Assembly: GCA_020721865.1 (NCBI GenBank)
Contig: DYLW01000005.1
Coordinates: forward strand, 23,091-87,090
Length of the DNA: 64,000 nucleotides
Reading direction: 5' to 3'
Source of the DNA: Leptospira biflexa
GTDB taxonomy: Bacteria > Spirochaetota > Leptospiria > Turneriellales > DYLW01
In this document: in pieces, positions 1-64,000 of the stretch
Layout: every line of letters starts with the position of its first letter
Position numbering within the stretch: position 1 is the stretch's first letter
Notes under the pieces: model-generated
Told to the model about the DNA's origin: nothing
Databases searched by the model: none
The model's input: only the letters and a program-made list of their open reading frames with translations
Translations under genes and position numbers: made by a program

Positions 1-496
1 GATGTTTCCCCTGTGCGACAACCAGATTGGTATTATATTCAGGGTTTTTTAACCAGGTTTTGATTTGGTTATGATCAATCCCAAAAAAAACGCCATTCTG
101 GTTCAGGGCATCATGGATATCAGATTCGGATGGAGACAAACCCCCGGAACGAGGAGGGGAGATCGTCATATAGGCTTTCATATTATCTTCAGAAACAGTT
201 ATATGGATGACAGAGTTTTCCTTTTTTCCTTCCACCCATTTTCCTATGATGATGGGAGAGCCTTTCTTTTCAAAAATAATTTTCCAGAGATTATCCTCCT
301 GGATATCTTTGATTCCCAGAATACGGATTCTTTCCGAAATTTTAAGGAACATTTCATGATCCAGACCTCCTTTGCTGTGAATATCCGGAAAGACAGTAAG
401 GGTGGCATTTCCATTCATGTTATCAATGATAAACTGGTCTCTGGATTCAAGGTCATCCATGAAACTTCCAACATCATCCAGAAAATGCTTGTCCAT
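1..496 (-). CDS. FapA/DUF342 family protein (flagellar assembly protein A-like), N-terminal part; the gene runs off the window edge
   Basis: Hand translation of the minus strand from the ATG at 496 gives MDKHFLDDVGSFMDDLESRDQFIIDNMNGNATLTVFPD...ITVSEDNMKAYMTISPPRSGGLSPSESDIHDALNQNGVFFGIDHNQIKTW. This matches the typical DUF342/FapA N-terminal layout. It is absent from the ORF track because there is no stop codon inside the window. The listed + ORF 65..706 is its antisense shadow. Confidence 0.7.
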   Translation of the reverse strand, partial: MDKHFLDDVGSFMDDLESRDQFIIDNMNGNATLTVFPDIHSKGGLDHEMFLKISERIRILGIKDIQEDNLWKIIFEKKGSPIIIGKWVEGKKENSVIHITVSEDNMKAYMTISPPRSGGLSPSESDIHDALNQNGVFFGIDHNQIKTWLKNPEYNTNLVVAQGKH

Positions 497-622
497 AATT
501 CCTTTTCAAAGGAGGCCAACAAAGGATCAATACATTATTATTTTTTATTAACAGATTTTGATGGCTTAAATAAATCAAGCCGCCCCAAAGAAGAATTGGT
601 GCGGCCCCATGTTGAGACTTTT

Positions 623-742
623 TTACTTCTTTTTGCCTGCACTTTTTGGTTTTTCAGCGGGGGCTTTTTCTTTTGCTTTGGCACCGCTTTTGCTACTTTT
701 TGCTGAGTCATCGCCTTTTGGTTTCTTTTTTTTGTCCGGCAT
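623..742 (-). CDS. Small lysine-rich protein (39 aa): MPDKKKKPKGDDSAKSSKSGAKAKEKAPAEKPKSAGKKK
   Basis: ATG at 742 is preceded by AAGGAG with a 6-nt spacer (TTTAACAAGGAGAACAAAATG on the minus strand). The stop is TAA at 625-623. The ORF is below the track's length cut-off and lies directly upstream of the FapA-like gene on the same strand. Confidence 0.45.
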   Translation of the reverse strand: MPDKKKKPKGDDSAKSSKSGAKAKEKAPAEKPKSAGKKK

Positions 743-950
743 TTTGTTCTCCTTGTTAAATTCTGCATTTGCACAAAAAATGTGTTCCCCCGGTTATCAC
801 AATGAAGATAATTTGTCAATATTTTATCATAATTTGGAATTTAAAAAATATGATCCTGACTCCCAATTTTTTCCGGAAAGAAATATCTAACCCGGATAGA
901 AAAGAATTGACGGGTCAAATAGTATCAAAGGAATACACTGAAGGATACAA

Positions 951-1292
951 ATGCAGAATGTAATTGCAAAGAATTACCCACGCCAGAGAGCGGTTTTATC
1001 CTTGAATGGAAAGATTGATGTTGGTGTATCTGGTGATATTGAAGAGGTGTTTCTGGAAAGTTTGAACAAAGACAAAAATTTGTATTTTGTCATTAACATG
1101 GAAAATGTGGAGTATATTTCCTCTTCCGGTTTCCGGGTAATTATTGCCATGCTCCGGCATTTGAAAGAAAATGACGGGGATTTAAAATTGTGTTGTCTTT
1201 CCAGTTCAGTTAAAAAAATATTTCATGTAATTGAGCTGGCCTCATTGTTTGAAGTGTATGAAACAGAAAACGAAGCTCTGGAATCCTTCTGA
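951..1292 (+). CDS. STAS-domain anti-sigma-factor antagonist (SpoIIAA/RsbV-like)
   Basis: 113 aa. It contains ...NMENVEYISSSGFRVIIAMLRHLKENDGDLKLCCLSSSVKKIFHVIELASLFEVYETENEAL, the typical STAS fold with the conserved phosphorylatable Ser region. A GAAGGA RBS lies upstream. Confidence 0.8.
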   Translation: MQNVIAKNYPRQRAVLSLNGKIDVGVSGDIEEVFLESLNKDKNLYFVINMENVEYISSSGFRVIIAMLRHLKENDGDLKLCCLSSSVKKIFHVIELASLFEVYETENEALESF

Positions 1293-1295
1293 AAT

Positions 1296-2840
1296 TTATT
1301 TTCCCTGGATCATAACTATTGTTTTTCTCTCATCCTTAAAATAGGTTCCAATCACTTTTTTCATTATTTCATTGTCTATTTCTGCTGATTTTTTTACTCT
1401 CCGGAAGAAATGCTGATAATCGTTGGCCAGTACTTCGTAATGGGAAAGAACCTCTGAAATATGTTCATTTTTTTCCATGATTTCAGCGTATTCCATGAAA
1501 ACGGTATTTTTAACCATTTTTTTCTCTGCGGGCGTGATGCCGTTTTGGGCAATATCCTGCAGCTCGGCATCAATAACCGATTCGATTTTTTGATAATCAC
1601 TTTCTTTGTATGGAGATATAAAAAGAGTGAACTGGTTATCCAGCTTTTTGCCCGGAATTCCGTTTGCCGCATCCACAGAGGCAGCTAAGTTCAATTCCTG
1701 CACAAGTTTTTTTTCCAGGCGGGAATGGGGGGACCCTGCCAGAATTATTTGGAGAAAATCCAAGTATGTATCATCCGGGTGGAGCAGGGAAGGTTTATGC
1801 CAGCCCATAATCATATAAGGATTTGCTTTTACGTGAAGATATTTTATTATTTTCCCGCTCCCGGGATTTTGTTTCACCACCGGAAAAGGAGGGGTGGGGG
1901 AGGCTGGCAAACGGGAAAAATATTTCCGGATTATTTTTTCGGATTCGTCAAAATGTATATTTCCGGATACCACAATGACCATACGGGAGGGAATATAATT
2001 TTCATTATAAAATTTTTTTACGCCACTATAAGACAAGTGGGAAATCCCGGAAGAAAAACCAATCACGGGCTTTCCGTAAGGGGAAAAACCATAAGCGGTC
2101 ATAATGTAGTATTCATAAAGGAGGCTTTGTGGTCGGGAATCATAACGCATTTTTCTTTCTTCTTCAATCACTTTTCTTTCTGTATAGAATTCCCGGAAAA
2201 CCGGATGCAGGAACCGTTCGCTTTCCACCATTGCCCAGAGCTCCATCTGGTTTGCCGGCAGAGTGATTTCATAGCTGGTCAGATCGGCGGTGGTATATGC
2301 GTTATATCCGGATTCCCCTGCCAGAGAATAAATATAGGAATCTTCTTCCGGGATGACAAAGCGGGAGGCAAACCGTTCAAAGTAATCCTTTCTTTTCTCC
2401 AGCCGAAGGATCTCTTCCTGTATGGTTATCTTCTCCTCCGGGGTCATGGTGGGATTCTGGATTTTTCTGCGAAGCAGATCCATTTTTTCCCCGTCCTTAA
2501 AAATCTGCTCCAGATAAATTTTTTCTCTGGGATAATTTTTTGTCCCAATAATGGTATTGCCTTTAAACAGCAGATGTTCCAGAAAATGGGCGGCACCGGC
2601 ATCATCAAAATTTTCATTGGATGACCCAGCGGCGATTTTCAGAGAGACAGAAAAGGTGGGTGTCAGGTGGTTTTCTGCGAGAATGATCCGGATTCCATTT
2701 TCCAGGGTTATTTTTTTCACTTTCACGGGGGATATTTCATTATGTTTTTCCGGGTTTGCCCATTGGAAAGGGAACACAAGAAACGCAAATATGGTGAATA
2801 TCCAAGGCAGAGGGGTTTTAATTCTGAATTTTGAAATCAT
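1296..2840 (-). CDS. M16 (pitrilysin/insulinase) family zinc peptidase, secreted
   Basis: 514 aa. The inverted zinc motif HxxEH is present (AAHFLEHLLFKG), and there is an N-terminal hydrophobic signal-like segment. Confidence 0.85.
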   Translation of the reverse strand: MISKFRIKTPLPWIFTIFAFLVFPFQWANPEKHNEISPVKVKKITLENGIRIILAENHLTPTFSVSLKIAAGSSNENFDDAGAAHFLEHLLFKGNTIIGTKNYPREKIYLEQIFKDGEKMDLLRRKIQNPTMTPEEKITIQEEILRLEKRKDYFERFASRFVIPEEDSYIYSLAGESGYNAYTTADLTSYEITLPANQMELWAMVESERFLHPVFREFYTERKVIEEERKMRYDSRPQSLLYEYYIMTAYGFSPYGKPVIGFSSGISHLSYSGVKKFYNENYIPSRMVIVVSGNIHFDESEKIIRKYFSRLPASPTPPFPVVKQNPGSGKIIKYLHVKANPYMIMGWHKPSLLHPDDTYLDFLQIILAGSPHSRLEKKLVQELNLAASVDAANGIPGKKLDNQFTLFISPYKESDYQKIESVIDAELQDIAQNGITPAEKKMVKNTVFMEYAEIMEKNEHISEVLSHYEVLANDYQHFFRRVKKSAEIDNEIMKKVIGTYFKDERKTIVMIQGK

Positions 2841-3690
2841 AGGAAATTTTTTCTCCGTTTCTTATCAGATCGATTTTGGCCCCATTGGCCGTTTTGAGGG
2901 CTTTCCAGATTTCAAACATCCTTTCCGTGTCGCTCAGGGAATAGCCGTTTATTTTTTCCACCAGATCCCCCTGTCGTGCTCCCAATTTATAGAACACATG
3001 GCTGGGGGAAAGCTTTTTAATCTCCACTCCCAGAACCTTGCCATTCTGCACTTTGGGACCCCATGCGGCTCCCTTATAGATTTCATTGGAGTTGCCGGTG
3101 AGCCACTTATTCACTTCTTCCCTGGAGACCACTTTCTGGATTACCCCACCGGTAGTCGTTTCCGCCGGTTTCTGCACCTGAGCGGTGTCCTGTCCCACTT
3201 CCATACGGACTTTTGCTCCGTTTTCCAGATAGTATATATAATTTCGTCCAATGTAAATCAATTTCCTGTTCCCAATTCTTTCGCCAATGGCCAACTCCAT
3301 GGAGGAGGGGGGTCCACCTTTGATCTGAATCACGGCACGAGCAAATGACCAGTGACCTTCCAATGTGCCCAGAAGGATAAATTCCTGATTCTGTACTTCT
3401 CCGCCTTCTGCCACCGGGGTCTGTGTGGCTTCCGCAAATAAAACCCCCCCGATGATGGATTCTATCTGTATGGATGTCCTTGGTGCATCCGATCTGGGAT
3501 CATAATGGGAAAATATCTTAATTTTATTATTTTTTGTTTCCTGAGAAAAAAGAAAAAAAATGAGAGCATGGGCAAATACTCCCATGGAAATTCCAACGAA
3601 AACGGATAACGCATAATAATATAAATAACGGGAGTAACGGAGCTTATCGATGAGCGTCTGGAGTAAACCTTTATTCAGAGTCAGAACCAT
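2818..3690 (-). CDS. Membrane-anchored PDZ-domain protein, GspC-like (type II secretion protein C-like)
   Basis: 290 aa with an N-terminal TM helix. The central segment LLGTLEGHWSFARAVIQIKGG...IGERIGNRKLIYIGRNYIYYLENGAKVRMEV resembles the GspC HR domain. The C-terminus is PDZ-like (LGARQGDLVEKINGYSL). It overlaps the M16 gene start by 23 nt. Confidence 0.5.
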   Translation of the reverse strand: MVLTLNKGLLQTLIDKLRYSRYLYYYALSVFVGISMGVFAHALIFFLFSQETKNNKIKIFSHYDPRSDAPRTSIQIESIIGGVLFAEATQTPVAEGGEVQNQEFILLGTLEGHWSFARAVIQIKGGPPSSMELAIGERIGNRKLIYIGRNYIYYLENGAKVRMEVGQDTAQVQKPAETTTGGVIQKVVSREEVNKWLTGNSNEIYKGAAWGPKVQNGKVLGVEIKKLSPSHVFYKLGARQGDLVEKINGYSLSDTERMFEIWKALKTANGAKIDLIRNGEKISYDFKIQN

Positions 3691-3769
3691 ATCTCCATAC
3701 TGTTTTTTTTTAACAGAATAGAAACAATTTTAATTGATTTGCGTTTTTTTTTGTCAAGAGGCGATTTTT

Positions 3770-3781
3770 ATAATTAATTAT
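3770..3781. promoter_or_regulatory. Perfect 12-bp AT palindrome ATAATTAATTAT; candidate Fur/PerR-type operator for autoregulation
   Basis: Lies 13 nt upstream of the Fur-family gene's start codon. The surrounding TTATAATTAATTATCA resembles the 7-1-7 TTATAAT-N-ATTATAA Fur/PerR box class. Confidence 0.35.
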
Positions 3782-3793
3782 CATTCTTAAAGT

Positions 3794-4198
3794 ATGAAAT
3801 CAGAAAAAGTATACAAAAGAAGCCGCCAGAGGGAGAGCATTCTGGGTGTTCTCAGGAAAACTACCACCCACCCAACCGCAAGCTGGATCTATGATCAGTT
3901 AAAAGATGACTATCCGGGATTGAGTCTGGGGACGGTATACCGGAATCTGAATATTCTTTTGGAGATGGGAAAAATCCAGAAACTCCAGTTTGGATCCACG
4001 TTTGACCGCTTTGATGGGAATATTCATCCACACTACCATTTTATATGCGAAGAATGCGGAAGTATCTATGATATGGATATGGATGTGGACGCCCAAGTCA
4101 TCCATGGCGTGGAAACGATGTCCGGTCATAGTGTCCGGAATTACCGGTTTGAGTTCTACGGGATCTGCTCCCGGTGTAAAAATAAAGCCGAAAATTGA
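3794..4198 (+). CDS. Fur-family metalloregulator (PerR-like)
   Basis: 134 aa with a winged-helix N-terminus. The HPHYHFICEECG and CSRCK motifs supply the His-rich regulatory site plus two CxxC structural Zn pairs. Confidence 0.85.
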   Translation: MKSEKVYKRSRQRESILGVLRKTTTHPTASWIYDQLKDDYPGLSLGTVYRNLNILLEMGKIQKLQFGSTFDRFDGNIHPHYHFICEECGSIYDMDMDVDAQVIHGVETMSGHSVRNYRFEFYGICSRCKNKAEN

Positions 4199-4248
4199 TT
4201 TTCCCATAAAACGGTGGACGTTCCGATGATCCCTTTTATATAGATACT

Positions 4249-5169
4249 ATGCCACAGGTATACAATTCCATAATCGAATCCATCGGCGGGACTCCCCTTG
4301 TAAGACTCCGGAATATTCCCTCCGGCACGGCCAGTATTTATTGCAAGCTGGAAAATTCCAACCCCGGGTTCAGTGTCAAAGACCGGATTGCCCTGAACAT
4401 GATTCGGGATGCCGAAAAAAAAGGAATCTTAAAAAGCGGAATGACCATCATCGAACCCACCAGTGGCAACACCGGGCTGGGGATTGCTCTGGTAGCCGCC
4501 GCATCCGGTTACCGGGCGGTCATTGTAATGCCGGATACCATGAGCCAGGAACGCCAGAAAATGATCCGCTTCCTGGGTGCCCGGGTCATACTGACACCGG
4601 GAGAAAAGGGAATGAGGGGTTCCATTGAAAAGGCACACCAGATTCAGGAAGAGGAGGGGGGAATTTTACTCAGCCAGTTTTCCAACCCGGCCAATCCGGA
4701 AGCCCATTACCGTACCACCGGACCGGAAATCTGGGATGCTCTGGAAGGAAAGGTTGATATGCTGGTCTCTGGCATTGGAACCGGAGGAACCATCACCGGA
4801 ACCACCCGATTTTTGAAAGAGAAAAATCCCGGATTCCTGGCCTATGGAGTGGAACCGGAAAAATCGGCAGTGCTCTCAGGAGATCCTCCCGGGCGGCATA
4901 AAATTCAGGGAATTGGGGCGGGCTTCATCCCGGATAATTTGGACAGGAAACTGGTGCATGAGGTGATCAGAATTACGGATGAAGAGGCCATTAATGCTGC
5001 CCGGATGTTGGCACAAAAAGAAGGTATTCTGGGCGGGATTTCCTCCGGAGCCAATCTGGCCGCTGCGTTGAAAATTGCCCAAAGAGATGACGCCGCTCAT
5101 AAGACCATCGTCACCTTTGTCTGTGATACCGCTGAAAGGTACGCCAGCACGTATCTCTTTGAGGACTAA
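4249..5169 (+). CDS. cysK: Cysteine synthase A (O-acetylserine sulfhydrylase)
   Basis: 306 aa. It has the PLP-lysine motif SVKDRIALNMI, the TSGNTGLGIA loop, and GTGGTITG. Confidence 0.92.
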   Translation: MPQVYNSIIESIGGTPLVRLRNIPSGTASIYCKLENSNPGFSVKDRIALNMIRDAEKKGILKSGMTIIEPTSGNTGLGIALVAAASGYRAVIVMPDTMSQERQKMIRFLGARVILTPGEKGMRGSIEKAHQIQEEEGGILLSQFSNPANPEAHYRTTGPEIWDALEGKVDMLVSGIGTGGTITGTTRFLKEKNPGFLAYGVEPEKSAVLSGDPPGRHKIQGIGAGFIPDNLDRKLVHEVIRITDEEAINAARMLAQKEGILGGISSGANLAAALKIAQRDDAAHKTIVTFVCDTAERYASTYLFED

Positions 5170-5174
5170 ACGGT

Positions 5175-6107
5175 ATGAAAGGAATACGGGAAATAAATCA
5201 GAAAAATCATCTGGATGCGGTGGTGGCAACCCTGATTTCCCAGAATGAATTTTCCCTCCGTGTGTCTGGCTGGGATGAGAAATACCAGAGTCTGCCCTCC
5301 AGAGAAATCATATCGTCCATTACAGAAGACCTGCGCGGGGTATTTTTTCCCGGCTATTCCGGAAATTCGGAGCTGCATACGGCCAACAATGCCTATTATA
5401 TCGGGGCCACTCTGGAACGTGTGCAGAGAAATCTTGCCGAAATGGTACGTCGGGGGCTTTGCTTTGACTGCCAGACAGAAAAGGAATGTCCTTTATGCGA
5501 AGCCAGATCCCGGAAAATCACCCTGGATTTTCTTGAGATTCTTCCCTCCATACAAATTAGACTAATCCAGGATGTAAAAGCGGCCTTCACCCGTGACCCC
5601 GCCGCCACGGGATATGATGAAGCCATATTCAGTTATCCGGGCATACACGCAGTCACCAACTACCGGATTGCCCATGAACTGCACCGGCTTCGGGTTCCGT
5701 TTATTCCCCGTATCATCACGGAATTGGCACACAGCCAGACGGGAATAGATATTCATCCGGGGGCACAGATTGGGGAAAGTTTCTTCATTGATCACGGAAC
5801 CGGAGTGGTCATTGGGGAGACATCCGTCATCGGGAAAAATGTACAGCTTTTCCAGGGAGTTACCCTGGGGGCAAAAAGCTTTCCATTGGATGAACACGGC
5901 AATCCCATTAAGGGAATCCCCCGGCATCCCATTCTGGAGGACGATGTGATTATTTATGCCGGGGCCACCATTCTGGGCAGGATCACCATTGGGAAGGGGA
6001 GTATCATCGGCGGGAATGTGTGGGTCACTAAGGATGTTCCGGCAAACGCCCGGATCAGCCAGACATCCTACCGCTTTATGGAATTTGAAAGCGGTGCGGG
6101 CATATAA
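5175..6107 (+). CDS. cysE: Serine O-acetyltransferase, long form with a Cys4 insertion
   Basis: 310 aa. Hexapeptide-repeat core GIDIHPGAQIGESFFIDHGTGVVIGETSVIGKNVQLFQGVTLG. The N-terminal domain contains CFDCQTEKECPLC. Confidence 0.88.
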   Translation: MKGIREINQKNHLDAVVATLISQNEFSLRVSGWDEKYQSLPSREIISSITEDLRGVFFPGYSGNSELHTANNAYYIGATLERVQRNLAEMVRRGLCFDCQTEKECPLCEARSRKITLDFLEILPSIQIRLIQDVKAAFTRDPAATGYDEAIFSYPGIHAVTNYRIAHELHRLRVPFIPRIITELAHSQTGIDIHPGAQIGESFFIDHGTGVVIGETSVIGKNVQLFQGVTLGAKSFPLDEHGNPIKGIPRHPILEDDVIIYAGATILGRITIGKGSIIGGNVWVTKDVPANARISQTSYRFMEFESGAGI

Positions 6108-6142
6108 TCGTTGACGGTGTATCTTTCTTTGTAAATTAAGCT

Positions 6143-6310
6143 ATGAAAAGAACGTACCAACCATCCAACCTGAAGCGAAATCGCAAACATGGTTTCAGAA
6201 AACGTATGGCCACCAAAAACGGAAGACTGGTTTTGAAAAGACGTCGCCAGAAGGGCAGAAAGCAACTCACAGTATCCGATGAAGGAAGAAAAGTCCACGT
6301 TGTCCGTTGA
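6143..6310 (+). CDS. rpmH: 50S ribosomal protein L34 with an 11-aa C-terminal extension
   Basis: Hand translation gives [55 protein letters not shown]. It is below the ORF-track cut-off. The canonical L34 core ends at ...LTV. Confidence 0.9.
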
Positions 6311-6726
6311 TGCCTTCCACGGGGGAAACGGTGCACCAGAAAGAAGTCTTTATTTCCATCAAAAATAAAAAGGACATTCAGAAGCTTTTTTCACGGGGAG
6401 AGAAGTATTCTTCCCGGCATCTCTATGTGCGATATCTGAGAATTGACCATTCCGGAGATGTTCCGCTGTCCGTTGTTATGGGAGTTCCCAAAAAAATGGG
6501 AAAAGCACATGTCCGGAATTATTATAAACGCTCCCTCCGGGAATCCCTTTTCCTGGCATTGAAAGGAAATTTTCCAAAAAAGGACAATACTTCCTCAGTC
6601 ATGGCTGCCATTATCCCCAATTCCTCGTTCATTGAAATTCCATTTGAGACCCGGGTGGAAGAAATGAAATCCTTTTTGGCATATATTTTTGCTGCGTCCC
6701 GGACCCATGCACCCGCATTTTCATAA
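6310..6726 (+). CDS. rnpA: Ribonuclease P protein component
   Basis: Position immediately after rpmH; it overlaps the rpmH stop (TTGATG). The protein is basic and contains KKDIQKLFSRGEKYSSRHLYVRY...KKMGKAHVRNYYKRSLRE. The start could be TTG 6307 or ATG 6310. Confidence 0.8.
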   Translation: MPSTGETVHQKEVFISIKNKKDIQKLFSRGEKYSSRHLYVRYLRIDHSGDVPLSVVMGVPKKMGKAHVRNYYKRSLRESLFLALKGNFPKKDNTSSVMAAIIPNSSFIEIPFETRVEEMKSFLAYIFAASRTHAPAFS

Positions 6727-7009
6727 TATTCCGGAAGCAGAAATTCCCCGCCGATGGGGGCCACTGCGTAGCCTGATTCTTACTTTTATTCGTTTATACC
6801 AGAGTTATCTTTCCCCCATTCTGGGAAGACAGTGCCGGTTCTATCCCACATGTAGCTCGTACGCAGAGCTCTTGTTTATGTATTATCCCCTGTGGATTGC
6901 CATCCCCAAAAGCCTGAACAGAATTGTACGCTGTAATCCATGGAATCCCGGCGGTTTGGATATCCCGGAAAAAATTCCGGAGGAAATAAAAAAAAGTTTG
7001 CAGTTGTAA
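6707..7009 (+). CDS. yidD: Membrane protein insertion efficiency factor YidD
   Basis: Contains LIRLYQSYLSPILGRQCRFYPTCSSYA, the YidD signature. The start is uncertain (TTG 6689 or ATG 6707), and the gene overlaps the rnpA 3' end. Confidence 0.8.
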   Translation: MHPHFHNIPEAEIPRRWGPLRSLILTFIRLYQSYLSPILGRQCRFYPTCSSYAELLFMYYPLWIAIPKSLNRIVRCNPWNPGGLDIPEKIPEEIKKSLQL

Positions 7010-7033
7010 GTTAAAAAAACCAAGGAGAGAAAT

Positions 7034-7453
7034 ATGAGAAAAGATATTACACTGATTATGATTAAACCTGATGCCGTTGCATCAGGATATACCGGGGACA
7101 TCATCAAAAGAATTGAACAGGAAAAGTTTGTGATCATTGCCATGAAAAAAATGCTTCTCACAAAAAGGGAAGCAGAGAAATTTTATGAGGTGCATAAAGA
7201 ACGTCCGTTTTTTGGTGAATTAACAGAGTTTATGTCATCCGGACCCATCGTGGCGGCGGTACTCCAGCGGGAAAATGCTGTGTCTCATTGGAGAGAGGTG
7301 ATTGGGGCCACGGATCCCAGGGAAGCCAAAGAGAACACTATCCGGAAGCTGTTTGCCAAAAGCAAAGGGGAAAACGCTGTTCATGGTTCCGATTCGGAAG
7401 AGAATGCCAATATAGAAGCGGCTTTCTTCTTCTCCGAATTAGAAAGAATATGA
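7034..7453 (+). CDS. ndk: Nucleoside-diphosphate kinase
   Basis: 139 aa. [10 protein letters not shown]..., [19 protein letters not shown], and the active-site NAVHGSDS. Confidence 0.93.
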
Positions 7454-8385
7454 CAAAAGAATTTTCTGATCTTTACAATCGGAAGAAGAAATACTTTGAG
7501 AACAAACTTTTTCCCGTACTTACAAAAAGCAGTTTTTACGACTCACCGGATTCGCTGCAGATTGCGGCGGGTTATAGTATCCGCTCCGGAGGAAAAAGGC
7601 TCCGTCCGGTTTTGGCCATGGAAGCATCCCGCATTGCTGGAATGGATGAAGAAAAATCCCTGTTCCTGGCTGTGGCCGTGGAAATGCTGCATACCTATTC
7701 CCTGATCCATGATGATCTTCCCGCTATGGACAACGATGATTATCGGAGAGGACAAAAAACCTGTCATAAAAAATACGGAGAGGCGATGGCCATTCTTGCT
7801 GGAGATGCTCTGCAGGCAGTGGCCTTTGAGCTGGTGGCATTGGGGAATTTCACACCGGAAGTAATCCGCTTTTTTGGAGCATCCGTGGGTTTTAACGGTA
7901 TGGCGGGGGGGCAGTCTCTGGATATGGATCACAGTCGGTATGAACGCCATGAGGAAGTTCTGCGATGGATACACCGGCTCAAAACCGGGCATCTTATTGA
8001 GTTCTCCGTGGCGGCTCCTTTTCTGGATGTCTTGTCCCGGATGTTCCCGGATTACACCCGCCGGAAACCCCATGAGAATCCGGAGGTCATGGAATATAAA
8101 TCCAGAGTCACCAAGATCCGCAACTGGGCACTCAAATTGGGGGAGCTGTTCCAGATGACGGATGATCTTCTGGATCATTCCGGAACCCTGGAGGAATTGG
8201 GGAAAACCCCTGGAAAAGACGTGGCTCAGGATAAACTGACGTATATATCCCTCTTGGGAGTGGCAGAAACTCAAAGCAGAGCAGAACGTTATGCTGCGGA
8301 TTTAACCAAAAAAGCGAAACAGTATTTTCCGGATTCCATTCTGTTCCAGGAATTACCCCAGTATATTATTAATCGTAAAAATTAA
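7450..8385 (+). CDS. ispA: Polyprenyl diphosphate synthase (farnesyl/geranylgeranyl diphosphate synthase, IspA-type)
   Basis: FARM motif [17 protein letters not shown] and SARM motif FQMTDDLLD are present. The true start is the ATG at 7450 (MTKEFSDLY...), which overlaps the ndk stop as ATGA. The track's 7288 start is a spurious extension into ndk. Confidence 0.85.
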
Positions 8386-9125
8386 TGCGTCTGGACGCCG
8401 CTCTTCTGGAAAGAGAGTATACTTCTGATATACGGGAAGCCCGGGGATGGATACTTTCCGGGAAAGTTCGGGTAAATAATAAATATATAACCAAAGCCGG
8501 ATTCCCCGTCCGGGGGGATGAAATCATTGAATTGAAGGCAAACCGCCCTTATGTCTCCCGGGGTGGAGAGAAACTGGAACCCATCATACACCAATGGGAG
8601 TTTCCGGTGGCGGATAAGGTATTTATGGACATTGGGGCTTCCACCGGAGGGTTCACGGATGTGCTCCTCCAAAAGGGTGCGGCTCATGTGTATGCCCTGG
8701 ATGTGGCCTATGGCATCCTGGATCACAAAATCCGGAGTCATGCGGGAGTGACCGTCATAGAAAAAACCCATATCTGTGATTTTACTGACGCAGACATCAT
8801 CCATCGGCTGGATTATCTGGTATGCGACGCGTCTTTTATTTCCCTGAGGAAAATTCTGGCCTGCCTGAATACGAATTTTAAATCAGAAAAAAGTATCCTG
8901 TGGGAAGGCATATTTCTGTTTAAACCCCAATTTGAGGCTTGCACGGAATTCCTGAACAAGGGAATTTTATCGGAAGAATACCATAGGGATATCCTCCGGG
9001 ATTTTGAACATTTTTTAACGGAGGAGAGGGTGGAGAAGCTGGCTTTGGCTCCTTCCCCCATTCTGGGAAGAAAAGGAAACCGGGAATATTTTTATCACTT
9101 ACGGAAAATCCGCGTTATGGAATAA
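8385..9125 (+). CDS. tlyA: TlyA-family rRNA 2'-O-methyltransferase (hemolysin A-like)
   Basis: 246 aa. S4-like N-terminus, SRGGEKLE, and SAM motif DIGASTGGFTDVLLQKGA. The start overlaps the ispA stop (TAATG). Confidence 0.85.
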   Translation: MRLDAALLEREYTSDIREARGWILSGKVRVNNKYITKAGFPVRGDEIIELKANRPYVSRGGEKLEPIIHQWEFPVADKVFMDIGASTGGFTDVLLQKGAAHVYALDVAYGILDHKIRSHAGVTVIEKTHICDFTDADIIHRLDYLVCDASFISLRKILACLNTNFKSEKSILWEGIFLFKPQFEACTEFLNKGILSEEYHRDILRDFEHFLTEERVEKLALAPSPILGRKGNREYFYHLRKIRVME

Positions 9126-9691
9126 AAATTTTCAATAAATTTTTTGCCCTTTTCTGTGAGTATGGATTCCGGATGGAACTGGAGTCCCCACACCGGAGCG
9201 GATTTAACTTTTATCGCCATAATAATATTGTCTTCCGTCGTGGCCAGAACGCTAATGTCCTCCGGCAGGGTTTGGGGATTGATCACCAGAGAATGGTAGC
9301 GGACGGCGTTAAAACTATCCGGAATTTCCCGGAACAGTAAATCCATTTTGCTTTCCGGATTTTGGGTGCGTAGAATCTTGCTGGATTTTCCGTGTACAAT
9401 CTGTGGAGCATGGATAATTTCTCCGCCCAAAGCCGCACCAATGGACTGGTGTCCCAGACAGACCCCTAGGATGGGGATGTCATTGATCTGGCGGATGATG
9501 TCCATGGAAATCCCCGCATCCTGGGGAGCTTTGGGGCCGGGGGAAATGACAATTCCTTCCGGATTCAGAGCACGGATGCGTTCCACGGTTATGGCGTCAT
9601 TGCGGACAACCCGGATATCATTTTCATACTCCCCAAAATACTGCACCAGATTCCAGGTGAAGGAATCATAATTATCCAGAATAAATATCAT
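9095..9691 (-). CDS. trpG: Anthranilate synthase component II / glutamine amidotransferase (TrpG/PabA type)
   Basis: MIFILDNYDSFTWNLVQYF, catalytic GVCLGHQSI, and FHPES. The start at 9691 overlaps the trpE end by 20 nt; an alternative start exists at 9718. Confidence 0.88.
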   Translation of the reverse strand: MIFILDNYDSFTWNLVQYFGEYENDIRVVRNDAITVERIRALNPEGIVISPGPKAPQDAGISMDIIRQINDIPILGVCLGHQSIGAALGGEIIHAPQIVHGKSSKILRTQNPESKMDLLFREIPDSFNAVRYHSLVINPQTLPEDISVLATTEDNIIMAIKVKSAPVWGLQFHPESILTEKGKKFIENFYSITRIFRK

Positions 9692-11201
9692 ATTTGTCCC
9701 TTTCCAGAAATTTTTCAAATGCGGAAAAAAGTGCCCGTCCTTTTTTTGCTATTTCATCCCTCTCTCCCGATGGGGAGGAATCATAAACCACACCGGCCCC
9801 GGCCTGGATATACAGACGGCGGTCTTTTAAAATCATGGTTCTCAATATAATGGCCGTGTCCATGTCTCCGTTAAAGGAAAAGTATCCCACACCGCCGGAA
9901 TAAATTCCGCGCGGAAAGGGTTCCAGTTCGGAGATAATCTGCATGGCACGGATTTTGGGAGCTCCGCTGACTGTTCCTGCTGGAAACGCCGCCAGAAATG
10001 CATCAAACGCATCCAGGTCTTCCCGCAATTCTCCCGTCACACTGGAGACAATGTGCATGACATGGCTGTATTTTTCTATCCGCATAAAATCCTCCACCCG
10101 GACACTGCCAAATTTTGAAATCCGTCCCACGTCATTGCGTCCCAGATCCACCAGCATGGTATGTTCCGCTCTTTCTTTTTCATCTGCCAGGAGCTTTGCC
10201 GCATACAGTTCATCTTCCGCCTGATTTTGTCCTCTCTGGATGGTTCCCGCTATGGGCCGCAGAGTGACTTTGCGGTTCTGGACTTTCACCAGAATTTCCG
10301 GAGAACTGCCAATGACCACATTCTCGCCGTAATTCAGAAAATACATATACGGGCTGGGATTGGTGGACCGCAGAAAACGGTACAGATAAAACGGGTCATG
10401 CAGGAATTCTGTGGAAAAACGGCGGGAAAGAACCACTTGGAAAATATCTCCGTCCGTAATATATTGCCTGGATTTATCCACCCAGGAAAAAAATTCTTCA
10501 TCGGAAACGGGACTTTCCCACTCCGGCTTCCGGCTTTCTGAGGGATGCCGTTTATTCTCGGATTCAAATTCCTGAATCCCCGCATCGGAACGCAGGGAGG
10601 AAAGAATGGCATTGATTTTTTCTCCCGCCATCCGGTAGAGATTCAAAGCAGACCCCTTGTCCCGGATGTATACATTTTCAATAATTTTTATTTCTCCCAA
10701 TACATGGTCAAAAAGGATCACTTCAGAAGGAATCACAAAGCCCAGATCATCCGCCCCCAGAGGATCCTCTTTTTTCATCCCCTGAATTTTCTCATAATAA
10801 TGGATAATATCATAGGCAAAAAACCCCACCGACCCGGAATAAAAACCGGAAAGTCTCTCTTCCGGATAATGCACAAACCCCTGCATGGATTCTTTCACCG
10901 CCTCCACCGGCAGTTGGGATGAGAGCACCTTACTTTCTCCGCCATTCATCGTCCGGGTATAGCGACCGTTTTTCCCGCTCACCACACAGTGAAAATCCAG
11001 ACCCAGGATACTGTAGCGTGCCCGGTTTTCTCCCCCTGCTACGGATTCCAAAAGAAAAGAGTACGGACGCTTATTTGCCCGAGTTTTTAAAAATACGCTT
11101 ACCGGGGTATCCAAATCCGGCAGAGAAGTCCCATAAACCGGAATCATATTATATTTTTCTGATAAAGAGATAAAAGTCGCTTCGTCCATGGAGAGTTGCA
11201 T
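9672..11201 (-). CDS. trpE: Anthranilate synthase component I
   Basis: Contains SFLLESVAGGENRARYS (the LLES feedback motif) and GTVSGAPKIRAMQII. The probable start is MQLSMDEATF at 11201. The track's 11306 start would overlap the divergent neighbour. Confidence 0.85.
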   Translation of the reverse strand: MQLSMDEATFISLSEKYNMIPVYGTSLPDLDTPVSVFLKTRANKRPYSFLLESVAGGENRARYSILGLDFHCVVSGKNGRYTRTMNGGESKVLSSQLPVEAVKESMQGFVHYPEERLSGFYSGSVGFFAYDIIHYYEKIQGMKKEDPLGADDLGFVIPSEVILFDHVLGEIKIIENVYIRDKGSALNLYRMAGEKINAILSSLRSDAGIQEFESENKRHPSESRKPEWESPVSDEEFFSWVDKSRQYITDGDIFQVVLSRRFSTEFLHDPFYLYRFLRSTNPSPYMYFLNYGENVVIGSSPEILVKVQNRKVTLRPIAGTIQRGQNQAEDELYAAKLLADEKERAEHTMLVDLGRNDVGRISKFGSVRVEDFMRIEKYSHVMHIVSSVTGELREDLDAFDAFLAAFPAGTVSGAPKIRAMQIISELEPFPRGIYSGGVGYFSFNGDMDTAIILRTMILKDRRLYIQAGAGVVYDSSPSGERDEIAKKGRALFSAFEKFLERDKYDIYSG

Positions 11202-11276
11202 TGTTTGCACTGGAATCCGGATATTTGGGGTAAAGATATTTTCGTGTTCCGGATAAAAAAGTTTACCCGTTGACCG

Positions 11277-11840
11277 ATGTTTTACTTCTACCGTATGCAA
11301 TTTCATCGGAGATCATTTCCATGGCTTGTTTTTTCATTCCTCATTGTCACCGTTCGGATTCATCCCTGTGATTTTTCTGAGGTTAAAATAAACTCCCGGA
11401 AAATACATTCGGAATCCGTTGTGGATGCTTATATCTGCATTGCCGCTTCTCCCCAGGTGGTCTATTCTGTTCTGGCCGATTACGATAACCATGAAAAATT
11501 TTTACCAAATACCAAAGAATCGCAGATTTTGAAGCGTACCGGGAATGCCCTCTATGTCCGGAAGAAGCTGGATTTTTCTGTGAAAACAATAGAAATCTAT
11601 ATGAATATATCGCTGGGGAACGGAAAAATATCCTGGGTTACCGTTCCTGGATTTTTTAAAAAGAATTCTGGTTTTTGGGAATTAAAACAATCCGGGGCGA
11701 AAACGTTGCTGCATTATCAAATACGGACCATCCCCAAATATTCTATCCCGGAGTATTTTGAAAAAAAAGTATCCAGTAATAACGTGGAAGGACTTCTCCG
11801 GGGAGTGGAAAAACGCTCCCGGCAGGTAAAAACAAAATGA
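11277..11840 (+). CDS. SRPBCC (START/polyketide cyclase-like) family protein with hydrophobic N-terminus
   Basis: 187 aa. The length and pattern (ASPQVVYSVLADYDNHEKFLPN...) are typical of SRPBCC ligand-binding proteins. The start may be the ATG at 11295. Confidence 0.55.
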   Translation: MFYFYRMQFHRRSFPWLVFSFLIVTVRIHPCDFSEVKINSRKIHSESVVDAYICIAASPQVVYSVLADYDNHEKFLPNTKESQILKRTGNALYVRKKLDFSVKTIEIYMNISLGNGKISWVTVPGFFKKNSGFWELKQSGAKTLLHYQIRTIPKYSIPEYFEKKVSSNNVEGLLRGVEKRSRQVKTK

Positions 11841-11882
11841 TTTGCAGTTGACGGCATGTCTGTGATCCCATAATTGATGCAA

Positions 11883-11956
11883 GGGCCTATAGCTCAGTTG
11901 GTTAGAGCAACGGACTCATAATCCGTGGGTCCCAGGTTCAAGTCCTGGTGGGCCCA
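11883..11956 (+). tRNA. tRNA with anticodon CAT; elongator type, either Met or lysidine-modified Ile2
   Basis: A cloverleaf was folded by hand. The acceptor is GGGCCTA/TGGGCCC with discriminator A. The D arm is GCTC..GAGC. The anticodon stem is ACGGA/TCCGT with loop CTCATAA. The T arm is CCAGG-TTCAAGT-CCTGG. It is not an initiator (1:72 is paired). The C4:G69 and C5:G68 pairs resemble the E. coli tRNA-Ile2 TilS determinants. CCA is not encoded. Confidence 0.9.
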
Positions 11957-11964
11957 TATTTGTC

Positions 11965-12939
11965 ATGAAATATCTCCTGGAAAAATCCCAAGCCGTACGC
12001 GGGATTTATCATTTTTTTGAATCCCATGGATTTTTATATCTGCAGAATGAAATCATCCAATACGCCGGGGCCATGGAGCCTTATCTGGATGCCTTTTCCA
12101 TTGGGGATGGTTATCTTTCCACTTCCCCGGAATTTTTCCTGAAAAAAGGCTGGGGACATCTGGTGGAAAACGGGTTGGATTCCGGGATGCACGGGGTGTT
12201 CACCATCACATCTTCATTCCGGGACGAAGAAATTTCCGCAGACCACCGGAAGGAATTTACCATGGTGGAATGGTATCGTCGCACCCATTCATATCTGGAT
12301 TTGGCGGAAGATATCCGTGGTCTTCTGGAAGTATGCGGATATCCGGTTATCCAGTTGCCGGTTTTGTCCTTTCCGGAAGAGGTGGAAAAAATTTCCGGAG
12401 TATTCCTTCCCCCGGAGCATGGGGCGGGGGATCTTCTGGAAATTTTGAATACCCTGAATCAGAAATACGGGGAAAAGGTGTTTTTTCCGGATCCCTTCCG
12501 GGAGGAAATCCGCCTGGTCGGGGGTGGAGAAAAGGAGATGGCTCTGAAAGTCCAGTTGTTTTCACTCCTGATGGACGCTTTTCTTTTACCCATGCTGGCC
12601 CAGGAGAATCCCCTGTTCTGTATCAACTCCTTTCCGTCCTATACTGCGGGTATGGCCAAAATCGGCGGGGAAGGATGGGCGAACCGGCTGGAGGTGTTTC
12701 TGAATGGGCTGGAAATTGCCAATGGCTATGATGAGCTGGACAAACCGGAGGAAATCCTGAATCGATGGGCAATGAATAACAAAGTGCGTATTTTAAACGG
12801 TAAAGTACCGCATCCCGTGGATACAAAAGTGACCGATTATTCCGCTCACTTGAGCGGGGTATCCGGAATGGCCGCTGGCCTGGAGAGAATTCTCATGGCC
12901 ATACACGGGGAAATAATAGGCAGCTATTTTCTGGATTAG
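11965..12939 (+). CDS. epmA: Class II aminoacyl-tRNA-synthetase-like protein, EF-P lysine ligase EpmA (GenX/PoxA)-like
   Basis: 324 aa comprising only a catalytic core. Contains STSPEFFLKK, SSFRDEE, EFTMVEWY and LEIANGYDEL, and ends in GMAAGLERILMA. Confidence 0.65.
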   Translation: MKYLLEKSQAVRGIYHFFESHGFLYLQNEIIQYAGAMEPYLDAFSIGDGYLSTSPEFFLKKGWGHLVENGLDSGMHGVFTITSSFRDEEISADHRKEFTMVEWYRRTHSYLDLAEDIRGLLEVCGYPVIQLPVLSFPEEVEKISGVFLPPEHGAGDLLEILNTLNQKYGEKVFFPDPFREEIRLVGGGEKEMALKVQLFSLLMDAFLLPMLAQENPLFCINSFPSYTAGMAKIGGEGWANRLEVFLNGLEIANGYDELDKPEEILNRWAMNNKVRILNGKVPHPVDTKVTDYSAHLSGVSGMAAGLERILMAIHGEIIGSYFLD

Positions 12940-12940
12940 A

Positions 12941-13441
12941 CTATTTTTCTTTTCTTTTTTCCTTTAAGTTGGGAATTTTATCTTCCATGGTCAAGAGTGC
13001 TGCGTTCCATCGTTCCCTTAGCTGGGGATCGGATTTTTGGATAAAAATGGTGAGTTTTCCCTGCTGGGATTTATGCAGTATATGCTCCTCTCCCAAATCT
13101 CCAAAAAGGCGGGCGGAGGCAAGTCGCTCTGCGATTTCCATATCGTCCCTGTTGAGGGAGTAGGAATCCAGCAACATCAGCCAGGCCAAGCGGATACGGG
13201 CATTTTGTTTTTCTGAATCTGAATATGAGGAAGCGGACGATGTGTAAAACGCCCGCACGGAAGTATCCCCCATCCATCCTTCATAGTAATTATCCGGCCA
13301 TTGGGATTTGCTGGTATCCTGCGTATTTTTGTTTTCCGTAATCCCATGATCAGGGTTGATCACATCTACGGGTTTTTTGTCCGGGGACTTACAGGAAAGG
13401 AAAAAGAGGACAATGATAACGGCGGTATATATACGTTTCAT
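12941..13441 (-). CDS. Hypothetical lipoprotein
   Basis: 166 aa. The signal peptide ends in a lipobox (MKRIYTAVIIVLFFLSC). Confidence 0.6.
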   Translation of the reverse strand: MKRIYTAVIIVLFFLSCKSPDKKPVDVINPDHGITENKNTQDTSKSQWPDNYYEGWMGDTSVRAFYTSSASSYSDSEKQNARIRLAWLMLLDSYSLNRDDMEIAERLASARLFGDLGEEHILHKSQQGKLTIFIQKSDPQLRERWNAALLTMEDKIPNLKEKRKEK

Positions 13442-13465
13442 TGCCTATATTCCATAATCATTCGT

Positions 13466-15703
13466 CTATTGCAAGATATTTTTGGTATCCGTTTCTCTGT
13501 TCGCCAGTTTTCCGGAAAAATTCCAATATGGTTTTAAAAGGGGTTTTCCCATTTTTCTGTCTGTAAAATCAGCTTCTCCTGACCATACAACCGATGGGTT
13601 TTCCAGAGAGATATTGGAAATTCTGCTTTGGCTTGCCATAAAATAAAAATATGCTTCCATTTTGTCCCATTTTTTTTGTATGGAATCTGGTGCCTGGGTT
13701 CCCGGAATGAAACCGGATGCATGGATATTTCCGCGTATACTATGAGATGCATAGATATCGTTTGCCCGGACGCCACAGGCGTTCAGGTGGAAATCCAGCT
13801 TCAGACGGTGATAATCTTCCACGAGTCGTGGATCCATCCAAACCCCCAGAATATGCTTTCCGTCCAGCGTGTTAAGATTCAAATCCACTTCCAGATTTGG
13901 ATTGGTAGAACCCAGGTTATACGATGCATCCAGAAAATTTCCTTTGTCATCTTTAAGTGTCAGATATAGATATTTGTTTTTATTTTTTATTTCTCCGGTA
14001 ATATTTCTAAAAATATCTTTTCCTGTTTTCCATTGCCGAATGTGAATGGGAATATCCGCACTGAAAATCTGAAAAAACTGATAATACCATTCGGTATATA
14101 TGAGGCTACCTGCTAAATCCCTGTCATTCATGGTTTCCATCAATTTTCTTTTCCATATTTGGCGGAGATAATTTGTCCACACCGTGATATCGGAATGGTT
14201 CAGGTTTTTTGATGAAATAAATCCTCTATTGTTATTTTTCCAACTGATGATAAAACCATGGCTTTCCGCGACAGTCCGGTATCCTTCACTTCTCTTCCGG
14301 TAGACATACATGGAATGGGATGGAATAAAAAATCCTTCCATTTGGAAGGATAAATCGGATGGATTTTCCTGCTTGGTCTGTATGGATCCGGAAAGTTTAT
14401 AATTATTTTTTGTCACATCCAGATTGAATGATGGAATTAAGTATTCAATATCCGTTGTTTTATCTTTTTCTGTTGTCAGGGGAAATTTTATTTCTCCGTT
14501 GGTTATCCGGAGTGAAGCATCCCAGTTTCTGTAGGGTGAATACTGCTGGTTTTTTTCTGCCGCATATATTTTCAAAGAAAAATGATCCATCCCCTGAAGG
14601 ATGATATTATCCGGAAGTATCAGTATCCTGTCATCTTCGTCCATTGCTTTTAAATCCAGATCAATGATATCTGGCATCAATCGGTCGTCATAAATGAGGG
14701 TTTTCAAGTGATAACGGTAACGACCAAAAACCCCGGAGCCATCGCTGGAGAAAATTTCCGTATTCTCACTCTGGATGAGCTGGATTTTTTCCTTCCCGGA
14801 AGCTGTATGCACAGGAAGATATCCCCAGATGCTGGAATTCACTTGGAAATTTTTCAGGGAATAATCCAGAGAGATATCAAAGATTTTCTTTCCCGGGGTT
14901 TTAGTTTTTTTAGGGGAATCCAGGCTGTAGTTTATTGTCCATTCGCCGGAATACGTCCCGTTCATTTTGTATTTCAACAAAAAAGGATTCAGTAAATGAA
15001 GGGGAAGATCATTCCCTTTCCAGCGATAGATACCAGTGAAAGGATATCGCGAATTTTTTAAATCCGGCTGAATTTCTATTTCCCCATCACCGAACTCTGT
15101 ATCATCGTATTTACCAGAAATCTGAGTACGGCTGCCGGATTTAAGTATGATTTCCTTGAAATGAAACTCATGAATGGACTTTTCTCCACGCTGGCCTTTG
15201 ATATTGAATACCACAGAGGCATCTTCCATCACCATATCCAAACCGGGATTTTTTTTCCAGTCAAAGAGCTGGTCCATGAATCCGCCACTCAATGCATCAT
15301 TCCGGATCCAGAGAGATATTTTGGGTTTTCTGGTGGATAACCGGAAAACCGGGGTCTCATTCTGGTGAAAAAAATAATCCAGCGGAACATTCCAGTGTAC
15401 TTCATCTGCCCGGAAGAGAGTATTGCCCATGGAAAAATCCTTATCATTGGATATGCGCAGATTATGGATGGTCACTCCCCGGTAAAAACTGGTGGATATC
15501 CCGGTATAAGCAATGGCAAGATTGGATGCCTTTAGTTTACCGGAAATTAATTTTTCAATCTTGGATTGGTCCAGCGTGATGGCGATATATATTTCCGGCA
15601 GAATTCCAATTGCTCCCAGAATGACAGCAATAGTAAGGAAAATTTTCAATCGGGTTAGAAATCCCCGGATTTTGGTTTTCCAATCTGCCGGAAGATATCG
15701 CAT
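13466..15703 (-). CDS. Large membrane-anchored hypothetical protein (AsmA/TamB-like organisation, uncertain)
   Basis: 745 aa with a single N-terminal TM helix followed by a long beta-rich sequence. It is directly abutted (0-nt gap) to the upstream transketolase-subunit gene. Confidence 0.6.
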   Translation of the reverse strand: MRYLPADWKTKIRGFLTRLKIFLTIAVILGAIGILPEIYIAITLDQSKIEKLISGKLKASNLAIAYTGISTSFYRGVTIHNLRISNDKDFSMGNTLFRADEVHWNVPLDYFFHQNETPVFRLSTRKPKISLWIRNDALSGGFMDQLFDWKKNPGLDMVMEDASVVFNIKGQRGEKSIHEFHFKEIILKSGSRTQISGKYDDTEFGDGEIEIQPDLKNSRYPFTGIYRWKGNDLPLHLLNPFLLKYKMNGTYSGEWTINYSLDSPKKTKTPGKKIFDISLDYSLKNFQVNSSIWGYLPVHTASGKEKIQLIQSENTEIFSSDGSGVFGRYRYHLKTLIYDDRLMPDIIDLDLKAMDEDDRILILPDNIILQGMDHFSLKIYAAEKNQQYSPYRNWDASLRITNGEIKFPLTTEKDKTTDIEYLIPSFNLDVTKNNYKLSGSIQTKQENPSDLSFQMEGFFIPSHSMYVYRKRSEGYRTVAESHGFIISWKNNNRGFISSKNLNHSDITVWTNYLRQIWKRKLMETMNDRDLAGSLIYTEWYYQFFQIFSADIPIHIRQWKTGKDIFRNITGEIKNKNKYLYLTLKDDKGNFLDASYNLGSTNPNLEVDLNLNTLDGKHILGVWMDPRLVEDYHRLKLDFHLNACGVRANDIYASHSIRGNIHASGFIPGTQAPDSIQKKWDKMEAYFYFMASQSRISNISLENPSVVWSGEADFTDRKMGKPLLKPYWNFSGKLANRETDTKNILQ

Positions 15704-16666
15704 TTATCCCATTTCCGCCAGCACGGACGGGGTCAGCTTTTCCTGTGTCAGGCTGTAGTAATCCATCAGATCTTCCACGCTTCCGGATTGGCCAAAGACA
15801 TCGTGTATGCCATGGCGGATCACTCGGACAGGTTTTTGCAGGGAGGAAATATATTCCGCCACCGCAGATCCAAAACCACCCAGAATATTATGCTCTTCGA
15901 ATGTGAAAATCAATCGGGATTTGGATGCCACCATATCCAAGGCAGCATGATCCAGAGGTTTTACGGTGGAAAAATTCATAACAAGGGGGCGGATTCCTTT
16001 TTCTTTTTCGATAATCGTAGCCATTTTCCAGATTTCATAAACAGTGTGGCCGGTTCCCAAAAGAGCAATTTCCTCACCCTCCTGTACTGTGTATGCTTTC
16101 CCAATCTGGAATGGTTCATTTTTATCATAAAGAACCGGCATATTGGGACGCCCCAGCCGCAGATATGCGGGACCTTTGGTTTCCGCCAAGGCCAGCACCG
16201 CAGCATAAGCCTGGCCATAGTCTGCGGGGACAATTACTTTCATTTTGGGAATGGCTCGCATTATGGCAATGTCTTCAATAATCTGGTGGGATGCCCCGTC
16301 CTCGCCCAGCGTGACTCCGGCGTGGGAACCGGCCAGAATCACATGCTGTCCGGGATAGGCAATGGAATTGCGGACAATCTCCCATGCCCGTCCGCTAATA
16401 AACATGGCAAAACTTGCGGCATAGGGGATCATTCCGCCCATGGCCAGTCCGGCGGCAAAACCGGCCATATTCTGTTCGGCCACACCAAAATTGAAAAAAC
16501 GTTCCGGGTATTTTTTGGCAAACTGGTTGGAACGGGTGGAGCCGGAAAGATCCGCATCCAGGGCGACAACTTTTTCATTGATGGAGCCGGCATATTCCAG
16601 ACCATCCCCGTAACCGTCTCGGGTGGCTTTTTTTTCTGTTACATTCATCGGATTTGAGATAATCAT
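15704..16666 (-). CDS. Transketolase, C-terminal (pyrimidine-binding plus C-terminal domain) subunit
   Basis: 320 aa. Contains ATRDGYGDGL, VALDADLSGST and FFNFGVAEQNMAGFAAGLAMGG. The start is 16666 or 16648. No N-terminal-subunit gene lies next to it. Confidence 0.85.
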   Translation of the reverse strand: MIISNPMNVTEKKATRDGYGDGLEYAGSINEKVVALDADLSGSTRSNQFAKKYPERFFNFGVAEQNMAGFAAGLAMGGMIPYAASFAMFISGRAWEIVRNSIAYPGQHVILAGSHAGVTLGEDGASHQIIEDIAIMRAIPKMKVIVPADYGQAYAAVLALAETKGPAYLRLGRPNMPVLYDKNEPFQIGKAYTVQEGEEIALLGTGHTVYEIWKMATIIEKEKGIRPLVMNFSTVKPLDHAALDMVASKSRLIFTFEEHNILGGFGSAVAEYISSLQKPVRVIRHGIHDVFGQSGSVEDLMDYYSLTQEKLTPSVLAEMG

Positions 16667-16739
16667 GTTTCAACTTTTCACGCGGTTACATGGCGTCATT
16701 TTCTTTTTGACTGTCTGTGGACAATTCAAAAGAAAACCC

Positions 16740-17825
16740 ATGGGTATCCTGGACCGCTATTTTTTCTCCTTCTTTGTGAAAAGTTATGCGGGGGCACTGC
16801 TTCTTCTGAGCGGGGTTGCCTTTATCTCCAAAATTATGGAATACATGCCCATCATAGCAAAATACGAAGGTCCCAAGGATATGGTATACTGGTTTTATCT
16901 GGCCAATTACCCCTTTTTTCTCACCATTGTCAATGCTCCGGCCATGGTATTTGCCGTTTCTTTTACCATCGCTTTTTTTTCCCGTAGCAAGGAATTGATT
17001 GTGATCATGACTTCCGGAAGGTCCTTTCTGCGGATTCTGACTCCCGTGGTACTTTTTTCTGTGTTCAATGCGTTTTTTTTCTTTTGGTTTAACGAATACG
17101 TGGCGTATCCCCAGTTAAAAGAGAGCTTTACTTTGGGGGAAATTCTCAAAGGAAATGCCGATGGCAACCGTCTCCGGGGCTTGCAGGAAATCCAGTTCCG
17201 GGCTCACAACCGGTTTTATTACATGGCCAGCTATGACCAGAAAGCAAAGACATTCCGCCATTTTCACCTTACAGAATTCAATCCCGATGGGAGCATACGC
17301 CGGATCATGGAGGCCCCTTCCGGCAGTCTCAAAGGGAAAGAGTGGACGCTTAAGTCCGGCAGAATCCAGTATTTCAGTGATGCAGGAGAATATCAGGAAT
17401 CCCGATTTTTTTCCACGGAAACGGTGACCCTTCCGGAAGATGAAACCTGGTTTGGGGGGAATGAGGAATACCTGCGGTTTGAGGAAATGAATATCCATCA
17501 GGTGCAGGAAAAAATTGATTTTATGAAGCGAAGTGGTATTCCGTACATTAAATATGAAGTGGAATATTTTTGGCACTGGGGTTTTCCCGCCATTTCTGTA
17601 ATTGTCACCTTGCTGGGGGGCATTATCGGCAGTCGGATGCGGAATGCCCAGATTGCTAGCAGCATTGGGCTTTCCATTACGCTCACGGTAATCTATTTCT
17701 TTGTGATGTTTATCGGAAAAAGCTTTGGGAATTCCGGTCTGGTACATCCCGCCATCGCCGGAAACATTGCCAATATTATCTTTGCCTTTGTCATTGTTTA
17801 TATGATGGTGAAATACCACCAGTAG
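16740..17825 (+). CDS. LptF/LptG-family LPS export permease (YjgP/YjgQ)
   Basis: Begins MGILDRYFFSFFVKSYAG, which is typical for the family, and has six predicted TM segments. The track's 16623 start is an extension that overlaps the divergent gene. Confidence 0.8.
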   Translation: MGILDRYFFSFFVKSYAGALLLLSGVAFISKIMEYMPIIAKYEGPKDMVYWFYLANYPFFLTIVNAPAMVFAVSFTIAFFSRSKELIVIMTSGRSFLRILTPVVLFSVFNAFFFFWFNEYVAYPQLKESFTLGEILKGNADGNRLRGLQEIQFRAHNRFYYMASYDQKAKTFRHFHLTEFNPDGSIRRIMEAPSGSLKGKEWTLKSGRIQYFSDAGEYQESRFFSTETVTLPEDETWFGGNEEYLRFEEMNIHQVQEKIDFMKRSGIPYIKYEVEYFWHWGFPAISVIVTLLGGIIGSRMRNAQIASSIGLSITLTVIYFFVMFIGKSFGNSGLVHPAIAGNIANIIFAFVIVYMMVKYHQ

Positions 17826-18441
17826 ACAAAAATGCCAGATCTTCCGGTGAGTTAATATTGGTAAATTGCATTTGCTTTTCCGGTTCCACGGGAATTGCTC
17901 CAATGGAATGGGATTTTTCCATTAATTTTCTGAAATAATGAAAGCCTTTATTCTTTAAATCCTCCGGGGCGATGGACTGGAAAATCCTTCCTTCAATTAG
18001 TGACGGGAAGTAATGTGTTCGCTCCGTAGTCTCAAAAAATACCCAGTTGGCATGGGACTCTTCCGCCTGATGGATTAATTCTTTCAGGGTGACTGTCTCC
18101 ATTGCCGGCATGTCCACGGAAAGGAGAACAAATGTACCGGAATACAGGTTATGGGATGTTATAAAATCGGCAATGGAAAAAAGCGGACCACAGAAAGGAC
18201 ATTTATCCGGATGGGTGTGGGTATCTCCAGGAAAGACTCCGGGTGGAATTTCCATCTTTCCATTTTTTCCGGATATTAAATCTCTCCCCAGAATGTGAAT
18301 TTCCGGGCAGATTGTGGTGGCCAGTCTAAGGGATATTTCCAAAAATTGTTTTCCCCGGTATTCCAGAGTTGCTTTATCTGTACCCATGCGGGAGCTTTTT
18401 CCTCCGGCCAGAATGAGGGCCACCGGACCCGTTTTTTTCAT
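17791..18441 (-). CDS. mobA: MobA-like NTP transferase (molybdenum cofactor guanylyltransferase family)
   Basis: N-terminus LILAGGKSSRMGTDKATLEYRGK. 216 aa. The 3' end overlaps the lptF/G 3' end by 35 nt. Confidence 0.7.
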   Translation of the reverse strand: MKKTGPVALILAGGKSSRMGTDKATLEYRGKQFLEISLRLATTICPEIHILGRDLISGKNGKMEIPPGVFPGDTHTHPDKCPFCGPLFSIADFITSHNLYSGTFVLLSVDMPAMETVTLKELIHQAEESHANWVFFETTERTHYFPSLIEGRIFQSIAPEDLKNKGFHYFRKLMEKSHSIGAIPVEPEKQMQFTNINSPEDLAFLSTGGISPSYKQ

Positions 18442-18517
18442 TCTCCCCCATGCAGAAATTTATTGACGTGTCAAGAGATAAAGGCCGAATGGGTGCATGT
18501 TAATGTGGACACCTGGT

Positions 18518-18715
18518 ATGGGGGAGATGGTTCTCATCTTCCTGATTGTCTTGCTTTTATTCGGCGGAAAAAAACTGCCATCCCTTGCCAGAAGCATAGG
18601 ATCCGGAATCAATGAATTTAAAAAAGGTCTGAATGGCCAGCCATCAGAAGAGGAGATTGTAAGAAAAGAGCCGGAAAAAATTGAGACTCCTCCGGCACCA
18701 AAACGGAAAAAATAA
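18518..18715 (+). CDS. tatA: Twin-arginine translocase subunit TatA/E
   Basis: MGEMVLIFLIVLLLFGGKKLPSLARSIGSGINEFKKG is the canonical TatA TM helix plus amphipathic helix. Confidence 0.9.
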   Translation: MGEMVLIFLIVLLLFGGKKLPSLARSIGSGINEFKKGLNGQPSEEEIVRKEPEKIETPPAPKRKK

Positions 18716-18729
18716 ATCTTTAAATCGAT

Positions 18730-19761
18730 ATGGCTGGGAAAAAAAAACCGCCGGAAGAGATTCGCGAGAATCGTCCTGCCCGGCAGAAGCGGGAGCTGGC
18801 GGAAACCAGAAAAAGGCTGACGCAAGTCGCCCCGGCCAAAGCATCGGCAGTTCTGAAAAAAAGCCACGAACTGCAAAAACAATCGGCGGAAGAAAGCCCT
18901 GAAAAATCTCCGGAGGAACTGGAGCGGGAACAAAAAAGACTGGAGATCCGCCGGCAGATAGAAAAAAGAAAATCCGGATATATGCCCATAGAAGACCATC
19001 TGGAAGAGCTTCGGTGGAGGATTATTCGTATAATTCTTTGGGTCACTGTTTTTTCCATAGTCAGTTTCTTCTTTTACAAAGAAATTTGGGAATTTGTGAT
19101 GGGTCCCATCCTCCCTCTGATTAATAACGCGGAAAAAAACTACAATATGGTGGTGAAAATAGTCACCAACAAACTGACGGATTTTTTTGTGATCCAGATT
19201 AAAACAGTAGTTATTGTGGGAGCCATTGCCTCTGTACCCTTTATTCTTTTTGAATTATGGGGATTTGTTCTTCCTGCCTTGCGGAAAACCTCGCGTTTTT
19301 TGGGTAATGCACTTCTGATCAGTTCCGTGTTATTATTCTGGGGGGGAGGGTTATTCGCACGATATACCATCTGGCCGTTGGTTACGGAATTGTTGATTTA
19401 TGACTGGATGCCTCCGGGTATGTTGCTCCAAACCGGGGAAACATCCCGTATGATCCAGCCAGAATTACTGCTCACCATCGATGATTATCTGAACTTTTTC
19501 TTCAGCTTTCATCTCGCTTTTGGGGCTGCTTTCCAGTTACCGGTGGTCTCCGTTCTGCTGGCTATGATTGGAATTCTGAAATCCGCGTTTTTTACTGCTT
19601 CCTGGCGTTTTGCTGTATTAATCATTGCCATAGCATCTGCCATATTGACCCCTCCGGATGTATTCAGTATGATTGCCATGATGATTCCCATGCTGATTCT
19701 TTACATAATTTCCGGTTTTCTGGTGTTCCTTATTGAAAAATCCAGAAAAGATGAGGAATAG
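18730..19761 (+). CDS. tatC: Twin-arginine translocase subunit TatC, possibly with an 84-aa charged N-terminal extension
   Basis: The core starts MPIEDHLEELRWRIIRI... at 18982. The upstream in-frame K/E-rich 84 codons run from the ATG at 18730, which is 14 nt after the tatA stop. Confidence 0.85.
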   Translation: MAGKKKPPEEIRENRPARQKRELAETRKRLTQVAPAKASAVLKKSHELQKQSAEESPEKSPEELEREQKRLEIRRQIEKRKSGYMPIEDHLEELRWRIIRIILWVTVFSIVSFFFYKEIWEFVMGPILPLINNAEKNYNMVVKIVTNKLTDFFVIQIKTVVIVGAIASVPFILFELWGFVLPALRKTSRFLGNALLISSVLLFWGGGLFARYTIWPLVTELLIYDWMPPGMLLQTGETSRMIQPELLLTIDDYLNFFFSFHLAFGAAFQLPVVSVLLAMIGILKSAFFTASWRFAVLIIAIASAILTPPDVFSMIAMMIPMLILYIISGFLVFLIEKSRKDEE

Positions 19762-19910
19762 ATTGAGATACGGTCATCCTAATACGTATCGCAGAGATGC
19801 CAAAATTGGGTGCCTCAATGGATCCGGTGGGCAGTAATATCCGCCCAATTGCATAAATTTTCCAAAATTCTCCTTTACGCCAACGTGGCCATAATAAATA
19901 GCAAACCACC

Positions 19911-21626
19911 ATGGATCAGAAAAATCAGATAAGTCAGAAATATAAAGATATGTACCTCTCCGGACCGTTGACTCCGGAAGAGAGAAGTGCCATAGAAAAA
20001 ATGCCGGCATCGGATGCTTTTGACGGATTCCCTTCTTTCGGAACCGGAGGAATGCGGGCAGTGGTGGATACGGGCACCAACCGGCTGAATATTTACAATA
20101 TTGCCCGGCTGAACATGGCCCTGGCCAAGGTGCTCAAAGAGTCATTTAAAAATCCGGAGATTGTGGTGGCCTATGATTCCCGGCTTTCCCATGTCCCCTT
20201 TTCCAGGGTATCCTATCATATTCTGAAGAGTTATGGCTTTAGCGTGAAAATATTCCGCCGCCCCACGCCCACTCCGCTTCTCTCTTTTGCTGTTCTGGAA
20301 ACCGGGGCGTCTGCCGGAATTGTGATCACGGCCTCCCATAATCCACCGGAATACAACGGATATAAGGTGTACTGGGATAACGGTGCCCAGATTGTGCCGC
20401 CTTTTGATGGGAAAATAGAAAAAGAATTCCTGAACATCCGTTTTGCGGACATACCCGCCTCCATTCATGAATTTGTGAATCTTCCCCCATCGGACGGGGA
20501 TTTACTGGAAGAAGAAATTATTCAGAAATATCTGGAAAAAATCAAAAAAGAAAGTTTTGTTACGTTCTCTCCCAAAAAAATAAGCATTTTATATTCTCCT
20601 CTGCATGGGACCGGCGGATGGGCATTTGAGAGAGTATTTAAAGAACTTCACTTTGAAAATTTTTCCATTCTTCCGGAACAGAAAGAGCCGGATGGAAATT
20701 TCCCCACAGTAAAAAGTCCCAATCCGGAAGACTCCATTGCATTTGAACTTCTGGAGAAGACGGGAACCAAAAACAAGATAAAACTGCTTCTTGCGTCCGA
20801 TCCGGATGCAGACAGGGTGGGGGCTGCCCTCTGGGATTCCTCCGCAAATGGGTATTTTTTCCTGTCCGGAAACCAGATTGGAGCTCTGCTTTTAGAAAGT
20901 GCCGCCCGTGCCAAAGCAAAAGAACTGGCCAATCCATTTCTATGCAAAACTATTGTCACCACGGAGTTGCAGAGACATATTGCTGCTTCCCATGGAGTGC
21001 GGACGGAGGAGACTCTGACCGGTTTCAAATATATAGCGGAGGTGGTGGAAAAAGATCCGGAGAATTATCTCTTTGGCGGAGAGGAGTCCTTTGGTTATCT
21101 GCCCATTTCCTGGGTGCGGGATAAAGATTCCCTGTCCTCCTCCATCGCCCTTGCGGAGCTGGCAGACAAGACCGATCTTATGGAGTTATTGAAAGACATT
21201 TACTATCGCCATGGATTTTATCACGAAATCCTGAGAAGTGTCAAGCTGAGTGCGGACAAACCCGGTCTGATGGATAAAATCTCTGGGCGGATTGTGGATT
21301 ATAAAAACCTTCTGGGGGATTCCATTGGTGAGCGCAGGATTGTGGATGCAATCAGTCTGGTGAAATCCGCCCCGGAACCTTCCACTACGGAAGGAAAAAA
21401 ATTCCGGAATTCTCTGCCGGAATCCAAAGTCCTCCAGTATTGGTTGGAGCCGGAAGGCCGGCTGACTGTCCGTCCATCCGGTACAGAACCAAAAATCAAA
21501 ATTTATATTAGCCTCAAAAGCCGGGAAATTCCCGCCCCCCAAACCCTGGATGATATCCGGAAAAAAACAGAGAAAGAAGCGGAAGAGATAATAGAGATTT
21601 TTATACAAAAAATTCTGGAGGATTAA
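19911..21626 (+). CDS. Phosphoglucomutase/phosphomannomutase family (alpha-D-phosphohexomutase)
   Basis: 571 aa. It has the phosphoserine loop TASHNPPEYNGYKVY, the Mg loop SDPDADR, and GEESFG. Confidence 0.9.
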   Translation: MDQKNQISQKYKDMYLSGPLTPEERSAIEKMPASDAFDGFPSFGTGGMRAVVDTGTNRLNIYNIARLNMALAKVLKESFKNPEIVVAYDSRLSHVPFSRVSYHILKSYGFSVKIFRRPTPTPLLSFAVLETGASAGIVITASHNPPEYNGYKVYWDNGAQIVPPFDGKIEKEFLNIRFADIPASIHEFVNLPPSDGDLLEEEIIQKYLEKIKKESFVTFSPKKISILYSPLHGTGGWAFERVFKELHFENFSILPEQKEPDGNFPTVKSPNPEDSIAFELLEKTGTKNKIKLLLASDPDADRVGAALWDSSANGYFFLSGNQIGALLLESAARAKAKELANPFLCKTIVTTELQRHIAASHGVRTEETLTGFKYIAEVVEKDPENYLFGGEESFGYLPISWVRDKDSLSSSIALAELADKTDLMELLKDIYYRHGFYHEILRSVKLSADKPGLMDKISGRIVDYKNLLGDSIGERRIVDAISLVKSAPEPSTTEGKKFRNSLPESKVLQYWLEPEGRLTVRPSGTEPKIKIYISLKSREIPAPQTLDDIRKKTEKEAEEIIEIFIQKILED

Positions 21627-21627
21627 A

Positions 21628-22131
21628 ATGTTGAGAACGTTATCAACCCATGAGCTGAAAATACTTCGTCTTCTGGAAGAGAATTCCCATCTTTCTGTGG
21701 AAGAGATCGCGCGGGATACGGAAATTGAAGAGGAATTAATCCGTGATATCATCCGACAGCTTGAAGAAGAGGGAATCATCCTCAAATACCGTGCCATCAT
21801 CAACTGGGAAAAAATTGAAAGTCCGGAAGTGACTGCACTCATCCAGGTCAATGTGGTAGCACAGAAGGGTAAAGGCTATAACGAGGTGGCCAGGATCATT
21901 TCTGAAATGGAGGAAGTGCGTACCTGCATTCTGGTTTCCGGATCCTTTGATCTTCTGATTGAGGTGAGTGGCCCCTCCCTGAAAGATGTCTCTTTTTTTG
22001 TCGCGGAAAAACTGGCCACCATAGACGGGGTGGAGCATACCCGTACGAACTTTCTGCTCAAGCGGTATAAACAGGCGGGAGATACATTCTCTGCTTCAGC
22101 GATCACGCATCGTTTGCCGATGATCATTTAA
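21628..22131 (+). CDS. Lrp/AsnC-family transcriptional regulator
   Basis: 167 aa. HTH region (LKILRLLEENSHLSVEEIARDT) followed by a RAM/ACT-like C-terminal domain. Confidence 0.8.
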   Translation: MLRTLSTHELKILRLLEENSHLSVEEIARDTEIEEELIRDIIRQLEEEGIILKYRAIINWEKIESPEVTALIQVNVVAQKGKGYNEVARIISEMEEVRTCILVSGSFDLLIEVSGPSLKDVSFFVAEKLATIDGVEHTRTNFLLKRYKQAGDTFSASAITHRLPMII

Positions 22132-22505
22132 TGGATGACCAGGAAAGAGCACAACTGATCCGGCAGGGAAACCGGGAATTTAACGCCGGCAATGTTCGGG
22201 TGGCTGCCCGTATTTTTGAATCCGTCGGGTACAAAGACGGTCTGATCCGGGTGGGGGACCACTTCTATGAAAAACAACAGCCACTCATTGCCTATGGATT
22301 TTACCGTAAAGGCGGAGAGACCAAAAAAATCCAAAGTCTCCAGTACAGCTTTGCTCTGGCACTGAAAATGTGGCTGATGGAGGATGAGACTCCCGCCGAT
22401 GAAAAAACCACCGGGGCGGAAGCGAAATCACCGGAGAAAAGCCCACCCCCCAAATCCGGCGTGGTGGCTCCGCAACTGGGCAGAGACAAATACCGTAAAG
22501 ATTAA
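22131..22505 (+). CDS. Hypothetical protein
   Basis: 124 aa. Its start overlaps the Lrp stop (TAATG). The C-terminus is a low-complexity P/K/E tail, and I recognise no domain. Confidence 0.45.
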
Positions 22506-23824
22506 TTGCGGGTGATATCTTTCACTTTTTCCCGGACAGCGTCCGCATCATTCGGCAGGTCGATGGGCGGATTGGGATATGCGGAGAGAACTTCTTTCAG
22601 ATTTTTTTCGTGATACTGGACTTTAAAGTCAATAAATTTCAACCCATTAGCAGTGGAAATGACCACCACGGATTCTTTTCCACCGATAGTTCCCGAAGAG
22701 CGGAGTTTCTGCAATGCCGCAAGTGCCACTCCCGTATGGGGATCTGCCAGAAGTCCAGTGGTGTCTGCCAGAGCCGCCGCATTGGACAGCTCCTCCTCTG
22801 TGACAGATTCCACCACCCCTTGGAAATTCTTCAGGGCTCGTTTGGCTTTTTCATAGGAAACGGGGTTCCCAATCTGGATGGCAGAGGCCAGGGTCTTCTG
22901 TGCTGCCACCGGCTCAAACGTCTCAAATCCGGATTGGTAGGAGCGGTATAGAGGATCTGCCTTGCGGGTCTGTGCCACGGCAATGCGGGGTCTTTTATCA
23001 ATGAGTCCCATCTCCAGCATCATTTCAATGCCTCCAGCCAGGGCAGATACATTGCCCAGATTGCCGCCAGGGATGATAAACCAGTCCGGGACTTTCCACC
23101 GGAGCTGCTGGATGACTTCCATCCCCACCGTTTTCTGGCCTTCCACCCGCAGACTGTTCATGGAATTGGCCAGATATATTTCCTTATCTTTGGTCAGTTC
23201 CTGGACAATCCGCATACATCCGTCAAAGTCCGTGTCCAGAGCCAGAACATGGGCTCCATTGGCCACCGGCTGGATGAGCTGGGCAATGCTCACCTTATCC
23301 TTGGGCAGGAGGATGATAGCGGGAATTCCGGCATGGGCAGCATAAGCGGCCAGAGCGGCGGAGGTATCCCCGGTGGAGGCAGCAGCGACCGCCTTCACGG
23401 AAGAGCCATTTTTGATCATGGAATTTAATTGGCTCACCAGCACCGTCATGCCCAGATCCTTGAACGATCCGGTGTGGCTATTGCCACAGTTTTTTACGTG
23501 CAGTTCTCCGGTATCAAAGGCTTTATTCAGGCGGGCGGAGGAGAAAAGCGAAGTATAACCTTCTTCCAGAGAAATAATATCGGAAACAGGAAGTTCCGGC
23601 AGAACCCACTCCCGTTTGGACCAGATGCCGGAATTGTCTGGAAAATCTATCCCCCGGTAGCGGGCATCAAATGTATCCCGCCACTGGGCACCAGATTTTT
23701 CCTTCAGTGCATCCGTGTCATGGACCACCGCCAGAAGAGAATTACAGTGGGGACACCGGTAGATGACTTCATCCAGCCGGTATTCCCCTTCGCAACCATT
23801 TATGCAGGCAAAATGTGTTCTCAT
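22502..23824 (-). CDS. thrC: Threonine synthase
   Basis: 440 aa. N-terminal Cys-rich ribbon (CINGCEGEY...CPHCNS), PLP lysine GSFKDLGMT, and [14 protein letters not shown]. Confidence 0.9.
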
Positions 23825-23837
23825 GCCTTCCTTTCAA

Positions 23838-24842
23838 TTAAATCAAAAGTTCGGCAATCTGTACAGCATTCAGGGCAGCCCCTTTGAGGAGCTGGTCTCC
23901 TGCGACAAAAATATCCATGCCCTTATTGGGTTGGCTTATGTCATTGCGGATCCGTCCGACTAAGGTGTCAAACTGCTCGGTGGCTTCCAGTGGCATGGGG
24001 AAATAATTCTTCTCCCGGTCATCCACCAGACGCACATTGGGGAATGCCTCAAATATCTTGCGGGCTTCGTCCACGGTGGGCATTCTGTCTTTGAATTCAA
24101 TATTGATGGATTCACTATGAGCACGCAGGACAGGCACGCGAACGCAGGTGGCGGTTATCTGGATATTCTCATCGTGCAGGATCTTGCGGGTCTCATTGAC
24201 CATTTTGATTTCTTCCTGGTTATACCCATTGTCCTGCATTTTTGAATTATGGGAAAACAGATTGAATCCATAAGGGTAGGGCATGGCTTTGGGGGTGAAG
24301 GGTTTTCCATCCAGAAACGCACGCGTGCCGTCTTTGAGCTCTTCCATGGCTGCCCATCCCGCACCGCTGGCTGCCTGGTATGTGGAAACCACAATCCGCT
24401 TCACGGGATATTTCTGATGCAGAGGATAAACTCCCATCAGCATGATAATGGTGGAACAATTGGGATTGGCAATGACCCCATTATGCTTTTTTACATCTTC
24501 CGGATTGATTTCCGGTACCACAAGAGGCACATCAGAATCCATACGGAAAGCGGAAGAATTGTCCACCAGTACAGCCCCGGCGTCCACCACAAATTTCCTA
24601 TATTCTTTGCTCACGGAACTGCCGGCGGAAAAAAGGGCAATATCCACATTTTTGAAGGAATTGGGTGTCATTTCCTGTACAACCACTTCCTGCCCTTTAA
24701 ATTTTACCTTTTTCCCTGCACTGCGGGATGTGGCCAGCAGTCTGATTTCCTTAACCGGAAAGTTTCTTTTTTCCAGTACACTGATAAATTCTCTACCAAC
24801 GGCACCGGTCGCACCGGCGATTGCAACAATTTTTTCTGCCAT
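23838..24842 (-). CDS. asd: Aspartate-semialdehyde dehydrogenase
   Basis: VAIAGATGAVGREF Rossmann motif and active-site IANPNCSTI. The start is ATG 24842 or GTG 24866. Confidence 0.92.
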   Translation of the reverse strand: MAEKIVAIAGATGAVGREFISVLEKRNFPVKEIRLLATSRSAGKKVKFKGQEVVVQEMTPNSFKNVDIALFSAGSSVSKEYRKFVVDAGAVLVDNSSAFRMDSDVPLVVPEINPEDVKKHNGVIANPNCSTIIMLMGVYPLHQKYPVKRIVVSTYQAASGAGWAAMEELKDGTRAFLDGKPFTPKAMPYPYGFNLFSHNSKMQDNGYNQEEIKMVNETRKILHDENIQITATCVRVPVLRAHSESINIEFKDRMPTVDEARKIFEAFPNVRLVDDREKNYFPMPLEATEQFDTLVGRIRNDISQPNKGMDIFVAGDQLLKGAALNAVQIAELLI

Positions 24843-24986
24843 GGGGTATATTTTTTTTTGTCTCACATGACGTCCAGATAATTTCCGGTTAATTCTGCAT
24901 TCATTTTATCATTTAGTGACGGTATTGGATTTTCCGGATGAAAAATTTGTTTACTGAAAAGAAGAAAAAAGGAATACCGCCGTATT

Positions 24987-25931
24987 ATGGCAAAGAAAAC
25001 AGAAAAAGCGGTGGTAATAATTAATCCTGCATCCGGAGCAGGGCGGGCATTGGAACGATGGAATTCTATTGAGAAAATAGTAATAGAGAAAAAATTAAGT
25101 TTTGATCTTCGGTTTACCAAAGCTGCTGGCCATGCCACTGAGCTGAGCCGGGAAGCGGTGAAAAACAAAGCCCCCATGGTGATTGCTGTGGGCGGTGATG
25201 GAACCATCAGCGAAATCGCGGCTGGATTTCTGGATGAAAAAGGTAATGTGATCCAGAAAAAGAAAACCACAGCCCTTGGGGTAATCGCTGCGGGCAGTGG
25301 TTCGGATTTAATCCGGACTCTGGGGATTCCCCGTGATCCGGAAAAAGCCATTGATATTATCCAGCAGGGAAACCGGAAAATTCTGGACATGGGAAAGATC
25401 TCGTATCCGGGGGAAGACGGAAAAAAAGTGATCCGTCCGTTCATCAATATTTCCGAGGTGGGCATTGGTGCGGAGGTGATTGAGCATTTGGAAAAACAGG
25501 GCAAAAGCCGGGGAGCCTGGTTTGAATACCAGTTGGCCACTTTCAAGGGTATCATAACCTATAAAAACCATGATTTGGATATTGTCTTGGATAATGATAA
25601 AAAAATATCCGGGAAATTCCTGGGGGTAATGGTGGCCAATGGAAAATATTACGGAAGCGGGATGAAAATTGCCCCAAACGCGGAACCGGATGACGGGCTT
25701 TTTGATGTGGTTACGCTGGGGGATATTTCCAAACTCCGGTTGATTCTGAACTCCCAGAAAGTGCGGGACGGATCCCACGCCAGTATGGAGGGAGTTCAAA
25801 TGTACCGGGCAAAAAAAGTGAGCATATCATCGCAGCAGATGACAAATATGGAAATTGACGGGGAATTGATTGGTCATACTCCGGTGGAATTGGAGATTAT
25901 CCCCGGGGCCATTCCTGTTCTGGTTCCGTAG
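24987..25931 (+). CDS. Diacylglycerol-kinase-family lipid kinase (YegS/BmrU-like)
   Basis: 314 aa. INPASGAGRA, and VIAVGGDGTISEIAAG (the GGDGT motif). Confidence 0.85.
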   Translation: MAKKTEKAVVIINPASGAGRALERWNSIEKIVIEKKLSFDLRFTKAAGHATELSREAVKNKAPMVIAVGGDGTISEIAAGFLDEKGNVIQKKKTTALGVIAAGSGSDLIRTLGIPRDPEKAIDIIQQGNRKILDMGKISYPGEDGKKVIRPFINISEVGIGAEVIEHLEKQGKSRGAWFEYQLATFKGIITYKNHDLDIVLDNDKKISGKFLGVMVANGKYYGSGMKIAPNAEPDDGLFDVVTLGDISKLRLILNSQKVRDGSHASMEGVQMYRAKKVSISSQQMTNMEIDGELIGHTPVELEIIPGAIPVLVP

Positions 25932-25940
25932 CGTTATCTC

Positions 25941-27233
25941 TCAGAAACTCATCACAAAGGGGATGAATAAATGAAGCCAGCCGGCGGTGATCATCCCGGC
26001 CAGGATATTCATTAAAAATCCCCAGAAAAGCATCCGGGGGAGGGAAATATGCGGGATTCCCCCAAAGACAAGACCATTGACTCCTGTGGCGATGGGGGAC
26101 ATAAATGCCGATGTGGAGCCAAATGTGATGGCCAGCATGGAGATGAGTATGCTACCTCCCGGAGGCGGGGTGGCCGCAATGATGGCCAGTAGGGAAACCT
26201 GCACCACAGTGTTGCTGAGAACTTCGGTGGAAAAGGATGCCACCAGAACCAGTCCAGCCAGAAACCAGAAAGAATAGGAAAAATGGTTCAGACTTTTGAG
26301 AAATTCAAAAATCTTTTTATCCATACCGGAAAGAAAAAGAAAGAAGCCCACCACAAAAGCTATGCCCACATAGACCAGACCCTTCCAAGGTATTTCCCGG
26401 AACAGATCCAGAAACCCCAAATAAGGAATATTTTGACCCTTGATTTTAAATCCCCGGAAAAATAGCCAGTAATAAAACCAGAGGGAATATACCGCCGTGG
26501 CAATGACCGCAATAATATCTCCGGTAAAATAAAGCCAGGTGGATAATACAAAAGAACCGGCAAAATAATAGGCCATAAATACTAAACCGGTGTGGAAAAA
26601 TGCCTTCCCCAGATGGTTCACCTTGACGGAGTCCGGGTGGCGGAATTCGGTGGGGGTATTATTGGCTTTATGAAACCGGATGAAAAGTGCCAGTAGGAAA
26701 ATGGCCATCCCCAAGGAAAAAACAACCAGAGGGATTCCCCATGTGAGCCAGGGAAGGAACGATATCATTTCTTTTCCGGGAATTTTCCCAATTTCCACAA
26801 AACCGGCCAGAATACCGTTTGCCGGTGTGGATGTGATGGCCCCCACCCCGCCGATATTGGATCCCCAGATAACGGCAAGTGCAAAGAGAGTGGCCATGAA
26901 TGAAGAATTCATTCCGTTTACCGGAAACTGCGTTTTCAGAAGGCGGTTGATGACAGGAATGGTCGCCAGTGCTGCAATAACATTAGGGATGAAGAACGAT
27001 ACCAGAGCGGAAAATACCAGCACATACACGGCACTCTTCAGAAGAGAACCCCGGCTTTTTCCGATGATCATCTGCGCACCGTAATCTGCCATTTTCCATC
27101 GAATGGCCAGTCGGGAGAGCAGATACCCGTTCACGAAGAAAAATACCAGTTGGATTTTGTCCATACCCATAGTCAAAGATAAAACTAACCCGGTGGAGAA
27201 AAACAAATATTTCCCGGATGGGAATTCCGCCAT
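25941..27233 (-). CDS. Ion-transporter-superfamily permease (SLC13/DASS or ArsB/NhaD-like)
   Basis: 430 aa with more than 10 TM segments. Two hairpin-type motifs are present: GSNIGGVGAITSTPANG and GSTSAFMSPIATGVNG. Confidence 0.6.
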   Translation of the reverse strand: MAEFPSGKYLFFSTGLVLSLTMGMDKIQLVFFFVNGYLLSRLAIRWKMADYGAQMIIGKSRGSLLKSAVYVLVFSALVSFFIPNVIAALATIPVINRLLKTQFPVNGMNSSFMATLFALAVIWGSNIGGVGAITSTPANGILAGFVEIGKIPGKEMISFLPWLTWGIPLVVFSLGMAIFLLALFIRFHKANNTPTEFRHPDSVKVNHLGKAFFHTGLVFMAYYFAGSFVLSTWLYFTGDIIAVIATAVYSLWFYYWLFFRGFKIKGQNIPYLGFLDLFREIPWKGLVYVGIAFVVGFFLFLSGMDKKIFEFLKSLNHFSYSFWFLAGLVLVASFSTEVLSNTVVQVSLLAIIAATPPPGGSILISMLAITFGSTSAFMSPIATGVNGLVFGGIPHISLPRMLFWGFLMNILAGMITAGWLHLFIPFVMSF

Positions 27234-27313
27234 AAAGATTTTGGGTCATTATCGGTTTTTGGAAGCCACAAAAGATAATTTCTGATGCGGATTTTATACT
27301 TGAAAGTGCCTTT

Positions 27314-27814
27314 CTAACGAGATTTTGCAATCCCTGTCTGATTACATAAATTATCGATAATAATGCCGTTTCTTCTCAAAGCATCTGAAAATTCCAGCCA
27401 GTCACTGTCCACAGAATTAATGATGACCGCATCGCATTGACAGGCTCGGGATAAGGCAACAAACTTGCGGTCACTTCGATCAAAGTTTGCGAGATTTGAA
27501 TCCTGGGGAAAATCAACATATTCCCCCCCATCGCTTTGCTTAATATTTATGATTCTACATTTTTGAGTACCATACTCGTGATTGTACAGGAATTTAAAGA
27601 ACATATCGCCCACTCCGGGTTGACCAGAGTAATGGCAGTGCTTTTGGTATTCGTCCATTATTTCTCTATTCTCATCTAACAGTACAATTTCATCCTTCGT
27701 GGCGATTATTCTCTCCAGCCTGTTAATCGAATGCATTTCACATTCCAGGGAAGCCTGTTCAGAACGCCCATTGGCAACAACCAGAACATTCGTATCAATT
27801 ATATTATTTGTCAT
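27314..27814 (-). CDS. PIN-like nuclease-domain protein (putative effector of the two-gene cassette)
   Basis: 166 aa. All four PIN acidic positions fall in the expected contexts: IIDTNVLVV (D7), LLDENREI (E48), SDRKFVALSRA (D115) and NSVDSDWLEF (D136/D138). Its ATG lies inside the last codons of the upstream ATPase gene (11-nt overlap). Confidence 0.6.
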   Translation of the reverse strand: MTNNIIDTNVLVVANGRSEQASLECEMHSINRLERIIATKDEIVLLDENREIMDEYQKHCHYSGQPGVGDMFFKFLYNHEYGTQKCRIINIKQSDGGEYVDFPQDSNLANFDRSDRKFVALSRACQCDAVIINSVDSDWLEFSDALRRNGIIIDNLCNQTGIAKSR

Positions 27815-29177
27815 TTTCTGCGATTTTTTGATTTAGAATAGCTTTGCGGGTTTCAGCGATCTCAGTGAACTCATCGCCAAAAAAGTTTTTTGGCCAGTTC
27901 TTTATTTCTCCGTATTCCGATAACTCAAGTTGTTCTAATTTTGAAACGCCATTGGGTTTTTCAATGAAAAAGAGTGAAATTTTTTCGGGTGCCAGCGTTT
28001 TTTCGGCGAGTCTCCTTTGTAATCTTCGCAGGAGATGTTCACTATGGCTCTCGACCACAACCTGAATTTTTCTCATTTCTACTGCACTGATAATCACGTC
28101 CGCCAGACCACTTTGAACGGACGGATGCAAATGGATCTCCGGCTGTTCCAAAAGCAGGATGGACCCTTCGGGAACATAGAAGAGTTGTACTAAAACGGGT
28201 AATACCTGTGAGATACCAAACCCTGCATCAGTGATTAATACGTAATCATTTGAACCAGAAGTTTTTACTTTAACGCGATAAATATTGGTTCCCTGGCTGA
28301 TTGCTTCTACCTTAAAATCAACAATAAGAGATAATTCTTTAAGCCAGTGAGCTATGTATTCCGAAAAGATTTTTTTCTTCTTTCCGCGTCCAGTTCCTAT
28401 AGATAGCTTCTGGTTTGCTGCATCTGCGGCGAGAATGGCATCGACAACTCTTTCTCCCCTTCTGCCCACACCGGTGGGTCTTGCCCCTCCCCAGATATAT
28501 TGTCGCCTGGGGTAATCACGCAATGGACCCAAATGGTATATTTTATCGATGAGCTTTTCGTATTGCAATTCAATATCGGCAAGGAAGGACGCATTTTGAA
28601 AGTAGGTACGTGCCTGGTCAGGGAAAGCATAGGATTTCTGCGGTCCGGGAAGGCTCCATGGCCGTCCAGGATTGCGGATGAATGAAAAAGTCTTGTTTCC
28701 ATCTCCCAAATAATCCAGCTTGTATTCTTCATTTTTTTCAATACGCATAGAAAAGATGTCCTTCTCCAGGCTGTATTGAATTTCTGTACATAAAATCTTT
28801 TTCTCTGATTCCTGTACTCTGGCTTTCAATGCAAAATCTTTTCCGTGGAACAAATTGTTTTCTCCTTCATCCGATGGATTAGTGATACTTACTTCTTCAT
28901 CACTGGCCCAGTGTATTTCCCATGACAAAAAATCATCCTGGTTGGATTTGTGCTTTACTTCGGAAAAGGAACCGAGATTAACATATTTATCGGAATCACC
29001 AAAATCCAAGACAATACTTCTGTCTGTCGTTTCTTTGGTTTGCTTCAGAAGAAGCAGGAAATGAAGAATGGCACTTTTCCCCGAACTGTTGACGCCAAAT
29101 AAGCCGGATATTGGAGCTAAATCCAGATCTAATTCAGCCCATGATTTGAAATTTCGTATTGAAATTTTTTGAATCAT
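27804..29177 (-). CDS. ABC-type/OLD-family-like ATPase (AAA_15/AAA_21-like with DUF3696-like C-terminal domain)
   Basis: 457 aa. N-terminus MIQKISIRNFKSW..., Walker A GVNSSGKS (K34), signature-like DAGFGISQVLPVL, Walker B region ILLLEQPEIHLHP, H-loop VVVESHSEHLL, and C-terminal EYGEIKNWPKNFFGDEF. Family names are from memory and not confirmed by HMM. Confidence 0.7.
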   Translation of the reverse strand: MIQKISIRNFKSWAELDLDLAPISGLFGVNSSGKSAILHFLLLLKQTKETTDRSIVLDFGDSDKYVNLGSFSEVKHKSNQDDFLSWEIHWASDEEVSITNPSDEGENNLFHGKDFALKARVQESEKKILCTEIQYSLEKDIFSMRIEKNEEYKLDYLGDGNKTFSFIRNPGRPWSLPGPQKSYAFPDQARTYFQNASFLADIELQYEKLIDKIYHLGPLRDYPRRQYIWGGARPTGVGRRGERVVDAILAADAANQKLSIGTGRGKKKKIFSEYIAHWLKELSLIVDFKVEAISQGTNIYRVKVKTSGSNDYVLITDAGFGISQVLPVLVQLFYVPEGSILLLEQPEIHLHPSVQSGLADVIISAVEMRKIQVVVESHSEHLLRRLQRRLAEKTLAPEKISLFFIEKPNGVSKLEQLELSEYGEIKNWPKNFFGDEFTEIAETRKAILNQKIAENDK

Positions 29178-29319
29178 ACGTCAATGGAGGAAATAAAACG
29201 CAGCTGTACATTCATTTTTTATGTGGATCATTTGTACTCCAGATCCAAAATGGCCTCCAAACCGTTTTATCCAAATAAAAAAAAAGTTGGCAGCGGGTTT
29301 TAAAGAATAAGATTGAATT

Positions 29320-30855
29320 ATGCTAAAGAAAATTGAACCGAAGGATACAGAAATAAAAAAATTACTGGTTTATCCGGAGAACAAAACGAAATTCCGGGTG
29401 GAAGCTGCGGAAGATAAAAAAATATTTTCCGTCAAAATGTACCTGCAGGAATCCGTAAAGAAAAAATACCTGGAAGAACATCCTCATTTTGCCGCAAAAG
29501 CCATGGAAGAAATTTTTTCCACCGGGGCATTTCATCTGGGGTTGGGATTGGAGAAAGATCTGGATGCGGACAGGCTGGCGGAAGCCTTTACCCGGGTTTT
29601 TTCCCGCTTGAAGAATTACCAGGAAAAAATTCAGATCATTTTACCGGAGAAATTAACCTCAATTTTTTCTATCCCGGATATTGTGAACATCGCGATTACC
29701 TCCGCTGGGATGCAGACCTATTCTGTGGCTTTACTGAAAAGCCCACGGAAAGCGGACGCACAATCCGGGAAGGATGAGAAGGAGTCCAAAGAACCGGAGT
29801 CACGGTTAAAAGAGATTACATTTGTTGCGGGGAATAAAACGGAATGGAATAATGCCATAAATAATTTTTCCCCTCTGGTTCCCCATATCAATGGTATGCG
29901 GCAGGTGCAGGCATTGCCGGGGAATTATCTCACCCCCATGGTCATGGAAAAACGGGCACGGGAAATGGCCGCAAAATTTGGTCTGAAGATATCTGTCTAT
30001 GGACAAAAAGATCTGGAGAAAATGCAGGCCGGTGGAATCCTGGCGGTTTCCCAGGGTTCGGAACGAGAGCCACGGATGATTGTACTGGAATATAATCCCG
30101 CGGGGGCATCCTCCACCCTGGCTCTGGTGGGGAAAGGGGTTACCTTTGATACTGGGGGAATATCCATTAAACCCTCATCTGATATGCATGAAATGAAATA
30201 CGATATGTCCGGGGCGGCTCTGGCTTTACATGCCATTGCGGCCATTGCGGAGAAAAAACTGCCGCTTAAAGTGGTAGCTTCCCTGGGAATGGTGGAGAAC
30301 ATGCCGGATGGAGCTGCTTTCAAGCCCGGCGATGTGTACCATTCCTATAAAGGTCTCACCATTGAAGTCCAGAATACGGATGCAGAAGGTCGTCTGGTTT
30401 TGGGGGATCTTCTGGCATACACAGAGAAAAAATACAAACCAGATTATATGATTAATTTTGCCACGCTCACCGGGGCCATTGTGGTTGCCCTGGGGCCATA
30501 CTACGCCGGGCTGTTTTCCAATTCCGATGAATGGAAAGATATGATTGTGGATGCCGCACGGGATACCCTGGAGCCGGTCTGGCCCATGCCCGTGGGCAGG
30601 CAGAACCGGGAGGAATTAAAATCGGACATTGCGGATTATAATAACATCGGTGGCTCGCGGTATGGGGGAAGCTCATCGGCGGCGGCGTTTTTATCCCTGT
30701 TCGTGGAAAAAACAACCCGGTGGGCACATCTGGATATTGCCGGAATTGGATTTGTGAAAAAAGGGTTTAATGTATATCCCAAAGGCGGTACTGGTTACGG
30801 CATCCGGCTGGTGACAAGGCTTGCGGAAATAATATCGGCCAAGGGAAAAAAATGA
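29320..30855 (+). CDS. pepA: Leucyl aminopeptidase (M17)
   Basis: 511 aa. VGKGVTFDTGGISIKP and the M17 signature NTDAEGRLVLGD. Confidence 0.92.
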   Translation: MLKKIEPKDTEIKKLLVYPENKTKFRVEAAEDKKIFSVKMYLQESVKKKYLEEHPHFAAKAMEEIFSTGAFHLGLGLEKDLDADRLAEAFTRVFSRLKNYQEKIQIILPEKLTSIFSIPDIVNIAITSAGMQTYSVALLKSPRKADAQSGKDEKESKEPESRLKEITFVAGNKTEWNNAINNFSPLVPHINGMRQVQALPGNYLTPMVMEKRAREMAAKFGLKISVYGQKDLEKMQAGGILAVSQGSEREPRMIVLEYNPAGASSTLALVGKGVTFDTGGISIKPSSDMHEMKYDMSGAALALHAIAAIAEKKLPLKVVASLGMVENMPDGAAFKPGDVYHSYKGLTIEVQNTDAEGRLVLGDLLAYTEKKYKPDYMINFATLTGAIVVALGPYYAGLFSNSDEWKDMIVDAARDTLEPVWPMPVGRQNREELKSDIADYNNIGGSRYGGSSSAAAFLSLFVEKTTRWAHLDIAGIGFVKKGFNVYPKGGTGYGIRLVTRLAEIISAKGKK

Positions 30856-31742
30856 CAAATCTTCCCAAAATTAATTTTGGGGTGATTGGCGGAACCGGGG
30901 TGTATGGCTTTGACGGTCTGGAAGTGGTGGAGAGCATCTTTCCGGACACCCCCTGGGGAAAGCCATCCGATGAGATCACAATCACCCGGTTTAAGGATGG
31001 GGGCAAAGAATTGTTCACTGCCTTTTTGCCCCGCCATGGCCGGGGACATTTTCTTTTGCCCACGGAGGTGCCAAGCAAAGCCAATATGGCCGCACTCAAA
31101 ATGCTGGGGGTGGAAGATGTTCTGGCGTTTTCTTCTGTGGGTTCTCTTAAGGAAGAATTGAAACCCAACGATTTTGTGATTCCGGACCAGATTATTGACC
31201 GGACCCGCCACCGTCAGGAAACCTATTTTGGAGAGGGGGTGGTGGGACATGTTTCCTTTGGAGATCCGTTCTGCGGTGCCATGACCGGCATTTTGGAAGT
31301 GGCGTTGAAAAAAACCTCGATACCATGGCACAAAGGGGAAACCGCCGTCTGCATGGAGGGGCCTCCCTTTTCCACCCGTGCGGAATCCCGGCTTTATCGT
31401 TCCTGGGGTGCGGGAATTATCAATATGACTGTCCTTCCGGAAGCGAAACTGGCAAGGGAGCTGGAGATTTGCTACCAGATGGTGATGATGGTGACAGACT
31501 ATGATTCCTGGCGGGAATCGGAAGGATCGGTGAGCGTGGATGAAGTCATGAAAGTGGTGAAAAGAAACAAGGAGCACGCGGATGTTCTGTTGCTGGAGGT
31601 ATTAAAAATGATGACCCAGATGAGTCCTTTGAAGGCGGAAGAAAAAAACGCTGTTCGATTTGCGATCATGACTGCCCCGGAGAAACGGAATCCGGAAACA
31701 GTGAAAAAACTGGCCACGGTATTACCGGGGTATTTTTCCTAA
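30852..31742 (+). CDS. mtnP: S-methyl-5'-thioadenosine phosphorylase
   Basis: 296 aa. FGVIGGTGVY, FLPRHGRGH, and NMTVLPEAKLARELEICY. It overlaps the pepA stop by 4 nt. Confidence 0.88.
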   Translation: MTNLPKINFGVIGGTGVYGFDGLEVVESIFPDTPWGKPSDEITITRFKDGGKELFTAFLPRHGRGHFLLPTEVPSKANMAALKMLGVEDVLAFSSVGSLKEELKPNDFVIPDQIIDRTRHRQETYFGEGVVGHVSFGDPFCGAMTGILEVALKKTSIPWHKGETAVCMEGPPFSTRAESRLYRSWGAGIINMTVLPEAKLARELEICYQMVMMVTDYDSWRESEGSVSVDEVMKVVKRNKEHADVLLLEVLKMMTQMSPLKAEEKNAVRFAIMTAPEKRNPETVKKLATVLPGYFS

Positions 31743-31743
31743 C

Positions 31744-32532
31744 GTGATTTCCTTTTTTCAGAAAACCGGTGAGTCCTTTATTTCCATGCTGGAAAATATC
31801 GGATCGTTTACCATTTTTACCGTAGCCACCATCCGATGGGTTTTTGCCCGTCCCTTTGATTACCGGGCTCTTGTCTATCAAATGAATGAAATTGGGGTGA
31901 AGTCCATTCCAGTGGGGGCGGTATCCACTTTTTTTGTGGGGATGGTGATGGCACTCCAGATGGGCGGGCCGATGGAAGAGCAGATACAGGGTATTTCCAC
32001 GTACATGGGGGGCGGTATCTCCCTGGCCATGGTGCGGGAACTGGCACCGGTGCTCACGGCGGTGCTTCTGGCAGGACGGGTGGGCAGTTCCATCGCGGCG
32101 GAAGTGGGAACCATGAAGGTGACGGAACAGATTGACGCCCTGAGCACTCTGGCCACCAACCCCATCCATTATCTCTCCGTACCGCGTTTTCTGGCCGGGG
32201 TGATCAGTCTGCCCCTCATTTCTGTTTTGTCCATTGTTCTGGGGGTGATGGGCGGGGCGATTATTTCTTATATAAGTCTGGATATTCCGTTTGAGGTGTA
32301 TTTTGATAATGCCCGTGGTCTGGTGCAGGTGCGGGATCTGATTTCCGGAATTACCAAAACAGTATTCTTTGGGGCGGAGATTTCCCTTATTTCCTGTTTC
32401 ACCGGATTCCGGGCTAAAGGTGGTGCGGAGGGAGTGGGGCAGGCCACCATTGCCGCCGTGGTGAATTCTTTTATGGTGATCATCATCTCCGATTATTTTT
32501 TAACTTATATTTTTCAATTGTTTGGTATGTGA
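31744..32532 (+). CDS. mlaE: MlaE-family ABC transporter permease
   Basis: 262 aa with a GTG start. IGVKSIPVGAVSTFFVGMVMALQ and ALSTLATNPIHYL are typical of MlaE/Ttg2B. Confidence 0.85.
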   Translation: MISFFQKTGESFISMLENIGSFTIFTVATIRWVFARPFDYRALVYQMNEIGVKSIPVGAVSTFFVGMVMALQMGGPMEEQIQGISTYMGGGISLAMVRELAPVLTAVLLAGRVGSSIAAEVGTMKVTEQIDALSTLATNPIHYLSVPRFLAGVISLPLISVLSIVLGVMGGAIISYISLDIPFEVYFDNARGLVQVRDLISGITKTVFFGAEISLISCFTGFRAKGGAEGVGQATIAAVVNSFMVIIISDYFLTYIFQLFGM

Positions 32533-33287
32533 TGGAACCGGTTATCTCCATAAAAAATGTGCACAAACGATTCGGCTCCAAGGTGGTTCTGGATGGAGTG
32601 TCCCTGGATATTTATCCGGGAGAGATTTTATATATCATTGGAAAATCCGGAACGGGCAAATCTGTCATGCTCAAAAACATCACCGGTCTGATGAAACCGG
32701 ACAAGGGAGAGATCACCATCCAAGGTAAAAATATTCTGGAAATGGATGAAAAAGAATGGTCAGAACTTCGCAAGAAAATGGGGGTTTTATTCCAGATGGC
32801 CGCCCTTTTTGACAGCCTGAGTGTTTTTGACAACGTGGCCTTTACCTTAAAACGGTTTACGAATAAAAACATCGATGAGATACGGGAAATTGTCCGGGAG
32901 AAATTAAGACTGGTGGGTTTATCCGGAGTGGAAGAAATGCGGCCGGCATCCCTTTCCACCGGTATGCAGAAAAGAGTGGGGCTTGCGAGAGCCATTTCTC
33001 TGGATCCGGAAATTGTGCTTTACGATGAGCCCACCACGGGGGTGGATCCCATACTGGCCTCCGCTGTGGATGATATGATCAAAACCCTGAACGCAAAATT
33101 GAAAGTGACCAGCATTGTCATCAGCCATGATTTAAAATCAGTTTTCCGGACGGCACACCGGGTGGCCATGCTGTATAATGGTAGTTTTGTTCTGGTGGGA
33201 ACTCCGGAGGAATTTCTAAATTCCCAGGATCCGGTGGTACGGCAGTTTGTGGAAGGCCGGGCTCATGGTCCCATGGAGATACTGTAA
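32529..33287 (+). CDS. mlaF: MlaF-type ABC transporter ATP-binding protein
   Basis: Walker A GKSGTGKS, signature LSTGMQKRVGLARA, and Walker B VLYDEPT. Confidence 0.9.
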   Translation: MMEPVISIKNVHKRFGSKVVLDGVSLDIYPGEILYIIGKSGTGKSVMLKNITGLMKPDKGEITIQGKNILEMDEKEWSELRKKMGVLFQMAALFDSLSVFDNVAFTLKRFTNKNIDEIREIVREKLRLVGLSGVEEMRPASLSTGMQKRVGLARAISLDPEIVLYDEPTTGVDPILASAVDDMIKTLNAKLKVTSIVISHDLKSVFRTAHRVAMLYNGSFVLVGTPEEFLNSQDPVVRQFVEGRAHGPMEIL

Positions 33288-33314
33288 AGAAAAATGTCAT
33301 AAACGGGAGAGAAA

Positions 33315-34205
33315 ATGGAACATACAGGAAGAAATGCGGTAATTGTGGGGATATTCGTGGTGGTATCTACGGCCATTTTTATCATTATGCTGGCGGTTCT
33401 GGCCAAATGGCAGATGGGTCAGGAAGGTTTCAAAATTGATGTTCATTTTAAATTTTTGAATAATTTGACAGAAGGAGCTCCTGTGCGGATTTCTGGAGGT
33501 ATTCCCGTGGGTTATGTGGAAAAAATATACCAGAAAGATTTAAAGACCTATGTGACTTTATATCTAAACGAGGAACTACGTAATAAAATTCCTAATCGGC
33601 CAGAAACCCAGTTTTCCATTTATACCACCGGTATGATGGGGCAGAAGTATATAAATATCAATATACCCATTGCGGAGAGCGGGGATCCCATGATCCAGCC
33701 GGGGGAAACCATTGAAGGGATCAATCCGCCTTCCGTGGACGAGATGATGATGGCTTTTTCCAGTTGGTTTGACGGGAAAAACGGCGGGCAGGTTCTGGCG
33801 GAAATCATGAAGGAAACCCAGATGTTTATCTCCAATCTAAACGCGATCATTGGGGAGAACAGGAGCGATATCCGCCTCACCATCAAAACTGCACGGGAAT
33901 CTTTTGAAGAATTATCCGGCCAATTGAACAGCCTCATGACGAGGTTGAATATTGTTTCAGAAAATTTTTCCGATATATCCCGCCAGAATAAAAAAGACAT
34001 CCAGTTTCTGATCACCAATCTTTCCGTGATTTCCCGGGATCTATCCATCATCACCCAGCGGATCAATACCGGTAGAGGTTCGGTGGGGAAATTTGTGAAT
34101 GATGATGCCATTTACACAAATGTGAACGAGACCGTGGTCCATGCAAAAGAATTGTTCCAGTTGCTGAAGAAAAAGCCATATCTGATCATGTATAAGGAAG
34201 AATAA
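33315..34205 (+). CDS. MlaD/MCE-domain protein, copy 1
   Basis: 296 aa with an N-terminal TM helix. The MCE core is FKFLNNLTEGAPVRISGGIPVGYVEKI, and the C-terminus is a helical extension. Confidence 0.8.
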   Translation: MEHTGRNAVIVGIFVVVSTAIFIIMLAVLAKWQMGQEGFKIDVHFKFLNNLTEGAPVRISGGIPVGYVEKIYQKDLKTYVTLYLNEELRNKIPNRPETQFSIYTTGMMGQKYININIPIAESGDPMIQPGETIEGINPPSVDEMMMAFSSWFDGKNGGQVLAEIMKETQMFISNLNAIIGENRSDIRLTIKTARESFEELSGQLNSLMTRLNIVSENFSDISRQNKKDIQFLITNLSVISRDLSIITQRINTGRGSVGKFVNDDAIYTNVNETVVHAKELFQLLKKKPYLIMYKEE

Positions 34206-34209
34206 GGAA

Positions 34210-35097
34210 ATGGAGGAACGCAGAGCGTCCCTTTGGGCGGGTACCGCTGTGGTATCTTCATTGGTATTATTGCTGGTTATTCTGAATGTATATGTGAACT
34301 GGAAATCCTCCTCCGATGGGTTTCTGATTCATTTAAAATTCAATTTTCTCAACGGGGTCACCATTGGCTCCCCGGTCAAATTATCCGGAGGCAGGAATAT
34401 CGGCAAGGTCTATGATATGTACCAGAAAAATCTCCAGACTTTTCTGGTGCTCAAATTGGGAAATGAGATGCAGGGAAAAATTCCTGCCAATGACGATACC
34501 AAATTTGCCATTTTCTCTACCAGCCTTTTTGGGCAGAAATATATCAATCTGGAAATGAATCCTGCCCGCCCGGGTGAAAAAGTCTTGGGTCATAACGATG
34601 TTTTTACCGGCGTGGATCCTCCCTCTATCGACGCGATGCTCACATCCCTATCCTATTGGTTTGAGGGCAAGTCAGAAGAGGAGGTCATCGCGGGCATGCA
34701 CGATAAAATGAATCTTCTGAGCGTGCTCTTTGCTTCCATGATGCAGGAAAACCGGGAGGATGTGAATTACATTGCCGGGGTACTGAAGGTATACTATGAT
34801 AACTTGGGCCCCAAACTGAAAATCATTGAGACCCGTCTGGAAGAATCTTCCCAGGTGATTAAAGGGGTTTCCAGAGAAGATATGATGGCCATCTCCCGGA
34901 ATATGGAGACCATCGTGGCCAATTATGATTCCATACAGGCCGCCGTCCGAATGCAGAAAGGATCCGCCGGAAAAATCCTGTCCGATAAAAAAATCAAAAA
35001 AAATATGAATGAAGCGGTCCGCTATTCCAAAGAATTTATCCAGTGCATCAATGAGCATCCCCTGGTGCTGGTGTATCGGGAATCCTGTCCGGAATAG
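34210..35097 (+). CDS. MlaD/MCE-domain protein, copy 2 (paralogue of the preceding gene)
   Basis: 295 aa with the same architecture. FNFLNGVTIGSPVKLSGGRNIGKVYDM aligns by eye with copy 1. Confidence 0.8.
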   Translation: MEERRASLWAGTAVVSSLVLLLVILNVYVNWKSSSDGFLIHLKFNFLNGVTIGSPVKLSGGRNIGKVYDMYQKNLQTFLVLKLGNEMQGKIPANDDTKFAIFSTSLFGQKYINLEMNPARPGEKVLGHNDVFTGVDPPSIDAMLTSLSYWFEGKSEEEVIAGMHDKMNLLSVLFASMMQENREDVNYIAGVLKVYYDNLGPKLKIIETRLEESSQVIKGVSREDMMAISRNMETIVANYDSIQAAVRMQKGSAGKILSDKKIKKNMNEAVRYSKEFIQCINEHPLVLVYRESCPE

Positions 35098-35145
35098 TTC
35101 AATTTTATTACTTTTCCTTTCTGTTGTTTTTCCGATATTACCATT

Positions 35146-35583
35146 ATGCTGACTGGTAAAACTTTTTGGGATGATACTGCATATATGCTGGAAAAAGCCA
35201 TGGATGTGTCCGTTCTGCGCAGAAAGGTCATTGCGGATAATATAGCCAATGTGGATGTACCACATTTTAAGCGTAGTGAGGTCTCTTTTGAAGCACAGCT
35301 CCGTCGGGCATTGGATTCCCAGAAGGCCGTGGAAGAAAATGCCATACCCGCACGGGTAAACGATCCCCTGCATATTCCGTTTTTTAAAGGTATGGATTTG
35401 CATGATGTTGAGCCCAGAATGCACATGGACTATCTGTCCACGATGAGAAATGACGGCAACAATGTGGATATTGAACATGAAATTACAGAATCGGCCAAAA
35501 ACCAGCTCCGCTATGAAGCCCTCACCAGTGTGTATAATGGAGAATTAAAAACACTGAATGTGGTGCTGAGGCCGGGGAATTAA
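35146..35583 (+). CDS. flgB: Flagellar basal-body rod protein FlgB
   Basis: 145 aa. RRKVIADNIANVDVPHFKR, and a C-terminal rod motif. Confidence 0.88.
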   Translation: MLTGKTFWDDTAYMLEKAMDVSVLRRKVIADNIANVDVPHFKRSEVSFEAQLRRALDSQKAVEENAIPARVNDPLHIPFFKGMDLHDVEPRMHMDYLSTMRNDGNNVDIEHEITESAKNQLRYEALTSVYNGELKTLNVVLRPGN

Positions 35584-35602
35584 AAATTAAAGGAAGATAA
35601 GC

Positions 35603-36055
35603 ATGTTTGACGCCATCAATATAGCATCCACCGGATTAACAGCCCAGAGGCTGAAAATGGATGTGATATCCAATAATATTGCCAATGCCACCACCACCCG
35701 CTCCACGGAAGGGGATGGTCCCTACCGCCGGCGTCGGGTTATCATGCAGCCAGTGAATTTGCGTACCCGCTGGAAATCTCCGGTATATCCCCACGGAATC
35801 CGTCCCGGAGATGGTCAGGGTGTTCGGGTGGTGAAGGTGGAAAGAGATGAAAAAGAATTACGTCTGGTGTATGATCCCAGTCATCCGGATTCCATAAAAA
35901 TCGGTCCCAAGAAAGGCTATGTGGAATATCCCAATGTGGACATTGTGACAGAGATGGTGGACATGATTTCCGCCTCCCGTGCCTATGAAGCCAATGTGCA
36001 GTTGATCCAGGGAGATAAAAGAATGTTCCAGGCAGCCCTGATGATTGGACGATAA
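35603..36055 (+). CDS. flgC: Flagellar basal-body rod protein FlgC
   Basis: MFDAINIASTGLTAQRLKMDVISNNIANATTTRS and C-terminal SRAYEANVQLI. Confidence 0.92.
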   Translation: MFDAINIASTGLTAQRLKMDVISNNIANATTTRSTEGDGPYRRRRVIMQPVNLRTRWKSPVYPHGIRPGDGQGVRVVKVERDEKELRLVYDPSHPDSIKIGPKKGYVEYPNVDIVTEMVDMISASRAYEANVQLIQGDKRMFQAALMIGR

Positions 36056-36074
36056 TGACGATAATGACGATAAT
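36048..36074. repeat. Tandem 9-mer GACGATAAT x3 spanning the flgC stop codon
   Basis: Three perfect head-to-tail copies were read directly. The first copy contains the flgC TAA. Confidence 0.9.
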
Positions 36075-36124
36075 TTTATAAAAAATAGTTGACGTTTTAA
36101 AAACAAGTAGAAAAAGGAGAAACC

Positions 36125-36475
36125 ATGCAGATATCGTCATACATAAAGAGCGATTTGCTGTCGAACGCTGCCCTCAAAGGAGACATAATACCGGTGAAAA
36201 CCACCCAGGACAAACATTATTCCGGCAAAGAAATTCGGGAGCCGGATAACAGTCTGGGGAGTTTTGCCGGGGCTTTGATGAAGGCAGTGGAAAAGGTTAA
36301 CGATGACCAGATTCATTCCCAGGAACTCACCAGAAAAATGGTTGCGGATCCATCGTCTGTGAATATGCACAGTGTTATGATTTCACTGGAAAAAGCCAGG
36401 ATGTCCATAACATTCGCAAAGACAGTCACGGATCTGGGAGTGAGAGCGTATAACCAGTTGGTAAATATGAGATAA
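36125..36475 (+). CDS. fliE: Flagellar hook-basal body complex protein FliE
   Basis: 116 aa. SFAGALMKAVEKVNDDQ... and C-terminal EKARMSITFAKTVTDLGVRAYNQLVNM. Its position after flgC is also consistent. Confidence 0.85.
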   Translation: MQISSYIKSDLLSNAALKGDIIPVKTTQDKHYSGKEIREPDNSLGSFAGALMKAVEKVNDDQIHSQELTRKMVADPSSVNMHSVMISLEKARMSITFAKTVTDLGVRAYNQLVNMR

Positions 36476-36536
36476 AAGAATAAACACTGGAAATCGGGAA
36501 AGGGCGGGAACTTAAATATAAAAAAAGGAAAAAGGT

Positions 36537-38231
36537 ATGCCCGATTTCAATACGATTTTAAAAAAGATTAAGGATGTTTTTGCCGGGTTAGATACAACCA
36601 AGAAGATTATATTGTTTTCGGTTTTGGGTGTATTTGTCGGAGCTTTGGTCCTGGTGGCCACTATGTCTGGCAGCGAATCCAAAGTGGTGCTGTATAAAAA
36701 TCTGGAAACCAAGGATTTTGCAGCTATCACATCCAAATTAACAGAAATGAATTATCCCTTTTCCAGTTCGGGGACGCAGACCATCTACGTACCGCCAGAG
36801 AAAAAGGATGAAATTCTGATGTCTCTGGCACAGGAAAATTTAATTCCCCAAGGCATACCCGGATGGGAATTGTTTGATGAGGATAAATGGTCGGAGACCC
36901 AGTTTGAGAAAGACATAAAAAAAAGACGGGCCATTTCCGGTGCCCTTTCCCGAACCTTATCCACGCTGAAATCCGTGGACAATGCACAAGTGAGCATTGC
37001 GTTTCCGGAAAAGGAATTATTTGAAGATGATGTGGATCCGGTTACCGCGTCCGTTATTCTAACCTATGCTCCGGGCGTGGAATCATTAACCCGGAAGGAA
37101 ATTAAAGGAATTGAAACTCTGGTAGCAAGGGCAGTTCCCGGATTGAAAAAGGAGAATGTTTCCATTGCCGGGCCGGATGGGGAAATTCTGAACGATTTTG
37201 ATACCCAGTATGATCAGCTCCAGACAGAATTGAAAGAAGTCAATGAAAAGCTGAAAATCCAGGAAAGACAGCGGATAAAATTACTGCGGGATATTGATAA
37301 ATCCCTTTCTTACAGCTTTGGATCCGGTTCCTATGGGACCCGCTATGATATTGTGCGTCTGGATGTGCAGATGCGCTGGGATAAGGAAGAGATTGAGAAA
37401 AAAGAAGTATCCCCCGTTACCATGATCCCGGATAATCCGGAGACACCATATTCGGAGTTGCAGGTGAAAGACTCCCTGGAAGTGTCCTCCAAAAAAACCA
37501 CGGAGTCATTCAAAGGCCATGGTTTCACTCCGGAGGGTCCCACGGGAACAGAGCCCAACATTCCTCCCGGCTATAAAGACAAAGACTACCAGCGGGCAGA
37601 ATACGATAAATCAGAAAACATACAGAATAATGAATTTAACCGCACCCTCAGGAAAATTAAAAAGCAACCCTGGGAAATTGACCAGATCAATATGGCCGTG
37701 ATTTTGGATGGCAAATGGGTGGTCACCGGTGAAAACAAAGAGGGTACTGGATACGATAGAAAATACATCCCGGTGGATGATGAAGAACTCCGGAAAGTCG
37801 CTGATGTCCTGAAAAATGCCGTGGGATTCAGTGTGGCCAGGGGGGACTCGCTCTCTGTGAAACATATCCAGAAAGACCGCAGCAAGGATTTCGAGGCTGA
37901 GGACAAGGAACTGCGTCGGCAGAAAACTTTCCGCAAGATGCTGCTGGCTACGTTTATTACCCTGTTAGCTCTGGTTGTGGCCGTGGTGCTCTACCAGGTG
38001 ATCAAAAAAGAGCTGGAAAGAAGAAGAAGACTGCGGGAAGAAGAATTGGCTGCCCAACAGCAGATGATGCGGGAAGCCGCTCTCCGTGCGATTGAAGATG
38101 AGGGTGTGGAAGTGGAGCTTTCTCTGGAAGAAAGAGCCAGAAAAGAAATGCTGGAAAACGCGATGAATCTGGCAAAGGAAAGACCGGAAGACGTGGCCCA
38201 TCTGCTGCGAACCTGGCTTTCTGAAGAATAA
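36537..38231 (+). CDS. fliF: Flagellar M-ring protein FliF
   Basis: 564 aa. There is an N-terminal TM helix and a second TM helix near residue 470. The central region is YscJ/FliF-like, the C-terminus is charged, and the operon position fits. Confidence 0.88.
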   Translation: MPDFNTILKKIKDVFAGLDTTKKIILFSVLGVFVGALVLVATMSGSESKVVLYKNLETKDFAAITSKLTEMNYPFSSSGTQTIYVPPEKKDEILMSLAQENLIPQGIPGWELFDEDKWSETQFEKDIKKRRAISGALSRTLSTLKSVDNAQVSIAFPEKELFEDDVDPVTASVILTYAPGVESLTRKEIKGIETLVARAVPGLKKENVSIAGPDGEILNDFDTQYDQLQTELKEVNEKLKIQERQRIKLLRDIDKSLSYSFGSGSYGTRYDIVRLDVQMRWDKEEIEKKEVSPVTMIPDNPETPYSELQVKDSLEVSSKKTTESFKGHGFTPEGPTGTEPNIPPGYKDKDYQRAEYDKSENIQNNEFNRTLRKIKKQPWEIDQINMAVILDGKWVVTGENKEGTGYDRKYIPVDDEELRKVADVLKNAVGFSVARGDSLSVKHIQKDRSKDFEAEDKELRRQKTFRKMLLATFITLLALVVAVVLYQVIKKELERRRRLREEELAAQQQMMREAALRAIEDEGVEVELSLEERARKEMLENAMNLAKERPEDVAHLLRTWLSEE

Positions 38232-38242
38232 GGGAGATATCT

Positions 38243-39259
38243 ATGGCTGCAGGACAAAAATCAGAATTTTCCGGAAAACAGAAGGCTGCAATATTCCTTC
38301 TGGCCATTGGCAATGAGGTGGGTGCGGAAGTGATGAAAAAACTTTCCGAATCCGAAGTGGATACGCTCACCTATGAAATAGCCCGTCTGGACAAGGTAAC
38401 TCCGGAGGACAAAGAAATGGTTCTGCAGGAATTCCAGGAGCTGATGATGGCCCAGGAATTCATAACTAAGGGAGGTATTGATCAGGCCAGGGCCATTCTG
38501 GAAAGAGCTTTGGGTACCCAAAAAGCCATTGATATTGTGAACCGCCTCACCAGCTCCCTGCAGGTGCGGCCATTTGATTTTGTACGCCGCCAGGATCCTT
38601 CCCAATTGTTAAACTTTATTCAGAATGAACATCCCCAGACCATTGCGTTGATATTATCCTATCTGGATCCTCCCAAATCGGCCTTGATTTTGTCCAGTCT
38701 TCCCCACCAGATCCAGGCCGATGTGTCCCGCCGCATTGCAAAAATGGACAGAACCTCGCCGGAGGTATTGAGAGAGGTGGAAAGGGTGCTGGAAAGAAAA
38801 CTCTCCACTCTGTCCAATGAAGACTACACCTCTGCCGGTGGGGTGGAAGCGATTGTGGAAGTCCTCAATAACGTGGATCGCGGAACGGAGAAATCCATTA
38901 TTGAAGCCTTGGAGGAAGAAGATCCGGAGCTGGCGGAAGAAATCAAAAAGAAAATGTTTGTGTTTGAAGATATTGTTCTTCTGGATGATAAAGCAATCCA
39001 GAAGACCCTCCGGGAACTGGACAACCAGGATCTGGCAAAAGCCCTGAAGGCCGTGGATACGGATGTGCAGGATAAGATATTCAAAAACATGTCCAAACGT
39101 GCCGCCTCTCTTCTCCGTGAGGATATGGAATTTATGGGGCCCATCCGCCTGAAGGATGTGGAGGAAGCCCAGCAGAAAATTGTGAACATTATCCGGAAAC
39201 TGGAAGAAGAAGGGGAAATTGTGGTTGCCCGTGCCGGTGAGGATGAACTGGTTCAATAG
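38243..39259 (+). CDS. fliG: Flagellar motor switch protein FliG
   Basis: 338 aa. GKQKAAIFLLAIG, EHPQTIALILSYL, and MFVFEDI. Confidence 0.92.
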   Translation: MAAGQKSEFSGKQKAAIFLLAIGNEVGAEVMKKLSESEVDTLTYEIARLDKVTPEDKEMVLQEFQELMMAQEFITKGGIDQARAILERALGTQKAIDIVNRLTSSLQVRPFDFVRRQDPSQLLNFIQNEHPQTIALILSYLDPPKSALILSSLPHQIQADVSRRIAKMDRTSPEVLREVERVLERKLSTLSNEDYTSAGGVEAIVEVLNNVDRGTEKSIIEALEEEDPELAEEIKKKMFVFEDIVLLDDKAIQKTLRELDNQDLAKALKAVDTDVQDKIFKNMSKRAASLLREDMEFMGPIRLKDVEEAQQKIVNIIRKLEEEGEIVVARAGEDELVQ

Positions 39260-39312
39260 TCTAATTATGAAAAAATCTGCCGATAATATAAAAAAAGAAA
39301 AGGGGGTAAAAA

Positions 39313-40236
39313 TTGTCACGACTTCTGTTTAATCCTGAGAAAATATATAAAACAGAGGACTCCATTATTCTGGATCTTCCGGAACGTTATAAAAAATTTC
39401 AGCAGTTGGATGAATTGCAGGAATATGAGCTGGATTCAGAAGGAAATATCATTGAGCAGTACCAGGGGCCTTCCATTGAAGAAATTGAAGAAGAGCTGGA
39501 ACGCTACAAAGAAGAAACTGAAAACCAGATTAAAGAGAACTACCGCCAGGCGGAACAAAAACAAAGCGACATCATCGAAGAGGGAAAAAATGAAGCCTTC
39601 CGCTTAATACAGGACGCGAAGGAACGAGCGAAAAGAGAAGAAGAAACCTCCCGCCTCCAGGCAGACCAGATTGTGGAAAGAGCCAAGCTGGAAGTGGAAC
39701 GGATGGTGAAAGAAGCGGAAATGCGGGTGGCCGATATTGAGCATGAGGCCTACCAGAAAGGCTATAACGCCGGTAGAGAGATTGGATACCGGGAAGGCCA
39801 GGGGGAAGTCCGCAGGCTCATTGACCGTCTGGGAACCATCTTAGGAAATGCCATTGATGTCCGGGAACAGATTGTGAAAGAATCCGAAAAACTGATGGTG
39901 GAGATGATTTTGATGATCGCCAGAAAGGTGATTAAAGATGAAATCATTGAACGGAAGGAAGTTGTTCTCAATAACATCCGGGAAGCCCTCGGACGCATTA
40001 AAGAAAGAGACCGGATTGATATTCGGGTGAACTTTGCTGACCTGGAATTGACCACTGCTCATAAAGACGAAATTGTTAAAATGATGGAATCCCTCAGAAA
40101 AGTGAATATCTTTGAAGATTCCAGAGTGGATAGAGGCGGGGTTATTATTGAGACCGATGTGGGAGCCATTGACGCTCGTATATCCACCCAGCTTAAGGAA
40201 ATTGAAACAGCAATCCGGGATGCTAAACCCATGTAA
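39313..40236 (+). CDS. fliH: Flagellar assembly protein FliH
   Basis: 307 aa with a non-ATG start. It has a glutamate-rich coiled coil followed by a FliH/YscL-type C-terminal domain. It lies between fliG and fliI. Confidence 0.75.
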   Translation: MSRLLFNPEKIYKTEDSIILDLPERYKKFQQLDELQEYELDSEGNIIEQYQGPSIEEIEEELERYKEETENQIKENYRQAEQKQSDIIEEGKNEAFRLIQDAKERAKREEETSRLQADQIVERAKLEVERMVKEAEMRVADIEHEAYQKGYNAGREIGYREGQGEVRRLIDRLGTILGNAIDVREQIVKESEKLMVEMILMIARKVIKDEIIERKEVVLNNIREALGRIKERDRIDIRVNFADLELTTAHKDEIVKMMESLRKVNIFEDSRVDRGGVIIETDVGAIDARISTQLKEIETAIRDAKPM

Positions 40237-40284
40237 TCCCGGGTTTTTTTATAATAAAATGAGACATAATATAGCAACAGCAAT

Positions 40285-41658
40285 ATGATAGAAAAAAAAA
40301 TCATCACCAGTGTGGGTCCACTGGAAAAGTACAAAAGTATTATCCAGGATTCCGATCCCATCCGTTCGCTGGGAAGCGTGGATGAAATCATTGGGAATAT
40401 TGTCATCGCCCAAGGGCCGGACACCCGGCTGGGAGATTTGTGTCATATTGAAAAAGTGGAAGATGAATCCTATGTGTTATCGGAAGTGGTTGGGTTCCGG
40501 GGATCCCGGGTGATGCTTTCTCCCCTGGACACCCTGGAAGGGGTTTATCCCGGCAGTAAGGTTTTGTCCCTGGGGACAGACGCCCGTATTTCCCTTTCGG
40601 AAGGGATCACCGGGCGGGTGATTGATGGTCTGGGACGTCCGCTGGATGGGAAGGGAAAAGTCACCGGAGAAAAATCCCGTTCTTTTTATGCAAAACCGCC
40701 CAATCCACTGAGCCGTCCTGTGATCCAACAACCGCTGGAAACCGGAATCCGGGCAATGGATGGCTTTCTGAGTATTGGCCAGGGACAGAGGATTGGGATT
40801 TTTGCCGGTTCCGGGGTGGGTAAAAGCACTTTAATGGGAATGATTGCCCGCAATGCCTCCGCCGATGTGAACGTGATTGCACTGATTGGGGAGCGGGGCA
40901 GAGAGGTGCGGGAATTTATTGAAAATGATCTGGGCGAAGAAGGACTGTCCAAATCGGTTGTGGTGGTGGCCAGCAGTAATGAAAGCCCCATGATTCGCAT
41001 TCGGGCAGCGTATCTGGCAACCACAATAGCGGAGTTTTTCCGGGATAAGCAGAAGAATGTCATGCTGATGATGGACTCCCTGACCCGGCTGGCCATGGCC
41101 AAAAGAGAAGTGGGATTATCTGCCGGAGAGCCGGTGACCACCCGTGGATATACTCCTTCCGTGTTCTCCATGCTGCCGGAACTTTTGGAAAGGGCAGGCA
41201 CATCGGAAAAAGGAAGCATCACCGGTATATACACCGTCCTGGTGGAAGCGGATGATATGAATGAACCCATCTCCGATGCGGTGCGGGGTATTCTGGACGG
41301 CCACGTGGTTCTTTCCCGGAAATTGGCCATTCGGGGTCAATACCCGGCCATTGATGTGGTGGAAAGCATCTCCCGTCTGATGCCTGCGGTAACCTCCCGG
41401 GATCACTATGCCCGGGCTGCCCGGGTGCGGGAGTATCTTTCTGAATACCGGCAGAATGAAGAAATTATCAATCTGGGTGCGTACATTGCCGGTTCCAATC
41501 CTGTTCTGGATGCCGGTATGCATATCTATCCGGAATTGTTGCAATTTTTGAAACAATCGGTGGATGAGTTTTCTGCATTTTCTGATACCGTGGGCCGGCT
41601 GAATGCGATCTCGGAAAAAGCGGCGTATTTCCAGACCAAGGGAAGGGCGGTTAGATAA
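40285..41658 (+). CDS. fliI: Flagellum-specific ATP synthase FliI
   Basis: 457 aa. Walker A GSGVGKSTLMG, Walker B MLMMDSLTR, and an F1-beta-like fold. Confidence 0.93.
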   Translation: MIEKKIITSVGPLEKYKSIIQDSDPIRSLGSVDEIIGNIVIAQGPDTRLGDLCHIEKVEDESYVLSEVVGFRGSRVMLSPLDTLEGVYPGSKVLSLGTDARISLSEGITGRVIDGLGRPLDGKGKVTGEKSRSFYAKPPNPLSRPVIQQPLETGIRAMDGFLSIGQGQRIGIFAGSGVGKSTLMGMIARNASADVNVIALIGERGREVREFIENDLGEEGLSKSVVVVASSNESPMIRIRAAYLATTIAEFFRDKQKNVMLMMDSLTRLAMAKREVGLSAGEPVTTRGYTPSVFSMLPELLERAGTSEKGSITGIYTVLVEADDMNEPISDAVRGILDGHVVLSRKLAIRGQYPAIDVVESISRLMPAVTSRDHYARAARVREYLSEYRQNEEIINLGAYIAGSNPVLDAGMHIYPELLQFLKQSVDEFSAFSDTVGRLNAISEKAAYFQTKGRAVR

Positions 41659-41682
41659 TGAAAAGGGCGGTTAGGTAATGAA
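41643..41682. repeat. 20-bp tandem duplication (AAGGGCGGTTAGATAATGAA / AAGGGCGGTTAGGTAATGAA) at the fliI-fliJ junction
   Basis: The two adjacent copies differ at one base. Copy 1 carries the fliI TAA and copy 2 carries the fliJ ATG. Between them lies the mini-ORF ATG AAA AGG GCG GTT AGG TAA. Confidence 0.9.
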
Positions 41683-42175
41683 GAAATTCCGCTTTGGCAT
41701 GGAAGGTTTTCTGAAACTGAAAAAAATGGAAGAGGACAGGAAAGTGGGGGAACTGGCCGGGGTTATTGGCCGCATTGAAAGGGAGAGAAGTACCATCCGT
41801 TCATACCAGGACAAAGTGGCGTATTATCTTACCGATGAGAAGGCAAAGACGGTTCATAATCTGAATGATATGATTATGATTCGGGATTATCTGGGAGAGA
41901 TGAATAAAAAAAGAAAAATTGCAGAAAGAAACATAAAAAATATGCAGACAGAGCTTCGGGAAAAACAAAAAGCCGCCGCAGATGCACGAAAAAACCGGCG
42001 GGTTATTGAAATTCTGAAAGAAAAAAAGTATTCGGAATATTTATACGATCTTTCCGTGGAGGAAGGAAAAAATCTGGATGAGTTTAATTCTTCCAGAAAA
42101 AATTATCTTTTTAATACAATCGAAAAAAACCATATTAAAAAAGAGGGGATCAATGCTGCCGATACTATGGGATAA
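41678..42175 (+). CDS. fliJ: Flagellar export chaperone FliJ
   Basis: 165 aa and all coiled coil. MKKFRFGMEGFLKLKKMEE...; it follows fliI. Confidence 0.75.
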   Translation: MKKFRFGMEGFLKLKKMEEDRKVGELAGVIGRIERERSTIRSYQDKVAYYLTDEKAKTVHNLNDMIMIRDYLGEMNKKRKIAERNIKNMQTELREKQKAAADARKNRRVIEILKEKKYSEYLYDLSVEEGKNLDEFNSSRKNYLFNTIEKNHIKKEGINAADTMG

Positions 42176-42341
42176 AAAAAATGAGATTTGGATAGAAAAA
42201 AACAGTTTTTATAAAATTTCCTTTTTACGTGGAAAAATGGCCAGAATGATTAATGATCTGGATAAATTGGAGGAATACCTGAAGGCCACCCGGAAATTAT
42301 ATTTTAACCGGACGTATAATATAATGGAATCTGGTAAGTAA
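42153..42341 (+). CDS. Small hypothetical protein (62 aa) between fliJ and the flbB/ylxF-like gene
   Basis: The ATG at 42153 is preceded by AGAGGGG with a 5-nt spacer. It overlaps the fliJ 3' end and ends 1 nt before the next gene. I recognise no domain. Confidence 0.35.
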   Translation: MLPILWDKKNEIWIEKNSFYKISFLRGKMARMINDLDKLEEYLKATRKLYFNRTYNIMESGK

Positions 42342-42342
42342 T

Positions 42343-42963
42343 ATGGGACAAACAAGAGTGGGTTTATTTCTGATAATAGCGATTCTATTTTTCAGTGGAG
42401 TCATCGTTTTTTTTCTGGATAAAGTGGGAGTGATGCAGGCAGCAGATTATCTCCCGTTTCTGGAAGAAAAAAATCCTCCCGTCATCAGTGATGAGAATTA
42501 TCCCACAGAAGTGGAAAAAATGAAATTTCAAAAATGGGAAGAAAAGCTTCTGGAAAGAGAAGAAAATCTCATTAAGCAGGAAGAGGAATTAAAAAAGAAT
42601 ACAGATTCCGTAAAAGAGAAAGAAATCGAAATCAATGAAATGAAAAAAAGCATAGAGCAGGAAAGAAAAAAACTTGCTATGCTCACAAAAGACTGGAATG
42701 ACAGGAAAAAGAAAATCCATGATATGGCAGAAAAAGTCTCCAATATGCCTCCGGAAAAAGCTAAAGAGATGATGGTCAATTGGACAGATTTTGATATCAT
42801 AGAGGTGTTACGCCAGATGGATAAAAGTGCGGCGGACGCAGGCCGTCCATCCATCACTCCGTATTTATTGACGCTCTTTGACCCGGAAAGGCGAGCAGAA
42901 ATTACCCGTAAAATGCTCCTCCCCCCGATGGAGGAAGAATCGTCAGAAGAAGAACCGTTTTAA
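42343..42963 (+). CDS. FlbB/YlxF-family flagellar protein (COG3334, MotE/MgtE_N-like)
   Basis: 206 aa. It has an N-terminal TM helix, a long E/K coiled coil and a C-terminal helical domain (PPEKAKEMMVNWTDFDIIEVLRQMD...). It sits at the conserved position after fliJ. Confidence 0.65.
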   Translation: MGQTRVGLFLIIAILFFSGVIVFFLDKVGVMQAADYLPFLEEKNPPVISDENYPTEVEKMKFQKWEEKLLEREENLIKQEEELKKNTDSVKEKEIEINEMKKSIEQERKKLAMLTKDWNDRKKKIHDMAEKVSNMPPEKAKEMMVNWTDFDIIEVLRQMDKSAADAGRPSITPYLLTLFDPERRAEITRKMLLPPMEEESSEEEPF

Positions 42964-44094
42964 ATGAGCAAAGAAATAATCGCTGTGATGGGGGCGGGGG
43001 AGATGGGCCATGCCATTGGCCTTTTTTTTGCATTTTCCGGTCATCCGGTACGCCTTTTTGATATCCAGTCTCATGTTCTGGAAAATGCGAAAGAATCCAT
43101 TGAAAAAAAATGGGAAGCTCTCAAAAGGAAAGTTCGCGTAGAGAAATCTGTCGATGATGTCCTGCCGATTGTTTATACAGAGAAGATAGAGGATGCCCTG
43201 CGTTCGGCTGATCTGGTGATTGAGGCCATTCCGGAAGTCCTGGAATGGAAAGCGGATCTTTTCCGGAGCATTGCCAACATTATTCCTTCCCATGCTATTC
43301 TGGCCAGTAATACTTCCTCTATATCCATGGAAACCCTCTCCGGATATGTGAAGACACCGGAAAAATTTCTGGGATTGCATTTTTTTAATCCGGCGGAAAA
43401 AATGAAGCTTGTGGAACTGATCCCTTCTTCCCATACCGCTTCCACCGTGATGGACGTTGCCCGGAACATTCTGGAAAATACGGGAAAAAAAGTACTATGG
43501 ATCCGCAAAGACCGCCCCGGTTTTGCCGTGAACCGCATGATTGCTCCCACCCAGATACTAACCAACGCCATTCTGGAGGAAAAGTTAATTCTCCCGGAGG
43601 CCTTTGATGCCCATTTTACAAAACTGCCGGGGGTGCCCCCCTTCGAAATGCTGGATTATGTGGGGCTGGATACCGCTGTCCATACCATGGAATATTACCA
43701 GAAACATCTGGATCCGGCGTTTGCCCCCGGCGGGTATCTGACAGATAAAATTCAAAAACATGAGCTGGGCAGAAAAACCGGAGTCGGGATATACCGCTGG
43801 GAAGGAGATTCCCCCGTCAAGCTGGACGTATCCCCTGATCCGGATCTGGGAGTACGGCATGTAAAAGCAATCATGGTGAACGAGGCATATCGTCTGCTCA
43901 AAGAAGGTGTTCTTAATAGTGCGGAAGAGGTCGATTATGGTCTCCAGTATGGATTAAACAATCGTCCTTTGATGAAGGGAATCACCAGGGAAACCATACA
44001 AGAGATGATCCAGTCTCTGGAGTATCTGGCAGACCGGTTCCGTATAGAATATTTTCGTCCCGAAAAATCCTTGACAAATGGAATAGATCCTTGA
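42964..44094 (+). CDS. 3-hydroxyacyl-CoA dehydrogenase family protein (NAD-binding)
   Basis: 376 aa. Rossmann motif IAVMGAGEMGHAIG, ASNTSSIS, and HFFNPAEKMKLVELI. Confidence 0.85.
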   Translation: MSKEIIAVMGAGEMGHAIGLFFAFSGHPVRLFDIQSHVLENAKESIEKKWEALKRKVRVEKSVDDVLPIVYTEKIEDALRSADLVIEAIPEVLEWKADLFRSIANIIPSHAILASNTSSISMETLSGYVKTPEKFLGLHFFNPAEKMKLVELIPSSHTASTVMDVARNILENTGKKVLWIRKDRPGFAVNRMIAPTQILTNAILEEKLILPEAFDAHFTKLPGVPPFEMLDYVGLDTAVHTMEYYQKHLDPAFAPGGYLTDKIQKHELGRKTGVGIYRWEGDSPVKLDVSPDPDLGVRHVKAIMVNEAYRLLKEGVLNSAEEVDYGLQYGLNNRPLMKGITRETIQEMIQSLEYLADRFRIEYFRPEKSLTNGIDP

Positions 44095-44132
44095 AAATCC
44101 GGATATGAACTCCGGATTTTCAAGGATCTATT
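44082..44132. repeat. Perfect 22-bp inverted repeat (hairpin with a 7-nt loop)
   Basis: AATAGATCCTTGAAAATCCGGA-TATGAAC-TCCGGATTTTCAAGGATCTATT was verified base by base. The left arm contains the dehydrogenase stop codon and the right arm ends at the start codon of the next gene. Confidence 0.95.
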
Positions 44133-45279
44133 GGTGAGCCAGAACGTAAAACGCCATCGTGAGCGGCAAAAACTGCAAGAAATGATCGATTATTTTCCCA
44201 TCACTGCCATTTTGGGTGCCCGGCAGGTGGGAAAATCCACTATGGCAAGAGAGCTGGACTGGAACCATTTCTTTGATATGGAAAATCCAGCGGATGCAAG
44301 ACTTCTGGAAAACCCGCAGCTTGCCCTGGAAAATTTACAGGGGTTGATTGTCATCGATGAGGTACAGTGGGTTCAGAATTTATTCCCTTATTTGTGGTAT
44401 CTGGTAGACCAGAAAAAGCAACAGAAATTTCTACTTTTGGGCAGTGCATCCGGAAATCTGATCAACCAAAGCTCTGAAAGCCTGGCCGGACGTATTGCTT
44501 ACCTCACTTTATCCGGTTTTTCCCGGGAGGACTTAACTTCGGAGCAAAAAAAAATGCACTGGATACGGGGTGGGTTTCCATCTTCGCTTTTGGCTCCGGA
44601 TGATGGCACCAGTTATCAATGGCGGGAAAATTACGTGAGAACATACCTTGAGAGAGATTTGCCCCAACTTGGGATACAGATTCCGGCTGGCACTCTCCGC
44701 CGTTTCTGGTTGATGTTGAGCCATTACCATGGTTCGGTGATTAATTATGCTGAGATTTCCCGGTCTTTGGGGATTAGCGATAAAATGATTCGATACTATC
44801 TGGATATCCTTTCTCAATCTTTTATGGTCAGGATAGTGGAACCCTGGTTTATCAATACATCAAAAAGAATTGTGAAATCTCCCAAAATATATCTTAGGGA
44901 TTCCGGAATATTTCATTATCTGCAGTCCATTCATTCAAAAGAAAATTTGCTGGTGAATCCCAAACTGGGTGCATCCTGGGAAGGTTATGTTCTGGAGGAA
45001 GCGAGGAAAATTATCCAGCAGGAGGAAATTTTTTTCTGGGCAACCCACGCTGGGGCAGAGCTGGATATGTTCTGGCAATGGAAAGGTAGAAATTTTGGTC
45101 TGGAGGTGAAATTTGCGGACGCTCCTGGTATGACCAAATCCCTGCATTCCGCCATGGAGGATCTGAAACTGGATTTTTGCTGGATTGTTTATCCGGGAGA
45201 AAAGAGTTATCTTGTTCATGAAAAAGTAAAAGTATTGCCATTGGAGCAATTGGCACAGATTGCCACACCGGATTACTGA
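44131..45279 (+). CDS. AAA+ ATPase of the COG1373 type (AAA_14 + DUF4143) with a PD-(D/E)xK-like C-terminal motif
   Basis: 382 aa. Walker A GARQVGKST, Walker B LIVIDEVQ, and a DUF4143-like central region. The C-terminus is AELDMFWQWKGRNFGLEVKF (D...ExK). The start is uncertain (TTG 44131 or GTG 44134). Confidence 0.75.
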   Translation: MVSQNVKRHRERQKLQEMIDYFPITAILGARQVGKSTMARELDWNHFFDMENPADARLLENPQLALENLQGLIVIDEVQWVQNLFPYLWYLVDQKKQQKFLLLGSASGNLINQSSESLAGRIAYLTLSGFSREDLTSEQKKMHWIRGGFPSSLLAPDDGTSYQWRENYVRTYLERDLPQLGIQIPAGTLRRFWLMLSHYHGSVINYAEISRSLGISDKMIRYYLDILSQSFMVRIVEPWFINTSKRIVKSPKIYLRDSGIFHYLQSIHSKENLLVNPKLGASWEGYVLEEARKIIQQEEIFFWATHAGAELDMFWQWKGRNFGLEVKFADAPGMTKSLHSAMEDLKLDFCWIVYPGEKSYLVHEKVKVLPLEQLAQIATPDY

Positions 45280-45444
45280 ATCCTGCGTCCAAAGTGCTTG
45301 TCTGGCCGGGATTGATATGTAAAAATTTTTTTTGGGAAAGGAATTATATTCTTGACGATTGACCTTTTTATTTGAGTTGTGCTTAAGCATTTGCGTTTAC
45401 GGGAAAAAGCAAACGGAAAAGAAGAACAAATAAAGGAGAACGGA

Positions 45445-46695
45445 ATGAAAAAAGCATTTTTTAAACAGATTCTGGCTATGCTTGTTATCGGTTGTGTTGC
45501 CTCAATCTATGCCCAGGATGAAGCAGTGACAGACGATCCTCAGGCCATTGAAGCAGCGGAAGAATCAGCCAGTGATAACGTAACAGAGGATACAGGCAAG
45601 GGCGAAGACAGCCCCGCAGTTAAAAATGAAAACGGGGAAGAAGGTGCCTCCGCTGTTAAAGAAGGAGATTCCACCGCGAAGGAAGGGGACTCCGGCAAGG
45701 CAGAGAAGGATGCTGGCAGTGCAAAAGGCCAGAATATTTATTCTGATGGAAGAATAACCTATGCCACAACCGGTGCGAAGTTTTTACTGAAGGCAGAAGA
45801 CAGTCTGTCCACATTAAAGCATATTGAGTATAAAATAGATGATAACAACTATCAGATTTATACTGAACCTTTCCAGCTTACCAGTGTAACCGAAGGGCGA
45901 CACACCGTCACCTATCGGAGTATTGACAAAGTGGGGAATAAAGAACCGGACAACGTTTACTCCATCATTATTGATGACACTCCTCCGGAAATCATGGTAA
46001 CGTACAAAGAAGGTTTTTTTCAGGGTGAAAAACAGCTTTATGCCGGATTGAATTCCAAGGCTGAGCTGAAAGCCACAGATAAATTTTCCGGTGTTAAAAA
46101 CATTGAATATTCTCTGAACGGAGAAGAATCCAAAGTTTATTCCGAGATAATTACCTTTGATAAAGGTGGCCTGCAGAATGTTCAGTTCAAGGCCACAGAC
46201 AATGTGGGTAATGTATCCCCTGAACAGAAATTTATCGTCTTTGTGGATGATAAAGGACCGGTGGTGGAAATCAAGCCTGTCCAAAAGCTGACAGTCATCA
46301 ACGGAAAAAATTACTCTGTTAAGGAAAATTATTTTTCCATTGAAGCAAAAGATAACGATTCCGGCGTTGCCCAGATTCTGGTCAAAGTGGACGGAGATAC
46401 TGAATTTCATCCCTATGCAACAAAAATAAATTTTGCTGAAGAAGGGGATCATAAGATTGAAGCGAAAGCAGTGGACAATGTGGGAAATGAATCCCAGGTT
46501 GTGGTACTGGAATTAACCGTGGATAACAATCCTCCCAAAACCATGTTGGAGCCAGTTTCTGAAGAGGGAACTTCTGAAGAACCCGCAGCCAAAGAAGACA
46601 AAAAAACAGAAAATACTGAAGATAAGAAACAAACAGAACCCGCCACCAAAGAAGAAAAGACTGAAGATAACAAAGAAACAGTACCCGCTCAGTAA
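45445..46695 (+). CDS. Secreted protein with three OmpL47-type/Ig-like repeats and acidic low-complexity termini
   Basis: AAAGGAG RBS and signal peptide MKKAFFKQILAMLVIGCVASIYAQ. The three repeats are IEYKIDDNNYQIY...YRSIDKVGNKE, IEYSLNGEESKVY...KATDNVGNVS and ILVKVDGDTEFHPY...KAVDNVGNES. Confidence 0.7.
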   Translation: MKKAFFKQILAMLVIGCVASIYAQDEAVTDDPQAIEAAEESASDNVTEDTGKGEDSPAVKNENGEEGASAVKEGDSTAKEGDSGKAEKDAGSAKGQNIYSDGRITYATTGAKFLLKAEDSLSTLKHIEYKIDDNNYQIYTEPFQLTSVTEGRHTVTYRSIDKVGNKEPDNVYSIIIDDTPPEIMVTYKEGFFQGEKQLYAGLNSKAELKATDKFSGVKNIEYSLNGEESKVYSEIITFDKGGLQNVQFKATDNVGNVSPEQKFIVFVDDKGPVVEIKPVQKLTVINGKNYSVKENYFSIEAKDNDSGVAQILVKVDGDTEFHPYATKINFAEEGDHKIEAKAVDNVGNESQVVVLELTVDNNPPKTMLEPVSEEGTSEEPAAKEDKKTENTEDKKQTEPATKEEKTEDNKETVPAQ

Positions 46696-46711
46696 TTAAT
46701 TCTTTCTCAAT

Positions 46712-46741
46712 AAACGATCAGATAATTCTATCTGATCGTTT
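46712..46741. terminator. Bidirectional terminator-like hairpin between convergent genes
   Basis: AAACGATCAGATA-ATTC-TATCTGATCGTTT forms a 13-bp perfect stem and is followed by TCATTTTTT. It overlaps the stop codon of the minus-strand gene. Confidence 0.5.
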
Positions 46742-48404
46742 TCATTTTTTCTCTTAGGGATTTCCATGCCAGAAAACTTTCCAGTGTATATTTCCTGTCA
46801 TTAAATAGATTATTATTATAAGCCACGGTCAGGTTTTCCCGGAATGTTTCCTGCAGGTACTGAAATATTTCGCCTGATTTTTCCAGATCTCCGGAGTAAT
46901 AGTAATATATGGCCAATTCATTCATCACAGCCAGATCCTTATCAAAATCCGGAATATGTTTTTTGATATAGGCAATCGCAAAGTTATACTTTTTCAGAAA
47001 AAATATGGATCTGGCGGTGAGGATATGAACCGCATAATCCAAAAAATGCTCCGGGAGTGCTTTCCTGGCTAAAAGAAATTCCCTGTGTCTTTCCCGGGCG
47101 TTCAAAAAAACCAGGAGCATTTTCACTATCCGGGGCGGGGTTTTCTTTATGATTTCCCGGTATTCTTCTGATGAATGGGAGGATGATAATTGAAATTGTT
47201 TCTCAATATCTTTGATGATCATTTCATCAACTTCTTTATGCTTGTTCAATTTGGCTTGGGAAAAGTACAAATGGAGGGAGAAATACGGGATGCGGAGGAT
47301 TAATTGCTGCAAATTGTAATGAGACCATTTCAGAAAAATATTTCTTTGGGATTCCTTTAAAGATGTAAACGTGGCTAAATGGAAAATTCCCCTGGGTGAA
47401 TGCAGATAGCGAATTTTACCGTAATTTCCATAGAAAAAAATCTGCCGGATGTTAAAATCAGAAGAAAAGAGATTTATACCAGTAAAATGATGAAAACGGA
47501 TTTTCGAAGCCGGGGTACCCAGGTACCGCAATGGTTCTGCCAGAAAAGACATAAATGAGGAAGCGGATGTCTCCGGAAATTTTTTTTGGGTTTCACGGAT
47601 TATTCCGAGGAGGTCCATATCTGAAATCCGGTTTTTTTCCTGTATCCTTGCGAATATGCGGACTAATGAAAATTCTGTATCCGGTATTGTTCCCGCAGAG
47701 TAATCCTCCAGTGCCTGCATGGGAGTGGATATTGGGTGTTCCGGGGAAGGTCCAAAGATATCCGGAAGCAGATTCTGGAGATAGCACCGGAATGAAACCG
47801 GTATCTGCCGTATACTCCAGACTTCCATCAAACGAACAAAATTTTCTCTATAATTTACATAGGTAAAGAGAAAATAGGGTAGGAGAATTTTCCACAAATG
47901 GGTATCCTGGTATCCCCGCTTCCAGGCGACATAGATTCTTTCTATATCAGGGTTTTTCTGTGCAAAAGGAAAGTCTATATGAAGGATCTGGTTTTCCGTA
48001 TCCGGGATCATCAGCGGAAAATACCGGATCCATATACCATGGGAGGAATATACTTTCCGGAGCAATTCCTGGAATTCCGGAAAAAAATCCAATGGTGGAG
48101 GATTGGCTTCCAGAATTGCTTCCGTAAAAACAGCGGTTTGGGGCGGTTCCGGCTGGCCTTTCTGTGGAGGGACTATCTCTGTTTTTTCATCAGTATTCTG
48201 AACTATCATTTGAACAATAAAATCTGTTTTTATCTCGGGCTCCGGCAGTAATTCTTTTTTTCCCGGGGGTATGGTTTTTTGGGTTGCGGTATTTTTTGGG
48301 GATGTGGATTTCTCTCCCGTTTTTTTTAGAAGAAAAATGAATGAGGTGGCAATGGCCATTATTCCCAGAATGGCAACAAGCACCAGATAGTCAATAGCAT
48401 CCAT
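46728..48404 (-). CDS. Hypothetical membrane-anchored protein with helical-repeat (TPR-like) C-terminus
   Basis: 558 aa. It has an N-terminal TM helix (YLVLVAILGIMAIATSFIFLL) and a Pro-rich linker. I recognise no catalytic motif. Confidence 0.55.
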   Translation of the reverse strand: MDAIDYLVLVAILGIMAIATSFIFLLKKTGEKSTSPKNTATQKTIPPGKKELLPEPEIKTDFIVQMIVQNTDEKTEIVPPQKGQPEPPQTAVFTEAILEANPPPLDFFPEFQELLRKVYSSHGIWIRYFPLMIPDTENQILHIDFPFAQKNPDIERIYVAWKRGYQDTHLWKILLPYFLFTYVNYRENFVRLMEVWSIRQIPVSFRCYLQNLLPDIFGPSPEHPISTPMQALEDYSAGTIPDTEFSLVRIFARIQEKNRISDMDLLGIIRETQKKFPETSASSFMSFLAEPLRYLGTPASKIRFHHFTGINLFSSDFNIRQIFFYGNYGKIRYLHSPRGIFHLATFTSLKESQRNIFLKWSHYNLQQLILRIPYFSLHLYFSQAKLNKHKEVDEMIIKDIEKQFQLSSSHSSEEYREIIKKTPPRIVKMLLVFLNARERHREFLLARKALPEHFLDYAVHILTARSIFFLKKYNFAIAYIKKHIPDFDKDLAVMNELAIYYYYSGDLEKSGEIFQYLQETFRENLTVAYNNNLFNDRKYTLESFLAWKSLREKMKTIR

Positions 48405-48497
48405 AACCTGTTATTAATATCGGCATGAGAAAACCAAGACTTTTCCGGCCACGCTTTTTTTGTTGCCGACCTGAAACCGGCTTGGAGCGTATCTACA

Positions 48498-50141
48498 ATG
48501 AAACATTTATTGAAAAATTACCCCCTGTTTGGTTTGGGGGACTGGAATGCTTTTTTTGCTTTGTTTCTGGATAATATTGTGAATATTGTCATCTTATCTA
48601 CGATATTGATCGGCGGATTTGGATTTCCTGCGGATATTGTATTTAACCGGATGATTCCGGGTACGGCTCTGGGTGTTTTTGTGGGCGATATTATTTACTC
48701 CATTATGGCTATTCGCCTGGCTCATCAAACCGGCAGGAAAGATATCACCGCCATGCCCCTGGGACTGGATACTCCATCGACCATTGGAGTGGCAGTGACC
48801 ATTCTGGGTCCTTCTTTTCTCGTATTCCAGGGGAAGTATGATGTGCATACGGCCGCTCTTTATGCCTGGTATACGGGAATGGGGGTGATGATCTGGATGT
48901 CCATAGTGAAGGCCATTACCTCCTTCCTGGGTTCGTCCATCCAGAGGATTATACCCACCGCCAGCCTTTTGGGTTCTCTGGCCGGGGTGGGAATTGTCTG
49001 GTTGGCTGCAAATCATTTCATTGACGTGATGAATATGCCGGTGGTGGGACTCATCTCTCTGGGTTTGGTGATCTTCACTCTGGTAGCGGGCTACCAGCTC
49101 CCCAGTAAATTCCCCGGTGCCGCCGCAGGTGTTCTGGTGGGAACCGCTCTGTTTTATCTCTTTGCCTGGATGGATATCTTTGGAGCCCGTGCCCATGTGA
49201 TCAGCGAATTATCTGTGAATATCTCCTGGCCGATGGTGTATCCGGAAGCGTTTTCCCAGTTTTTGGGGACATCCCTGGATTATCTGGCGGTGGGCGTGCC
49301 GTTCGGACTGCTGACCATCATCGGTGGAATCAATGTGACCGAAGGAGCACGGCTGGCCGGTGATTCCTATAAGACCAGAGATATCCTGCTTACGGAAGCA
49401 TTGGCCACCTTTATAGCCGGAATTTTTGGGGGAGTCAGCCAGACCACACCCTACATTGGTCACTCTGCCTATAAAAAAATGGGTGCCCGGGCCGGATATA
49501 CCCTCCTGACCGGAATATTAATTGGCATTGGCGGATACATGGGCTGGTTAGGGATGCTGGTGCAGTTGATTCCCAAGGCCGCCGTTGCTCCCATATTGGT
49601 ATTTATCGGTTTTGAAATTATGGTGCTGGCATACTCCATGACCCCGGCCAGACATGCCATGGCCATCAACTTTGCCCTTCTGCCCAGTATTCTGAACTTT
49701 GGTTATATAAAAGTGAAAATCCTGCTGGAACATGTATTGCGATTGCAAGATCAATTGGGGCAGATGGCAAAGGATTCTTCCCCAGCCATGAAAGCCGCCA
49801 TCGCCGGTTTAATACCGCTGGGTGTCCAGGCGGAATATCCCTTTCTGGAAGCTCTGGGGCAGGGTTATGTGCTGACGGCCATGGTATGGGGTGCGGTGGT
49901 GGCCTTCCTGATAGATGGAAGAATCAAAAGCAGTGTGGCGGTCCTTTTTGCAGCCGGGGTCATGTCCTTTTTTGGGGTGATCCATTCTGCCACCCCATCT
50001 GGAGAAATTTATCTTCCGTGGAATCTGAATCCGGCCATTACCATTCCCTATGATTTCGCCGTTGCCTATATCAGTCTAGGGGGTTTCATTTATTTTGCCT
50101 CCTTTTTCAGCCAGAAAAATTCCCATGCGGATTCTGTCTGA
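48498..50141 (+). CDS. Polytopic permease (NCS2/AzgA-like, substrate unknown)
   Basis: 547 aa with more than 12 hydrophobic segments. The family assignment is tentative. Confidence 0.55.
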   Translation: MKHLLKNYPLFGLGDWNAFFALFLDNIVNIVILSTILIGGFGFPADIVFNRMIPGTALGVFVGDIIYSIMAIRLAHQTGRKDITAMPLGLDTPSTIGVAVTILGPSFLVFQGKYDVHTAALYAWYTGMGVMIWMSIVKAITSFLGSSIQRIIPTASLLGSLAGVGIVWLAANHFIDVMNMPVVGLISLGLVIFTLVAGYQLPSKFPGAAAGVLVGTALFYLFAWMDIFGARAHVISELSVNISWPMVYPEAFSQFLGTSLDYLAVGVPFGLLTIIGGINVTEGARLAGDSYKTRDILLTEALATFIAGIFGGVSQTTPYIGHSAYKKMGARAGYTLLTGILIGIGGYMGWLGMLVQLIPKAAVAPILVFIGFEIMVLAYSMTPARHAMAINFALLPSILNFGYIKVKILLEHVLRLQDQLGQMAKDSSPAMKAAIAGLIPLGVQAEYPFLEALGQGYVLTAMVWGAVVAFLIDGRIKSSVAVLFAAGVMSFFGVIHSATPSGEIYLPWNLNPAITIPYDFAVAYISLGGFIYFASFFSQKNSHADSV

Positions 50142-51066
50142 TATTTCTGAATTCCCCGGCAATTGGGAAAAAACCATTGTCACCCTGGGGGATTTTGACG
50201 GCATCCACAAGGGGCACCAAAAGTTAATATTCCGGGCAGTGGATGCCGGTAGGGAAAAGGGTCTTCCGGTTGTGTTGATGACCTATGATCCTTCCCCCAA
50301 AAAAATATTGAAAAAGCTGAAATTTGACAATGTGATATACACCAAGCAGGAAAAGATTATCCTGTTGCAGAAATATCCGCTGGATCTGGTCTATTTTTTC
50401 CCGTTTGAGGAGAGTACCCTGGAGCTTTCCGCCGATGATTTTTTACGCGATATTATCCTGGGGCAACTGAAGGCAGATACCGTGATCATTGGTTATGACC
50501 ACCATTTTGGGAAAAAGCGGGAAGGTAACTATGAATTTCTGCAGAATAAATCCGGGGAATTATCCTTCCATGTGGAAAGGGTGGAGGAATACTATGAAAG
50601 CGATATCCGGTATTCCAGCAGCCTTGTCCGGGATGCCCTGAAAAGTGGAGATGTGGGAAAAGCCAATGGTTTGCTGGGTCACGCATTTTTTCTGTTTTCC
50701 ACCGTAATCCGGGGATACCAGAGAGGGACAATTATGAACATAAAAACAGCAAACCTCCATATCCCTCCGGATAAAATGATCCCCGGAGACGGAGTGTACT
50801 TTGGTGTTGTCCGATACGGAGGAGAAATATTAAAATGTCTCATCAACATAGGAAAAAATCCCACCTTTGGGAATGATGCAAGATCTCTGGAAGTCCACAT
50901 CCTGAATTTTAATAGAAATATATATGGGGAATCTGTTGTGGTATATTTTCTGGAAAGAATACGGGAGGAAATCTCTTTTCCATCCATGGATGCACTGAAA
51001 GAGCAGATTCTCAAAGATATGGAAAACGCCAGAAACAGAAATGTGGAAAACTATCTGATTATTTAA
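50125..51066 (+). CDS. ribF: Bifunctional riboflavin kinase / FMN adenylyltransferase
   Basis: TLGDFDGIHKGHQKLI, and a C-terminal riboflavin-kinase domain (...LEVHILNFNRNIYGE). The probable start at 50125 overlaps the permease 3' end. Confidence 0.9.
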   Translation: MRILSDISEFPGNWEKTIVTLGDFDGIHKGHQKLIFRAVDAGREKGLPVVLMTYDPSPKKILKKLKFDNVIYTKQEKIILLQKYPLDLVYFFPFEESTLELSADDFLRDIILGQLKADTVIIGYDHHFGKKREGNYEFLQNKSGELSFHVERVEEYYESDIRYSSSLVRDALKSGDVGKANGLLGHAFFLFSTVIRGYQRGTIMNIKTANLHIPPDKMIPGDGVYFGVVRYGGEILKCLINIGKNPTFGNDARSLEVHILNFNRNIYGESVVVYFLERIREEISFPSMDALKEQILKDMENARNRNVENYLII

Positions 51067-52441
51067 TTTCAATAACCGTAGCAATACCGGCAGGTTTTCC
51101 CTGGTTTTTTTGCTGGAATGCAGAAAGGAGAAACGATAGAATTCCTTTTGCATTGTTCGCTTTTTCCTCCGGTATCTGTATTTCCCGGATAAACTGATCC
51201 CGGCTCCATCCATACTGCGGAAGGATTTGGGATGAAAGCAGAATGATAAAACTTTTTTGTGGAAGGGAATAGGATTGAATTTGTTCACCACCGGATAATG
51301 AGGTGAGTTTTCCGTTTCCTTCCCACAAGAAGAGGGAAAATATATCTTTTGCGATTAATCTGAGTTTTCTGTTTTCAATTTCCAGAATAGTGGAGGTGAT
51401 GCTCTCCTTGGTTTCCGGGGAGGATATTTCCTTTTTCATTCTGGCTACCAGGCTTTCCAAAGAGGGGTTATGAACGGCTAAGGTACGGAAGCGTTCCTGC
51501 AGACGGACTTTATGAAATGCGTCGTCAATGGATTGGACCCGGGATGAGCCTGCGAGAAAAAACAATTTGTTATTAATTTCAATCGACGATAAAAACGCTT
51601 CCTCCTCCGGTGCCGGATTTCTGGGGAAACTGGATATTTCATAGTTTTTCATCTTATAAAAAGGATATTGGAATAACGTGTGGTTCAGATTTTCTTTGTA
51701 TTCCACATTTTCTGGTGCGGTCATGAGGGGGACACTGCTTTCCGTAACGGTTTTGGAAACGGCGATGGGTGATGTCACCGGAGTATCTTCCCTGAGGATG
51801 AGAATATCATCCACCTCATGCTGGATACCAAATGTGAGAATGTATGCGATCAGGGTAAACATCACGGTAAGCAGACTGAGCGAAAGATAAATCCCGATTT
51901 TATATTTAATCCCGGCATCGTACTGGATTGCGTTTTCAATGACAATGAGATATCCATTCCGGAAACGGTATGCTATATGAATTTGTCCGGATTTATTTTC
52001 CGAGTAGTGGCTTGATTTACCGGATAAAAGCTTGTTATAATGGCGATATTTCTCTGCTATCAGTTCAAAATCTTTAATAAATTCCATTCCGGTGTTTTCA
52101 ATCATTTTCTGGACTGCTTCTGAATTATGATAGATTATCTGGTGATCCGGATTCCAGAATAGGATGGTGCCGGATTGCGAGGATGGAAATTCCATTCCCA
52201 GAGGGATAATGAAATCCACCATTGTTTTTTGATTTTTTATGTCTCCGGATAACCGGTCAATATATCGGAGACTGGAAAGGGTTTTTTGTATGCAACTTCT
52301 TTCCCATGATTTATTATAGGACTGATGCAATAAATAACCCAGAATTGCGGAAATTGCCATTCCCACAAAGAAAATAGCAAGAGGTACTCTGAAATAAAAA
52401 GGTATTCCGGAAAAAAAACTCAGCTTTTGTTTCAGACTCAT
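51059..52441 (-). CDS. Hypothetical two-TM membrane protein (sensor-like)
   Basis: 460 aa with two TM helices flanking a periplasmic-type segment of about 150 aa. The C-terminal half only loosely recalls a PP2C/SpoIIE layout and has no catalytic Asp motifs. Confidence 0.5.
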   Translation of the reverse strand: MSLKQKLSFFSGIPFYFRVPLAIFFVGMAISAILGYLLHQSYNKSWERSCIQKTLSSLRYIDRLSGDIKNQKTMVDFIIPLGMEFPSSQSGTILFWNPDHQIIYHNSEAVQKMIENTGMEFIKDFELIAEKYRHYNKLLSGKSSHYSENKSGQIHIAYRFRNGYLIVIENAIQYDAGIKYKIGIYLSLSLLTVMFTLIAYILTFGIQHEVDDILILREDTPVTSPIAVSKTVTESSVPLMTAPENVEYKENLNHTLFQYPFYKMKNYEISSFPRNPAPEEEAFLSSIEINNKLFFLAGSSRVQSIDDAFHKVRLQERFRTLAVHNPSLESLVARMKKEISSPETKESITSTILEIENRKLRLIAKDIFSLFLWEGNGKLTSLSGGEQIQSYSLPQKSFIILLSSQILPQYGWSRDQFIREIQIPEEKANNAKGILSFLLSAFQQKNQGKPAGIATVIEIK

Positions 52442-52476
52442 AGATTATAAATTAATATCGACAATATGATTCAAAA

Positions 52477-54474
52477 TTGCAACAAGAATTTATTCCCATC
52501 ATGGAAGTTTATAAAACAATCATTCGTGCAGCCAGACAATTTCTGATTCACAGGAAAACAGTTATCATTGGCTTTATTTTTCTGCTTTTACTATTTTTTA
52601 ATACTGGTCTCTATGTTCTGATTCATGGCTTGAAAATGGATTTGAACAAGGATATGAATTCTCTGCTAAATGAATATGGAATTCTGGTGGATATTTCTAC
52701 TGTCCGAACTTCCTTTATTCCTTACCCTCATTTATACATCGATAAATACTATATGAATGTGGATAATGACACTTTTTTAACATTTCAGAAAATAAAAATC
52801 GATGTAGATTTATGGCAATTAATCTTCAAACAGAAATTAATGGTGAAGAATATTTATGTGGGGTATACGAACATACGGGTCAAAGGAAAAAGCCATGAAA
52901 AATTAATGAGGGAGTCCATAGCGGCATTAAAAAAAGGGTTCTTTATTGAAAAAGCAAAGGTAGATTTCATACTCAGCCGAATTCAGCATTATATCCACAT
53001 TATACCCCACCAGTTTGACTATACGGAGTCACTCTTTGCTGCCCAGGTGGATATTGTTTTAGAGGGTTTGGACACGGAATTTCCTTTCATCGTTGCCCGG
53101 CAGGTTATCCTGAAAAACAAAGATCCGCATTTGCTCACCGTGTCCGTCATCGCCACATTGCAACAATGGTTGCATGCAAATGTTAATGTTGAAATCTGGA
53201 AAAACCCGGATGATCCGGATAACTGGATCCAGAAAATTCATGTTTTCCAGAATGGGCATTTGGAGCTGGATCATCTCAACACAGGATTTCCGGGATTGTT
53301 TTATCAATACACCGGAAATATCCGGTATTTCCATTCCATGTCTTTTGGGTTTCCACTGAAAGAAATCAAGCATTATGGAAATGTGTTTGTGGATAATCTG
53401 GAAATACGCAATGCTTATGAAACTCTCTTCCGAATACAGCCATCCGATTCTGCAAGAGTGAATTTTGGCGGAAGGGCGGATGCCTCCGGATTATCCTTAA
53501 AAAATATTACCATTTATCTGAATCATGAGCCCATTGTTGCAGAGATGGATTGGAATTATGCCTCCTTTCAAATGAATTTTTTCTTTCAGGATGCGGCAAT
53601 TCCCTATGCACAGATCAATCGGATGGCCCCTTCCACAAAAATTCCGGGAATTCTTTTATATCATCCCAGCCATATTATCCTGAAAAAAGTAAATATCCAC
53701 CCGTGGAAAGAGGATGTACGGGCAGAGTTCTATCTGGATTTGAATGTCCACCCAATATCCCTGTCCATGCCGGCTAGGTTATCTGGTAATTTTTATTTGA
53801 ATAATTCAACTATTTTTTCAAGGCAGGTGACAATTAACGGTCTGGATACAAAGGTCAATATAACCGGTTTCAGGTATTCCGGAGATAGCATACAATTTCA
53901 TGTGGCCGGAAGTCTTTCTTCCTTGTGGTTTTTTGAGCATTCTCATGGAAATATTTATCTTTATGGTGATATTCATTGTTCGGGGTTGAATCATCTTTTG
54001 CGGTGTGAAGACAAAATGATCCGGGCGGCCGGGGAAGGAATCCGTGTGCCTTCCGGTACCGCTTCCCGTTTTTTCCGATTAGTGAGTATGGATATTTTTT
54101 CTTACTGGAAAAGCCTGAAACCCACCAGCGAGATTGTAATTCATTCCTTGGACATCCAGGGCCGGCTGTCCGGAGACCGGTTTGTTGTCCAGAATTCTCT
54201 CATTGACTCTGATGTTGGATATTTCCGTATTGAGGGGTATTTCCCATTGAGCGGAGAAGATGCCAGAATGAAAGCCAGATTTCAGCCTATGAATATGGAT
54301 AAAATTGTCATGAAAATACCGCTTATTGGTTCTCCCATGGAGAAAGCATTATCGTATACATCGGAAATCATCATCTATATGCGGAGAACCAATAAGGAAT
54401 GGATTGTAGAGAAGTTTTTTCTGGGTAAAGGCATGGAAAAATTTGGAAACAATAATTTTAAAGACGGGAAATAA
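52477..54474 (+). CDS. Large membrane-anchored hypothetical protein (AsmA-like organisation, uncertain)
   Basis: 665 aa. TTG start, with an alternative ATG at 52501. It has a single N-terminal TM helix followed by a beta-rich sequence. Confidence 0.55.
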   Translation: MQQEFIPIMEVYKTIIRAARQFLIHRKTVIIGFIFLLLLFFNTGLYVLIHGLKMDLNKDMNSLLNEYGILVDISTVRTSFIPYPHLYIDKYYMNVDNDTFLTFQKIKIDVDLWQLIFKQKLMVKNIYVGYTNIRVKGKSHEKLMRESIAALKKGFFIEKAKVDFILSRIQHYIHIIPHQFDYTESLFAAQVDIVLEGLDTEFPFIVARQVILKNKDPHLLTVSVIATLQQWLHANVNVEIWKNPDDPDNWIQKIHVFQNGHLELDHLNTGFPGLFYQYTGNIRYFHSMSFGFPLKEIKHYGNVFVDNLEIRNAYETLFRIQPSDSARVNFGGRADASGLSLKNITIYLNHEPIVAEMDWNYASFQMNFFFQDAAIPYAQINRMAPSTKIPGILLYHPSHIILKKVNIHPWKEDVRAEFYLDLNVHPISLSMPARLSGNFYLNNSTIFSRQVTINGLDTKVNITGFRYSGDSIQFHVAGSLSSLWFFEHSHGNIYLYGDIHCSGLNHLLRCEDKMIRAAGEGIRVPSGTASRFFRLVSMDIFSYWKSLKPTSEIVIHSLDIQGRLSGDRFVVQNSLIDSDVGYFRIEGYFPLSGEDARMKARFQPMNMDKIVMKIPLIGSPMEKALSYTSEIIIYMRRTNKEWIVEKFFLGKGMEKFGNNNFKDGK

Positions 54475-54691
54475 AAGATTCTAATTGTTCGATGTGTTTT
54501 TCATTCCGGAGCTGGATATTATGGATTTCCCTGACAATGTGTATTGCCTCCGAAGACAACTTGGATTCTTTTTTATGATCCAGTTGATTCAGAATTTTTT
54601 CTATGGGATTCTCCTCCAATCCGGGTTTCCCGGTGGATAGCTGGTTCCGGAGCAATTCTTTAAAATTTTCCAGTTTCCTGATGTTTTCCAT
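54458..54691 (-). CDS. Small coiled-coil hypothetical protein
   Basis: 77 aa, charged and helical. It is divergent from the PP2C phosphatase gene, and its 3' end overlaps the convergent gene by 17 nt. Confidence 0.4.
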   Translation of the reverse strand: MENIRKLENFKELLRNQLSTGKPGLEENPIEKILNQLDHKKESKLSSEAIHIVREIHNIQLRNEKHIEQLESFISRL

Positions 54692-54734
54692 TTATTTTTC
54701 TTGTTATTTTCTGTCCTGTTATTAATTCGGCATT

Positions 54735-57032
54735 ATGAGCAGAATTCATGACAGGATTTCCGGAATAATCCCCGCACTAAAAATACGTGGCAAACTGGTT
54801 ATTTTTACCTCGCTTTTCATTGGGGTATCCGCAACAGCCCTTCTGTATTTTTTTATACAGTATGCCAACCAGAATATTAACCGTAACAATGAAATATCGT
54901 CGGATCTTATTTATGAGAGCGTGAAGAATACCGTGGAAAACTACTTCACCCGTAAATATCTTCTGGAGTATTCCCAGAAGAAAAGTGCTCTTCCTGGAAA
55001 AAGGAGGAATCTGGCCAATGAGACCCGCCTGAAAAAAGAGGTGGATGATGCCCTTCTGGCATTGAATGGTCTTTTTCTACGAAATCCTTATGATTTCCAG
55101 TTGATCATTTATGACAATAAAGAGTATGTCCGGTACCATTCTCACAGTGAATTCCGAAAGCTCCTCTATGGTTATAAGAACCCATTTTATTATTCCGATG
55201 AATTTAAACAATCAGATTATTATAAAATTAATAAAAAAAATCCGGTCGCCCGTATTATAGAAAAGCATTCCGTTATGGATACAAATATTCACAAGAAAGA
55301 AATGGCCACTCTTCAGGAAAAAACCCAGTCTTCCATGGCATTTTTTATCCCCGTGTACGCATCTCTGGAGGATCGTTTCGACCAGAGAAATCCACACCGG
55401 ATTGTAACATTAAAAGAAAGAGCCCTGACCTTGATGGAAAATTTCAGGAACCATCTTTCCTGGAAAACCCGAAAGGATTGGGAGGCCAATGAAGCGGAAT
55501 ATGATACCATAATGAAATCCTTGGACGTATTTGTACAATCCTGGGAGAAAGAAAAAAACGAAAAAAACAGAGGGAAGAAAATAACCTTTCAGGAGAGATA
55601 TTTTCGGCAGGATCCGGAAATGTACCGGAAGTATATCCGCCTGTATGATTTGGTTGGAAAACAGAAACAATTATGGAATACGGCCAACGAAGAAATACTG
55701 GATTATTACCGACAAAAAAAAGAAAAAATTCAGTACCGGATTCTTCATTCCAAAAATTCGTTGGAACGGGCATCGTTGGAATATGAACTTTTGGGTCCGT
55801 ATACGTTTGATAAACGTACCTATGAATATGCCTATATGCGGAGTGCTCTGGATTATGTATCCGTACAAGACCCATCAGATGTGGATACTTTATGGAAGTA
55901 TACCGTGAAATATAATAATTCCCTTTTTCATGACCAGACAAAAATCCGCTCTGAAGTGCTTTCCCGTTCGCTGATGGGGGTAGTGGAAATCCGCTTGTTC
56001 CTTTATGATCCGCTCATCTTTAAAGATAAAAGTATTAACAAAATTATTGACTCCGGGGTTGCCGTGGTTCTGCGGGGGTTGTTCATAGTTTTTCTTCTGG
56101 CTACTGTCTTTGTGAGGGATATTAAGAATCTGGCCCGGACTTCCATGAGAGTGAAAGAGGGGGATTTAACCGCCCGTTTCGTGGTAAACACACGGGATGA
56201 ACTTTCCGAGCTTGCGGATTCTTTCAACGTGATGGTCTCCGGGATGCGGGAAAAAGAAGAATTGCGTCATGAAATGATAACGGGAAAAATCATCCAGGAA
56301 AAACTTTTGCCCGCCTCCGACCAGTTGACCAAGGAGAACAGAATTGTATTTTCTTATCGCTACTATCCCATGTTGGGCATTGGCGGGGATTATATTGACT
56401 ATTTATACAGAAGCGAGGAAAGCGTAATTATCCTGAATGGGGATGTTTCCAGCCATGGGGTCAGTGCCGGGCTGGTGATGACCATGGTCCGTACCATCAT
56501 CCATATTATGGCACAAAAGGGCACCCCGCTGGAAGACATTGCCAGGGAAATTAACAAGATTGTGCACCGGGATACTCCCTCCAATATGTTCATCACCCTG
56601 TTCCTGGCCGATTTTAATCCCAAGACAAAAAAGATGGATTATATTTCCTGTGGACATAATATTCCGTTTCTGCTGCGGCCTGCCGGTGTGGAAAGACTTC
56701 CCGCCGGGGGTATGGCTCTGGGAGCACTGCCTCCCCTGATTTATGACAAGAGCGTAAAGAAACTATCCGTGGATATGAAGGATGGGGATATTCTGGTGCA
56801 GTATACGGATGGCTTAACAGAGGCAACAAATCCTGATGGGAAAATGTATGAGGACAATCGGCTGGAGAAAATTCTGCAAAAAATCCGGGAAAAAGGAATC
56901 TACGATCCGGAAAGAATTCTGGATCTCATCTCTGCCGATCTGAAGCAATATTCCGGGAAAAATCTGGATAAAGATGGATTCAGTGAGCTAGACGACGATG
57001 TGGCCCTGATAGTATTCAAGGTGATCCATTAG
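54735..57032 (+). CDS. HAMP-domain SpoIIE/PP2C-family serine phosphatase (RsbU-like) with a large N-terminal sensor region
   Basis: 765 aa. The layout is TM, then a domain of about 400 aa, then TM, then HAMP (RDELSELADSFNVMVSGM). PP2C motifs are GGDYIDY, GDVSSHGVSAG, YTDGLTEA and DDDVALIVF. Confidence 0.85.
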   Translation: MSRIHDRISGIIPALKIRGKLVIFTSLFIGVSATALLYFFIQYANQNINRNNEISSDLIYESVKNTVENYFTRKYLLEYSQKKSALPGKRRNLANETRLKKEVDDALLALNGLFLRNPYDFQLIIYDNKEYVRYHSHSEFRKLLYGYKNPFYYSDEFKQSDYYKINKKNPVARIIEKHSVMDTNIHKKEMATLQEKTQSSMAFFIPVYASLEDRFDQRNPHRIVTLKERALTLMENFRNHLSWKTRKDWEANEAEYDTIMKSLDVFVQSWEKEKNEKNRGKKITFQERYFRQDPEMYRKYIRLYDLVGKQKQLWNTANEEILDYYRQKKEKIQYRILHSKNSLERASLEYELLGPYTFDKRTYEYAYMRSALDYVSVQDPSDVDTLWKYTVKYNNSLFHDQTKIRSEVLSRSLMGVVEIRLFLYDPLIFKDKSINKIIDSGVAVVLRGLFIVFLLATVFVRDIKNLARTSMRVKEGDLTARFVVNTRDELSELADSFNVMVSGMREKEELRHEMITGKIIQEKLLPASDQLTKENRIVFSYRYYPMLGIGGDYIDYLYRSEESVIILNGDVSSHGVSAGLVMTMVRTIIHIMAQKGTPLEDIAREINKIVHRDTPSNMFITLFLADFNPKTKKMDYISCGHNIPFLLRPAGVERLPAGGMALGALPPLIYDKSVKKLSVDMKDGDILVQYTDGLTEATNPDGKMYEDNRLEKILQKIREKGIYDPERILDLISADLKQYSGKNLDKDGFSELDDDVALIVFKVIH

Positions 57033-59079
57033 AGAAAATTTCCCGGGGCCGGGAACCAATTTGGGCACCAATAAGACCCCGGGCTTCTAGGGCTTCTATG
57101 ATCCGGGCGGCACGGTTATACCCAATCCGGAATCGCCTTTGGAGGGAGCTGGCGGAAGCTTTCTGGGTTTCCTTGATAAATTGCCAGGATTTTTCCAGCA
57201 ATTCTTCTTCCTCTGCGTTCAATTCCCCGGAGTTGCTTTTGGGATCATCCAAGCGGATATACACCGGCTTACCATAAGTCATGGCCTTCTTTACCACGTT
57301 TTCCACCTCTGCATCTTCCACCAGAGGAGCCTGTGCCCGGATTAACTGGGATTTGGCCGGATGCTTGAACAGGAGATCTCCCTGACCCAGGAGTGCTTCT
57401 GCCCCGTTGGAATCCAGAATGGTGCGGGAATCCGTTTTCTGTGCCACCTGCAGGGCAATCCGGGCCGGGAAATTCGCTTTAATGATGCCGGTGATCACAT
57501 CCACGGAAGGTCTCTGGGTGGCAAGAATCAGATGGATGCCCACCGCTCTGGCTTTCTGGGAAAGGCGGACGATGCTGTCCTGGACTTCTTTCCCGGCCAT
57601 CATCATGAGATCCCCCAGCTCATCAATCAGGATGATGATATACGGCATGGGGGGAATTTTTCTGTGGGTGTTTTTTATTTTTTCATTGAACGCCCGGATA
57701 TCCCTTACCTTTAATTCCAGAAGATCTTCATAGCGGCGCTCCATTTCTTCCACTGCCCAGTTCAAGGCCAGGATTGCTTTCTGGTGATCGGTGATGACGG
57801 GATGCAAGAGGTGGGGTATGTCATTGTAATGAGAGAGTTCCACCAGCTTGGGATCTACCATCAGAAAACGAATATAATCCGGCCCCATGTTCAGGATAAA
57901 ATTGGTGATGATGGAATTTACGGTTACGGATTTCCCCGAACCGGTTGCTCCGGCAATTAACAGGTGAGGCATTTTACTCAAATCAAAACTCACCGGGTTT
58001 CCCGCAATGTCTTTCCCAAGCGGAACCGGTAAATTCATTTCGTTTTCATAGAAAGTTTTATCATTCAATAAGTCCCCCAGAGTTACCGGCATTCTGTTTT
58101 TATGGGGAATTTCAATGCCCACGGTGGCTCTACCCGGTATGGGGGCTTCAATCCGGACGCTGATGGCTTCCATGGCCATGGCAATGTCATCGGTCAGACC
58201 CAGAACCCGGGAGACTTTGATACCGGGTTCCAGTTTGATTTCATAGCGGGTGATGATGGGTCCATCCTGGATACCCACCACTTTCCCCACAATCGAAAAT
58301 TGAGCCAGAGAGTCTTCCAATTTCTGGATGATTTTTTCCGTTTCTTTATGGTCTCTCATAAAACGGTTTTGTTTCTGGATTTTCAGAATCTGAAATGGTA
58401 TTTCATACTGGCGGTTGACGTGGATGACCGGCGTAATGGAAGCCATATCGGAAGTATCTCCAGGAAAAGAGACAATCTTTTTCTGTGGTATAACTTCCTC
58501 TGGATCCGGGGATAAATCTTTTTCCAGTTCCTGAATGGATTCTTTGGTCAGCAGGGGTATTTCCCTGGGTTCTATGATTGTCTGCTCCGGGGATTCGGTA
58601 TCTTCCGGGAAAGGGTCATTATCCATCCGGATGTCTTCATCGACCGGATTTTTTTCTTCCCTCTCTTCCCACTGTTCCGAATCCTCCTGGATTTCCGTGA
58701 TTCTGTCCGCAGAGGGGCTCTCCCAATACGGCTCCCCTGCCTGCAAAGTACCATTTTCCGGAAAATATTCCTCTTCCTGTATGGATTCTTCTTTTGGGAA
58801 ATATACACTATCCGCAGAGTGGTTTTCAAATACACCGGGAAAGCCAAAGTAAAAAATATTCGATGAGGATTTTACTGCGGAGGATTGATTTTCATTATCG
58901 GCGGGCTTTATTTCATATATTTTAGTTTCAGGAGAGTGCAGGGATAATCCACTTTTTCCACCCAGGAACTTTCTGGTCTTTTGTGGTAAGTCAAAAGAAA
59001 TATCCGCATAATTGCGGGATATCCAGGGAATTTTACCCCCGGCTTCTCCGGAAATTTCTTTTTTTTCCAGCCATTTCAT
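57016..59079 (-). CDS. ftsK: FtsK/SpoIIIE-family DNA translocase lacking an N-terminal membrane domain
   Basis: Walker A GATGSGKSV, Walker B IILIDELGDLMM, and a C-terminal gamma-like winged helix (SSLQRRFRIGYNRAARIIE). The ATG at 59079 overlaps the uppP stop as ATGA. The track's 59229 start runs into uppP. Confidence 0.85.
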   Translation of the reverse strand: MKWLEKKEISGEAGGKIPWISRNYADISFDLPQKTRKFLGGKSGLSLHSPETKIYEIKPADNENQSSAVKSSSNIFYFGFPGVFENHSADSVYFPKEESIQEEEYFPENGTLQAGEPYWESPSADRITEIQEDSEQWEEREEKNPVDEDIRMDNDPFPEDTESPEQTIIEPREIPLLTKESIQELEKDLSPDPEEVIPQKKIVSFPGDTSDMASITPVIHVNRQYEIPFQILKIQKQNRFMRDHKETEKIIQKLEDSLAQFSIVGKVVGIQDGPIITRYEIKLEPGIKVSRVLGLTDDIAMAMEAISVRIEAPIPGRATVGIEIPHKNRMPVTLGDLLNDKTFYENEMNLPVPLGKDIAGNPVSFDLSKMPHLLIAGATGSGKSVTVNSIITNFILNMGPDYIRFLMVDPKLVELSHYNDIPHLLHPVITDHQKAILALNWAVEEMERRYEDLLELKVRDIRAFNEKIKNTHRKIPPMPYIIILIDELGDLMMMAGKEVQDSIVRLSQKARAVGIHLILATQRPSVDVITGIIKANFPARIALQVAQKTDSRTILDSNGAEALLGQGDLLFKHPAKSQLIRAQAPLVEDAEVENVVKKAMTYGKPVYIRLDDPKSNSGELNAEEEELLEKSWQFIKETQKASASSLQRRFRIGYNRAARIIEALEARGLIGAQIGSRPREIFSNGSP

Positions 59080-59915
59080 AAATAGACAAATAGTATCCAC
59101 AATCCCAGAAGAAGGGTATAAAAACCAAAAGGATAGATAATCATTTTTTTGCCCATCCATAGCAGAACCCGGATGGAAAACATTCCGGCCAGAAAAGAGC
59201 TTCCCATCCCTATGATGAGATAATCCCACTGGACCTTCATTGCAGATAGATGACTCATCTCCAGAAGATTGGCAGCGATGAGAACGGGAATGGAAAGAAA
59301 AAAGCTGTAACGGATAGCTTCTTCTCCTTTCAATTTCATGATTAATCCGGAGGCAATGGTGGAACCGGAACGGGAAATGCCGGGGAATACAGCGAAAATC
59401 TGGAAAAGGCCAATGATCAGAAGCGATGGGATTTTCATGTCCTCAATATTTTGGGAATTTCTTTCCGAGTTTTTTTTCACAATGATCAAATCCGTCACAG
59501 AAAGAAAAATACCGTTCACTATAAAGAAAAAGGCAATGAAGTAAAGGGAATTTGCGGATTGTTCCACAAAGTCTTTATAAAAAGGTACAGCCAAAACGGG
59601 TAGGGTTCCCCAAAAAACACTCATGGAAATTTTAAATCGTTTTTCCCCAAAGTCTTTCTGCTTTAAGGAAGAAAAAAATCCCAGAATTAATTCCAGAATA
59701 TCTTTACGCCAGTATACAAGTACGGCAATCAGTGTGCCAAAATGCAGAAAGATATTAAATTGCAACAGAGTGAAATTCTTTTCCAATTCCATAGTCTGGG
59801 TCTTGAAAAATTCCAGATTCTGAAAAAAGGCCAGATGGCCACTGCTGGAGATCGGCAAAAATTCGGTGAGTCCCTGGATAATCCCCAGGAAAATGATGAA
59901 CCAGTAAATTCCCAT
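59076..59915 (-). CDS. uppP: Undecaprenyl-diphosphate phosphatase
   Basis: 279 aa. GIIQGLTEFLPISSSGHL and PGISRSGSTI. Confidence 0.92.
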   Translation of the reverse strand: MGIYWFIIFLGIIQGLTEFLPISSSGHLAFFQNLEFFKTQTMELEKNFTLLQFNIFLHFGTLIAVLVYWRKDILELILGFFSSLKQKDFGEKRFKISMSVFWGTLPVLAVPFYKDFVEQSANSLYFIAFFFIVNGIFLSVTDLIIVKKNSERNSQNIEDMKIPSLLIIGLFQIFAVFPGISRSGSTIASGLIMKLKGEEAIRYSFFLSIPVLIAANLLEMSHLSAMKVQWDYLIIGMGSSFLAGMFSIRVLLWMGKKMIIYPFGFYTLLLGLWILFVYL

Positions 59916-59956
59916 AATATAATATCGGAACGTTGGAGGGGAAAATTAGAAAGGTT

Positions 59957-60607
59957 TTACGCGATGCGGATTTTTACTGCCAGAGCATTTTTCCCATAGG
60001 AATAGATTTTTCCGTCAAATCCAGCCAGAAATTCTTCCGCACCGGCATATTCCTTCTTTTTGTGGGGTATTTGCAGGATCATCAATGCCGATTGGGAAGG
60101 ATATGCAGAGAGAATTCTGGAAAACCCATCCACCAACTGAGCATAATGCTCCGGGTTTTTTTCCGCAAAGGAATACGGTGGATCGGCAAAAAATACCAGG
60201 GTTTTATCGCCGGTAATTTCCGGGGGAGCATTTTCCAGGAACCGGGATAAAAATTCCACGGCTTTGGTTTTAAGTAAACTACTGTTTTTTTCTCCGGGCA
60301 ATGAACCCAGTATTTCCCGGATTTGAAGAAAGCGTCTTTTTTCCGGTTCCAGAAACCAGACATGGTGGAATCCACGGGAAAGGGCTTCCAGTCCCATCTG
60401 CCCGGAGCCGGAATATAGATCAAAAAATACATTCCGGGAAGCCCGGGGGGAGGCATTGGAGATGATCTGGAAGACAGCTTCTTTCATTACCGCCGGGGTC
60501 GCGGCGTTATGGCCGTGCACCTCCGCCGGAAGGGGAATGAGCCGTCCTTTTAGGCTTCCCTGGGATATCCGTATTCCTTTAAGCTTCACGGGAGGAATTG
60601 GAGTCAA
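59957..60607 (-). CDS. rsmD: 16S rRNA (guanine966-N2)-methyltransferase RsmD
   Basis: FDLYSGSGQMGLEALSRG and FADPPY. Confidence 0.85.
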   Translation of the reverse strand: MTPIPPVKLKGIRISQGSLKGRLIPLPAEVHGHNAATPAVMKEAVFQIISNASPRASRNVFFDLYSGSGQMGLEALSRGFHHVWFLEPEKRRFLQIREILGSLPGEKNSSLLKTKAVEFLSRFLENAPPEITGDKTLVFFADPPYSFAEKNPEHYAQLVDGFSRILSAYPSQSALMILQIPHKKKEYAGAEEFLAGFDGKIYSYGKNALAVKIRIA

Positions 60608-62018
60608 TCTGGTATTTTTTCAGGCGGTCGTACAGGGTTTTTCTGGAAATCCCCAGAATTCTTGCCGTCTGGGATATGTTGTTCTGATTTTGCTGGAGCA
60701 CTTCCTGGATATAATTTTTTTCCAAGGTAAAAAGCGATGTTTTTTCCTGGTTCTTTTCGCTTTCCGGAGTCATGGTTTTGTTTTTTAACTGGATGATGCA
60801 TTTTTCCACAAGCGGATTCTTCAGAAATTCCGAGGATTTGATATGATAAAAATCGTCCAGAGAAACACCGGAACGGGAAGCAAGGGATAAAAGAATGAAG
60901 AGAAAGTCATGGAGTACTTCATAGGTATACTTGTGTGCGTATTCCAGAAGAAGAGTCCGGATGGACGTATCCAGTTTTATTTTTCTATTTGTTATATCCT
61001 GATACCACTGAAATAAATGTTCCAGAATTAAATTAATATCGCCGGCCCTGCTCTGGAGAGGGGGGAAAACCACGGAAAAGTTTTTCAGGCGGTAGTATAA
61101 ATCCTGACGGAGTTTACCTTTGTCTACATGTTTCTTTAAATTGGTGGTAGCAGTAAGAATTATCTTAAAGCGGGAGTGCTGGAAAATATCCGGCTCCTTT
61201 GATGCCTTGAGCAGCTTTTCCTGTAGATTCCAGTGAAGATGCTCCATACCGGTTACAATATAAATACCACGTTTATTACGGTCATGGGAGGAATAAAGGA
61301 TTTCATTCAGAATGGTTTTCTGCATTTTAAGATCATGTTCACCCAGCCGGATATTAAAAACCGCGTCCGATGGGTTATGGATATGAAAATGGGTATTCAT
61401 GAAGCGGGTGAGGTACTGGATATCCCAGGGATGGGAGGCCAAAAGAAGCATGGGTTCCCGGGAATGAAGACCGTCGGAAAATTGATGATTAAAATTCATA
61501 ATTTCCTCAGAAATCCCCTGAAAAAACAGAGCCTGGGGTTTTTGTTCCGCAGAGGAAGAGGGAACCATACTCTGGGAATAAAAAAGAACGGTACGCTCCT
61601 GATTCATTCTTTTTACTGTTTCCTCCAGATAATTGACAAAATTTTCTATAAACATTATATCGTCATTGGCGGAATGGGAAATATAAAAACCTATGTTCAA
61701 ATCTCCTTTTTCCGCGATAAATTCAGGATACTCATCCTTCTCTACCAGAAATATAATGTAATGACTATCCTTGGGAGATGTAAATTGTTTCATAATATCC
61801 CGGAGCGAACCACCGGAGGGACGGATGGAATAGTCTATGATGATTAAATCCACAAACAGTTTCCGTGCATAGCGGGCTCCCAGGGTCAAAGTGGAGGATA
61901 TGGACAGATCAAACCGGTTTTTGAGACCACTTTTCAGCAGATTTCGGCGGTTCTGGGAGGCAGAGATGAACAGAATGGAATGCACAAAGAAAATTTTTAA
62001 ATTTAGGTAGACTGTCAA
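60579..62018 (-). CDS. NtrC-family-like transcriptional regulator with degenerate receiver and degenerate sigma54-AAA+ domains and an intact Fis-type HTH
   Basis: 479 aa. The C-terminus is ISQTARILGISRKTLYDRLKK. The central region aligns by eye to sigma54 activators (RQDLYYRLKNFSVVFPPLQSRAGDI), but Walker A is LLLASHPWD and Walker B is IYIVTGMEHL. It has a TTG start. Confidence 0.7.
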   Translation of the reverse strand: MTVYLNLKIFFVHSILFISASQNRRNLLKSGLKNRFDLSISSTLTLGARYARKLFVDLIIIDYSIRPSGGSLRDIMKQFTSPKDSHYIIFLVEKDEYPEFIAEKGDLNIGFYISHSANDDIMFIENFVNYLEETVKRMNQERTVLFYSQSMVPSSSAEQKPQALFFQGISEEIMNFNHQFSDGLHSREPMLLLASHPWDIQYLTRFMNTHFHIHNPSDAVFNIRLGEHDLKMQKTILNEILYSSHDRNKRGIYIVTGMEHLHWNLQEKLLKASKEPDIFQHSRFKIILTATTNLKKHVDKGKLRQDLYYRLKNFSVVFPPLQSRAGDINLILEHLFQWYQDITNRKIKLDTSIRTLLLEYAHKYTYEVLHDFLFILLSLASRSGVSLDDFYHIKSSEFLKNPLVEKCIIQLKNKTMTPESEKNQEKTSLFTLEKNYIQEVLQQNQNNISQTARILGISRKTLYDRLKKYQIDSNSSREA

Positions 62019-62041
62019 GAGGATTCTTAAAAAATGTGTAA

Positions 62042-63148
62042 ATGAGCAATATTTTGGGTAATTTTCTGAAACTCACCAGCTATGGGGAGTCCCATGGCCA
62101 CTCTATTGGGGGGATTATTGATAATTTTCCCGCAAATATCCCCATAGACGTGGGTTTTATCCAGGAGCAACTGGAAAAACGACGCCCCGGAGCCTCTTCC
62201 ATTGCCACATCCCGCAAAGAAAGTGACCGGATTCAGATTTTATCCGGGGTTTTTGAAGGCAGATCCACCGGAGCTTCCATTGCCTTTATGGTGGAAAACC
62301 AGGATGCCCGCAGTAAAGATTATAACGAAATGGAGAGGTTATTTCGCCCCAACCATGCCGATTATGGAACCTGGGCCAAGTATGGCATCCGGGACCACCG
62401 GGGGGGAGGCCGCTCCTCCGCAAGAACCACCATTTCCTTAGTGGTGGCCGGAGCTTTTGCCCAGCTTTTTTTGAAAGAGGTCTCGAATATGGAATTTTTA
62501 GCCTATGTAAAATCCGTGGCGGACATACGTGATCCAGGGGATTATGAAAATGGTAACTATCCGGAGCTGGAAAAGCAAGCCTATGCAAACGATGTACGGA
62601 TGATATCGGAAGAACATGCCGCTCTTGCCCGCCGGAAAATTGAACAAGCCCGGAGTAACGGTGACTCTGTGGGCGGTAGAATCCAGCTTTTGGTGAAAAA
62701 TGTGCCTGCCGGACTGGGGAATCCGGTTTTTCTGAAATATGATGCCTATCTGGCTTTTGCCATGATGAATATTCCGGCTGTCCGGTATGTTTCGATGGGC
62801 GATGGAATCCAGGCTCCGCAAGAGAACGGGTCATCGTTCAATGATATTTTTGAGGTGGTGGACGGAAAACCCCGGACCAGAACCAACCATTCCGGTGGGG
62901 TGCAGGGGGGGATCACCAATGGAATGCCCATCACATTGGAAATTGGTTTCAAGCCAGTGCCCACCATTATGAAAGAGCAACCCACCATAGACACTTCCCT
63001 GCAGGCCGGGGTAATAAAGGGAAGGGGACGGCATGATCCCTGTGTGGTGCCCCGTGCGGTGCCCATCGTGGCCAATACAGCCGCCTTTGTGACAGCGGAT
63101 TTTTATTTAATGAACCGTACCGCCCGGAAGGAGTATTTTGATGAATGA
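62042..63148 (+). CDS. aroC: Chorismate synthase
   Basis: 368 aa. TSYGESHGHSIGGII, RPGHADY-like RPNHADY, and GGGRSSARTT. Confidence 0.93.
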   Translation: MSNILGNFLKLTSYGESHGHSIGGIIDNFPANIPIDVGFIQEQLEKRRPGASSIATSRKESDRIQILSGVFEGRSTGASIAFMVENQDARSKDYNEMERLFRPNHADYGTWAKYGIRDHRGGGRSSARTTISLVVAGAFAQLFLKEVSNMEFLAYVKSVADIRDPGDYENGNYPELEKQAYANDVRMISEEHAALARRKIEQARSNGDSVGGRIQLLVKNVPAGLGNPVFLKYDAYLAFAMMNIPAVRYVSMGDGIQAPQENGSSFNDIFEVVDGKPRTRTNHSGGVQGGITNGMPITLEIGFKPVPTIMKEQPTIDTSLQAGVIKGRGRHDPCVVPRAVPIVANTAAFVTADFYLMNRTARKEYFDE

Positions 63149-64000
63149 AGAAATGGAAAAAAAAGAGTTTTGGGTTCTTCCGGATGTGGTGGCCGTCCTG
63201 CCCGGAGAAGTAAAAAAAACCAATATTATTATAAAAGACAAAAAAATACATGAAGTCGCTGATATTCTTCCACAATATATTACTTCCACAAATGTGCAGA
63301 CAAAGGAGGATGTCCGGGGCTTATTTGTTTTTCCGGGATTTATTGATCCCCATGTCCATTTCCGCACTCCGGGCAAAGAAAATGCCGAAAACTGGAACAC
63401 TGGCTCCCGGGCTGCCCTTTTTGCGGGGGTTACCACCGTTCTGGATATGCCCAATACCAAGCCGCCGGTGGTGGATGCCCCAAGCTGGACTGCGAAGGAG
63501 AAGGCCATCCGGAGAGATTCCCTCATTAACTATGGGATTATTCCGGGATTCACCGGGGATAATATGGAATTCTTATCCGGGAATCTGAGTTTTAAGGCAG
63601 TAAAAGTGTTTTTGGCGTCCTCAACCGGAAATCTGCTTCTATCCCATCCGGAGAAACTCATACGTTTAATAGCCCTGGATAAGAAAATTATCCTTCATTC
63701 CGAACTGGAAAGCCGCATAATAAACAGAGCCTTCCGCTATTCCATGAAAAATATCCGGAATCATTCCCGTATCCGGGATGAAAAATCGGCATGGATGCAA
63801 ACAAAAGAGATTGTACAGAAATTTCCGGAATTGGCTTCCCGGATGCATTTTGCCCATGTTTCCACCGAACAGGAATTAACCTTTTTAATGAAACATAAAA
63901 TTTCTTTTGAGGTGAGTCCCAATCATATTTTCATCCATACCGATGACTATGACCGGTTGGGTGCAATGATCAAATGCAATCCTCCCGTCAGGAAAAAATC
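63141..64000 (+). CDS. pyrC: Dihydroorotase-family amidohydrolase, N-terminal part; runs off the window
   Basis: Hand translation from the ATG at 63141 stays open to base 64000. It contains FPGFIDPHVHFRTPG and GVTTVLDMPNTKPP. It overlaps the aroC stop by 8 nt and is absent from the track because there is no stop in the window. Confidence 0.8.
   Translation, partial: MNEEMEKKEFWVLPDVVAVLPGEVKKTNIIIKDKKIHEVADILPQYITSTNVQTKEDVRGLFVFPGFIDPHVHFRTPGKENAENWNTGSRAALFAGVTTVLDMPNTKPPVVDAPSWTAKEKAIRRDSLINYGIIPGFTGDNMEFLSGNLSFKAVKVFLASSTGNLLLSHPEKLIRLIALDKKIILHSELESRIINRAFRYSMKNIRNHSRIRDEKSAWMQTKEIVQKFPELASRMHFAHVSTEQELTFLMKHKISFEVSPNHIFIHTDDYDRLGAMIKCNPPVRKK

Follow-up and report, generated by a model that had tools for sequence, protein, structure and literature searches.

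What is a compact two-gene cassette, encoding an ABC-type ATPase and a small PIN-like nuclease, doing among the housekeeping genes of a Leptospira-like metagenome-assembled genome (MAG)? In the 64,000-nucleotide stretch of DNA analyzed here (hereafter, the window), the initial annotation described this cassette as a candidate anti-phage or abortive infection system that is uncharacterized and fits no named system. Both open reading frames are on the minus strand: the ATPase gene, with an AAA_15/AAA_21 core and a C-terminal DUF3696 module, occupies positions 27804..29177 (457 amino acids), and the gene for the PIN-like nuclease, the presumed effector, occupies positions 27314..27814 (166 amino acids), with the end of the former overlapping the start of the latter by 11 nucleotides (27804..27814). 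The coordinates and the overlap proved exact when the open reading frames were checked, and all motifs originally quoted for the two proteins were found in the translations. Translation of the second gene is probably coupled to that of the first. Among 79 related loci, the genes overlap in 56 (by 4 nucleotides in 43 of these) and are separated by 0–28 nucleotides in 22, that is, the junction is an overlap or a gap of <30 nucleotides in 78 of the 79.

Assignment of the cassette to HEC-03

Judging from profile matches that span both proteins, the locus is a clear member of HEC-03, an already known combination of an ABC ATPase with a PIN protein that is represented in the PADLOC database (PADLOC-DB v2, models PDLC04147 and PDLC04148). 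The ATPase matches ‘HEC-03B’ (PDLC04148) with an E-value of 5.2e-180 and 597 bits (residues 1–455 on positions 1–456 of the 458 in the profile), and the small protein matches ‘HEC-03A’ (PDLC04147) with an E-value of 7.8e-41 (residues 4–162 on positions 3–156 of the 159). The latter model is the sole PADLOC match of the small protein, which does not match NsnC.

HEC-03 was described as Hma-embedded candidate 3 (Payne et al., bioRxiv 10.1101/2024.01.29.577857), and HEC-03 cassettes are widespread regardless of Hma (bioRxiv 10.1101/2024.01.29.577857). The names of the two components are swapped between the sources: in the paper, the ATPase is HEC-03A and the PIN protein is HEC-03B, with the labels reversed in PADLOC-DB v2. 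The tested pair comes from Pseudomonas cichorii ATCC 10857, where the genes follow each other in the same order (ATPase, 322707–324092; PIN, 324079–324552). In Escherichia coli, this pair protects against at least two phages, whose plaquing drops by several orders of magnitude; both genes are needed for the protection, and the pair is toxic upon induction, for which reason it was expressed without IPTG (bioRxiv 10.1101/2024.01.29.577857). The ATPase from the window is 46% identical to the P. cichorii ATPase WP_025259138.1 (E-value 2e-132, over the first 399 amino acids of the reference), and the PIN protein is 37% identical to WP_025259137.1 (E-value 1e-34). This identity to the tested pair is moderate and the host is an uncultured Leptospira-like MAG, which speaks for caution; phage defense by the present locus is predicted by analogy with its homolog. 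A literature search found no later mechanistic study or renaming of HEC-03.

The initial annotation had staked its claim of novelty on the pair belonging to no named family; because the pair matches HEC-03 at full length in both proteins, and a homologous pair has been tested, that claim falls on its own terms. The rest of the interpretation holds up. This applies to the close coupling of a PIN-like nuclease with an ABC-class ATPase that ends in DUF3696, to the placement of the pair among anti-phage or abortive infection systems as kin of Septu, PARIS and Gabija, and to the view of the cassette as an accessory element.

The PIN protein

Taken alone, the small protein shows no PIN match in Pfam or NCBIfam, and no match to TOPRIM or HNH in Pfam or PADLOC. 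At the level of the protein family, the PIN_3 domain of Pfam is matched by 19 of the 33 members (best E-value 1.4e-5). The AlphaFold2 model of the small protein (pLDDT 94, pTM 0.89) consists of a single domain, for which the top seven PDB matches in a Foldseek search are all PIN-fold proteins, including HARP RNase P, FitB and VapC, with weak scores (E-values 5e-3 to 7e-2, TM-scores 0.45–0.64).

The motifs IIDTNV, LLDEN, SDRKFVALS and SVDSDW are all seen in the translation, and the four acidic residues characteristic of PIN span positions 27407..27796 of the minus strand: D7 (27794–27796, the codon position given initially), D47 (27674–27676), D115 (27470–27472) and D136 (27407–27409). Among 192 unique relatives, position 7 is occupied by aspartate in 189 and by glutamate in 3, D47 is present in 191, and E55, D115 and D136 in all 192. 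The structural model places D7 after strand 1, D47 at the end of strand 2, D115 at the start of the helix 113–124 and D136 after the strand 129–133. The invariant E55-Y56 dyad and the GQPGVGD motif (27605–27625), both specific to this family, lie inside the same span. When the profile of the family was compared with the PDB sequences, the matches, a de novo TIM barrel and McrB (via the GxPGVG stretch), were at chance level and were dismissed as noise. The assignment of the protein to the PIN fold thus relies on the PIN_3 matches of its relatives, the AlphaFold2 model with its Foldseek matches, and the near-invariant acidic residues; these lines of evidence bear out the PIN claim of the initial annotation for the family and the fold, whereas Pfam is blind to the small protein on its own.

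Distribution and genomic setting

The pair is spread patchily over many phyla. In 80 of 80 independent loci, the ATPase gene is located immediately upstream of the PIN gene on the same strand, so the pairing is far above chance. In 13 of these 80 loci, the pair is embedded between Hma genes (HmaA, E-value 3.2e-291; HmaB and HmaC, reported E = 0, about 1,040–1,060 bits). The pair is also found on 12 plasmids, 10 of which are conjugative or mobilizable, with copies on conjugative plasmids next to AbiEii and Hok/Gef modules.

The company of these addiction modules on plasmids would fit a toxin–antitoxin system, in which a VapC-like PIN toxin is neutralized by an ATPase ‘antitoxin’ of unusual size and the module stabilizes the DNA that carries it, with phage defense not as its main role. 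The same could be gleaned from the presence of the VapC and FitB toxins among the closest solved folds, from the toxicity of induced HEC-03 and from the Pfam label of AAA_21, ‘putative AbiEii toxin, Type IV TA system’. However, the upstream partner is a 457-amino acid ABC ATPase rather than a small DNA-binding VapB, to which the HEC-03 ATPase is unrelated (Payne et al., bioRxiv 10.1101/2024.01.29.577857), the homologous pair protects against phage and needs both genes to do so, and the 13 Hma-embedded relatives reside inside defense systems. Moreover, toxin–antitoxin behavior and abortive infection defense can coexist. We therefore regard a role mainly in addiction as improbable.

In the window itself, the cassette is flanked by genes for a CitMHS permease downstream and, in divergent orientation, pepA upstream, with MTAP, Mla and flagellar genes in the same neighborhood. 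No Hma genes were found within 10 kb on either side or elsewhere in the surveyed parts of the window, which also contain no other defense genes, so that guilt by association does not apply at the present locus.

The composition of the cassette differs from that of its surroundings, with a GC3 of 0.39–0.41 compared with 0.51–0.58 for the neighboring genes. The GC content alone is a weak sign because 14% of the same-size segments are equally AT-rich, and GC3 is more telling. In 80 other lineages, pepA keeps its synteny with MTAP and has no such cassette next to it, but an empty site is not definable because the metagenomic pepA relatives are too distant (at most 64% identity). In one sister MAG (DYOA01000014.1), the position of the cassette is conserved, and the PIN gene carries a 1-nucleotide deletion near codon 16, so the system may be decaying in this lineage, unless the deletion is an assembly error. 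The search for insertion traces detected no meaningful direct or inverted repeats flanking the cassette, no integrase and no tRNA near it, the sole tRNA being located at 11883–11956. A phage origin of the cassette was considered and rejected, with 0 matches among 50,697 phage records.

The 142 AT-rich intergenic nucleotides that separate the cassette from the divergent pepA gene (29178..29319) are, from their position, the presumed promoter region. A sigma-70 consensus scan of this region yielded no promoter-like site, and in consensus scans for promoters and terminators, the sites were no more numerous than in shuffled sequence.

The ATPase

Pfam assigns the ATPase to the families named initially, AAA_15 (6.2e-27), AAA_21 (2.2e-16) and DUF3696 (5.6e-10). 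In PADLOC, the next match after HEC-03 is NsnB of the Menshen system (1.4e-64, 217 bits, nearly the whole profile), and there are partial matches to AriA (2.8e-31), Old and GajA. Among the PDB sequences, the ATPase matches only OLD and GajA, in the core motifs, and has no close solved homolog. The AlphaFold2 model (pLDDT 77.7, pTM 0.81) has as its top PDB matches in Foldseek an SMC head (4.1e-12), retron-IA PtuA, Rad50 and GajA, with OLD among the top as well. According to this model, the ATPase is a protein of the SMC/Rad50/PtuA/GajA (ABC) fold.

The sequence motifs, all encoded on the minus strand, are highly conserved across 30 homologs. Apart from the N-terminal ISIRNFKSW motif that the initial annotation had already named and that is seen in the translation, these are the Walker A motif (P-loop) GVNSSGKS at 29073..29096, with G28, N30, S31, G33 and K34 invariant (the K34 codon, 29076–29078, is where it had been placed), the signature-like motif DAGFGISQ at 28206..28229 (D317, G319, G321, S323 and Q324 invariant), the Walker B motif ILLLEQPE at 28137..28160 (E344, Q345, P346 and E347 invariant) and the H-loop region ESHSEH at 28035..28052 (H378; E376 to H381 invariant). 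The H-loop aligns with ‘sTHS’ of OLD. The signature-like motif has GxG in place of the canonical SGG, a replacement that is also described for the Menshen NsnB. In the Walker B motif, Gln345 stands in for the catalytic glutamate, and the corresponding dyad of NsnB reads ‘EN’; the motif aligns with ‘IIEEPE’ of Thermus OLD, whose Walker B acid is E276. The C-terminal DUF3696 module (residues 396–440, 27858..27992) includes the motif NWPKNFFGDE(F), in which N427, W428, P429, F432, F433 and G434 are invariant. We propose this module as the docking site of the PIN protein, by analogy with the AlphaFold 3 models of NsnB–NsnC, in which the DUF3696 tail clamps the PIN-like domain (PMC12065111); the idea is prompted by the homology of the ATPase to NsnB and the DUF3696 tail common to both.

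The extent of this similarity, namely, the NsnB match over nearly the whole profile, the shared DUF3696 tail and GxG signature, the loss of the Walker B glutamate in both proteins (EQ here, EN in NsnB) and the predicted binding of DUF3696 by the PIN-like start of NsnC, could indicate that the cassette derives from Menshen by reduction or degeneration, with an NsnB-like ATPase and an NsnC-like PIN protein left after the loss of the NsnA sensor. Such an origin appears very unlikely given that the HEC-03 model fits the ATPase far better than NsnB (597 versus 217 bits), no ParB/DUF262 NsnA adjoins the pair in the window or recurs as a neighbor in the 80 loci, and the partner, which matches no NsnC model, is a stand-alone 166-amino acid PIN protein with intact acidic residues, whereas NsnC has an inactive N-terminal PIN domain joined to a separate nuclease at the C-terminus.

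Proposed function

With a probability of about 0.85, the locus is a stand-alone copy of HEC-03 in which the DUF3696-tailed ABC ATPase acts as the sensor and regulator, and the PIN nuclease, most likely an RNase, as the effector. Family membership, the two folds, the conservation of the catalytic residues and the strict gene linkage are directly supported here; for the homolog, experiments have demonstrated protection against phage, dependence on the two genes together and toxicity of the induced pair. In the uninfected cell, dimers or higher oligomers of the ATPase would keep the PIN nuclease inactive via the C-terminal DUF3696 helices. A phage cue would then alter the ATP-bound state of the ATPase, releasing or activating the nuclease, which would cut RNA and so end the production of phage, with a probable penalty for the growth of the host.

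A housekeeping role in RNA processing or DNA repair, with a RecF/SMC-like ATPase and a PIN protein uninvolved in conflicts with mobile elements, would agree with the uniformly housekeeping flanks in the window, the weak matches to RecF, Rad50 and SMC_N and the position kept in one sister MAG, but can be effectively dismissed considering the patchy spread over phyla and plasmids, the absence of the cassette beside pepA in other lineages and its lower GC3, the relatives inside Hma systems, the experimentally demonstrated phage defense by the homolog and the RecF and Rad50 scores far under the curated cut-offs.

The locus is to be labeled HEC-03 (ABC ATPase + PIN), and no novel type of system comes from the window. 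The locus does provide an instance of HEC-03 standing alone between core genes of an uncultured spirochaete-like lineage, outside any defense island; lone cassettes of this kind escape island-based discovery methods. The conserved glutamine at Walker B, the DUF3696 tail, E55-Y56 and GQPGVGD offer specific residues to mutate, and a structural model that can be tested, for work on the sensing of phage by HEC-03 and on the target of its PIN protein.

Comparison with known systems

PARIS (AriA–AriB), Septu (PtuA–PtuB), Gabija (GajA–GajB) and OLD share with the cassette the principle of a nuclease placed under the control of an ABC ATPase of the AAA_15/AAA_21 type. The effector here is, however, a PIN protein as opposed to TOPRIM (AriB and the C-terminus of GajA) or HNH (PtuB), the inserts and the C-terminus of the ATPase are unlike those in these systems, and the sequence similarity is limited to the core motifs. 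With the type II toxin–antitoxin systems VapBC and FitAB, the cassette has in common the PIN fold and the four acidic positions in their canonical structural places, but it has no VapB or FitA antitoxin, the upstream gene encoding the large ATPase instead, and the PIN protein has the distinctive E55-Y56 and GQPGVGD and is beyond the reach of the Pfam PIN models.

[quoted passage not shown] Unlike Menshen, the cassette has no gene next to it for the sensor NsnA, a ParB/DUF262 protein with a DNA-binding domain, and its PIN protein is separate instead of being an inactive domain fused to a separate nuclease domain; because it is separate and keeps its acidic residues, this protein is presumably itself the effector. 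It is conceivable, if rather doubtful, that HEC-03 and Menshen come from one ancestral ‘DUF3696 clamp’, with HEC-03 as the minimal form, equipped with a live RNase PIN, and Menshen as the derived one. This link, which is stated in neither published paper, draws on motif and profile comparisons. The paired DUF3696 helices of an ABC ATPase may grip the PIN domain, and hydrolysis by this ATPase may be impaired by its Walker B dyad, E-Q here and E-N in NsnB in place of the usual E-E or D-E. The PIN protein of HEC-03 may then be an effector gated by the binding of ATP and not by its turnover, and the PIN domain of Menshen may be an inert adaptor for other nucleases.

The cassette is closest by far to HEC-03 itself, from which it differs in being alone among housekeeping genes in a Leptospira-like MAG, outside Hma, and in having an overlap of 11 nucleotides compared with the usual 4, and with which it shares both protein families at full length, the ATPase-then-PIN gene order, the tight junction and the same folds.

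Identity of the cassette

The two minus-strand open reading frames, encoding an ATPase of 457 amino acids (27804..29177) and a small protein of 166 amino acids (27314..27814), overlap by 11 nt, exactly where the initial annotation placed them; all the motifs quoted there are found in the two proteins, and the codons named for mutation (K34 at 29076-29078, D7 at 27794-27796) are correct. The Pfam scan of the ATPase likewise returns all three families that had been assigned to it, namely AAA_15 (6.2e-27), AAA_21 (2.2e-16) and DUF3696 (5.6e-10, residues 396-440), with weaker matches to AAA_23 and SMC_N. The PADLOC-DB scan settles the identity of the cassette as HEC-03: model PDLC04148 (‘HEC-03B’) covers residues 1-455 of the 457 in the ATPase at 5.2e-180, and residues 4-162 of the small protein fit PDLC04147 (‘HEC-03A’) at 7.8e-41.

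HEC-03 is described as pairing an ABC ATPase and a PIN protein of the VapC kind, in a cassette that lies within Hma systems; in Escherichia coli MG1655 ΔRM, it reduces plaquing by several logs for at least two phages, defence needs both genes, and IPTG induction leads to toxicity (bioRxiv 10.1101/2024.01.29.577857). The pair assayed by Payne et al. comes from Pseudomonas cichorii ATCC 10857; the ATPase of the window is 46% identical to WP_025259138.1 (E 2e-132; 399 residues available for comparison) and the small protein 37% identical to WP_025259137.1 (E 1e-34). The labels of the two components are swapped between sources, which could confuse annotations: in the preprint, A is the ATPase and B the PIN protein, whereas in PADLOC-DB v2, A (PDLC04147) is a 159-aa PIN protein and B (PDLC04148) a 458-aa ATPase.

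Action purely as a toxin-antitoxin module is a secondary possibility, given that the partner of the PIN protein is not a VapB and that phage defence has been demonstrated for the HEC-03 homologue. Menshen NsnB heads the runner-up PADLOC-DB models for the ATPase (1.4e-64), followed by PDC-M55A, AriA, HEC-01A, AbiLi, Old and GajA, but membership of Menshen fails, the locus having neither of two defining features, NsnA and an NsnC-type fusion. The anti-phage function proposed initially was a good inference. The accompanying claim that the pair is uncharacterized and matches no named system does not hold: HEC-03 is already named, features in a database that is standard for annotating defence systems, and has been validated by experiment in a homologue. 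The cassette is ordinary as to novelty. The remaining interest lies in the mechanism of HEC-03 and its apparent kinship with Menshen.

The PIN protein

The small protein alone has no match in Pfam or NCBIfam. The seven best PDB matches of its AlphaFold2 model, built from an alignment of 33 relatives (pLDDT 94, pTM 0.89), are all PIN-fold proteins, among them the minimal RNase P HARP, the PRORP-type protein-only RNase P of Thermococcus celer, and the FitB and VapC toxins, with probabilities of up to 0.98, TM-scores of 0.45-0.64 and weak E-values (5e-3 to 7e-2). Pfam PIN_3 is matched by 19 of the 33 relatives (best 1.4e-5). The canonical PIN catalytic site is D-E-D-D. Of 192 unique family members, 189 have D7 and the other 3 have E there; D47 is conserved in 191, D115 and D136 in all 192 each, and D138 in 186. 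In the predicted structure, D7 (after strand 1), D47 (at the end of strand 2), D115 (at a helix start) and D136 (after the fourth strand) occupy the PIN catalytic positions. The model, the PDB matches, the PIN_3 hits among relatives, and the conservation and placement of the acidic residues together bear out the earlier PIN call.

Outside the generic PIN signature, the family has invariants of its own, E55-Y56 and G64-x-P-G-x-G-D70. These family-specific elements (E55-Y56 and GQPGVGD, PIN residues 55-70; 27605-27652, minus strand) may be an interface with the ATPase or a substrate site. The weak match of the GxPGVG stretch to the McrB P-loop is spurious.

Genomic context

The contig belongs to the metagenome-assembled genome GCA_975320645.1, and the same sequence is present in JGI sample 3300000227 and also in run SRR1559028. 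The cassette lies among housekeeping genes, in the order asd, diacylglycerol kinase, CitMHS permease, the cassette, pepA, MTAP, MlaEFD and flagellar genes; the remainder of the window likewise consists of housekeeping-type genes, and its sole RNA gene is one tRNA-Met, ~15 kb from the cassette. GC content is 0.41 in the cassette versus 0.47 in the surroundings, a degree of AT-richness shared by 14% of same-size windows, and GC3 is 0.39-0.41 versus 0.51-0.58 in neighbouring genes. Neither repeats flanking the cassette nor an integrase were found.

In the nearest relative, a cave MAG labelled Leptospira biflexa, the cassette occupies the same position and the ATPase is 87% identical. Its PIN gene (DYOA01000014.1 10001-10488, aligned with 27314-27814 of the window) is 68% identical at the protein level; it lacks 1 nt near codon 16 as well as a 9-nt stretch, and its stop comes earlier. 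Either the effector gene is decaying or the assembly is in error here. The cassette is absent from 80 more distant pepA loci although pepA-MTAP synteny persists in 10, and it is therefore accessory, as had been proposed, and lineage-specific.

Two other regions of the window stand out. An AAA_14/DUF4143 ATPase gene, whose family is frequent on DNA of mobile or accessory character, lies at 44131-45279 amid flagellar and metabolic genes. At 46728-54474, a run of four large ORFs (558, 547, 460 and 657-665 aa), interrupted solely by a riboflavin kinase gene, encodes uncharacterized proteins of this lineage with no Pfam match in the precomputed annotation.

Linkage and distribution

With one genome per species, relatives of the small protein occur in at least 560 loci. 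An ATPase homologue (36-87% identity) lies directly upstream on the same strand in 80 of the 80 loci retrieved, a set that spans Planctomycetota, Chloroflexota, Latescibacterota, Cyanobacteria, Proteobacteria, Acidobacteriota, Bacteroidota and others. At the 79 scorable junctions, the genes overlap in 56 (43 by 4 nt), are separated by 0-28 nt in 22 and by 260 nt in one. Clustering of neighbouring ORFs places the pair between Hma genes in 13 of the 80 loci (HmaA 3.2e-291; HmaB and HmaC both E = 0, about 1,040-1,060 bits), an independent confirmation of the embedding already published. Apart from this, a single neighbour cluster recurs in more than three loci, and it consists of generic ABC-transporter ATPases. 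Relatives are found on 12 plasmids (6 conjugative, 4 mobilizable), 11 of which have an adjacent gene annotated as ‘DUF3696 domain-containing protein’, and in none of 50,697 phage records. A housekeeping role is contradicted by this patchy, plasmid-borne and Hma-embedded distribution.

HmaC, the DUF499 ATPase flanking embedded pairs, has an N-terminal Swt1-like HEPN domain (Pfam 1.6e-38; 10576-13911 in the Hma locus L072, and other Hma loci), so that an Hma system with an embedded HEC-03 would bring together two domains predicted to be RNases. A distant HEC-03-like pair (33% identity) lies on a conjugative pAsa9-like plasmid of Aeromonas salmonicida (NZ_CP085535.1; L166:5611-8239), 4 nt upstream of a gene annotated as ‘RNA ligase family protein’, with AbiEii and Hok/Gef genes nearby. 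The ligase may point to RNA as the target and to a role in repair or immunity; among the neighbours of the pair in the 80 genomic loci, it does not recur.

ATPase, proposed mechanism and comparison with known systems

The AlphaFold2 model of the ATPase (pLDDT 77.7, pTM 0.81; low-confidence loops 167-196 and 221-242) matches ABC ATPases in the PDB with E 4e-12 to 1e-9, including SMC heads, Rad50, PtuA (in retron-IA complexes), GajA and OLD. Across 30 homologues, the invariant residues are G28, N30, S31, G33 and K34 in Walker A; D317, G319, G321, S323 and Q324 in the GxG signature; E344-Q345-P346-E347 in Walker B; S377-H378 in the H-loop; and N427-W428-P429 and F432-F433-G434 in the DUF3696 core. 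Walker B (ILLLEQPE, residues 340-347; 28137-28160, minus strand) has an invariant Gln in place of the catalytic Glu of the OLD/GajA type: the HMMER alignment with Thermus OLD sets ‘LLLEQPE’ opposite ‘IIEEPE’, and the Walker B acid of OLD is E276. ABC ATPases engineered to carry an E-to-Q change are analogous, and suggest that HEC-03 hydrolyses ATP slowly, if at all.

A literature search found no published mechanism for HEC-03. Experiments on the homologue have established that it defends against phages, that it requires both genes and that it is toxic; the window pair and its relatives contribute HEC-03 membership, both folds, the conserved catalytic residues and the obligate linkage. In the inferred mechanism, the ATPase would act as sensor and regulator, and the PIN protein as a metal-dependent nuclease that most likely cuts RNA, like VapC and HARP, and is kept silent within a complex; infection would release or activate it, causing growth arrest or abortive infection. 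Such logic of a sensor ATPase and a silenced effector is established for PARIS and Septu (summarized in PMC12065111).

In Menshen, NsnB has the same SGG-to-GxG change as the HEC-03 ATPase, with a Walker B dyad of EN rather than EQ (PMC12065111); the whole group of DUF3696 ATPases may bind ATP but hydrolyse it poorly. The most specific clue to the mechanism is given by AlphaFold 3 models in which NsnC inserts its N-terminal PIN-like domain into an NsnB dimer, with a DUF3696 tail on either side (PMC12065111), and the HEC-03 PIN protein probably docks in a similar manner, because its ATPase has the same DUF3696 tail and an NsnB-like core. The two systems differ in the active site of the PIN domain, which HEC-03, in contrast to Menshen, keeps.
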